Origin: an uncultured Methanosarcinales archaeon
Lineage (GTDB): Archaea; Nanobdellota; Nanobdellia; Woesearchaeales; CAZYIM01
Length of the DNA stretch: 31,490 bases
Direction: 5' to 3'
Assembly: GCA_964647565.1 (NCBI GenBank)
Contig: CAZYIM010000033.1
Location: forward strand, 1 to 31,490
Shown here: piece by piece, positions 1-31,490 of the stretch
How the letters are laid out: every line of letters begins with the position of its first letter
How positions within the stretch are numbered: position 1 is the first letter of the stretch
Translations under genes and position numbers: made by a program
Notes under the pieces: model-generated
What the model was told of the DNA's origin: nothing
What the model saw: only the letters and a program-made list of their open reading frames with translations
Database searches by the model: none

Positions 1-26
1 ATAAACAGAGTAGATAGGAGGTAATA

Positions 27-1973
27 ATGATGATGTTTACACCACAACAGGAAGCGGCTCAGATGTTTGTTGCAGAGCAGGCAGCTGAAGTTCGGGTTTT
101 GGATGATCTTGCAGGTCATAATGTGTCTTCTGGATTGACTTTTGATAGTTCTGATGAGGGTTTGAAGAGTTTGTTGGATCGGTCTTTGGAGCAGTATAAG
201 TTGGGTGAATTTGAGCTAGCAAAGAAAGCTGCTCAGAATCTTATTAATGAGGCTGGTCGTCAGAGTGATAAACAGATGCTTGTCAAGGCAGAGTATCAGC
301 TTATTAAGGCCAATGCCAGGCTTGGGGAATTAAATACTGCGATGCTGGACAGGATTTTCATCCATAAGAAACAACTTGATGACCAGAGCCATCTTGGAGA
401 ACTCTATTTTCTGAGTGCTGAGCTTTGGGCTGATAAAGGAAATAATGATAAGGCGAAAGAATATTTAGGCAAAGCCAAGCGGCACATACCTGAATTTTCA
501 GCATGGTATGATGACGTGCTTTTCCTTGAGACCAGGATCCGCAAGAGCTGGAAGAGTAATCTTAAGAAGCATAAAAAGATTCTTATTAAATATGCCTCTG
601 GTGGAAAAGGAGATTATGTGCTTTCTAAGGCTGAAAAACAATCTTTATTTGAGGAATACAAAAAATATTCTTATAAAGGTCAATGGGATATTTTTAGTAA
701 TTTTTCTAAGTATCAGCTTGGCAGTATTAAGGAGATTAGGAATATTGCATTAATACTTGAAGAAAAAAACAAGATTGATGCTGCTGTTAATCTTTATGAA
801 TGGGTCGTTGACCATACGGGCGATTCGGATCTTTTAAATAAATATCAGAGAACCTGGGCATGGAATAGGCTTAGTTTGTTAAAGGATGCGTCTTTAAAAG
901 CGTTAGGTAAAAAGGTGTGGGAGTTGGGATTTTCACCTTTGTCAGTTTCTACTAATTCAGATAATCAAAGAAATTTTAAAGTAATTAATTTACCTGGCAA
1001 GTTTGGCAAAGACAGCTATTGGTTTGAGATTGGCCCTGAAGAGTGGGATTCTAAGATGTCAGAAGTTAAGTATGATATTTTTAAGTCTGGAGGCAGCTTT
1101 ATGACTATTGGCCAGCCTATTTCGAGGTTCTGGCCTGTTGAACTGGACTTTAAGATGGGTGAAGCTTTTGTGCCTAAAAAAGCAGGAGTGCCGCTTTATC
1201 AAAGCTATACTGAGACACTATCTACTAAGGTGAGGGTTAAGGCTGATGGATTTTATTTTGAGGTTGGTAATATTTTTGGAGGTAATACTGACAGCTGGTC
1301 TATAAACTATTGGAGTTATCCAGGTGGTCCTGAAATTAAGAGTGTTGGAGATCTTGACATGGATAAGATAGATCAGAAGTATCTTGATTTCATTGACCAG
1401 ATCGACAATCAGTTTCTTAATACCTCACATGCTTATCACTATAGAAGTATAGATACATTTCATTATACTGATGATGAATCAGTGTCTAAAAGAGAGTTAG
1501 GCTTTGGTATATATAATAAAGGTGTTAATGATTATCTTGATTATCTTGGATTTAGTGTAAAGAGATATGCCTATAAAGGTTATTTTGGGATTTATGATGA
1601 CCCGCAGCTTGATGATCAGAAATATAATGAGAATGGCGATATACAAGTCAAGTTCGGTGGAGAGAACTATTCGCTTTGGATCAACGGCCAGTTTGATTTT
1701 ATTGACAGTAAAAAATGCGATCTGGGTGTCTTATTTGAAACAACTCTCAAGGAATGGGAGACCAAGCCTGAAGAATATAAAGGAATTGGTGATTATTATG
1801 ACGCCAACAGGCTGAAAGGCAGAGTGATGCTTGACCTGCAGTACAAGCTGAAGCTTGGTTCAAAATCAGATTTGCTAGCAAGATATCTTTTGTCTGCTGA
1901 GATGGACGGAAAAAACGATGTTTTTTTCAAGTCCATGCTGAACTTTGATTTTTTGATTAAAGGAAAACAGTAA
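27..1973 (+). CDS. Hypothetical protein, TPR-like helical N-terminal half and aromatic beta-rich C-terminal half
   Basis: 648-aa ORF with GGAGG SD just upstream. TPR-like helices (YKLGEFELAKKAAQNL; AELWADKGNNDKAKEYLGKA; KIDAAVNLYEWVV). Confidence 0.75.
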   Translation: MMMFTPQQEAAQMFVAEQAAEVRVLDDLAGHNVSSGLTFDSSDEGLKSLLDRSLEQYKLGEFELAKKAAQNLINEAGRQSDKQMLVKAEYQLIKANARLGELNTAMLDRIFIHKKQLDDQSHLGELYFLSAELWADKGNNDKAKEYLGKAKRHIPEFSAWYDDVLFLETRIRKSWKSNLKKHKKILIKYASGGKGDYVLSKAEKQSLFEEYKKYSYKGQWDIFSNFSKYQLGSIKEIRNIALILEEKNKIDAAVNLYEWVVDHTGDSDLLNKYQRTWAWNRLSLLKDASLKALGKKVWELGFSPLSVSTNSDNQRNFKVINLPGKFGKDSYWFEIGPEEWDSKMSEVKYDIFKSGGSFMTIGQPISRFWPVELDFKMGEAFVPKKAGVPLYQSYTETLSTKVRVKADGFYFEVGNIFGGNTDSWSINYWSYPGGPEIKSVGDLDMDKIDQKYLDFIDQIDNQFLNTSHAYHYRSIDTFHYTDDESVSKRELGFGIYNKGVNDYLDYLGFSVKRYAYKGYFGIYDDPQLDDQKYNENGDIQVKFGGENYSLWINGQFDFIDSKKCDLGVLFETTLKEWETKPEEYKGIGDYYDANRLKGRVMLDLQYKLKLGSKSDLLARYLLSAEMDGKNDVFFKSMLNFDFLIKGKQ

Positions 1974-1995
1974 GTATTTATGGAGGAAATAACAA

Positions 1996-2448
1996 ATGAA
2001 ACTATTGGAACCAGAACTACAAAACAAGTTGGAAACAACTATAAAAGGCCTGTTTAGGAGGTCTAGTTATATGTTTTTTATTGCAGGAAGCCAACATGAA
2101 GTTATAGAGTATCTTAATAAGGCTTACTCTGAAATACATGCAGAGCCGCCTAAGTTGCTCGGATTTGAGTGGAGCAAAGAAAATCCTGATGGTAATGAAA
2201 ATATTAATTGCTATGTCCTTATTAAAGAGAAAACTGTTGAACAGAAAAAAAAGGACATAAAAGTTAATGATCCTGATTTTTCCATAAGTATAAACTCCAA
2301 AGAGGATCATGAGATTTTGTTAAGAATTGAGCTTGATAGATGTACAGATGTGGGTGCTTTCACAAATTTTTACAGATCCAACTATCTATTGGCCAACAAA
2401 TTGACACAGTATTGCAGGGAAGATGCCAAGCAAGAGGTCCAAAAGTAA
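1996..2448 (+). CDS. Hypothetical protein
   Basis: 150-aa ORF with a GGAGG SD about 10 nt upstream, co-oriented with its neighbours. Confidence 0.7.
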   Translation: MKLLEPELQNKLETTIKGLFRRSSYMFFIAGSQHEVIEYLNKAYSEIHAEPPKLLGFEWSKENPDGNENINCYVLIKEKTVEQKKKDIKVNDPDFSISINSKEDHEILLRIELDRCTDVGAFTNFYRSNYLLANKLTQYCREDAKQEVQK

Positions 2449-2535
2449 TTTCACCATCTTCGAGGGGTGAACCCCGCAATATTTATAAAGCCGATAGTAT
2501 TACTTTTCTTTATTATTTATTGACCAGGTGGTACT

Positions 2536-4173
2536 ATGAAATTTGGAAAATCATTGTTATTGTTATTAACAGGACTTTCTGTGTCCTTTCTAAACAGATG
2601 CAGCTCTCCAACTCATGGATTGGAGTATAATTTTAAAAAGAACAAGCAGTATGCTCATACTGAACTAGAAGCAGAATCCAAGAGCCTGCATAGGACAACG
2701 CCCTACAGGACCAGCATACAGGAATTCTGGGCCAAGAGAGCATCTTTCTTAAGCAAATTGAAGAATCATTACGCTGCTCTTCCTGACACAGCCAATCATG
2801 AGACTCTGGCAGAGATTGCAGATAAAGCATGGGAATATCATGATGCTGAAGCCTGGGGTCAGCATTCGTCGCATGTAGCTGTAAAGAGCAATAATCTCCA
2901 GCATGTTATTTCAGATAAAACTGGTGAACCTTTATGCATGGCAACCCTTATGAACCTGCAAGGCAACAATAAAGGTGATGAGGATAAGTTGCATTTTGCT
3001 TATAATTTGGATAAAGAGGGAAGAAGATTCTATATTGAATCATTCATTGATATGGGCTCCTTGGAAACCTTTGGGCATGCAATGTGCTTTTCTAAGTACA
3101 ATACGAAAATGGATGAAAAACTTAGTGGAGCAGAAGCCAGGACTTTGGTCAATAAGGCAATCGCAGCCTATCAGAATGATAGAATCAGATCAGAAGAGTT
3201 GGCCATCATTGAGGATATCGAGAAATTTGTCAAGAGACAAAAAATAGAAAATGAAGATCAGATAACTCACTGGGAAAGATTAAAATTTGACTTGGAACAA
3301 AGGGCAGGTTATAAGATGCTTAGCGATCTTGGTATTGTTATAGATGACACGTCTGCTAACAAAAGGTTTAAAGCTTTGATTGAATTGGAAAAATCTGTCG
3401 ACATAATACCTTCTGAATGGTATAAACTTGTTTCAGGCAAATCTAATCCTAAAAAACCTTTTGGTGGAGAGTTAATAGTTAATGAGGATCTTGAAGATGT
3501 GGCTGTGTGGGTAAAAATCATTAATAGTACTAATAATACAAGAGATGCTGATATCAACTTTGGAATTTCAGCTGCTGACTCACTCTTGAATTATCTAAAA
3601 TCCGAGATTGATTCAGCTCCACAAATTAAAGCACAAATAATTGCAACAATTGATTTATTTTCTAATAGTAAGTCGTTCTTTGAGTTTGTAGACTATAAAG
3701 GCAACCCAGTCACAATAAATGGTTATTCATCAGATGATGAAAGTGTGCCAGTCTCACATAAGAGGTTTTTGACTGAAGTTTACAATCATGGTGCAAACGA
3801 TAAAGGTCTAGTTGATAATCTGGTTTTTATAACAGGTTATTCTGCACAGAAATACGAGGGTGTATCTGGGGAATCTGAGTTTCTGATTGATTTTAAAGCA
3901 ACATATTATTTTAATAAAGAGGTGGATTTGGAACTTGAGTATAACATGCTCTTGGACAAGCCAGGCAATGGAAACAAAGACTTAAGAGTACAGTTGGCCA
4001 TACCTGCATTAACATCCGAACAGCAAAAAAGGTTTGTCTATAATCTTATTGAGTCTGCTTATCAGCAAAATATCACACAGACACAACATACCCTGGCTGA
4101 TTTTAAAAACAAGGCGATGGAAACCCAAGCTACCAAAGATCATATGAGAAAGATCATCAATATTCTTGAATAA
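2536..4173 (+). CDS. Hypothetical secreted/lipoprotein-like protein
   Basis: 545 aa. Basic-hydrophobic N-terminus ending LNRC. TATA-like TTTATAAA near 2482 and AGGTGG SD. Confidence 0.75.
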   Translation: MKFGKSLLLLLTGLSVSFLNRCSSPTHGLEYNFKKNKQYAHTELEAESKSLHRTTPYRTSIQEFWAKRASFLSKLKNHYAALPDTANHETLAEIADKAWEYHDAEAWGQHSSHVAVKSNNLQHVISDKTGEPLCMATLMNLQGNNKGDEDKLHFAYNLDKEGRRFYIESFIDMGSLETFGHAMCFSKYNTKMDEKLSGAEARTLVNKAIAAYQNDRIRSEELAIIEDIEKFVKRQKIENEDQITHWERLKFDLEQRAGYKMLSDLGIVIDDTSANKRFKALIELEKSVDIIPSEWYKLVSGKSNPKKPFGGELIVNEDLEDVAVWVKIINSTNNTRDADINFGISAADSLLNYLKSEIDSAPQIKAQIIATIDLFSNSKSFFEFVDYKGNPVTINGYSSDDESVPVSHKRFLTEVYNHGANDKGLVDNLVFITGYSAQKYEGVSGESEFLIDFKATYYFNKEVDLELEYNMLLDKPGNGNKDLRVQLAIPALTSEQQKRFVYNLIESAYQQNITQTQHTLADFKNKAMETQATKDHMRKIINILE

Positions 4174-4182
4174 GGTGAACTT

Positions 4183-5865
4183 ATGAAAAAATATATTGCG
4201 CCGCTTGTTTTGTTGGGAGGTATTGTTGCTTCGTATTTTTCAGGCTGTGGTAATATTAATAATAGTCATGGTAACGAATACAAACCAATCATTGAGAGGC
4301 AAAACCAAAGACGTGCTCTTAAGGTTGAGTTGGGAACGCTGAATACTGTGCCTAAGGCCAGGGATGATATCTTCATAGGATCTACACCTGAGCCAGAGAA
4401 GAATATCCTGGAGAAGATGCAGAATAATATTTCAATTTTGCAGAAGAATAATGATTTCTACACATCTGTTCCAGATTCATTACATGAGATCAGTGTTGAT
4501 GAGATGATTAGTTTCTTAATAGAAAATGGAAGGAGAATGCCTCCTGCTGGATTAATATATACCTATAATTTAAAGGATTCAAATGCTGTTAATATTGGTA
4601 CTATCAACATGTATGATTATAGACCTAACAATCAGGATTATAAGGATCATCTTAATCTTGACTCAAGACTGATTGTGGAAGATGATAGATATATAATTAA
4701 TGTTAATATTGGTTCGGATTCATTGCAGCTTTCAGGAGATATCTGGAATAATAGGACTGATCAAAAAGACTTCCTGCCATATCAGGATTGCAAGATAATC
4801 GCTGATAAGTTTTTCAGGGAATTTAAGGCCATGTTGTTGCGTAAGAATGTTGATGGTCGGCAGAGCCAATTGGACAAATGCCTGCAAATATTCAACAATT
4901 GGAAAGGGATGTATGATAGATATGGAGCGATGAAAGACAACCTTCAAGCTCACGTGCAAAATGAGTTCTTATCTAATTTCCATATTGACAGTACGGCTGT
5001 TCTTCCAGAAAATATCAGCAGCTTTTATTCTTCCAAATTGGTCAGAGAAGATTTTTCCAACTGGTTTCAAGCTATTGATAATGCCAAAACAGTTAAGGTT
5101 GATACAAGCCAGAAAACAATCAATATTCTTAGAGATGGTAGGGATGCTGCTTCATATCTTGAGAAGAAGTTCTGGTCGGCGATGAATGCAACTGGAAATG
5201 ACTCTGCAGTATGTTTCCATAAGATACAGTTACTCTATGATTATGTCTCCTCAAAAGGAGAGTTGGTGACATCGATATCTAAAATGGGACGGCCTGGTTC
5301 AAGCATAAAAAAGGTTTCAAACAAGGCTCATAAGGTCTTTGTCAGCGATAGCTTGAGGACTGATTTTTTGTCCTGTTTCGAGATCAGATTCAATTATTCA
5401 ACTGATATGCTGAGTACTAAACCTGAGGGACTTACCTTTAGTTCCAATATCGAAAATTCAGCATATGGCCTTGAATATTGGGTGAGATACCAGGCTCACT
5501 TTCCCTTATCTGGAAAGAAAAAGATCGAGTTTGACAACCAGATAAGGTTTAGGCCAGAAGAGATTATTGACGCAAAGATTGAGCCTTCCATTGTACAAAA
5601 ACCTCTCGAAATAGTTCTTGATCAAAAGCAGCAGGACATAATGGTGGTAAACCATCTGGATGCTGCAATTGAGATAATCAGGAGTGACCTCTATAACAGT
5701 TTCTTGCAGTTCATGAACACAGAGATCAAGTCTGGTCTGATAAGGGAGGACGCCCTGGTTGGGATTCGTAAGGAACAGGCACGCAAGGCTAAAGAACAGG
5801 CTCAGAAGGATATTGAGGGTAAGAAGAGACGTAAGAAAGTGCTTGATCGCTTCAAGAAGAAATAA
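4183..5865 (+). CDS. Hypothetical lipoprotein-like protein
   Basis: 560 aa. Signal peptide with lipobox-like FSGC; AGGTGA SD; 9-nt gap from the previous gene. Confidence 0.75.
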   Translation: MKKYIAPLVLLGGIVASYFSGCGNINNSHGNEYKPIIERQNQRRALKVELGTLNTVPKARDDIFIGSTPEPEKNILEKMQNNISILQKNNDFYTSVPDSLHEISVDEMISFLIENGRRMPPAGLIYTYNLKDSNAVNIGTINMYDYRPNNQDYKDHLNLDSRLIVEDDRYIINVNIGSDSLQLSGDIWNNRTDQKDFLPYQDCKIIADKFFREFKAMLLRKNVDGRQSQLDKCLQIFNNWKGMYDRYGAMKDNLQAHVQNEFLSNFHIDSTAVLPENISSFYSSKLVREDFSNWFQAIDNAKTVKVDTSQKTINILRDGRDAASYLEKKFWSAMNATGNDSAVCFHKIQLLYDYVSSKGELVTSISKMGRPGSSIKKVSNKAHKVFVSDSLRTDFLSCFEIRFNYSTDMLSTKPEGLTFSSNIENSAYGLEYWVRYQAHFPLSGKKKIEFDNQIRFRPEEIIDAKIEPSIVQKPLEIVLDQKQQDIMVVNHLDAAIEIIRSDLYNSFLQFMNTEIKSGLIREDALVGIRKEQARKAKEQAQKDIEGKKRRKKVLDRFKKK

Positions 5866-5866
5866 G

Positions 5867-6223
5867 TCACTTCTTATATCTGAATTTCTTATTGTATTCT
5901 TTATGATTAAAAATTTCGATTACAAAGCAGATTATCTCGATCTGGTCTCCTTTGATGGTATAGAGCATTCTCCAATGGTTGGATAATTTGACACGCCAAA
6001 GGTTGTTTACTTGATATTCTTCAGGAATCTTCTTTTTTTCAATTTGAGTGCCGTAGAAAGGATTGGATTTCATGAAAGATACTTTTTGCCTGATTGAATT
6101 CATTAATTGTATTTCCTTACTTTTTTTAATACCTTTTTCCTGTTGTTGGGATACCTTTTCTTTTAGATATGTGAATATAATTTTTGCTTGGCCAATAGCT
6201 TCAATTTTGACTGATTTTATCAT
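5867..6223 (-). CDS. RelE/ParE-superfamily toxin-like protein
   Basis: 118-aa basic protein with NPFYG...LWRVKLSNHWRMLYTI...VIEIFNHKEY, the RelE-type beta-sheet signature. Confidence 0.65.
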   Translation of the reverse strand: MIKSVKIEAIGQAKIIFTYLKEKVSQQQEKGIKKSKEIQLMNSIRQKVSFMKSNPFYGTQIEKKKIPEEYQVNNLWRVKLSNHWRMLYTIKGDQIEIICFVIEIFNHKEYNKKFRYKK

Positions 6224-6284
6224 TACTTGATTTATTAGAAACTGGTTAATAAAAATAACCTAATAGTTTTTGGAAAGAATCCGT

Positions 6285-6560
6285 TTACATCTCTATGCCT
6301 TCCCTTTTCAGTCTTTCCAATTCCTCTCTTGGAGTGTAGATCCATAGAATACCCTTGGTACCGATCAGTATCTTTCCGCTGATCTGCAGATAGTCCAGGA
6401 TCTGGATTAATGTCTGGTGCATCACTTTTTTGGGCAATGTTTTTTTTAGTTTTGCGAGAGTGATTAGGTCTGTATTTTTCAAAGTATCTTCAACCATTAC
6501 AATAGTCTTAAGAGTTGGAGAATGCTGAGATTTTTTCAATAGTTGTGCTGTTTTTGTCAT
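6285..6560 (-). CDS. Small winged-HTH protein, putative antitoxin/regulator of the RelE-like gene
   Basis: wHTH-like pattern (TLAKLKKTLP...TLIQILDYLQISGKILIG) directly upstream of the toxin-like gene. ATG at 6560 preferred over TTG at 6572 because a TATAAATA box lies at 6588-6581. Confidence 0.6.
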   Translation of the reverse strand: MTKTAQLLKKSQHSPTLKTIVMVEDTLKNTDLITLAKLKKTLPKKVMHQTLIQILDYLQISGKILIGTKGILWIYTPREELERLKREGIEM

Positions 6561-6571
6561 TTTTATACTCA

Positions 6572-6608
6572 ATTAATATATATTTATATCTGATGAGTAT
6601 ATATTAAT
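6572..6608. promoter_or_regulatory. Inverted repeat overlapping the TATA box of the wHTH/RelE operon, putative operator
   Basis: ATTAATATATA (6572-6582) and TATATATTAAT (6598-6608) form a perfect 11-bp inverted repeat. It is AT-only, so chance is possible. Confidence 0.4.
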
Positions 6609-6637
6609 ATTTAAATGTTTAGTTTTTTGCAAGAGAA

Positions 6638-7420
6638 TTATTTTTTCCTTTCTTTTTTCACTGAGCTGCCTGGAGGTAGAATTCTGATGATGTCATCAAG
6701 ATTTCCACCTAGTTTGGCTCTGATCTTCTTGCCGATATCGCTGCTTTTCTCGTCACCCTGTACAATCTCAATGAACTCCTTGCAATGCTTCTTTATGGCT
6801 AAAAGAGGCCCTCCCATGATCATCTTTTTGTAGACTCCGACTGCAAAATTCATCTCAGCAGACAGGTAAGTAGTCTTGCCCTTGATGATAAAGGCGCCTT
6901 TAGTCAAATATTCGCCAGAAGGAGCATCCTTGGTCACCTGGTCAGGATTCACATGGAAAACTTCGATGCTAGCCATACCTCTTTTCCAGGCTCTGGAATA
7001 TGCAGCTTCAAACTCTGCAGCCTCCTGTAGTGTTTTTTTTGGGATCTTTTTGCCGTTGGCTTTGATTACAATAAATGGTGAGCCCGCCATATCAGTATGA
7101 AACACAAGATCGCCTTCATCAGCATACTTCTTGATGATGATCTCGTTGGTAGTCGCATCCCTGCCGCCAATCATCAGAAAACCATCTGAAGACCAGCACC
7201 ATCTGAACTTCTCGAACCATTCCCTTTTGACAATCTTCTCGGGTGTAGTATCCTCGACCTGGATGGCATCGACTCTTTTCTTTTCCTTCTCGTAATTAGC
7301 TTTGCTCTTTTCCAAAGCCTTGGTAGCACCCTTTACCTTTTTCTTGGCTTTTTTGGACTTTTCAAAATAGATAGCAGCATTCTGATCTACAGTCTTCCGG
7401 ATATCAAGTACGACACGCAT
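6638..7420 (-). CDS. NFACT-R (DUF814) RNA-binding domain protein; C-terminal part of the RqcH/Rqc2 family
   Basis: LDIRKTVDQNAAIYFEKSKKAKKK coiled coil, then REWFEKFRW..SSDGFLMIGGRDATTNE, VFHTD..GSP and QVTKDAPSGEYLTKGAFIIKGK. Confidence 0.9.
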   Translation of the reverse strand: MRVVLDIRKTVDQNAAIYFEKSKKAKKKVKGATKALEKSKANYEKEKKRVDAIQVEDTTPEKIVKREWFEKFRWCWSSDGFLMIGGRDATTNEIIIKKYADEGDLVFHTDMAGSPFIVIKANGKKIPKKTLQEAAEFEAAYSRAWKRGMASIEVFHVNPDQVTKDAPSGEYLTKGAFIIKGKTTYLSAEMNFAVGVYKKMIMGGPLLAIKKHCKEFIEIVQGDEKSSDIGKKIRAKLGGNLDDIIRILPPGSSVKKERKK

Positions 7421-7455
7421 AAGAATAAATAACCTAATCCCTTTTAAAAAGTTTG

Positions 7456-7725
7456 CTAGCTTTCTATCTTACAGGCAGGTACTTTGTCAAAATGGATGGA
7501 TTTCTCAAGGCAGAGAACCTCTTTTTCCTGCTGTAAGGCAATAGGGATGACCTTGTTCTCCATTTTACAAAGAGGCGTCTTTAGGGTGATGACTAAATCT
7601 TCGCAGCTTGCTTCCTCTTCCACCAGGCTTCTGCTCCAGTTCATGATCATTGCACCTAGAGCTACTGCAAAGGCTATCAATAGAACAGTCGCCACAATAG
7701 GCGAAATACCTCTTTTATTAATCAT
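7456..7725 (-). CDS. Archaeal type IV pilin/archaellin-like small protein
   Basis: Class III signal peptide KRG|ISPIVATVLLIAFAVALG; four Cys in a short head domain. Confidence 0.85.
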   Translation of the reverse strand: MINKRGISPIVATVLLIAFAVALGAMIMNWSRSLVEEEASCEDLVITLKTPLCKMENKVIPIALQQEKEVLCLEKSIHFDKVPACKIES

Positions 7726-7754
7726 AGAACTGATAAGAGAAATAAACGTATTTA

Positions 7755-7911
7755 AAGTTTTCGAAAACTAAAGTTCTCGAACTTCAGAAACAAACTGTTT
7801 CAGTAAGTTTTCGAAAACTAAAGTTTTTGAACTTCAGAAACATACTGTTTCAGTAAGTTTTCGAAAACTAAAGTTTTTGAACTTCAGAAACATACTGTTT
7901 CTGTAAGTTTT
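7755..7911. repeat. Tandem repeat, about 3.1 copies of a 50-bp unit built from palindromes
   Basis: Unit AAGTTTTCGAAAACTAAAGTT(C/T)T(C/T)GAACTTCAGAAACA(A/T)ACTGTTTC(A/T)GT starts at 7755, 7805 and 7855, with no spacers between copies. Confidence 0.95.
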
Positions 7912-8116
7912 GAAAAAGAAGATTAAAAATAAATTTAACATTTTAGTAAAAAAGCCCAGCAATCCTGATTGTAAGGCTGACTGTGTTGACAATCTTTGCA
8001 TTGAAGAGTGCTAATAAAATTCAGAATAAATAGATTATGTAAAACATCACTCTTTAAATAAAATCAAAATATTTATTAATAGAAGTAATTAAACATCTAC
8101 GAACGGGGGTGAATAT

Positions 8117-8863
8117 ATGGTAATTACATGGGTAATTCTAATAGTATTGGTCTTATTTGTACTTTCTGGATTGAAGACTGTTAATGAGTATGAGCGTGGT
8201 GTTAAATTCACTTTGGGCAGGTATTCTGGTGTTATGGGTCCTGGCTTGCGAGTTGTAATACCAATTCTCCAAACATGGAAACGGGTGGATATGAGGGTCA
8301 AGGCAGTAGATGTTCCTGATCAGGACTGCATGACCAAGGATAATATTTCTGTGAATGTCAATGCTGTAATATATTACAGGGTTTCAGATGCCAATAAGGC
8401 AATTATTGAGGTTGAGCACTTCAACTATGCGGTCAGCCAGTTGGCTCAGACTACTATGAGGAATATTGTGGGTGAAGTAGAGTTGGATGAGCTTCTTTCA
8501 CAGAGGGACAAAATATCACAGAAAATACAGATTATTGTTGATAAAGCCACTGATCCCTGGGGTATAAAGGTGCAGAATGTTGACCTTAAAGACGTGTTGC
8601 TTCCACAGGATATGAAGAGAGTCATCGGTAAGCAGGCAGAAGCAGAAAGAGAGAAGCGTTCTGTAATCATAAAAGCAGAGGGAGAGGTTATTGCAGCAAC
8701 TAACATGTCCAAGGCAGCTCATACACTAGCCAAGGCTGATGGAGCTCTACACTTGAGGACACTGCAGACCATCAATGATCTGAGTTCAGACCAGAGCAAT
8801 ACTATAATCTTCACTATGCCTCTAGAGCTATTGAGGGCATGGGGGAAGGTAAAAAATCTCTGA
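8117..8863 (+). CDS. SPFH/band 7 (stomatin/slipin) membrane protein
   Basis: N-terminal TM, then EYERGVKFTLG, QDCMTKDNISVNVNAV, AQTTMRNIVG, DPWGIKV and QAEAEREKR. GGGGTGA SD. Confidence 0.95.
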   Translation: MVITWVILIVLVLFVLSGLKTVNEYERGVKFTLGRYSGVMGPGLRVVIPILQTWKRVDMRVKAVDVPDQDCMTKDNISVNVNAVIYYRVSDANKAIIEVEHFNYAVSQLAQTTMRNIVGEVELDELLSQRDKISQKIQIIVDKATDPWGIKVQNVDLKDVLLPQDMKRVIGKQAEAEREKRSVIIKAEGEVIAATNMSKAAHTLAKADGALHLRTLQTINDLSSDQSNTIIFTMPLELLRAWGKVKNL

Positions 8864-8891
8864 TTTTTTTCTTTTTTTTCTTTTTTTTTTT
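8864..8891 (+). terminator. Oligo-T archaeal terminator after the SPFH gene
   Basis: Long T tracts immediately after the stop codon. Confidence 0.6.
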
Positions 8892-8990
8892 AAACGAGTA
8901 CTTCACACTCATTAAAAAATCAGCCAATTCTAGATTTGTTCCTAATAACATTTTGAAATGCAAACTATAAAAATTTCATTTCTATGTTAT

Positions 8991-11045
8991 CTAGCTTTTC
9001 ATTATCCTTATAATTGCTATTATCACTAGAAGCACGATAATCTCAGTCCCAAAAAGTATGAGCAATGAAGAGTTCTTCTCAAAAAAGCTCTTTTTTGGTG
9101 AATAGCTGTGGTAAACTGGTGTCTTTATTTTTTGATCTGCTGTTGTAAAACCTGTTGCTTTGTTTGTGCTCTCTGGTTCTTTTTGTTCTTCTGCTTTTTC
9201 TGCGCACTTTTCAATTGTTATTTGGAGATTTTCTTCTATGTGCTCCTTGAAATCAGCTGAGACAACAAGATTATAGTTTCCTGTTATGCTTTTTGAGGTT
9301 GCAAACTGGATAGTTTTCCAGCTGGTGGAATCGTCTTTATCATCGCCTTCTTCAAGAAAAATGTTCTCTGTTTTCTGCGTGCCTAGTTCTGGAATCTGGA
9401 TTGTCAATGCTATATTTTCATCTTCTTTTCCAATATTTGCAACACCTACTAATATCTTTATTTGCTTTCCTGAACAGATCTTTTCCTCTTCAAGTTCAAT
9501 CAACAGGAATTCCACATCATGTCTTTCTTTGTTTATCTCCAGCTCATATTCAAGAGAAATCTCTTGTGATATTCCTTTGTTGGTTGTGCCTTCAATAAGC
9601 AATTTAATATCATAGTCTCCATCTTCAAGAATGAGGGGCAGTTCTATTGATATTTTCTCTTCGTCTTCTTCTCCTATATCTAGGTCTTTGAAGTCTGCTT
9701 TTTCTTCAAGGCCATTTTTGATATCATCGATCGTGATTTCCATTTCAATGTCTTCTACTGTCAGATCAGTTTCAAACTGCTCATCGTTCATTATGCTTAC
9801 ATCGAATTGGATAGTTGAACCAGGTCCTGCTTCTATCTGTCCGCCAGTTTCATCGGCATCTTTTTGTCTTTTGTTGTCAACCCTAATAGTCACATCTTTT
9901 ACTTTTAGCGGGTTGCATAACTCTTCAAATGAATGATGGACTGGCTTGTCGCCGTATTCTCCATAATTCAGTCCTATTACATCTCCCTCTTCTGCGCAAT
10001 AATGCCCTTCAAAAGAGAGAAGATCTTTGTTCCAGCAGGAGGAACCTCCATCGAATCCGACTGGCAGATATTCCCAGCTTTGACCTTTGCTTTTAAAAAA
10101 GCCCCAGTATTTTCCTGAGTATTCACAATAATCTCCATTTGCTTCATCTCCAAATCCGTTTATCATGCAGAGTTGATGGCCGAATGCAGATGGTCCTGCC
10201 CATTCTAGATCAAGGTCTGTTTTTGAAAGTGTTTGGTATCCGTCACTGTTGTCTGATATGTCCAGACAGTCAACAGACACTGCTCCGCTTGGAAGCTCAA
10301 CAACAACGCCTATTGTTGCTGCTTGTGAAAATGGAATAAGGAAAAGAAGTGCAACTATTGTAGTTGTTGTTTTGATAGCTTTGGTTTTTTCCTTAAGTTT
10401 TGAGATGAGCTTTTCGCATATCTCTTTCTCATTGAACCTGCCTGTTTTGTACACAAGACCTTTGATCTTGGGCAGCAACAGTCCGAATGTGGCATTGGAC
10501 ACCAAATGGATACCTATGAAAGGCAATGCTGATGCAAACGATACAAGTATGCCAAAACCAAAGAAAAATCCTGATGATACGTTCATAGCTGTCTCAAAGA
10601 AGAGAGTTGCAGATATCATTGCAGCAACTGTTATGAATTTGCCTCTTCTGTCTTTTATGACACCTCCAAGAAAACCTGCAAATGCCCCTGCCAGGATGTG
10701 TATCAAAGACCAGGGTCCTTGTCCTCCAAACATGAAAAAATTTGAAAGGAACCAGCTGGATGCTCCTGTTATTGCGCCTTTCTTGGATCCGAATAGCATG
10801 CCAGCCAGTATGGCAAAGAATGTGATTGGCTCTACACTTGGTGCCCATTGCAGGAGCGAGCGTCCTATCACTCCTCCGATCATCAGCACTACCATCACCA
10901 GGACCTCTTCCATCTCCAGAAGCAGTTTCTGTTTTTGCAGAGATCGCAGTGCTACTTTGTGTTTTGAGCTAAGAACTATCTTTTGTTCTTCTTTTGTCTT
11001 AGATTTCTGTTTTTTCTTTGTTTTCAGCTTGAGTTTTTGAGCCAT
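8991..11045 (-). CDS. ECF-type S component (CbrT-like, cobalamin) fused to a DUF4430/transcobalamin-like domain, Ig-like domains and a C-terminal membrane anchor
   Basis: aa ~45-195: S-component motifs (PSVEPITFFAILAGMLFG, SNFFMFGGQGPWS, HLVSNATF). aa ~245-370: FGHQLCMINGFG...YWGFF...EGDVIGLNY. Then acidic beta-sandwich repeats and a terminal TM helix. Lies downstream of a cobalamin riboswitch. Confidence 0.75.
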   Translation of the reverse strand: MAQKLKLKTKKKQKSKTKEEQKIVLSSKHKVALRSLQKQKLLLEMEEVLVMVVLMIGGVIGRSLLQWAPSVEPITFFAILAGMLFGSKKGAITGASSWFLSNFFMFGGQGPWSLIHILAGAFAGFLGGVIKDRRGKFITVAAMISATLFFETAMNVSSGFFFGFGILVSFASALPFIGIHLVSNATFGLLLPKIKGLVYKTGRFNEKEICEKLISKLKEKTKAIKTTTTIVALLFLIPFSQAATIGVVVELPSGAVSVDCLDISDNSDGYQTLSKTDLDLEWAGPSAFGHQLCMINGFGDEANGDYCEYSGKYWGFFKSKGQSWEYLPVGFDGGSSCWNKDLLSFEGHYCAEEGDVIGLNYGEYGDKPVHHSFEELCNPLKVKDVTIRVDNKRQKDADETGGQIEAGPGSTIQFDVSIMNDEQFETDLTVEDIEMEITIDDIKNGLEEKADFKDLDIGEEDEEKISIELPLILEDGDYDIKLLIEGTTNKGISQEISLEYELEINKERHDVEFLLIELEEEKICSGKQIKILVGVANIGKEDENIALTIQIPELGTQKTENIFLEEGDDKDDSTSWKTIQFATSKSITGNYNLVVSADFKEHIEENLQITIEKCAEKAEEQKEPESTNKATGFTTADQKIKTPVYHSYSPKKSFFEKNSSLLILFGTEIIVLLVIIAIIRIMKS

Positions 11046-11140
11046 TCTGGCACCTCTTGAACTTTTTCAAGATAAGTGCCTCTAGAAAATAGAGATATTT
11101 GTCTGAACACAGAAGATGCTTTTTTGCTTTTTCTTATCAT
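11024..11140 (-). CDS. Possible 38-aa leader ORF between the riboswitch and the transporter
   Basis: ATG at 11140 preceded by GAGGA. Encodes MIRKSKKASSVFRQISLFSRGTYLEKVQEVPEWLKNSS and overlaps the transporter start by 22 nt. Not in the ORF track. Confidence 0.35.
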   Translation of the reverse strand: MIRKSKKASSVFRQISLFSRGTYLEKVQEVPEWLKNSS

Positions 11141-11141
11141 C

Positions 11142-11243
11142 TTGGATAATCCTCGATCCTATCTGGTCCAAGCAAGCGTTCCGACTTTACGGCTGCGGGT
11201 CAGTGAGGGAATTTCACCCTACTTTCCTTACCTCGATGCTATT
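11142..11243 (-). promoter_or_regulatory. Cobalamin riboswitch (compact class II/AdoCbl-variant-like)
   Basis: Minus strand reads AGCATCGAGGTAAGGAAAGTAGGGTGAAATTCCCTCACTGACCCGCAGCCGTAAAGTCGGAACGCTTGCT: GGAA junction, GGGTGAAATTCCC T-loop hairpin, CTG-CCCGCA-CxGTAA core, AGTCGGA B12-box-like segment and AGCA/TGCT closing stem. A TATTAAAA box lies about 27 nt upstream. Confidence 0.85.
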
Positions 11244-11351
11244 TAGAAAATTCTTCTTGTTTTAATACTTTTTGGAAATTATTTAGAGACTCAAATTGTA
11301 GCAATCCTTAAATAATGGGGGAACGCAAAAAAATAATTTTTTCTTTTTTTT

Positions 11352-12137
11352 CTATTGATTGAACGAATACTTTACACCCATTAAAAAACCCAGTCTGTTC
11401 CATCTGTCTTTAGGAATTTGGGGTAGTTTTTCGTATTTCCAGTTTATCCCTATCTGCATGTCAACCCTGTGCTGCGCCTTTTCCTTGTCTTTTTCTGATT
11501 GGGTCCTATAGATGTTGACGTTGATATTTGCATCAAAAAAAATGACTGGATTCTTAAAATCCTCAATCGGAAACCTAAGATCTGCTTTTTCGTTGAACGA
11601 GACCTTTTTTCCTTTCTTAGCATGTGACAAAACAATGGTGGTAATGCTCTGATCAATCCATGAACCGTCTTTTTTAATCCATTTAGCTCCAAAGCCCAAG
11701 CTGGTGTTCAAGACCCATATAGGCACATCCATTCCGCCTGTTATATATCTTGTATCCGCAGTGGCCCTGTCGTCGATATAATTGCCTTCAAGAAAACCTT
11801 TCATCTTCCATATTTTCTTGAAATTGATCTTGTAATCAATCCTTCTTAGATCCCTTTTAATTTCTTGTTGCTGGTTTCTTGCGCGGATGAAATCATATTC
11901 AAGACCTATATGATGCTCTAGAATCTTTTGATCATAACTCAATCTTAACAATAATCTGTTCTGCAAAATCTCATATTTGCTGAAGGCTTCCTTTACAGAA
12001 AACATCTCTTCAATACTGTATTTGATTGGGAGTTTCTTGACTTCTTCTTTTTTCTTTTCTTGAGAAATAGCAGGGCTGCCAGTGGCTAGATATAGAGGTA
12101 GTATTATTGCTAAGAGTCCTTTCCTAATCTTGTTCAT
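11352..12137 (-). CDS. Secreted hypothetical protein with alternating beta-strands (beta-barrel/DUF481-like)
   Basis: True start is probably ATG 12137 (ATGA overlap with the dph5 stop), giving signal peptide MNKIRKGLLAIILPLYLATGSPAIS. C-terminus LMGVKYSFNQ. Confidence 0.6.
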   Translation of the reverse strand: MNKIRKGLLAIILPLYLATGSPAISQEKKKEEVKKLPIKYSIEEMFSVKEAFSKYEILQNRLLLRLSYDQKILEHHIGLEYDFIRARNQQQEIKRDLRRIDYKINFKKIWKMKGFLEGNYIDDRATADTRYITGGMDVPIWVLNTSLGFGAKWIKKDGSWIDQSITTIVLSHAKKGKKVSFNEKADLRFPIEDFKNPVIFFDANINVNIYRTQSEKDKEKAQHRVDMQIGINWKYEKLPQIPKDRWNRLGFLMGVKYSFNQ

Positions 12138-12883
12138 TTCCAGTTCTCTAACATCTCTTCTTCCATGAAATGTAGATTGCCTGGTATGACTAGGCAATGC
12201 AATGGTTTGCCAAAGTCAAACTCCATAAGTTCAGAGACCTTGCTATATTTTATCTTAAAGTCTCCTCCGATCCTGGCGCAGCCCACAACCATGGAATCTG
12301 GTTTTAATAACTCTTCACCTCTCTTTTTTTCGACATTAAGTAGGAATTCGAGAGCTTCCCTAACAGTCATGTATTTATCTTGATCAGATTTTATATCCAA
12401 TAATAGTAATGTATGCAATCCTAGGCTCTTGTTGGCCTTTATGACATCATACGGGCTCTCAACATTTTCATTATCAAATGGAATAGAAGTGGTCTTTCCG
12501 AACTTGTATAGTTCCAGACCTGTTATGCCGATGGCATTAAGGATGGATGCATTGTTGATGATTTGAATTTTGATATTTTTCTTTTTTGCCCTTTGGTAAA
12601 GATCTGTATGAGTGGTCGCTCCAAAGATATCCCCTATTACTAGAAAGCAGACATCATTATCTTTTGCATTCTCCAGTATCTGATCAGCTTTATTCTCTAC
12701 AAGATCCCTGTCTGCCAGAATGATCTTCTTTCCATAGAAATGCTCTAGCTTTTCAACAGGGCATGCTAATTTAGAGGTATATGCTTCGAGATAGATATGA
12801 TGGCTGTTCCTCACAGCTTCAAGCCCCTTCATAGTTATGTCTTGTTCATCGTTTAGGCCTATACCTATCATAAAAAGAACCAT
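12134..12883 (-). CDS. dph5: Diphthine synthase
   Basis: LFMIGIGL..EQDITMKGLEA, YLEAYTS, GDIFGATTH, NASILNAIG.TGLELYKFGKTTS, GLHTLLLLDI, DFGKPLHCLVIPG. Confidence 0.97.
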   Translation of the reverse strand: MVLFMIGIGLNDEQDITMKGLEAVRNSHHIYLEAYTSKLACPVEKLEHFYGKKIILADRDLVENKADQILENAKDNDVCFLVIGDIFGATTHTDLYQRAKKKNIKIQIINNASILNAIGITGLELYKFGKTTSIPFDNENVESPYDVIKANKSLGLHTLLLLDIKSDQDKYMTVREALEFLLNVEKKRGEELLKPDSMVVGCARIGGDFKIKYSKVSELMEFDFGKPLHCLVIPGNLHFMEEEMLENWK

Positions 12884-12901
12884 TATATTAGAATTGGTTG
12901 T

Positions 12902-13789
12902 TTATTTATTAAGCTTCTGGAAAATCAGAAGGTCTTCTGTGGTCAGCTTCTCGCCTTTTTTCATCTTCTCATCAAGTTCAACAGACTTTTGTTTGAGAGT
13001 TTTCTTTTTGTGCTCTTTTTTGTCTTCTTCTATCTCAACATTTAGGGACTTGAGCTGTTTTCTGATATCATTAAGTTCTTCAAGCTTGCCTTTTAGCTCC
13101 TTATTGAGTTCGACAAAGCGCTCTTTTTGTTCTAAGAATTTTTGATAAAGTTCATCCTCTTTTTTCTTGAGGTCATCCACTGTTTTAGAACCGTCTAGAA
13201 GTTCCTCATGAAAGCCCTGACTCTCCTTTGCTATCTGCTGGATCTGTTTGTGGATCTTGTTTGAGTCTTTCCTTATCTTATCCCTGTCACGAGTCTTTTT
13301 CTTGACTTGGTCCAGAAGCTCGCCAACATCCTTTACAGCGTTATACTTGACCCGGATTCTCTTGATCTCTTTTCGTATCTTCTGTTCTTTTTCAAAAGAC
13401 ATAGGCTGGGTTTCGATATTGAACTCCATCCTTTCAATGTTTTTCTTGAGTTCAGCGGGCCTTTCTGTTATGCCCTTTTCCTTGAGCAGGACCTGGTACT
13501 TGTCCTTGGCTTCTTTTGCTTCGTCGCTGAGCTTCTTGATCTTGTCATTGAGCACATCCCTTTCTTCCTTTAGTGCTTTTACATCCTTACTCAAATCATT
13601 TCTTCTCTTCTTTGAATCCTTGACTCCTGAGATATGTTCAACTATCTGTTTACTTACGGCATCCTTTTTCTTGAACCAGGCCTCTTTTTCTACATTTACC
13701 TGGTTGAGTTTGGATCGGATTTCATCTATCTCTTTTTCCTTTTCCTTAAGTTTGGCAACAAGTGCCTTTATTTCAGAGTCAACAGTCAT
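12902..13789 (-). CDS. Conserved archaeal coiled-coil protein (COG1340-like)
   Basis: All-helical, K/E-rich 295 aa with IERMEFNIETQPMSFEKEQK and terminal KMKKGEKLTTEDLLIFQ. Confidence 0.8.
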   Translation of the reverse strand: MTVDSEIKALVAKLKEKEKEIDEIRSKLNQVNVEKEAWFKKKDAVSKQIVEHISGVKDSKKRRNDLSKDVKALKEERDVLNDKIKKLSDEAKEAKDKYQVLLKEKGITERPAELKKNIERMEFNIETQPMSFEKEQKIRKEIKRIRVKYNAVKDVGELLDQVKKKTRDRDKIRKDSNKIHKQIQQIAKESQGFHEELLDGSKTVDDLKKKEDELYQKFLEQKERFVELNKELKGKLEELNDIRKQLKSLNVEIEEDKKEHKKKTLKQKSVELDEKMKKGEKLTTEDLLIFQKLNK

Positions 13790-13829
13790 ATTGTAGTCAC
13801 ACTCATATTTTCAATAAAAACAAAAAAAT

Positions 13830-14150
13830 TTATCCGAATAGAGCTCCTAGTCCGGCAGCAGCAGATTCTTCCTGCTTCTTCTCCTCTTCAGGTGATGCTT
13901 CTTCTTTCTTTTCTGCTTTTGGAGCGTCTCCACCTTCTGCAGGTGCGGGTGCTGCGGCAGCTGCTGGAGCAGCTACAACTGCATTCTTAAGCGCTTCATC
14001 TATATCTACACCATCAAGGGCTGCAACTAGAGCCTTTACTCTTCCATCGTCGACTTTTACGCCGGCAGCCTCAAGGACCTTCTTTACAGAAGCCTCTTCT
14101 ACTTTTTGACCAGCCTTATGTAAAAGCATTGCTGCGTATATATATTCCAT
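13830..14150 (-). CDS. rpl12: 50S ribosomal stalk protein P1 (L12p)
   Basis: [11 protein letters not shown], Ala-rich hinge, acidic tail ending GLGALFG. Confidence 0.98.
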
Positions 14151-14195
14151 TTTATTTTTCCTCCATATTTAGGTTTAATTTTAATCTTATGAGTA

Positions 14196-15203
14196 TTATT
14201 CTTTCTTTTCTTCGGGAGCTTCTTCAGGTTTAGCTTCCGTTGATTTTTCTTCTTCTGTTAGTGCTGCTTCCTCTTCCTTGGGAGTCTCTTCTTCTTTTGC
14301 TTCTTCCTTGGTTTCTTCTACTTTTTCCTCTTTAGGCGCCTCTGCTTTTGCTTCTACAGCAGGCAGATCCAGCTTTGAGTTTAGGCTTTCAGCCTGTAGG
14401 TTGGCTTTTGCCAGTACATCCTTCACAGTTTCATCTGTCAGAATATCCTGCTCCGTTGCAATAGTTTTAGCATCTGTGTGTGCTTTGGCTAATAGCAGGT
14501 TAATAGTATCTGGGCATGAGTATGCAATTTCCATTGCTAGCTTGAAGGCATCTGATCCGCAAAGTTTAAGATTATCGAGGTATGCATCTGTATCAATATC
14601 CAGTACATCCTTGGTTAGGATCTCGCCATTTTCATAGATTGCACTGACATTAAGACCTATTTCCATAGGTTCAATTCCAAGCCTAGCCAGGATTGAAGCA
14701 AGTGCTTGGCTCACTTCTTCACCTTCTTTAGCAACAATACAATCTTCCTTGATCGCTATCTTACCGTCCTCAACACCTGTTTTGATCTTAAAAGCTCCAA
14801 GTTCTCCAATAATAGGTCCTGGTGCAAATGGTGTTGGCCCTGCTTTAACCAGGATATCGTTGGGTGCAATCTGGCCAGCCTTTATCGGTGCTTGTGACTT
14901 GTTCTTTTTTATGTTCTTGAACAAGGTGAATGGATTTTCTTTTGTGAAAAGTAATGCAGGCATACCTTTTAGATGGTTCTTAAGCTCCTGTATGTTCTCT
15001 TTTTTAGATCCATCTATCGCATGGTAGAACAGCCTTCTCTTGGTCATCTTGATCAACACAGTCTCTCGAAGTTGTTCCCTTAACCTCTGCAACTGTTTGG
15101 CAGGCATGTTCTCAACATTGACAGCACCAATAATGGGGTATTCTTCCAGCAGCTTGGTGAATGTTTTCACCGTGTCTTTTTTGGATTGTGCTACGTGTGC
15201 CAT
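14196..15203 (-). CDS. rplP0: 50S ribosomal protein uL10/P0
   Basis: MPAKQLQRLR, NPFTLFK, KAGQIAPNDI.VKAGPTPFAPGPIIGEL, acidic tail; lies between L1 and P1. Confidence 0.97.
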   Translation of the reverse strand: MAHVAQSKKDTVKTFTKLLEEYPIIGAVNVENMPAKQLQRLREQLRETVLIKMTKRRLFYHAIDGSKKENIQELKNHLKGMPALLFTKENPFTLFKNIKKNKSQAPIKAGQIAPNDILVKAGPTPFAPGPIIGELGAFKIKTGVEDGKIAIKEDCIVAKEGEEVSQALASILARLGIEPMEIGLNVSAIYENGEILTKDVLDIDTDAYLDNLKLCGSDAFKLAMEIAYSCPDTINLLLAKAHTDAKTIATEQDILTDETVKDVLAKANLQAESLNSKLDLPAVEAKAEAPKEEKVEETKEEAKEEETPKEEEAALTEEEKSTEAKPEEAPEEKKE

Positions 15204-15208
15204 TTTTT

Positions 15209-15865
15209 TTACCCCTTTATGCTCACGGGTTTACTCATCGTGAGTTTTAAAAATATGCTTTTGATGTTGTTTCTCTCCTTTGGAAGATGATGGATGATCT
15301 GATCCACAGCAAAGTCGATATTGTCCACAATTTCTTCTTCGTTCATGTCCTCTTTGCCTATGATCAACTGGAACATCGGTACTTTCTTGGCAGAAACCTT
15401 TATGGTCTTCTGGAGCTTTTCATATAAGGGTTTGATCTGGGGTTTTGCAGCTATAATGCATCCTGCTTTTGGATTGGGCATTTTTCCCTGTGGACCCAGA
15501 GTCCTTCCAAAGGCTGCAGCTATCTTGGGCATGATACTCGCCTGGGCAACAAAATAATCATATGATTTTGCCAGCTTTTTAGCCTTTTTCTTATCCTTTA
15601 TGTAAGAATCCAGTTGATTTGCTTCGACAACAAAATCAAAGACATTCTTGGCTTCATCTGCCAGTTCAGGACCTACTATGCCGCAAACCTTTATCTTCTT
15701 ACCGACTTTATGGTGCAAAGTGGCGAAGAATTCAACCTGGTCTTCAGGTTTCTTGAGATTAAGGTCTTTTAGAGTGACAATCAGGTCAACAGTCTGAGAG
15801 AAGTTCCTTTTCTTTGAATCTGTTTTAAGCTTTTGTATAACTTTCTTTATTTCCTGTTTGTTCAT
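15209..15865 (-). CDS. rpl1: 50S ribosomal protein uL1
   Basis: KKRNFSQTVDLIVTLK, GRTLGPQGKMPNPKAG, IKSIFLKLTMSKP. Confidence 0.98.
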   Translation of the reverse strand: MNKQEIKKVIQKLKTDSKKRNFSQTVDLIVTLKDLNLKKPEDQVEFFATLHHKVGKKIKVCGIVGPELADEAKNVFDFVVEANQLDSYIKDKKKAKKLAKSYDYFVAQASIMPKIAAAFGRTLGPQGKMPNPKAGCIIAAKPQIKPLYEKLQKTIKVSAKKVPMFQLIIGKEDMNEEEIVDNIDFAVDQIIHHLPKERNNIKSIFLKLTMSKPVSIKG

Positions 15866-16022
15866 ATTAATCCCTCCTACCGTAGGTAGTATTACCGGGT
15901 TATAGAGGGTGGAAATAAGAGGCTTTTATAAAGATTGTGGTTAAAAAGAGGTGATTTTAAGGGGGTTAATCTAAGTTAAAAAACCGGAAACTTTATAAAA
16001 GATAACTACTCATAAGTACTAA

Positions 16023-16679
16023 ATGATTTCAAGACAACTTATTCGAAGGCATGAGAAGACAGCCAAAGGTCCTGATGGTAAGAAACTAGATAAACCAACG
16101 CCTGAAGGTTTTGCAAACGCATACAAAAAGGGAGGAGATCTTCTAAATAAATACCCAGACTCAAAATTTTTAGCATTTCATTCTAAAGCAGATAGGACAA
16201 GAATCGCAGCAGTTGCATGGCTTCTTGGAGCAGAATCAAAAGTTATTCAGCCTTCATATGATCCTTTGCTTGACAGTGTTGCAATGGATCATGAAGCTAA
16301 GCAGAAATTAAGAGATATGTCTGACAAGCATGAACAGTATCGTAAAATCTTTGAGCTCTACACACCTGAGCTAATAGAATGCGGAAAGAATATTTCACAG
16401 TCCATATATAATGAATCTGCTTATGTCCACTCTTTTACAGACCAACCTGAGCCAGATATGGCAATCAAGATTACTCATGGTCCAATTATTGATGTTGCCT
16501 TTTTGACGATTCTTGGAAAACCAGTTAGTTATGAATCTGCACTGGAACACACAGGTCTTTTCAAAGAAGGAGAAGGATTTGATGTTGCTGTGAGGCAAGA
16601 AGGCAGTCTTTATATTGCAGACCTTAGTATAGGGGATTCTATTAAAAAAACAAGACCTCTTGAAGAACTTGCTAGATAG
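16023..16679 (+). CDS. Divergent histidine phosphatase superfamily protein
   Basis: N-terminal LIRRHE (RHG-like), LxxxG-like PTPEG, HSKADRTR (SPxxRT-like) and second His in ITHGP. TTTATAAA about 25-30 nt upstream suggests a leaderless transcript. Confidence 0.6.
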   Translation: MISRQLIRRHEKTAKGPDGKKLDKPTPEGFANAYKKGGDLLNKYPDSKFLAFHSKADRTRIAAVAWLLGAESKVIQPSYDPLLDSVAMDHEAKQKLRDMSDKHEQYRKIFELYTPELIECGKNISQSIYNESAYVHSFTDQPEPDMAIKITHGPIIDVAFLTILGKPVSYESALEHTGLFKEGEGFDVAVRQEGSLYIADLSIGDSIKKTRPLEELAR

Positions 16680-16682
16680 AAT

Positions 16683-18194
16683 TTACTTCTTTTGATATCT
16701 TTTTAATATTTTTACTGTTCCGCTTATACCATCCACTTCTATAAAATCTCCATCTTTTAGTACAAGTGTGGCTATCTTGGTGGCGACAATTGCAGGGATC
16801 TTGGCCTCTCTTGCAAGGGTGGCTGAATGTGATGTTATGCCTGTGCCTCCATTGCAGACCAGGCCGATTGCCTTAACAAAGACAGGAGCATAATTAGGCC
16901 CCAGCTGACTGGTCACAACTATATCTCCTTTTTTCACCTTGTCCATCTCATCCAGGTCTAAAACTAGTCTTACAGGGCCCTTGACAACACCTGCTGAAAC
17001 TGGAACTCCTTTAAATTCGTCAACATTCTTTTTGATTAAGACCACTTTATTGAAGAGTTTCTCTGCTCTTTTACCCAGGATGATCTCAGTTTTGCCTTTC
17101 GAAGTATTAAAAGCAGAACACTTAATCCTTTGTTTTAACTCTTTTTTAAAATTAGCATCCTTGAAAACTTGTGGAATATCATCGACCATTAAGTGTCTTG
17201 CTTCCTTCATGGTTATCTTGCATCTTTTGCAGATTTCTTTTAGGATAACATCAAAATAATGCAAGGATAAGGATGTATAAGTCTTCCTGAGTTCCTTGAT
17301 GTAGATACCCTCTCTCATTTCCGAGAACCAGTTGGCGTGATCGTGATCAATATTTGCTTCTTTTATTATTTTCTTGATATCACTCTCATGGTTCTTTATG
17401 ACTGCCTGAAGCTTTTCAAGCTGTGCAAGCGGGTTGTTCTTAAGAAGATGGGCCATCCTTTCTATGAAATCAGAATATGTGAGCACGTCATCATCATAAT
17501 CTCGAGTTATCCAAAAGAAATTGCTGGTGTGTTTTTTGAACAGATTGTTTAATTTTGTATCCTTGCGGATTAATTGCTCAGTTTTCTTGTCTTTGAAATA
17601 TGCTTTCCATTTTTTACTGTTTTCGATTTTCTTTGCCAGCTTAAGTGCTGCCAGTTTTTCTGTATTGATTATCTGTGCCCTGGGTTCGGTTGTCAATATG
17701 GTGAAGTATCTTGCTGCAGTCTCTTCATTAGGAGTTTTGGTTTTCAGATACAACCTAAGAATTCTTATCAGTCCGGGTTCAAAATCATTGATCATAAAAT
17801 AATTGGCATAGAGCTGCTTATAATGTCCGATAAACTCATTATAAGCCTGAACTATCTCTGCCTGTGTGAATTTTGAGATGTCTTCTCTTGCAAGCTGTTT
17901 TGCCCAGCTGATATAAGTATCGCCAATCTTCTTGACCTTCAGAGCCTGCTTGTGGAAGAAGTGTGGTTGTTTGAATAATTTCTTGAAGATATGGTTCTGG
18001 ATTCGCTTACCATCTTTTGTACTCCAAAATAAATATCCTACTGGGAACTTGAATAATAGTAAGATTTGCTTGTAGCTCGTACCAACAATCTTTTTATAAT
18101 CTTGGGTCAAGCTTTGCATAGAATAGACATTAGGATGTGGACTAATCCTTTGCCTGGAAGATACATTTTCCCAATCGACATCCTCTGCCTTCAT
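16683..18194 (-). CDS. PEP-utilising enzyme mobile (phosphohistidine swivel) domain protein with a large helical N-terminal domain
   Basis: C-terminal FKGVPVSAGVVKGPVRLV...GTGITSHSATLAREAKIPAIV...GDFIEVDG. No ATP-grasp or TIM-barrel domain recognisable. Confidence 0.9.
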   Translation of the reverse strand: MKAEDVDWENVSSRQRISPHPNVYSMQSLTQDYKKIVGTSYKQILLLFKFPVGYLFWSTKDGKRIQNHIFKKLFKQPHFFHKQALKVKKIGDTYISWAKQLAREDISKFTQAEIVQAYNEFIGHYKQLYANYFMINDFEPGLIRILRLYLKTKTPNEETAARYFTILTTEPRAQIINTEKLAALKLAKKIENSKKWKAYFKDKKTEQLIRKDTKLNNLFKKHTSNFFWITRDYDDDVLTYSDFIERMAHLLKNNPLAQLEKLQAVIKNHESDIKKIIKEANIDHDHANWFSEMREGIYIKELRKTYTSLSLHYFDVILKEICKRCKITMKEARHLMVDDIPQVFKDANFKKELKQRIKCSAFNTSKGKTEIILGKRAEKLFNKVVLIKKNVDEFKGVPVSAGVVKGPVRLVLDLDEMDKVKKGDIVVTSQLGPNYAPVFVKAIGLVCNGGTGITSHSATLAREAKIPAIVATKIATLVLKDGDFIEVDGISGTVKILKRYQKK

Positions 18195-18790
18195 GTTTTA
18201 TACACCTTATTGAAATCCTTCTTGAATTGGCTGAAGTTCTTATAAAGAATGGTATGCACCCCAAGCTCTCTTGCAGCTTCTAAGTTTGAATCCTGATCAT
18301 CTATATATATGACCTCTGCTGGCTTGACATTGAACTTCTTGAAGATATATCTCATGGTTTTTTTACTGGCTTTAGCCAAATTTATTTCCCAGGTATTGAT
18401 TACTGTATGGAAAAGCTTTTTGTAGCCGAGCTTCTTGTCAGTATCATACATCTGGCTACGTGTGTTCTTGCTGAGTAAGAGTGTGGTTGTTTTCTTAGAT
18501 TTGTTCTTGATGAAATTGACCATTGGAGGATTAAATCTTATGAAGCGGTAATGGATATCTCTGACTTGCTTTCCGTTGATATGCAATCCAGTCTCTTTTG
18601 CTCCTTTTTCCCATGCGTCTGCTTGTGTCATCTTTCGAGTTGCTGCCATATTAAAATACTTGGTATAAAAGACTGCATATAGGTCTTTCCAATTGCGTTT
18701 GAATCTCTTTGCCAGGGCTTGCATGGTTTCTGGGAAACCTCCTAGAAGCGTTACTCCATATGCATCAAAAATCACTAGTTTGGTTTTCAT
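18191..18790 (-). CDS. HAD-superfamily hydrolase
   Basis: Motif I LVIFDAYGV, motif II LLSKN, motif III K (LAKA), motif IV YIDDQDSNLEAARELG. Confidence 0.85.
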   Translation of the reverse strand: MKTKLVIFDAYGVTLLGGFPETMQALAKRFKRNWKDLYAVFYTKYFNMAATRKMTQADAWEKGAKETGLHINGKQVRDIHYRFIRFNPPMVNFIKNKSKKTTTLLLSKNTRSQMYDTDKKLGYKKLFHTVINTWEINLAKASKKTMRYIFKKFNVKPAEVIYIDDQDSNLEAARELGVHTILYKNFSQFKKDFNKVYKT

Positions 18791-20220
18791 TTGCTCACCT
18801 TCCTTACTATTCCTTTTTCCGCGTTAACCTCAATCACGTCTCCATCTTTTAATATCTTGGTGCAATTGCCAGTGCCGACAATACAGGGTTTTTTCAATTC
18901 CCTTGCAACAACAGCGGCATGTGATGTCACGCCGCCTTCTTCTGTCACAAAGGCAGCTGCTCTGTGCATTTCATGGGTGAAGTCTGGCATGGTGGTCTTC
19001 GCAACCAGGACATTGCCTTTTTTAACCTTGCTAAGATCCTCTTTAGACAGAACCAGAACCACTCTTCCCTTTATTTTTCCTTTGAACGCGATCATGCCCT
19101 TGATCTGCTTGTTCTTTTCTTGGGAGTTCTTTATCATTTTGATGGCCAGTTTGATAGTTGCAGCATCATGTAAAATAGTGACTTTATTGTTTTCAAAATA
19201 ATAGATGTAGTCCTGCTTAACTCTTTGTTGCACATCTTTGTAGTTGGGCAGGTTGCCTTTCTTGATGAAATCCATCAGCTCACTATGAAGTAGATTTGCT
19301 GTCATCTTTTCAGGCCAGTTTTTGCCAGAGGTTTTGGACATCTCATCAGCTATCTTGTATAATAGGCCTCTTGCCTTTGCCTGGCATCTCTTGAAATGGT
19401 CGATCCTGTCAGTACGTAAGAAGGTATATGCATGAATGATCTCAGCTAAAAGTCTTAGGTCAGGATTATGAAGCTGCTTTCTTAACTTTGCATAGTTGTT
19501 CCTATTCTTTTCAACCTCTTTTTTCATTCTCTTTATTTCTTCTCTGGCTGATTTCTTGTCAAGCTTTCTGATCTCTTTTTCAAAATATCTCTGATCCAAT
19601 AAAGGTTCAACAAACGAATACTCATTATACCAATAGAAATCTTTTGTGAGCTGATTGAGATTTTTCTTTGTTATGTTGTTTTGTATTGCAGACTCTGCAA
19701 TCCTCAGTCTCATCTTCTGGAAATCATTAAGTCTTGAAGGTGAGCAGATGATATTGAATGCCTGATCTGCTTTTTGTCCTAATTCTTTTTCTAGTAACTG
19801 TCTGAGTTCCTGGTCAAGCACTGCTTCAATTGCAAATGGCATCGCAATATTGTCTGCAAAAAGAATATTTGCATCGATCCAATCTTGGAGAATAGATTCA
19901 CATTTCTTTAGAGGTAATTTGGCGCAGGCTTTGGCGTTGTCTCCTGCCTTATGCATAGCCTTGACTGCCAGCTTATAGTCTTTAAGATGTTTTTTCCAGC
20001 CTTTGACAGTCCTGATCTTATTTGCCAGCCTGTTTAAGCTTTTTGCAGCATCGGATTGTTCCCAATAGATCGATCTAACTCCTTTTTTTAAGGGTGCAGA
20101 TGCAATCCTTATATTGTGCACCTGCCCAAAAAAGATCTTTGCCAGCTCATCCCTATGGACAGTGACTGGTCTTGTAGCAAGGATTGAAAGATTACTGAAA
20201 AATGGAGGGATCAGTTTCAT
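18787..20220 (-). CDS. PEP-utilising enzyme mobile domain protein
   Basis: C-terminal VLVAKTTMPD...TEEGGVTSHAAVVARELKKPCIVG...GDVIEVNA. Confidence 0.9.
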   Translation of the reverse strand: MKLIPPFFSNLSILATRPVTVHRDELAKIFFGQVHNIRIASAPLKKGVRSIYWEQSDAAKSLNRLANKIRTVKGWKKHLKDYKLAVKAMHKAGDNAKACAKLPLKKCESILQDWIDANILFADNIAMPFAIEAVLDQELRQLLEKELGQKADQAFNIICSPSRLNDFQKMRLRIAESAIQNNITKKNLNQLTKDFYWYNEYSFVEPLLDQRYFEKEIRKLDKKSAREEIKRMKKEVEKNRNNYAKLRKQLHNPDLRLLAEIIHAYTFLRTDRIDHFKRCQAKARGLLYKIADEMSKTSGKNWPEKMTANLLHSELMDFIKKGNLPNYKDVQQRVKQDYIYYFENNKVTILHDAATIKLAIKMIKNSQEKNKQIKGMIAFKGKIKGRVVLVLSKEDLSKVKKGNVLVAKTTMPDFTHEMHRAAAFVTEEGGVTSHAAVVARELKKPCIVGTGNCTKILKDGDVIEVNAEKGIVRKVSK

Positions 20221-21242
20221 TTTATTTTAATTATAATTCCTTTGTCTGCGTCGACTTCTACCATGTCTCCGTTACGTAGGAATTCTGTTGCAAACTTGGT
20301 GCCGATTATGCAGGGCTTGCCGAGTTCTCTGGCCACAACAGCTGCATGGCAGGTAATGCCGCCTTCATCAGTTACGATGGCTGCTGCTTTTTCCATAGCA
20401 GGTACAAAGTCGGGAGTAGTCATAGTCGAGATAAGTATTTCTCCGTCCTCCAGCTCTGTAATCTGGGATTTTTTCCTTAGGATTCTAACTTTACCCTTTG
20501 CCATTCCCTTGTTGGCAATCTGGCCTTTAAGAATTCCGCTCTTTAGGATTTCTTCTGGTATGTCTTCGAAGAGGAACTTATATTCAGGATGCTGCTTCTG
20601 GAATTCTTTAAGATCCATGAGTTCCATCTCTTGACCAGGGATAAAGATACAGTTTTTCATCCTTGCTTCTAACACAGGCCTTTCTGGCACTGCATCCAGA
20701 TCATTTAAAGTGACAACCAATTCCATGCCCTCTGCTCTTGGAAAAAGGCGGGATATGGTTTTCTTGATGATCTTTTCGCAGTCATCATAGAACGAGTCAA
20801 CCTTCCTTATCTGCATGGCCATTTCCCTAATGTCTTTAGGAGTTCTTTCATCATAAGAGCTATAATAAAAGATGACAAAGTGTCTTGAACCTAAGAACAG
20901 GAATTCTATGAACTCCTTGAGCTCTTGAATAGAATCAAGTACGCCCTTTATCTTGTATTGCTCGAGCTTTTCAAGGATTTTCATATAGGTCTGGACATGC
21001 ATCTTATAGAAGTCTTGTCCTTCCCTGTTCTTTTCCAGGAGTTTGTCAAAGAACCATTTGTAGGCCTTGTCACAGTCCCATATTTCTGTGGCTCCATTGT
21101 TGACAAAATAGATATTGGGTGGGTTGAAAGGATTCAGTTCCCCTATAGCCTTCTCAAATCCCTCTAGATGTGCATAGCTCCAGGATTCCTGTAGGATCAG
21201 GCCGTTATCCCTTGTGTATTTCTTGTTATATATGAGTGTCAT
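20217..21242 (-). CDS. PEP-utilising enzyme mobile domain protein
   Basis: C-terminal ILISTMTTPDF...TDEGGITCHAAVVARELGKPCIIG...GDMVEVDA. Confidence 0.9.
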   Translation of the reverse strand: MTLIYNKKYTRDNGLILQESWSYAHLEGFEKAIGELNPFNPPNIYFVNNGATEIWDCDKAYKWFFDKLLEKNREGQDFYKMHVQTYMKILEKLEQYKIKGVLDSIQELKEFIEFLFLGSRHFVIFYYSSYDERTPKDIREMAMQIRKVDSFYDDCEKIIKKTISRLFPRAEGMELVVTLNDLDAVPERPVLEARMKNCIFIPGQEMELMDLKEFQKQHPEYKFLFEDIPEEILKSGILKGQIANKGMAKGKVRILRKKSQITELEDGEILISTMTTPDFVPAMEKAAAIVTDEGGITCHAAVVARELGKPCIIGTKFATEFLRNGDMVEVDADKGIIIKIK

Positions 21243-22327
21243 TCTAGCTTCCTCACAATACCTTTGTTAGCATCTACCTCAACCAAGTCTCCATCCTTTA
21301 AAACCTTTGTTGCGAATTTAGTGCCGATTATGCAGGGTTTTTCAAATTCCCTTGCCATGATGGCTGCATGGCTTAATATGCCTCCTTCATCTGTGACAAT
21401 ACCTTTGCTTTGTTTCATCAAAGGGACATTCTTAGCTACTGTCATTGGTGCGACAAGAATGAATCCTCTAGTTTTGGGTTTATTGCCGGATACCAGGTTG
21501 TATACCCTTCCTTTGACAATTCCAGGATATGCAATTTTACCTTTCAGGATGCTTGTTTCTTTATTTTCAATATCAAAGCACTTTTGTTTGATATCTTTGA
21601 TGATCTTTTTATCAGTAAATACATTTTCATCCTTCTTCTTTTCCCATGTGCACAAGTAGAGATATTCCTCTTTTCTTTTTTTAAGTGTCTCAAGCTGATT
21701 TTTAGATATTTTTTGGGTTTTTAGGAATGCTTTTATCTCATCAAGGGTACAGTATCTCAGCAAAAATCCTTCAAAATGCTTTTGCTTTCCAATCAGTATA
21801 GAGCATTTGTCCAAAATAGCTTCTGTCCTTGAATAGAGCAGGGCAATAGTATTTCTTTCATTACCAATTCGCTTCATCATTCGCTTGTCAACAAGGCTTT
21901 CCTTAGTATGGTTAAAATACCTTAAGAAGCAGTTATACAAGCCCAGAATGGTCACATATTGGCTGTAGTTGGCTGTAACGACTTTCATGCATTGCAAGGG
22001 ATTTTTTTCGATCAAATCTTCGATTTTGTCTATTTTTGATTTGATTTTTTCAAATTTTTCCATACTGGGTATTAGAAAATCTTTTGCAAGAGTCTTAAGT
22101 TTTTTTTGTATGATTTTGCCAAGGTCTTTTGCGATTCGTTTCTCGTTTAATAGAGTATAAAACCAGCCATTGGAGCCGATTGCACCTACAGCGCCCCATG
22201 AGATGTTATATTCTTTTTTCATGCCTTGGGTATATGCCTCACCAACAACGCTCAAAACAAGCATAGGCTGATTTCTTTGGCTAGCAGCTTTAAGTCCATG
22301 ATTTTCGATAATCTTGATTATGTCCAT
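21239..22327 (-). CDS. PEP-utilising enzyme mobile domain protein
   Basis: C-terminal ILVAPMT...TDEGGILSHAAIMAREFEKPCIIG...GDLVEVDA. Confidence 0.9.
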   Translation of the reverse strand: MDIIKIIENHGLKAASQRNQPMLVLSVVGEAYTQGMKKEYNISWGAVGAIGSNGWFYTLLNEKRIAKDLGKIIQKKLKTLAKDFLIPSMEKFEKIKSKIDKIEDLIEKNPLQCMKVVTANYSQYVTILGLYNCFLRYFNHTKESLVDKRMMKRIGNERNTIALLYSRTEAILDKCSILIGKQKHFEGFLLRYCTLDEIKAFLKTQKISKNQLETLKKRKEEYLYLCTWEKKKDENVFTDKKIIKDIKQKCFDIENKETSILKGKIAYPGIVKGRVYNLVSGNKPKTRGFILVAPMTVAKNVPLMKQSKGIVTDEGGILSHAAIMAREFEKPCIIGTKFATKVLKDGDLVEVDANKGIVRKLE

Positions 22328-22371
22328 CTAGTTATGGTAGTCTAAACTGCCTATTAAAACTTTTTTATTTT

Positions 22372-22403
22372 AAAAAGAAAAAGTAGGGCCCTAAAGTAGG
22401 GCC
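22372..22403 (-). terminator. Hairpin plus T-tract terminator after the 398-aa gene
   Basis: GGCCCT-ACTTT-AGGGCC stem-loop followed by T runs on the minus strand. Confidence 0.5.
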
Positions 22404-22414
22404 TCAAATAATAA

Positions 22415-23611
22415 TTATTGTGTTGGGTTACAAACCCTGCAAGCTGTGTACTTCTTCTGAAGTGCTGCCTTGTAGCTTCTGAAAAACAATCTGTCCTTGG
22501 AATCAATGTTCTTTACAAGCAAACATGATGCCTTATGGACCTTGTCTGAATCCTTGCTTCCCACAAACTTATACTTGACATGGTTTTTTACAATGACCTT
22601 AGGTTTGATATGTGGTTTGCAAAGCTTACAGCCCTTATAGCCTTCTTTTTCAGCTGCTTTCCAATTCTTGATCAGTTTTCTGTTCTCTTTAAGAACATTT
22701 CTTACAGCAATACATTTAGGCCTGTGAACAGATGATCCATCAGCACTCACAATAAGCAGCTCTTCCTCTTCTTTTTTCGCTTTTCGAATATTTCGAAGAG
22801 TCTTTGAGTACTTGCTTTTTAGCTCAGCTTCATGGTCAAGCTCTTTTTGGCTCTTGTTCAGTTGCCGCTTGAGGGTGTTGGTTTCCTTTGACATCTCAGC
22901 GATTGCAGCTGTTTTTTTGCTTAGAGTCTTGTTTTTCTCTGCTAAAGCCTGCTTCTTCTTATCAAGCTCAGAGACAATCTCTTGGCTCTTCTTGATCTCT
23001 CTTGAAGCTTTGTTCATATCTTTTCTCACTTCAGCGAGTTGAGCCTTGATCTTTTTGACCTCATCAGCCTTATTAGCATTTTGGGTCTTGTAGCTTGCTA
23101 CGAGCTTAAGCTTGGCTTGCAGCTCCTTGTCTTTCTTTGCAAGGGCATTATCATGTGCTTTCTCAAGCCGGGTCATCTTGTTCTCTTGTTCTTTCTCAAG
23201 CTTGACCAATTGGCTTTCCTGTTCCTTGACCTTTAACAGATATCTCCTGACAACTTTAAGCTTAGCCAGGATATATTGCCTATAGTCAAGCAGTGAAAGC
23301 AATAGTGCAACAAGGGCGGCTGTCACAAAAAAGAGTTTCGCCATTGGTAACAATGCGAAATCCATTATCTCAAACACCAGCAATATGAGCATAACCACAA
23401 ACAATGCTATGTAATAATAGCGTGACCAGCTTCTTTTATTCCTGATGGAGGCGATGAATAGTCCCAATAAAGCGAGTGCAAAGGCAGCCAATGAAAAGAA
23501 CTTTCCTAGTAGCGCCATTGTACCACTAAACAGGGTTGCGGTAAGAAAGTATAAGAATAGACTTACCAACAAGATAAAAATGAAAAATGGTATTGATTTT
23601 TGGTTCTTCAT
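22415..23611 (-). CDS. Membrane protein with long coiled coil and two Ada-type metal-binding domains
   Basis: Four N-terminal TM helices and a K/E coiled coil, then VHRPKC...GCKLCKP and VHKASC...ACRVCNP. Confidence 0.75.
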   Translation of the reverse strand: MKNQKSIPFFIFILLVSLFLYFLTATLFSGTMALLGKFFSLAAFALALLGLFIASIRNKRSWSRYYYIALFVVMLILLVFEIMDFALLPMAKLFFVTAALVALLLSLLDYRQYILAKLKVVRRYLLKVKEQESQLVKLEKEQENKMTRLEKAHDNALAKKDKELQAKLKLVASYKTQNANKADEVKKIKAQLAEVRKDMNKASREIKKSQEIVSELDKKKQALAEKNKTLSKKTAAIAEMSKETNTLKRQLNKSQKELDHEAELKSKYSKTLRNIRKAKKEEEELLIVSADGSSVHRPKCIAVRNVLKENRKLIKNWKAAEKEGYKGCKLCKPHIKPKVIVKNHVKYKFVGSKDSDKVHKASCLLVKNIDSKDRLFFRSYKAALQKKYTACRVCNPTQ

Positions 23612-23764
23612 TTGGTATCCCCCAAGGTTTTATAGAGGAAGGAAGCGATAACCCTTTATATATTTATCGTTTTTTCTTACTTAGTAGTAGTATCTTTTAT
23701 ATATATTTGCTTTTTTTAGAGAAATTGCTAAAAACAAAGAAAACAAGAGAAATTCGAACAAAAT

Positions 23765-24409
23765 CTAATCTGTGCCGAAATATCTGTCGCCGAAGTCTCC
23801 TATGCCTGGGATGATGTACTTCTTTGCATCCAGCTTCTTGTCTATATAACCAGTCACGATCTTGACTTGAGGATAGGATTTTCTGAGCATCTTTATGCCT
23901 TCTGGGCAGGACATAAGGTTGACGAAGATGATGTGATTCTCTTTGACTCCTGCCTGTTTTAACACTTTTATGGCTACGCAGACAGAACCTGCAGTGGCCA
24001 GCATAGGATCCAATAACAGAACATATCTTTTAGAGATGTCTGGAGGCAGCTTGGAATAGTATAGTTTGGGTTCTGCTGTCTTCTCATCTCTCTGGATAAG
24101 AATCTTTCCTATCCTTACCTTCTTGCAGACTTCCCTTACAGCCTTTTCCATTGATTCTCCCGCGCGAATGATTGATACAGCAGCCAGCTTGCAATTCAGT
24201 TCTTTTCCCTTGTAGCTGCTGCCTGTCGGCGTCTTGACCTGTTTGTTCTTAAACGGTAGCAAGGTGAATGCCTCATCGATAAGCAGCCTGATAATGCCAT
24301 CCGAGTAGAAAATGAAGTCATTCCTTTTGGTCTTCACATCCCTTATGATCGTAAAAAGAGCTTCAAGCTGAGGTGTATCCTTGAGAATATGAAGGTTTTT
24401 GCAGTTCAT
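23765..24409 (-). CDS. upp: Uracil phosphoribosyltransferase
   Basis: VSIIRAGESM, LLLDPMLATAGS (PRPP loop), YIIPGIGDFGDRYFG. Likely start is ATG 24409 (MNCKNLH); the longer ORF overlaps the next gene. Confidence 0.95.
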   Translation of the reverse strand: MNCKNLHILKDTPQLEALFTIIRDVKTKRNDFIFYSDGIIRLLIDEAFTLLPFKNKQVKTPTGSSYKGKELNCKLAAVSIIRAGESMEKAVREVCKKVRIGKILIQRDEKTAEPKLYYSKLPPDISKRYVLLLDPMLATAGSVCVAIKVLKQAGVKENHIIFVNLMSCPEGIKMLRKSYPQVKIVTGYIDKKLDAKKYIIPGIGDFGDRYFGTD

Positions 24410-24467
24410 ATGTTTTATATGTGATTGAGATTTATTAATTTTGTTTTTTTTTTGGTTTTTACCTGCG

Positions 24468-24674
24468 TTATAGCGCCCTTTTGATCTCTTCAAACTCTTT
24501 TTTTGTGATCTCGCCTTTCGCGTATCTGTTCTTGGCTATCTCTAGTGCACCATCTTTTCGACTTGTTCCTCTTGAGTTCTGCTGTATAAGCCAGACTATC
24601 AGCCAAATGAATCCTGCCCAAAAGAGCAACATCCCAAAGCCTCCTAGCATGCCTATTGATCCATAATACATCAT
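24468..24674 (-). CDS. SHOCT-domain membrane protein
   Basis: GM-rich N-terminus, one TM helix, ALEIAKNRYAKGEITKKEFEEIK. GAGGTGA SD 5 nt before ATG 24674. Confidence 0.85.
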   Translation of the reverse strand: MMYYGSIGMLGGFGMLLFWAGFIWLIVWLIQQNSRGTSRKDGALEIAKNRYAKGEITKKEFEEIKRAL

Positions 24675-24773
24675 TTTAATCACCTCTTAAAGTGGAGGGG
24701 GAAGGGGGTTTTCCCCGCTCCTACCAACAACATTCATCATGATTTGTTCATACATCTTTCATTTTTCGAAACC

Positions 24774-24884
24774 TCAGATTTTTGCATGGTTGGTTCCATT
24801 GGTTTCTATGTTGAATTTTCCTTTTGCATCGATCTCCCAATAGAAAAGATCTCCTATCATATAGCTTTCAGACATCATGTTCAT
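24774..24884 (-). CDS. Small hypothetical protein (36 aa)
   Basis: MNMMSESYMIGDLFYWEIDAKGKFNIETNGTNHAKI. ATGA overlap with the upstream small ORF; a GGAGGT SD suits the second ATG. Confidence 0.45.
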   Translation of the reverse strand: MNMMSESYMIGDLFYWEIDAKGKFNIETNGTNHAKI

Positions 24885-25009
24885 ACCTCCTGAGAGTCTG
24901 CAAACCCTCTGAGTTCGTTCTTGCTGGGTATTGAGCCAAACCTTTCCCAATATAACACTTCCATTTCCTTTAACGCTAGGTCGCGTTCGATTTCTTCTAT
25001 GCTTCTCAT
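24881..25009 (-). CDS. Small hypothetical protein (42 aa)
   Basis: MRSIEEIERDLALKEMEVLYWERFGSIPSKNELRGFADSQEV. Strong GGAGGTGG SD 6 nt upstream and a TTTAATAA box further upstream. Not in the ORF track. Confidence 0.55.
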   Translation of the reverse strand: MRSIEEIERDLALKEMEVLYWERFGSIPSKNELRGFADSQEV

Positions 25010-25130
25010 GATTTACCACCTCCACGTCTTTAGTAATATGGACTAAATTCTGCTTTTATTAAAGCATTATTAAGGACAAGTATGAGTGGTCTTCCATAAA
25101 CTTTAAAAGGTGGAAACCAGACCCGGAATC

Positions 25131-25793
25131 ATGGTATTCATGAATATAGCCCCATCCTGGTTCTTTGGCTATGATATAGCATTAGAACTGATATTCGCTA
25201 TCATTCTCATAGTGATTGCGTCTTTTGCATTCAGAATCTACAAGAAGACCTCTGAAAAAAAAATTGCATTATTTGGCGCTTCTTTTTTATTGATAGCAAT
25301 ATCCTATCTTATCCAGTCAGTCTTTAATTTTATGACCTTATATAAGTTAAATGAGCAGGTATGCCAGGTCATTAAGATCCAGTCAGTAATCTTTTTCAAC
25401 AATGCAGGCTTGATTGTGCACATCTTTCTTATGACAGTAGGCCTTGCCATTCTAACTTTCATAACTTTCAAGGATAAGAGCTATAAATTGCTTTGGCTTT
25501 TACTTGTCCTGTCACTATCAGCTGTATTCTTAAGCGGTAGACTTATCTATGCTTTTTACCTGGTCTCAACCATTTTCCTGATTTTCATAGAATGGCATTT
25601 TGTTTCCAACTATCTGAAGAACAGGCAGACCAAAACCTTACTGATAGCCTTAGCATTCCTTTTCTTACTATGTGGAAGCTTCCATTTCCTCGCGTCAGTA
25701 AATCATCACTTATTTTATGCAATCGGCCACGGTCTTGAATTGATAGCTTATGTGCTTATTGCCATTAATTTTTATCTGGTGCTTAAAAAATGA
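25131..25793 (+). CDS. Polytopic (about 7 TM) membrane protein, putative sensor
   Basis: Seven hydrophobic segments with several intramembrane His. TTTAAAA at 25102-25108 suggests a leaderless start at ATG 25131. ATGA overlap with the wHTH gene. Confidence 0.7.
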   Translation: MVFMNIAPSWFFGYDIALELIFAIILIVIASFAFRIYKKTSEKKIALFGASFLLIAISYLIQSVFNFMTLYKLNEQVCQVIKIQSVIFFNNAGLIVHIFLMTVGLAILTFITFKDKSYKLLWLLLVLSLSAVFLSGRLIYAFYLVSTIFLIFIEWHFVSNYLKNRQTKTLLIALAFLFLLCGSFHFLASVNHHLFYAIGHGLELIAYVLIAINFYLVLKK

Positions 25794-26068
25794 ACAGAAA
25801 AAGGGAGAGGCTCGAGATAATCCATGATATTCTCGAAGCACTTCAACAGAAGGGGGGAAGGCTCAAGCCTACACATATACTCTATAAGTCAAACCTATCG
25901 CACCAGATGCTTACAGAATATCTTGGTGAACTCATAGAGAAAGGATTTATCATGGAAGAAAAAGACAAGAAAGGAAACAAGGAGTACTTCTTATTGGACA
26001 AAGGACATAATTTTCTTAAAGATTTCAAAATTATACGATCCTTCACAGAATCTTATGGTCTTGATTAG
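25790..26068 (+). CDS. Winged-HTH transcription regulator (HTH_45/ArnR1-like)
   Basis: KRERLEIIHDIL...KPTHILYKSNLS...YLGELIEKGFI...YFLLDKG. Confidence 0.9.
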   Translation: MNRKRERLEIIHDILEALQQKGGRLKPTHILYKSNLSHQMLTEYLGELIEKGFIMEEKDKKGNKEYFLLDKGHNFLKDFKIIRSFTESYGLD

Positions 26069-26205
26069 AAAATATACGCCACCACCTCAAACGGTTGCTC
26101 ATTTGATAATATCTACAATAAAAATCACATTAAAAAAATTTTCAACAAACTCATTAATATTTCCGGTTTTTCTTTGGAAAACAATAAATAATATGGTTAA
26201 TTTCA

Positions 26206-26868
26206 ATGAAATATTCTAAATTGGTGATTTTTATGGATTTAGATATTATAAAATTGAAAAAAACAAATAAATTAGCATTATTGTTAGGATTATTTATTGG
26301 TGATGGCTGCTTACCTGTAAGTCATAATGGAGATGGTAATCGTATTTATCCAATCAGGTTTTATAATACCAATAAAGTATATGTGAAGTTGTTTTCTGAT
26401 TTGTTTTTTGATTTATTTCAAATTAAAGGAACTGTTAGAGGTAGAATAAGAGAAAATAAAAAGATATTATGGGAATTTGAAAAATACTCTGTATATCTTT
26501 ATAAACTCATTAATTCTGAATTAGAAGTGCCTAGCGGAAAAAAAGCATCTCAAGTATGGATACCTTCTTTCATTAGAAATGGAACTCTTAAAATTAAAAA
26601 ATCCTTTTTCCTTGGTTTATTTATATCTGATGGCGGTTTAAAAAAAGACGGGAGTATAATATTTCATTCTGCTAGTCAGAGATTAATGTTTGACTTAAGG
26701 AAATTAATTCATTCTATTTGGGGCTTTGAACGAGATGTGAAATCATATTTACAGAAAGATAAATATCTCTCGTATCAGTTAACTTTAAAAAAAGAACAAG
26801 TTTCTATAATAACGAAACAAATGCCACTGTCGCATAACTCGGTATTGCGCCGATTATCCGAAAGATAA
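26206..26868 (+). CDS. Free-standing two-motif LAGLIDADG endonuclease-like protein
   Basis: LALLLGLFIGDGC and FFLGLFISDGG motifs. Alternative start at ATG 26233 with a GGTGA SD. Markedly AT-rich. Confidence 0.85.
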   Translation: MKYSKLVIFMDLDIIKLKKTNKLALLLGLFIGDGCLPVSHNGDGNRIYPIRFYNTNKVYVKLFSDLFFDLFQIKGTVRGRIRENKKILWEFEKYSVYLYKLINSELEVPSGKKASQVWIPSFIRNGTLKIKKSFFLGLFISDGGLKKDGSIIFHSASQRLMFDLRKLIHSIWGFERDVKSYLQKDKYLSYQLTLKKEQVSIITKQMPLSHNSVLRRLSER

Positions 26869-26959
26869 GCGTAAGCCTTGAGTGATATTTTTCACTTTGG
26901 AAAAATACCTGGTTAGCCGGTTCCTTCGGGAATTCCCAGTTCAAATCTGGGCGGTGGCG
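26823..26959 (+). tRNA. tRNA-Ser(UGA) with two introns (26853-26874 at position 29/30; 26883-26914 at position 37/38)
   Basis: Acceptor GCCACTG/CGGTGGC with discriminator G; D arm GCA..GGT..TGC; spliced anticodon arm CCGGC-CTTGAGA-GCCGG; long variable arm TTCC-TTCG-GGAA; T arm CCCAG-TTCAAAT-CTGGG. Confidence 0.92.
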
Positions 26960-26970
26960 TCCCTTAGAAG

Positions 26971-27011
26971 TAGTAACGAAAAATGGTCTTCAACAGGCCA
27001 TTTCGTTACTA
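26971..27011. repeat. Inverted repeat between the tRNA 3' end and the integrase
   Basis: TAGTAACGAAA...TTTCGTTACTA arms with an inner ATGG/CCAT pair. Possible terminator or integrase binding site. Confidence 0.6.
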
Positions 27012-27044
27012 TATAATGACGAACTATTTCTTTGGAGGTAAAAA

Positions 27045-27443
27045 ATGAAAGAAGAGATAGATATACATAACTACCCCAACAGACTTGCATCAGTAACCAA
27101 GCTTGTTAAAAAGTCTGCGATTTCTGAACAGAACAAGAAACTCATATTCGAGTTTCACGAATATACCATCCTGGACGGGATCAGCATAGCCAGAAGATCA
27201 CGATATCTAGGGATTTTGAAAAACTGGGCAGTAATTCTTGGAAAAGACTTCGATAAGGCCTCAAAAGAAGATATAATGCGCTCAGTGCGCATTGTACAGG
27301 AGACTGAAAAGTATTCACCCTGGACAAAATCAACCTATAAGACCATGCTAAAAAGATTCTATAAATGGCTAAAACAAGAAGAGAACCCAAAAGAGACTGC
27401 ATGGATAAAATGCAAGATCAAGCTAACTGAAAAAAAACTTCCC
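27045..27443 (+). pseudogene. Tyrosine integrase, N-terminal core-binding part only (catalytic domain missing)
   Basis: IDIHNY...ISEQNKKLIFEF...YSPWTKSTYKTMLKRFYKWL...PKETAWIK pattern immediately downstream of a tRNA. After KKLP the frame becomes non-homologous and stops at 27548. No R-H-R-Y catalytic region. Confidence 0.7.
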
Positions 27444-29250
27444 CTTCACCAGCCAATTCTTCCAAGTAGACCAAACAGGAGTCTGGCTAGGCCTAAACAA
27501 GAACAAAATACCCATAATAAGAGACATCTTCAAGCTACCCAACCCTAATGGCCTCGTGCTCTCACAATCAGGAGGCGGAAAAAGCTACTTCTGCAAACTA
27601 TTAGTGACAAGATACCTGCTAAACAACACCAAAGTAATGATCATAGACCCACAAGGAGAATACAACCAACTAGTAAAGCACTTCAAAGGCCAAAGAATAA
27701 ACCTCTCCAGAACATCAAAAACCATAATCAACCCCCTAGACCTCATGGGACACGATTACGCAGAGAAAAGACTCAGCCTAATGGACCTGATGCAAGTACT
27801 GCTAGGAGAGCTCACAGAACCCCAAAAAGCCTTCATAGACCGCGCAATAACAGAAGCCTACAACAAGAAAGGCATAACAGACAACCCAGACACATGGAAC
27901 TACACACCACCCATACTAGGAGACCTGCTGCAAGTGCTCGTAAACATGGAAAAAAGAGCATTAACACTCGAAAAAACCACCATAAGAAGCCTAATCAACA
28001 GACTCAGCCTTTATGTTGATGGGGTTTTCAGCTTCCTGAACAGGCATACCAACATCAACTTCAACAACAGATTCGTTTGCTTTGATATTGGGAACATGCC
28101 AAAACAAGTAAAACCAGTCATAATGTTCCTTGTACTGGACTATGTCTATATGAAGATGAAAAAAGACATAGACAGAAAAATATTGTTGATTGATGAAGCC
28201 TGGTCCCTGCTCTCAAGAACCGAAGACGCCACCTACATCTTCGAAATTGTCAAGACATGCAGAAAGTTCAACCTCGGCCTCTTATTGATAAATCAGGAAG
28301 TTGAGGGTTTGCTGAACAGCGAAGCAGGAAAATCAGTCTTGGCCAATTCGGCCTACGCTCTCTTAATGAGGCAAAAGCCAGCTGTAATTAAGGATGTGTG
28401 CAACACCTTCAACCTAAGCAGTCCAGAAAAGACAAGGCTGTTGACAGCTAATGTTGGCGAGGGCATCCTGATAATGGAGGATGACCATTCTGAAATCAAG
28501 ATAATAGCATCTGGAGAAGAGCACAAGATAATCACAACGAACGCAGACGAACTCATAGAACAAGGCAAAACGAAAGCAAAAAAGCCCAAAAGTAGAGTGA
28601 AGGGCAAGACGAAAGAACCAACGCCTGAAAACGCTTCAAGTACAGAACCGGATGAGCGCCTCACCGAACCGGCAGAGCAGGAGGTGAGCATCAAAGTAGA
28701 TGAGTACAAAGGATTTTACAGGCACAAGGATTTGAATCTGCACGAGATTAAGTATTTGCTGGCAAAGAAGTATCAGGCGATTGACAGGGTAAGCATGGTT
28801 TCAGAAAAGAACGAAAGCTTCCTTGTCAAGCCAAGGTTTAACGAAAGCATCAACCACTGCTTTGTAATACATGACATAGCGGACTATTTGGAAACGAAAG
28901 GAGTCAAGGTGAAGAAGTTCATAACCAAAAAACCAGACTTAACCTTTGAGATTAACGGAGAGAAATATGCAATCGAGGTTGAAACAGGAATGACCCTGGC
29001 AAAGGCCAAGAAACAAGTGCTGGAAAAAGTACAGCTTCTAAACAAGAACTATGACAACTGGTTTTTTGTGGTACTGGACAAGAACATGGTAAAGAAATAT
29101 AGACAGTTCGGAAAAGTAATAGACCGAAGATATCTCAAAGGAAGAATTCAAAAAATGCTGAAAATAGAACCCGAAAAAAAGGAGTCGAGAAACAACGTTC
29201 TCGACGACAAAACAACAACAAAAAGTCAAAATAGTCCGCCAATATATTAG
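27439..29250 (+). CDS. VirB4/TraG-like P-loop ATPase, 5'-truncated, with C-terminal PD-(D/E)xK-like domain
   Basis: The frame is open from 27427 with FPFTSQFFQVDQTGVWLGLN...NPNGLVL upstream of the tracked GTG start at 27556. Walker A SQSGGGKS, IIDPQGEY, INPLD, Walker B LLIDEAW, RKFNLG; tail PDLTF...AIEVETG. Confidence 0.85.
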   Translation, partial: FPFTSQFFQVDQTGVWLGLNKNKIPIIRDIFKLPNPNGLVLSQSGGGKSYFCKLLVTRYLLNNTKVMIIDPQGEYNQLVKHFKGQRINLSRTSKTIINPLDLMGHDYAEKRLSLMDLMQVLLGELTEPQKAFIDRAITEAYNKKGITDNPDTWNYTPPILGDLLQVLVNMEKRALTLEKTTIRSLINRLSLYVDGVFSFLNRHTNINFNNRFVCFDIGNMPKQVKPVIMFLVLDYVYMKMKKDIDRKILLIDEAWSLLSRTEDATYIFEIVKTCRKFNLGLLLINQEVEGLLNSEAGKSVLANSAYALLMRQKPAVIKDVCNTFNLSSPEKTRLLTANVGEGILIMEDDHSEIKIIASGEEHKIITTNADELIEQGKTKAKKPKSRVKGKTKEPTPENASSTEPDERLTEPAEQEVSIKVDEYKGFYRHKDLNLHEIKYLLAKKYQAIDRVSMVSEKNESFLVKPRFNESINHCFVIHDIADYLETKGVKVKKFITKKPDLTFEINGEKYAIEVETGMTLAKAKKQVLEKVQLLNKNYDNWFFVVLDKNMVKKYRQFGKVIDRRYLKGRIQKMLKIEPEKKESRNNVLDDKTTTKSQNSPPIY

Positions 29251-29293
29251 CATTTCACAAACTGCGGACTGTTTTTGAAAAAGGAGGACTAAA

Positions 29294-29467
29294 ATGGAAA
29301 AAACAAAAACTGAATTGAGCGCTTTAAAGGTTGAACAGCTGAACAAGCAACCCATTGTTGAGAGCAGCATGCAACTAAGCGAGGATAAGAAATGGCTTGT
29401 GCACAAGACTATTATCACTGATATCAAGCCAGTCAGTTATTTGGAGAGGGTTTTGGGCTCAGAATGA
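29294..29467 (+). CDS. Small hypothetical protein (57 aa)
   Basis: AAGGAGG SD, MEKTKTELSALKVEQLNKQPIVESSMQLSEDKKWLVHKTIITDIKPVSYLERVLGSE. Below the ORF-track cutoff. Confidence 0.7.
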   Translation: MEKTKTELSALKVEQLNKQPIVESSMQLSEDKKWLVHKTIITDIKPVSYLERVLGSE

Positions 29468-29502
29468 GTCCATCTTCTTCGGGATTAGGAAGACGAAATC
29501 AC

Positions 29503-30015
29503 TCACTTCTTAAATTTTAAGAAATTTCTAATCAGATGACCTACGTGATGTTCATTCCATTCAATTGTGAAGAAAATCAAAAATACTGAAAGAAGTATTA
29601 GTAAAACGAACCATATCTGCAAGGTCTTACTGATATCTGAAAAAAGTACAAATGTAATAAGATTTGAAACAGCAATAAATAATAAAAAAATCAGAAATTT
29701 TCCAGATATTTTTTTTAGTTTCTTAAATGTATATTGAAAGCTATTTGGAACACGCGCCCAAGGGTTGTAAGACCACATTAAATACCCTAAAATAAGAAAA
29801 CCTATGGTGATTGTCCACAGAGTTAAAAACGTCTTACTAATCAAAGATTTGAAATTTAAAAGAAAATAAAGTATACATATAATAATTCCAAAGAAACCAA
29901 TAAATTTTAATTTTACATATATTAAAAACCATATATGTTCCCAGAGACATTTTCGACTACAGAACGTCTGATTAATGCTCTTTTCAACTATCCTATGACA
30001 TTGTTTGCATTTAAT
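29503..30015 (-). CDS. Membrane protein with N-terminal Cys4 zinc ribbon; non-canonical start
   Basis: The frame of the tracked 113-aa ORF stays open to 30024 and adds IKCKQCHRIVEKSINQTFCSRKC plus a TM helix. Only ATT (30015) is available after an AGGTG SD. Confidence 0.55.
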   Translation of the reverse strand: MKCKQCHRIVEKSINQTFCSRKCLWEHIWFLIYVKLKFIGFFGIIICILYFLLNFKSLISKTFLTLWTITIGFLILGYLMWSYNPWARVPNSFQYTFKKLKKISGKFLIFLLFIAVSNLITFVLFSDISKTLQIWFVLLILLSVFLIFFTIEWNEHHVGHLIRNFLKFKK

Positions 30016-30024
30016 TTTACACCT

Positions 30025-30456
30025 TTAAGTCGCGTTAATTAATGTTTCATTCACTATATTGGATGCATTAGTAGCCATCTGTCCAGAGCTAAATAAATTT
30101 GGAAGATACCAGTAAACAAAAAATCCAATTACTATTAAAAGCGATAATGAGCCATACGCAATAAATGCAAATTGATAAAAAATTGTGGGGAGTTTCTGTC
30201 TGAGCAAGTACGCAAACAATGCGATAATTCCAATAATTGTACCAATGTTTAAGTACCAATGCATTATTGTTGGTAATGAATCAAAAGATTTGTAAAAAAT
30301 TTGCCAAAGTAGCATTGAATTAAGAAAGATTCCAACTCTGCCAATATAGTTATGTCTCAATTCAAAAATTGCCGCTACAACCAAACAAAATATAATAATA
30401 ATGGAAACAGTTTTTGGAAGTACAATCAAACTTTCAAACATAAATGGCGTCGCCAA
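30025..30456 (-). CDS. Hypothetical membrane protein (about 4 TM)
   Basis: 143-aa hydrophobic ORF; TTG start preceded by GGGTGA. Confidence 0.65.
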   Translation of the reverse strand: MATPFMFESLIVLPKTVSIIIIFCLVVAAIFELRHNYIGRVGIFLNSMLLWQIFYKSFDSLPTIMHWYLNIGTIIGIIALFAYLLRQKLPTIFYQFAFIAYGSLSLLIVIGFFVYWYLPNLFSSGQMATNASNIVNETLINAT

Positions 30457-30491
30457 TTTTTTTCACCCAAAGATATCTTTTGGATTTATAT

Positions 30492-31490
30492 TTAGCTTAA
30501 AGTGTCGTTGATGAACGCTTGCACTTCTGTTGTTATGTCGTCTATACTTTTGTCTTGCATCTCTAAAACGTACAAAGTGGGAGTCATATTCACCATATTC
30601 ACATAACTCTCTCCAGTCGTCACATAATTAAATGCCCATCTCTGATCACCATAAGAAGCAACCTTATCAAAACTTCCTAGCTTCTGACTTCCATTAAGAT
30701 ATCGCACATATATTTGCTGATCTGTATATATTGTTGCCGTGGCTATTGCATTAGTAATGCCTGTTTCAATAGCAGTTCTGCCTTCGGTCTCATTTGCGTA
30801 ATCGGGAGTCTCTTCATCACCTAAATTTCCATAACCTGCTGTGTTTTGTAAGTTCTCCCAAATGTTGTCAATATCTGTACTAACATATCCTGCCTCTGCA
30901 ACCCTAAATTCATCTATATACCCCTCAAAATAAAGTTCTGGATTACCACCACTATTATGGTGAACTCCAATTGCCAAATAACTAGATCCTTGCACAGCAG
31001 CATTTGTATAAGACGCATTATCTGTTAAAGTATCATTAATATGCATAATAACCCTATTTGTGGTGCTATCATCAGCAAAAGCATGCATCATAGCCCAAGT
31101 ATTCGCTCCAAAAACTCCAGTAGTACCACCAATTCCATATGGATAATAAATATCTATATTACCACTTCCTCCAGAATTCAATCTTGCACAGTAATTAACA
31201 TACATATCGGTAGCCGGCCTATTCTTTTTACAATATACTTCTGTATTACTCATATCTTCAGGTCTCATTATAACCATTGTGTAGGGGTCTGTCAAATCCA
31301 AACTGTTATCATCTGCAATTGTCATATAATCAGTATTCGCGACAATAAAATCATAACAACCCCCCACATAACAATTAGCAGCGCCTGTTGCGTCAGCACC
31401 GTAATTCGTTATATTATTCTCGTTAGAAGTGCTATCGTGTAAGTCTGTCATATGCCATACACCCGCATAGTCAGTCCAGAGAGTTGAAGG
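30492..31490 (-). CDS. LamG-like jellyroll (DUF2341-associated) surface protein, 5' end outside the window
   Basis: Frame open to the window edge (PSTLWTDYAGVWHM). LamG-like motifs DYMTIADDNSLD, LAIG...YFEGYIDEFRV. Confidence 0.75.
   Translation of the reverse strand, partial: PSTLWTDYAGVWHMTDLHDSTSNENNITNYGADATGAANCYVGGCYDFIVANTDYMTIADDNSLDLTDPYTMVIMRPEDMSNTEVYCKKNRPATDMYVNYCARLNSGGSGNIDIYYPYGIGGTTGVFGANTWAMMHAFADDSTTNRVIMHINDTLTDNASYTNAAVQGSSYLAIGVHHNSGGNPELYFEGYIDEFRVAEAGYVSTDIDNIWENLQNTAGYGNLGDEETPDYANETEGRTAIETGITNAIATATIYTDQQIYVRYLNGSQKLGSFDKVASYGDQRWAFNYVTTGESYVNMVNMTPTLYVLEMQDKSIDDITTEVQAFINDTLS

Follow-up and report, generated by a model that had tools for sequence, protein, structure and literature searches.

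Gene content of the locus and the predicted transporter

The window, i.e. the whole 31,490-base stretch of DNA analysed here, carries on its minus strand a gene encoding a 684-aa fusion protein (8991..11045). Its upstream region holds, on the same strand and with increasing distance, a 38-codon leader ORF that overlaps the gene, a small hairpin (P13), a compact RNA aptamer and an archaeal-type promoter. The same 31-kb contig also encodes ribosomal protein P0/L10 with the archaeal-eukaryotic insert, a 60S-acidic-type L12, L1 and NFACT. These archaeal genes, and the titles of the relatives (Woesearchaeota/Nanoarchaeota), agree with the DPANN-like archaeal host named in the original prediction.

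By Pfam, profile and fold comparisons, residues ~47-191 of the 684-aa protein form an N-terminal S-component domain resembling CbrT/DUF6580, and residues ~245-390 an ectodomain similar to the transcobalamin beta domain and DUF4430; these are followed by a weakly CARDB-like region and, at the C terminus, a membrane anchor. The window protein itself stays below the cut-offs of DUF6580 (23.9 bits, 5.6e-5; cut-off 27) and ECF_trnsprt (19.5 bits, 1e-3; cut-off 30.7), and its orthologues (40-46% identity) exceed the former with 34.9-44.1 bits. A profile of the N-terminal part, built from the window protein and three orthologues, had as its best PDB chain 6fnp_A (E 1e-4 over 145 positions), which we take to be ECF-CbrT, the database entry for this chain reading only ‘Membrane protein’. 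The CbrT-like transporter of the original prediction is supported by these two results. By the profile and the DUF6580/ECF S-component matches the domain resembles both CbrT (PDB 6FNP) and BtuM, but unlike them it is fused to an ectodomain and a C-terminal anchor. No match to EcfT (PF02361, CbiQ/EcfT) was found in the genome, which is 86.9% complete. BtuM, a solitary S-component-like transporter, works alone, and by analogy the 684-aa protein may do the same.

In the relatives, the operon encodes a distinct secreted protein with which the ectodomain shares 34% identity (E 3e-23). The ectodomain has no Pfam match, and its hhalign comparison with the DUF4430 proteins of the relatives gave a probability of 59.9% (E 8.8e-5). 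When its model (pLDDT 78.5) was compared by Foldseek, the best 19 rows were transcobalamin, intrinsic factor, haptocorrin and 3u7z, with weak E-values (6e-3 to 8.5e-2), and the rows after these began at E 0.8. The model thus suggests, at weak E-values, that the ectodomain may have a transcobalamin-like fold. As to the demand for B12, the genome contains 31 matches to B12-binding domains, the single one scanned against Pfam being a radical-SAM protein. In the 86.9% complete assembly one transporter was found, but no adenosyltransferase.

The aptamer, its promoter and their conservation

A cmscan search against Rfam 15 matched RF01689 (AdoCbl-II) at 11248-11166(-) over the full model (1-81/81) with 45.5 bits (E 4.7e-8), exceeding the gathering cut-off of 36.5 bits. 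This is the sole Rfam match at or above the gathering score in the window and the only RF01689 match in the genome of 2.68 Mb. The class-I model RF00174 gave 23.6 bits at the same site, below its cut-off of 31.5. A lineage covariance model comprising the aptamer and P13, built in this analysis and designated R1, matched at 11241-11143(-) with 84.5 bits, nearly identical to the segment noted at first (11142-11243). On sequence evidence, the RNA at 11248-11166(-) is confirmed as a genuine class-II (AdoCbl-II or ‘AdoCbl-variant’) cobalamin riboswitch aptamer, as the original prediction of a compact class-II B12 aptamer had it.

The element spans 90 nt from P1 to P13 (11233-11144) and has no large peripheral extension. 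Its core (11170..11233, minus strand; R1 alignment and pair counts) is closed by P1, formed by AGGUAAG (11233-11227) and CUUGCUU (11176-11170), and comprises P4, P5, P6 and the conserved CCGUAAAGUCGGAA. The minimum free energy (MFE) fold of the aptamer with P13 recovers P1, P4, P6 and P13. Folding energies are no better than those of shuffled sequences, either for this element (z +0.63) or for the whole leader, which is unremarkable (z -0.66), so that it is the covariance-model score and the covariation, rather than stability, that carry the argument.

Covariation was assessed in 48 distinct sequences, in which 84.0% of the cells were paired compared with 70.4 +/- 0.7 in shuffles, none of 500 shuffles reaching the observed value; slid controls paired in only 30-42.5% of cells, and the covariation score was 0.289 (0.092 in shuffles). 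The pair counts were taken from a model-fitted alignment, whose fit favours structure, together with explicit parsing; two MAFFT alignments were dropped for this purpose, as they misplaced the variable P13 region. Two-sided changes occurred at 6/8 pairs of P1, 5/5 of P4, 1/3 of P5 and 4/4 of P13, and P6, being invariant across the alignment, is uninformative. The 26 archaeal-type rows alone were 86.5% paired, with two-sided changes in P4, P5 and P13. Helices P1, P4, P5 and P13 and the L5-L13 kissing loop are thus kept by compensatory change in the related leaders.

P13 (11144..11159, minus strand) pairs GGAU (11159-11156) with AUCC (11147-11144) around the loop L13, CGAGGAUU (11155-11148). Overall, 85.5% of its cells are paired, and in the archaeal rows alone 21-24 of 24 for each pair. 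The original prediction had proposed a GATA/TATC hairpin with GAGGA in its loop. A hairpin with GAGGA in the loop is indeed present and the GATA/TATC stem can be drawn, but we rejected that register in favour of the overlapping GGAU/AUCC stem, which is chosen by RNAfold and, together with its loop, is conserved and covarying in 24 of the 26 distinct relatives that have letters at this place. The kissing-loop partner is the L5 loop ACCCG (11196..11200, minus strand), recognized by its complementarity to L13, where it pairs with C11155, G11154, G11152 and G11151 and leaves A11153 bulged. At the informative position (L5 n2 : L13 m4) 45 of 46 distinct sequences are Watson-Crick paired (C:G 24, U:A 19, G:C 2). 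The paired blocks are separated by a single bulged L13 nucleotide, described as a hallmark of the class-II kissing loop in PMC5028336.

The promoter assigned from the sequence (11260..11275, minus strand) combines a TATA-like TATTAAAA at 11267-11260 with a purine-rich, BRE-like run, CCAAAAAG, at 11275-11268. The aptamers of relatives from the same order sit behind TTTTTATA-type promoters, and in 22 of 27 related leaders an 8/8 match to TTTWWAWA precedes the conserved GGAAAG, at 23-36 nt (median 28) from its first G. In the window this distance is 32 nt; it was counted by hand because the automatic choice of TATA box was wrong for the window as well as for loci L008 and L006. No sigma-70-like promoter and no terminator-like or oligo-U site was found in 10900-11400. 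The archaeal TATA promoter of the original prediction is accordingly retained, and the RNA would start a few nt before P1, ~22-27 nt past the TATA box.

Of 151 genomes sampled from the same order, 12 carry RF01689-type aptamers, i.e. 11 besides the host. A sample at the phylum level gave matches in 4 of 151 genomes, all from this order, with no wider spread. Among 57 transporter loci, 11, all titled as archaea, carry the aptamer upstream on the strand of the gene; R1 at E <= 0.01 found no divergent aptamers in the other 46, a few of which have less than 300 nt of upstream sequence. The aptamer precedes CbrT/DUF6580-like transporters at loci L002/L006, L003, L004, L008-L011, L017, L049, L058, L066 and L070, DUF4430 proteins are encoded downstream of the aptamers of relatives (4.9e-11), and at locus L007 the associated gene encodes a corrinoid adenosyltransferase, CobA/BtuR (1.2e-43). 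The regulon also holds unknown proteins, i.e. one of 155-175 aa, two large ones and a 93-aa membrane protein, which its membership flags as B12-related.

The leader ORF and the proposed read-out

It had been predicted that the aptamer precedes a CbrT-like transporter. This is true, at a distance: the ATG of the transporter is at 11045, 121 nt past the Rfam match, but the Shine-Dalgarno (SD)-AUG pair beside the aptamer serves a leader ORF of 38 codons (11024..11140, minus strand; ATG 11140, TGA 11026-11024). Its ATG follows GAGGA (11154-11150, within L13) by 9 nt, and the ORF extends 22 nt into the transporter gene in a different frame. The genome uses SD sequences (8-9-fold enrichment) and its 16S rRNA ends with GGAUCACCUCCU, with which the L13/P13 segment is predicted to form a duplex of -10.0 kcal/mol. 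As 9.9% of 2,114 ORF-upstream 16-mers pair with the 16S tail equally well, this pairing equals that of the top ~10% of real gene starts and supports the SD-like character claimed for the GAGGA loop.

Inside the leader ORF, folding predicts a hairpin GGCACU-UA-UCUUGAA-AAAG-UUCAAGA-GGUGCC (11049..11080, minus strand), in which the SD of the transporter, GAGGUG (11056-11051), is buried. The segment 11085-11030 has a folding energy of -16.3 kcal/mol, moderately better than shuffles (z -2.39; 6/200 shuffles as stable), and the hairpin recurs when the whole leader is folded, in both its MFE and its centroid structure. The leader ORF could nevertheless be fortuitous, the chance of a 38-codon open frame in AT-rich DNA being estimated at ~8%. 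The view that L13 serves every relative as SD for a start close by was rejected, because just 6 of 26 related leaders have an ATG 7-12 nt after the GG of L13, a weak enrichment over the 2.9 expected (P 0.059).

Based on these features, we propose that B12 keeps the transporter off via translational coupling to the leader ORF. With B12 bound, L5 (ACCCG, 11200-11196) would pair with L13 (CG-A-GG, 11155-11151, A11153 bulged) and thereby lock P13, hiding the ribosome-binding site of the leader ORF in the loop and 3' strand (GAGGAUUAUCC). Without translation of the leader ORF, the 11080-11049 hairpin would keep GAGGUG buried and the 684-aa fusion would not be made. At low B12 the kissing loop would open, and ribosomes translating the leader ORF would melt the hairpin, allowing initiation at 11045. 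That the switch is functional and that it acts on translation, as the original prediction also held, is what we infer from the arrangement of these signals. A look-up of RNA runs for the locus listed none.

Most related leaders contain another structure. In 22 of 27 a second hairpin, H2 (GGAG..GUCC / GGAU..CUC), competes with P13: in the MFE folds the GGAG of L13 pairs with a conserved downstream (GGAU)UUCUC, which excludes P13 and the kissing loop. Insertions of variable length in the H2 loop leave its stems intact. Of the 19 leaders in which the distance could be measured, 15 have 9-15 nt between the end of this downstream H2 strand and the AUG, and these start codons mostly lack a separate SD. 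An ‘anti-SD release’ model in three parts was considered for the relatives but was unsupported: when 17 related leaders were folded freely and again with P13 forced and L13 blocked, the unpaired probability over -14..+5 relative to the start showed no consistent shift between states. The window leader has no 3' strand for H2; its read-out is therefore atypical, and comparison with the relatives cannot back it.

Alternative explanations and relation to known systems

A bacterial origin of the aptamer, mis-assembled or mis-binned into an archaeal genome, would fit a class described from bacteria and marine metagenomes (PMC2864571), and the bin has an estimated contamination of 1.85%, with low-support odd joints beside the 5' edge of the aptamer in two runs. 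However, a per-run contig of 1,958 nt matches 9789-11746 with 0 differences, and 10666-11732 lies on a contig of a second run that belongs to another study, so that independent contigs of two studies bridge the gene, the leader and the upstream gene without differences. Archaeal-eukaryotic-type ribosomal and other archaeal-type genes on that contig, an archaeal TATA-type promoter with no sigma-70 site, the presence of this leader type in 11 further genomes of the order and in front of 11/57 archaea-titled transporter genes, and bacterial-type members that differ in promoter, L5, L13 and platform all point the same way. This explanation is largely refuted and we regard it as extremely improbable. 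It is also improbable, though less so, that the locus is an evolutionary relic, in which an intact aptamer is left with a decayed read-out (the H2 strand lost, ~95 nt inserted between P13 and the transporter start) and an unregulated gene. The platform of the window is unlike that of 22/27 relatives, and at L070, which has the closest N-terminus (also MAQKLKL...), the AUG lies 49 nt past the aptamer, compared with 120 nt here; moreover, only 11/57 transporter loci keep the riboswitch, hence its loss is common. Yet the aptamer has the third-highest score among the 14 matches of the order-wide scan and retains every invariant column, P13, L13 and L5 are still mutually complementary, and the SD-AUG spacing together with the downstream SD-burying hairpin makes a coherent circuit.

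The aptamer might be functional with another output. A choice by B12 between P13 with the kissing loop and other pairings would then alter RNA stability or premature termination (e.g. if a single strand rich in U and C became accessible to an archaeal RNase or to the termination factor aCPSF1/FttA), or the aptamer would act on the transporter start by long-range pairing, and the leader ORF would be fortuitous. Such outputs would suit the relatives, 22/27 of which form H2 at the expense of P13 and the kissing loop, with the H2 strand 9-15 nt before a mostly SD-less AUG (15/19) and no consistent occlusion of the start in state-constrained folding. Polaski et al. also describe mechanisms acting on mRNA abundance that supplement translational control in env8 (PMC5028336). 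Against this, the window has no 3' strand for H2 and no oligo-U or terminator-like site in 10900-11400, and its kissing-loop hairpin contains a canonical SD-9 nt-AUG arrangement of the kind known from the bacterial class-II paradigm. We consider an output of this kind unlikely, and think it probable that in this Woesearchaeota-type (DPANN) archaeon a class-II riboswitch in the leader of the B12-uptake gene has a read-out coupled to the leader ORF.

The env8 hydroxocobalamin riboswitch and its class-II kin from marine bacteria and metagenomes share with the window element the covariance model RF01689, a compact four-way-junction aptamer without a large peripheral domain and a kissing loop between L5 and L13 in which an L13 nucleotide is bulged. 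An SD within or beside L13 and a start codon a few nt past P13 are likewise described in PMC5028336 and occur in the bacterial-type loci compared here. The window element differs from bacterial class II in its archaeal host and BRE/TATA instead of sigma-70 promoter, in the archaeal C:G (ACCCG with CG-W-GG) in place of the bacterial U:A kissing pair (GUCCG with CG-A-GAC), in an SD spread over the loop and 3' strand with a bipartite match to the 16S tail, and in having the start of a leader ORF as its regulated start. The competing H2 that most archaeal relatives add was not seen in bacterial-type loci. With class-I cobalamin riboswitches (RF00174, e.g. the E. coli btuB leader) it has in common the clan (CL00101), the ligand family, the kissing-loop logic and the control of B12 uptake, but it is without the peripheral extension and scores below the RF00174 cut-off (23.6 versus 31.5 bits). 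The fluoride riboswitch of Thermococcus kodakarensis and the other archaeal classes are likewise bacterial-type riboswitches in archaeal genomes, but differ in ligand and fold.

Riboswitches are rare in Archaea, and cobalamin riboswitches are among the most widespread bacterial classes. The classes reported in Archaea are given as TPP, fluoride, FMN, Mg2+-I and guanidine-II in PMC5473149, cobalamin being absent from this list, and the list of archaeal riboswitches quoted in PMC8281238 is also without it; fluoride is named in PMC8241225 as the only experimentally determined archaeal riboswitch. Among the papers within reach of our literature search, none reported an archaeal cobalamin riboswitch. 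The aptamers identified here by sequence extend to Archaea a class so far described from bacteria and marine metagenomes (PMC2864571). This class sits behind archaeal promoters, with its own type of kissing-loop pair and its own read-out, and recurs in 12/151 genomes of one DPANN order. It provides a natural, testable candidate for a ligand-responsive element in archaea and direct evidence, from genomes, for B12 sensing and scavenging by some Woesearchaeota.

More tentatively, we suggest that Woesearchaeota may possess their own class-II riboswitch lineage, with archaeal signals and a read-out undescribed for the bacterial members. In such a lineage, the extended SD of P13 (GGAG-nn-GUCC) would be contested by a strand mimicking the 16S 3' tail (GGAU-uu-CUC compared with GGAU-cac-CUCC) and forming H2, B12 choosing between the folds, and the window would represent a derived state, where a leader ORF coupled to the hidden SD of the transporter has taken the place of H2. 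We consider this possible but less likely than not. If true, it would offer the first ligand-controlled handle on the control of translation initiation or factor-dependent termination in DPANN archaea, and B12 scavenging would be a regulated trait of these symbionts.

The aptamer, its kissing loop and its promoter

On the minus strand, TATTAAAA at 11267-11260 is followed, 5' to 3', by the cobalamin-aptamer core motifs GGAAAG, GUGAAAUUCC, CUGACCCGCAG and CCGUAAAGUCGGAA, and 3' of this core by GGAUCGAGGAUUAUCC, AAG and an ATG at 11140. The compact B12 aptamer of the original prediction was recovered by the covariance models of Rfam 15, with a full-model match of RF01689 (AdoCbl-II) at 11248-11166(-) scoring 45.5 bits against a cut-off of 36.5 (E 4.7e-8). 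It is the sole match at or above the gathering score in the whole window and the single RF01689 match in the genome (2.68 Mb, 86 contigs); at the same site, the class-I model RF00174 reached 23.6 bits, under its cut-off of 31.5. Single-sequence folding recovered helices P1, P4, P6 and the downstream hairpin, P13. As fold stability did not exceed that of shuffled sequences (z +0.63), it is the model score, together with the comparison of related sequences, that carries the case for the aptamer.

For the comparison, a structure model of aptamer and P13 was built from 14 archaeal leaders, and 50 matches were aligned to it. In this alignment, whose fitting to the model favours the structure in pair counts, standard pairs occupied 84.0% of cells in the 48 distinct sequences, against 70.4 +/- 0.7 in shuffled ones, and the covariation score was 0.289 against 0.092; none of 500 shuffles reached either value. 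Sliding the 3' partners lowered pairing to 30-42.5%. Two-sided changes affected 6 of 8 pairs in P1, 5 of 5 in P4, 1 of 3 in P5 and 4 of 4 in P13 among the 48 sequences, in which P6 was invariant. The archaeal-type rows alone (26 distinct) had 86.5% of their cells paired, with two-sided changes in P4, P5 (GC 23, CG 3) and P13.

The kissing loop was parsed as L5 = n1-n5 and L13 = m1 m2 (bulge) m3 m4 m5, which in the window gives L5 at 11200-11196(-) and L13 at C11155 G11154 (A11153 bulged) G11152 G11151(-). Among the 46 distinct sequences that contain a CGnGnn site, pair n2:m4 is Watson-Crick in 45: C:G in 24 of archaeal type (ACCCG/GCCCG with CG-W-GG), G:C in two from one genus (loci L004 and L008), and U:A in 19 bacterial-type metagenome loci (GUCCG with CG-A-GAC). 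The proposed GATA/TATC hairpin does overlap P13, the conserved register being instead GGAU(11159-11156)/AUCC(11147-11144) on the minus strand. In the account of the env8 and AdoCbl-variant family by Polaski et al. (PMC5028336), the kissing loop is broken by unpaired L13 nucleotides and the hairpin loop holds the RBS; the archaeal L5-L13, presented on a hairpin with a bulged L13 nucleotide, is similar.

A full 8/8 TTTWWAWA octamer, mostly TTTTTATA or TTTATATA, is present in 22 of 27 related leaders at an octamer-to-GGAAAG (first G) distance of 23-36 nt (median 28); for TATTAAAA of the window this distance is 32 nt. The end of an archaeal TATA box usually lies 22-27 nt from the transcription start. 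Given this spacing, transcripts of the window would start 0-5 nt before P1 (11233), as expected if the aptamer begins at the start site of an archaeal TATA promoter, and the outermost Rfam helix (11248-11243) is therefore probably untranscribed. We regard it as very likely that this archaeal element is a genuine class-II cobalamin riboswitch and is conserved.

Archaeal setting of the locus

Whether the segment might be a bacterial chimera can be judged from its surroundings. The 31-kb contig encodes L1, L10/P0 with the RL10P insertion domain, a 60S-acidic-type L12, an NFACT protein and a diphthine-synthase-like methylase, and the 16S rRNA of the genome is archaeal (1405 bits; 3' end GGAUCACCUCCU). 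Marine/seawater DNA runs of two studies yield per-run contigs that span 9789-11746 (1,958 nt, 0 differences) and 10666-11732, both joining the transporter gene, the leader and the upstream gene. Scanning 10900-11400 revealed no sigma-70-like promoters and no terminator-like sites. All 57 transporter loci of relatives, collected via the downstream protein, are titled Woesearchaeota, Nanoarchaeota/Nanoarchaeia, Nanobdellati or 'archaeon', some being labelled 'uncultured Methanosarcinales'. By these several lines of evidence the aptamer locus is archaeal.

In low-depth contigs of sequencing runs X3 and X4 (window 11249-12063), position 12062 is joined back to 11249 through 25 intervening letters of other sequence. 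Loose ends also occur at 11328 and 12063, and one junction skips from 11350 to 13898. These features point to rearrangement, at the level of strains, of the 281-aa gene upstream, abutting the 5' edge of the aptamer and promoter.

Elsewhere in the window, four tandem paralogous genes (16683-22327(-); 503, 477, 341 and 362 aa) match Pfam solely in a C-terminal PEP-utilising 'mobile' domain (1.4e-16 to 6.4e-27), with a HAD hydrolase gene between the first two. At 26206-29250(+), genes for a LAGLIDADG-like protein and a TraG/HerA-type P-loop ATPase, together with a 167-aa fragment that weakly matches the SAM-like N-terminus of integrases, could be the remains of a mobile element; G+C falls to 0.30 at 26-27 kb. 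Three consecutive large ORFs without a Pfam family (27-5865(+); 648, 545 and 560 aa), the second and third starting with lipoprotein-like signal sequences, are followed by a small gene pair (5867-6572(-)), which may be a toxin-antitoxin module, its second product having a weak ParE-like toxin match (3.4e-4, under cut-off).

Recurrence and associated genes

At E <= 0.001, RF01689 was detected in 5 of 61 sampled same-order genomes (3 over cut-off) and in 12 of 151 (8 over cut-off), this genome included in both. In a phylum-wide sample it was detected in 4 of 151 genomes, none outside the order. Upstream of the transporter orthologues, an aptamer on the gene's strand was found in 11 of 57 loci at E <= 0.01 (9 of the 11 over cut-off). 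The model built from the 14 archaeal leaders found no aptamer in the remaining 46 loci either, so that gain or loss of the riboswitch is frequent within the order.

The genes behind the aptamers are, as judged from sequence, B12 genes. They encode a DUF6580/ECF-S-like membrane protein (Pfam E 2.1e-10 to 2.3e-8 in orthologues; best PDB chain for its profile 6fnp_A, E 1e-4), a DUF4430 lipoprotein (4.9e-11), a Cys-rich secreted protein and, in locus L007, an ATP:corrinoid adenosyltransferase (1.2e-43). One relative, G049, carries two aptamers in tandem about 780 nt apart, one per gene. A 155-175-aa protein without a Pfam family, a candidate new B12-related protein, is encoded directly behind the aptamer and ahead of the transporter in L002 (944-1471(-)), L004 (1646-2116(+)) and L008 (ORF 42-54 nt after the aptamer). 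Other genes without a Pfam family directly behind archaeal-type aptamers encode two large, open-ended proteins of >480 aa (L005, 191-1678; L012, 1614-3067) and a 93-aa membrane protein (L014, 1165-1446(-)).

The class-II cobalamin riboswitch is an already known class, of which the archaeal form is a variant. The riboswitches listed for Archaea by McCown et al. (2017, PMC5473149) are TPP, fluoride, FMN, Mg2+-I and guanidine-II, fluoride being named in another account as the sole experimentally determined archaeal one (PMC8241225), and Table 1 of Weinberg et al. (2010, PMC2864571) gives the AdoCbl-variant taxa as 'Marine'. A search of the main texts of openly accessible articles turned up no cobalamin riboswitch described from Archaea or DPANN.

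Read-out and B12 economy

A metagenome pattern scan yielded 44 loci, 10 of which have the archaeal-type promoter and platform (2 of them duplicates of loci already collected). Among the remaining 34, the majority have sigma-70-like promoters, the U:A type of kissing loop, and an SD in the P13 3' strand a few nt 5' of the ATG; in a few, the loop is of another type or L13 cannot be recognised. The archaeal-type sequence reads GGAU-CG-W-GGAG-nn-GUCC, a variable loop, then GGAU-UU-CUC(U). In the MFE folds of 22 of 27 leaders, this downstream strand pairs with the L13 GGAG and GUCC as hairpin H2, whose stems stay intact despite whole-hairpin insertions in its loop (L049, L097, L104). As H2 is incompatible with P13 and the kissing loop, the platform of the relatives is predicted to be bistable. 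In sequence, the 3' strand of H2 is similar to the 16S 3' tail, and in 15 of 19 measurable leaders its end lies 9-15 nt before the ATG; constrained folding of the relatives' leaders did not consistently change start-site accessibility.

H2 is absent from 5 of the 27 leaders, and that of the window is among them. Its L13 and P13 3' strand (GAGGAUUAUCC) are predicted to pair with the 16S tail of the genome at -10.0 kcal/mol (median of the 27 leaders -10.7), as well as only 9.9% of 2,114 ORF-upstream 16-mers do, and the genome uses SD sequences, GGAGG, GAGGT, AGGTG and GGTGA being enriched 8-9-fold at -16..-6. Nine nt after GAGGA, the ATG at 11140 opens a leader ORF of 38 codons (TGA 11026-11024, minus strand), which ends 22 nt within the transporter gene in a different frame, the transporter start at 11045 being fixed by homology (MAQKLKL..., as in locus L070). 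A hairpin at 11080-11049(-) (-16.3 kcal/mol, z -2.39, 6/200 shuffles equally stable), situated entirely within the leader ORF, holds the transporter SD, GAGGUG (11056-11051(-)), in its stem. An ATG at the spacing of the leader ATG occurs in 5 other leaders, opening in-frame N-terminal extensions in 3 and, in 2, short ORFs that stop at the main ATG or overlap it; the total of 6 of 26 against 2.9 expected is a weak enrichment (P 0.059).

Locking of L5-L13 by B12 would conceal the SD of the leader ORF, and as long as this ORF is not translated the transporter SD would stay buried in the hairpin at 11080-11049. B12 uptake in this genome is modelled as probably repressed at translation, via the SD-bearing kissing-loop hairpin and the leader ORF, the circuit itself being tentative, at slightly under an even chance.

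The 684-aa product of the regulated gene (8991-11045(-)) fuses four parts. An S-component-like domain is followed by an ectodomain 34% identical (E 3e-23) to a separate secreted protein of relatives and weakly related to the DUF4430 proteins of these relatives (hhalign 59.9%, E 8.8e-5). The chain then continues into a region that weakly resembles CARDB and ends in a C-terminal anchor. For the ectodomain model (pLDDT 78.5), the 19 best PDB rows are transcobalamin, intrinsic factor, haptocorrin and 3u7z, a DUF4430 structure; all are weak (E 6e-3 to 8.5e-2), and the rows after them start from E 0.8.

PF02310, the B12-binding domain, has 31 matches in the genome, unusually many for a 2.7-Mb DPANN-type genome with one B12 transporter gene. 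They fall mostly in frames of about 440-540 aa, often several per contig (C12, C17, C35 and others; e.g. L073, C35:7771-11115), and the sole such frame scanned against Pfam (L073:1432-2763) also has a Radical_SAM domain. There is one DUF6580 gene; EcfT, CobA/BtuR, a PduO-type adenosyltransferase and a class I/II RNR large subunit were not found in the assembly (86.9% of the genome). This gene content fits a B12-scavenging archaeon whose one uptake gene would be under regulation.

Follow-up and report, generated by a model that had tools for sequence, protein, structure and literature searches.

Phosphohistidine-swivel modules encoded with two phosphatases in a woesearchaeal operon: a candidate split dikinase system

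Organization of the locus

The window, namely the whole stretch of 31,490 nucleotides that was analysed, contains no N letters and carries on its minus strand an operon of five genes, four of which encode modules ending in a phosphohistidine swivel domain. In the order of transcription, these genes encode a 362-aa module (21239-22327) with its swivel His320 in ILSH, a 341-aa module (20217-21242) with His299 in ITCH, a long module of 477 aa (18787-20220) with His434 in VTSH, a 199-aa HAD-IA phosphatase-like protein (18191-18790) assigned to HAD families in Pfam, and the core long module of 503 aa (16683-18194) with His456 in ITSH. PF00391 is the sole family found by the Pfam scan in each of the four modules, and the catalytic His of the swivel motif T/SxxGGxxxH is present in all of them, as the first-pass annotation of this DNA had stated. 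The same annotation described the five genes as joined by four ATGA overlaps, and every downstream start indeed overlaps the upstream stop; since such overlaps link only 17% of the same-strand gene pairs in the genome (243/1468), versus 19 of the 23 module–module pairs, four in succession are not attributable to chance. The unit reaches beyond the five genes originally delimited, to a divergent histidine-phosphatase-like gene of 218 aa (16023-16679) on the plus strand, convergent on the operon end.

The size ascribed earlier to the N-terminal regions of the modules holds (about 230-385 aa), but their description as purely helical does not, the models displaying an alpha/beta part plus a helical bundle. 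In forced global alignments between the four modules, these regions are 21-29% identical and the swivels 34-51%. Likewise, the absence of a kinase domain is correct for the operon, according to Pfam, but not for the genome, in which a stand-alone ATP-grasp is encoded on another contig. No tRNA was found in the window, no RNA holder is listed, and a crude hydropathy scan gave no membrane segment in the five operon proteins. A promoter scan, based on a bacterial consensus, returned 18 sites versus 19.6 in shuffles.

Module folds and acceptor-site residues

Structure models cover two of the four modules. The model of the 503-aa module (pLDDT 95.2) matches rifampin phosphotransferase (RPH; 5hv1) with a Z of 19.5 over 433 aligned residues (rmsd 5.8), covering RPH chain 321-867. 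The 341-aa module (pLDDT 96.6), compared with 5hv1 by VIA-align, gives a Z of 18.9 over 284 aligned residues (rmsd 6.3, chain 326-867); RPH is also its top Foldseek match, yet with a TMq of only 0.32. On its model, this protein may be viewed as a reduced RPH-like acceptor domain plus swivel, with a weaker fold match than that of the 503-aa module. The layout first proposed, that of RPH minus its ATP-grasp, is thus borne out by comparison with the RPH substrate domain, the fold being matched in both models over RPH 321-867 only, and by a family profile that extends into the RPH acceptor domain (residues 452-866). When the profile was restricted to the N-terminal regions, no PDB match improved on E 0.038; the link to RPH therefore comes from the models and from the profile of the full-length proteins. 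An RPH-like binding domain with a C-terminal swivel is accordingly assigned by model for the 503- and 341-aa modules and by profile alone for the 477-aa module.

RPH-Lm, whose structures (PDB 5fbs/5fbt/5fbu and 5hv1) are described in PMC4844700, is a single chain with its own ATP-grasp, unlike the modules, which are about 15-18% identical to RPH and display nothing pointing to rifamycin binding. The likeness lies in the fold of the acceptor domain and swivel; for the 503-aa module it may extend to the acceptor site, K300-E301-x-R303-K304 being aligned by profile with RPH R666-E667-x-x-K670. In the 503 type, R14, K126, R231, R294, K300, E301, R303 and K304 are each at least 90% conserved among 32 subfamily sequences, and the Gly loop of the swivel is longer by one residue in the 503-aa module. 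Outside this type, the acceptor motif is poorly kept: across 104 long-family rows, an acidic residue occupies the position of RPH E667 in 61%. The 477-aa module, aligned with the long-family profile over 426 columns, has R269-T270-x-R272-I273 at the site and retains one of the three residues (R269). In the 341-aa module, R11, D12, R146 and D149 are conserved (98 sequences), and for the 362-aa module the profile alignment begins only at residue 178.

That the modules are ordinary PEP synthase (PPS) or PPDK variants, or decayed fragments of them, is extremely improbable and already contradicted by the models and the genome searches. PEP synthase is the nearest swivel by sequence, but neither an ATP-grasp nor a PEP barrel was detected in the two models or in the Pfam scan of the modules, intact PPS (contig C42) and PPDK (contig C23) genes are present elsewhere in the genome, and the N-terminal profile gathers 5,297 clusters in public data (50% identity, E<=1e-10). 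The ESM Atlas returned clusters without names as well as one containing 21% Rph_4th, which is taken as a lead only.

The two phosphatase-like genes and the conserved core

The HAD gene scores 37.2 bits against TIGR01509 (cut-off 29.4), and D9, K140, D164 and D165 show no variation across 33 sequences. The usual HAD motif I is DxD; here it reads D-A-Y, the second Asp being missing in most of the clade. These proteins form a clade of their own (100/99 support) in which archaea and bacteria are mixed. The HAD gene is present at 17 of the 36 loci of the 503 type, and in P0123 it is naturally fused to a 503-type module. In contrast, its proposed role as eraser for the whole system was rejected: only two of the genome's 21 HAD-like genes lie directly beside a module (p=0.05), a count that excludes HAD-like starts seen by eye directly upstream of swivel genes and missed by the profile (C7:13284 and C11:61428), and the signal vanishes at wider spacing. 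The HAD protein appears to be the dedicated partner of the 503-aa subfamily and not of the entire repertoire.

The histidine-phosphatase-like gene is the third member of the group, found at 33 of 37 related loci and in the same convergent position at 24 of them. Among 32 module neighbours, R9-H10 and R58 are invariant, while S54 and H152 are conserved at 90% or more. The gene itself has no Pfam or NCBIfam family, and 13 of the 32 aligned neighbours match Pfam His_Phos_1; a profile of the 32 sequences matches 66 PDB sequences, the best being 1h2e (E 2.6e-13). At the genome level, histidine phosphatases were discarded as a marker, with 14/17 expanded versus 12/22 single-swivel genomes, so that only their adjacency to modules is informative. 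Clustering with phosphatases, anticipated at first pass, is supported by gene order, by the fusion and by the HAD clade. The 503-aa module, the HAD protein and the histidine phosphatase constitute a conserved core, and the module travels with both phosphatases across ultra-small archaea and bacteria. The 503-type loci show no recurrent converting enzyme, comparable to HpeCBA, that would link the kinase and phosphatase steps; hence a simple catabolic route is not evident.

One stand-alone ATP-grasp and many modules

Charging of the modules in trans had been suggested, with a stand-alone PPDK_N gene as the thing to look for, and such a predicted ATP-grasp is encoded at C3:75751-76638 (G000), within an array of 23 modules on that contig. 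The protein has 295 aa and matches PPDK_N with an E of 1.7e-80; it is PPS-like and matches the ATP-grasp of both PPS and RPH, with the motifs bearing RPH K22 and R117 visible in the alignments. Against this single strong stand-alone ATP-grasp stand about 47 swivel genes besides PPS and PPDK, the module genes taking up 2.4% of the genome. The modules share the swivel and its His with PEP synthase, PPDK and PTS enzyme I, but lack the PEP-binding barrel; PF02896 matches only PPS and PPDK, and neither a free barrel nor HPr was found in this genome (87% complete). Recent local duplication of the modules was rejected, as 33 of 46 N-termini are closer to one of another genome than to any of their own, which fits old, shared subfamilies.

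Among genomes of the same taxonomic order, an extra ATP-grasp is found in 19 of the 21 that are rich in swivels (at least 7 swivel matches), versus 0 of 40 single-swivel genomes (second ATP-grasp match at E<1e-70). Sixteen of the 21 have a complete ATP-grasp ORF of 289-333 aa, three have it fused to modules, and the two with none are fragmented assemblies; an apparent stand-alone gene in G152 (contig C9) proved to be a PPS-like frame truncated where the contig stops and is not counted. The most extensive fusion is a G154 polyprotein of 4,201 aa with eight swivels and a C-terminal ATP-grasp, which includes relatives of the 503- and 477-aa modules, the latter 35% identical in its N-terminal region. 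Further module–ATP-grasp fusions are P0014, P0022, P0031, P0044, P0063, P0093 and P0118, and relatives of the 362-aa module (36% N-terminal identity) adjoin a stand-alone ATP-grasp in G158 or belong to the same gene run as one in G073.

The repertoire is large and patchy, with 10 or more swivel matches in 17 of the 150 genomes of the order. Together with the status of RPH as closest solved fold and the mixed HAD clade, this patchiness would suit an array that inactivates toxins of hosts or competitors by RPH-like phosphorylation, the phosphatases merely repairing off-target hits. Such a role is quite improbable, since the NCBIfam RPH models (NF041857) give 53-77 bits against a cut-off of 999, PADLOC returned no match, and inactivation would tend to be reversed where kinase module and phosphatase share one chain.

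Relation to two-component dikinases

PMC12167813 and PMC9618137 describe HpeHI of Rhodococcus, CreHI of Corynebacterium and the phenylphosphate synthase PpsAB of Thauera as two-component small-molecule dikinases, with the swivel motif T/SxxGGxxxH (PMC12167813). As there, acceptor domain and C-terminal swivel lie here on one chain and the ATP-grasp on another, so that the split layout is of a known kind (PMC12167813); the charging in trans first proposed is supported. According to the Hpe papers, HpeH and HpeI work without a stable complex and yield AMP (PMC12167813), and a phosphatase, HpeD, with NagD as closest characterized homologue, dephosphorylates the downstream product (PMC12167813, PMC9618137), a pathway feature that the HAD protein and the histidine phosphatase may parallel here. 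The differences from these systems are that they are single H+I pairs acting on phenols, with one ATP-grasp subunit per acceptor subunit and both encoded together, whereas about 47 divergent modules face one strong stand-alone ATP-grasp here, which is often on a different contig, and none lies in the operon; that the modules measure 341-503 aa compared with 71 kDa for HpeH; and that the modules here come with a dedicated HAD clade and with histidine phosphatases of divergent sequence, but with no recurring carboxylase. No description of a one-to-many dikinase system was found in literature searches, whose coverage excludes subscription journals, and term searches of the main texts of PMC8204110, PMC6744442 and PMC8421398, the supplements of which may list these families, gave nothing relevant. 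A one-to-many version of the known two-part dikinases, with its own phosphatases, is the best reading and a reasonably probable one.

HpeH alone, according to PMC12167813, moves phosphate from one product onto another substrate without HpeI. By extension, host-derived phosphorylated metabolites might load the modules, which would shift phosphate between acceptors or paralogues with little need for an ATP-grasp, as an operon devoid of ATP-grasp and a ratio of about 47 to 1 could suggest. This is improbable, given that the extra ATP-grasp tracks the expansion (19/21 versus 0/40) and is repeatedly fused to modules.

Proposed mechanism and signalling alternative

Computation establishes the fold for two modules, the presence of the His and of a stand-alone ATP-grasp, the co-occurrence of the latter with modules, the fusions and the gene order. 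On balance, each of the four modules probably supplies the acceptor half of a split water dikinase of the RPH type, with one ATP-grasp shared by all. The C3 protein would bind ATP, and the swivel of a module would dock transiently on it; as in known enzymes, the swivel His would take the beta-phosphate, with release of AMP and Pi, and then swing back to pass the phosphate to a small molecule in the N-terminal pocket of the same module. A distinct, defined substrate is probable for each module subfamily; in the 503-aa module, the strongly basic pocket points to an acceptor that is anionic or carries phosphate already. Products of the system are the most likely targets of the two phosphatases, which would either complete a route of phosphorylation, use and release or correct phosphorylation that is unwanted. 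This split-dikinase reading is supported by the RPH fold, the stand-alone donor, the co-occurrence, the fusions, the lack of a free barrel or HPr, the phosphatase pairing and the HpeHI precedent. Against it count the poorly kept acceptor motif outside the 503 type, the weaker fold match of the short form, the two of 21 genomes without extra ATP-grasp, the location of the donor on another contig, the lack of a recurrent converting enzyme at the 503-type loci, and receiver and HTH fusions and TrmB-like neighbours that also fit signalling.

In a signalling network, which we consider unlikely, the ATP-grasp would load every His, N-terminal ligand sensors would set how long the phospho-His lasts, and the HAD proteins, histidine phosphatases, LMW-PTP-like proteins and receiver domains would erase or accept the phosphate, the state being passed to regulators. 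Phosphatases of these classes work through covalent phospho-enzymes, and P-N bonds are among the targets of some. Receiver domains occur fused to modules in L042, the G154 polyprotein and P0028, and an HTH domain in P0136, but these fusions amount to 4 of 24 proteins chosen for their unusual length. In 11 genomes, TrmB-like genes are located in the vicinity of modules, and in this genome 7 of 39 are within three genes of a module (p=0.002), as are all three LMW-PTP-like genes; the TrmB-like genes are nevertheless plentiful and may be plain local regulators. The histidine-phosphatase profile also matches a putative SixA (4hbz), and many modules have a degenerate acceptor motif, but the 503 type retains the RPH-like acceptor-site residues, and a PTA fusion and PTA neighbours point to metabolism. 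In its broadest form, doubtful to the same degree, the scheme would be a phosphohistidine network of ultra-small archaea and bacteria, in which one ATP-grasp writes on dozens of ligand-gated modules, the core makes and clears a control metabolite or resets His-phosphates, with receiver, HTH and TrmB-like proteins as readers of the resulting state.

Implications

Were that network real, it would provide host-dependent cells with broad chemical sensing that is neither PTS nor two-component. More generally, the compounds that the modules phosphorylate are probably of central importance for the way in which DPANN archaea and Patescibacteria acquire or sense chemicals of their host or environment. 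The split dikinase would also amount to a modular kinase toolkit offering natural pockets by the thousand, a potential source of biocatalysts. Since the system could be rebuilt in vitro from one ATP-grasp and any module, substrates could be screened without culture, and the best first target is this window, with its conserved module and two dedicated phosphatases. The acceptor domain forms thousands of distinct clusters in public data, and the genome that devotes 2.4% of its length to the modules is small.

Organization of the operon and its genome

The host genome (G000; 2.68 Mb, 87% complete), of which the window is contig C33, carries the operon (16683-22327, minus strand) directly next to ribosomal genes of archaeal type. 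All elements of the first-pass annotation were confirmed: five ORFs joined by four ATGA overlaps, a His-bearing swivel domain in four of them, and a single HAD gene. ATGA coupling joins 19 of 23 module-module pairs versus 243 of the 1468 remaining same-strand pairs. Named relatives of the modules come from Nanoarchaeota, Woesearchaeota and Patescibacteria, on which basis the host is regarded as a probable DPANN archaeon resembling Woesearchaeota.

Upstream on the same strand, a 398-aa gene (22415-23611) has a hydrophobic N-terminus and an extended middle region rich in Lys and Glu, and gives an Ada-type metal-binding match, with a hairpin and T-run (22387-22403) between it and the operon. Elsewhere are found a ParE/YoeB-like gene (5867-6223, scoring under the Pfam cut-off) with a small ORF immediately upstream (6285-6572) and, at 26206-29250, a LAGLIDADG-like gene, an integrase N-terminal SAM-like piece and a TraG/VirB4-like ATPase; the window contains no tRNA.

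An expanded repertoire of modules

The genome holds 49 swivel ORFs; without PEP synthase (PPS) and PPDK they number 47 (three short or fragmentary), i.e. 2.4% of the genome, and 23 of these are grouped in a single array on contig C3. At least 10 swivel matches occur in 17 of 150 same-order genomes; the two unpublished genomes G105 and G124 enter the denominator only, and may also be among those not itemized in the 301-genome HAD survey. A better match in another genome than in G000 was obtained for 33 of 46 module N-termini, and a profile of the long-form N-terminal regions retrieves 6,937, 5,297 and 2,394 clusters at E ≤1e-3, ≤1e-10 and ≤1e-30, respectively.

The array (C3:48092-80569; L001, L002) encloses a stand-alone ATP-grasp gene and is followed by one TrmB-like gene, one LMW-PTP-like gene and several HAD genes; one of its modules (66201-67323) is interrupted by a stretch of N. 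Other forms include a stand-alone 119-aa swivel behind a HAD-like gene (C11:61072-62060) and a 213-aa swivel protein (C29:11242-11883) whose N-terminus is short and unrelated.

Architecture of the modules

The 503-aa protein, folded using 104 sequences, gave a model with a pLDDT of 95.2, whose best six Foldseek matches are all rifampin phosphotransferase (RPH; top E 2.3e-13, TMq 0.54). In VIA-align, residues 2-498 lie on RPH 321-867 (Z 19.5, 433 aligned, rmsd 5.8), the remaining high-scoring rows spanning the swivel alone. Because this match begins at RPH residue 321 and the RPH ATP-grasp comprises residues 1-314, according to PMC4844700, the module corresponds to RPH minus its ATP-grasp, the layout anticipated before structures were compared. 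The family profile alignment places K300-E301-x-R303-K304 of the module over RPH R666-E667-x-x-K670, residues that this source shows to be required for phosphate transfer onto the acceptor. Of 104 long-family rows, 61% carry an acidic residue at the position of E667.

The 477-aa protein aligns with the long family over 426 columns and keeps one of three motif residues, and the alignment of the 362-aa protein starts only at residue 178. The 341-aa model (pLDDT 96.6) aligns with RPH 326-867 over 284 residues (rmsd 6.3; Foldseek TMq just 0.32) and is, less certainly, a predicted reduced version of RPH. As a group, the modules almost certainly have an RPH-like architecture.

The probable ATP-grasp donor

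The search for a stand-alone PPDK_N gene proposed earlier was successful: a 295-aa ORF within the C3 array (75751-76638) scores E 2.5e-72 against PPS and E 1.9e-59 against the ATP-grasp of RPH. Among 21 genomes picked for at least seven swivel matches, 16 have a complete ATP-grasp ORF of 289-333 aa and three have one fused to modules; searches of the other two (G109, G110) found no extra ATP-grasp. None of 40 genomes chosen among single-swivel ones has a second ATP-grasp match at E <1e-70, one showing a 312-aa frame at E 1.6e-43. Related genomes are not independent, hence these counts carry no p-value.

A 4,201-aa open frame in G154 (C37; L020:14314 to L021:8919) carries eight swivel modules and a receiver-like domain and ends in an ATP-grasp. 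Among its units, two are related to the window N-termini of the 503-aa (39.5%) and 477-aa (35%) proteins. In G158 and G073, relatives of the 362-aa module are found next to or close to ATP-grasp genes. In the 87%-complete host genome, PEP barrels were found only within PPS and PPDK, and HPr was not found. Loading of the modules in trans by the ATP-grasp is considered very probable.

Weaker PPDK_N-like proteins of the host are C20:44244-46238 (664 aa, long acidic tail) and C5:25003-27102 (699 aa), and frames of 414-578 aa resembling them are present in single-swivel genomes. A relative of the convergent window gene 16023-16679 (plus strand) lies directly upstream of the 4,201-aa frame, on the opposite strand. 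In G007, L058:3-11792 (C1) covers part of an open frame of 6,471 aa; PP2C, PPDK_N and swivel matches lie close to the end of that frame.

Putative phosphatase partners

The window HAD (18191-18790) belongs to a 14-row clade (100/99) of archaea and bacteria, the latter mostly Patescibacteria. In one protein, P0123, a relative of this HAD (35% over 196 aa) and one of the 503-aa module (33% over 496 aa) are fused, arranged as in the window. In 14 genome loci retrieved with the HAD alone as query, the HAD adjoins or is fused with a module in 12, a 503-type module is fused or follows directly in seven, and an ATP-grasp lies within 6 kb in seven. Thirteen more distant HAD-IA genes from the order served as a control: 12 lack a module within 1.5 kb and one is module-fused, with the duplicate L062 and the split gene L073 left out of the comparison. 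Only two of the 301 order genomes surveyed contain strong clade members; therefore, the HAD/module cassette has probably been exchanged across domains.

Of 52 metagenome loci, 44 exceeded the 503-type threshold and eight were dropped; several are apparent near-duplicates, so that counts overstate independence. The expected clustering with phosphatases was borne out: the HAD is directly before or fused in 17 of 36 loci with room upstream (somewhere in the locus in 20), and, among the 37 loci offering 900 nt or more downstream, 33 have a histidine phosphatase within ~2.5 kb and 24 have it in the directly convergent position that the window shows. Of a separate set of 17 loci that extend 3 kb to either side, 9 contain an ATP-grasp, and the genes between module and ATP-grasp in 503-type loci are divergent histidine phosphatases. 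The histidine-phosphatase profile was partly built from these same neighbours; independent support comes from Pfam matches (13/32) and PDB matches. In G000 it detects four genes only, two being profile members. The HAD as a general eraser fared less well, only 2 of 21 HAD-like genes in G000 adjoining a module.

Proposed mechanism and alternatives

HpeHI and PpsAB, known two-part dikinases with the split layout shared by the modules, provide a model for transient docking, His phosphorylation and release of AMP and Pi (PMC12167813), and HpeD is an example of a phosphatase closing such a route (PMC9618137). By analogy, each module would dock transiently on the shared ATP-grasp, its His would receive the beta-phosphate of ATP with release of AMP and Pi, and the phosphate would pass to an acceptor bound by the module. 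Overall, a small-molecule kinase system with product phosphatases appears reasonably likely. Signalling, an alternative, is rather unlikely; a role as transphosphorylase is improbable, and one in detoxification a shade more so. Neither the repertoire of many modules for one ATP-grasp nor the HAD/503-type/histidine-phosphatase core was found in the literature searched (listings and main-text terms).

Modules fused to receiver, phosphate acetyltransferase or HTH_3 domains also exist (L042:10009-11934, P0028, P0024, P0136). In regions chosen around modules in G000 and 20 other genomes, counting genes up to three positions away from a module or ATP-grasp, TrmB-like regulators occur in 11 genomes, hexapeptide acyltransferases in six, and a second HAD type, LMW-PTP-like proteins and phosphate acetyltransferase in five each. 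In L034, L035 and L037 (G094, G131), genes for methyltransferases, a Cys/Met PLP enzyme and hexapeptide acyltransferases are interspersed among the arrayed modules and may hint at the substrates of other module subfamilies.
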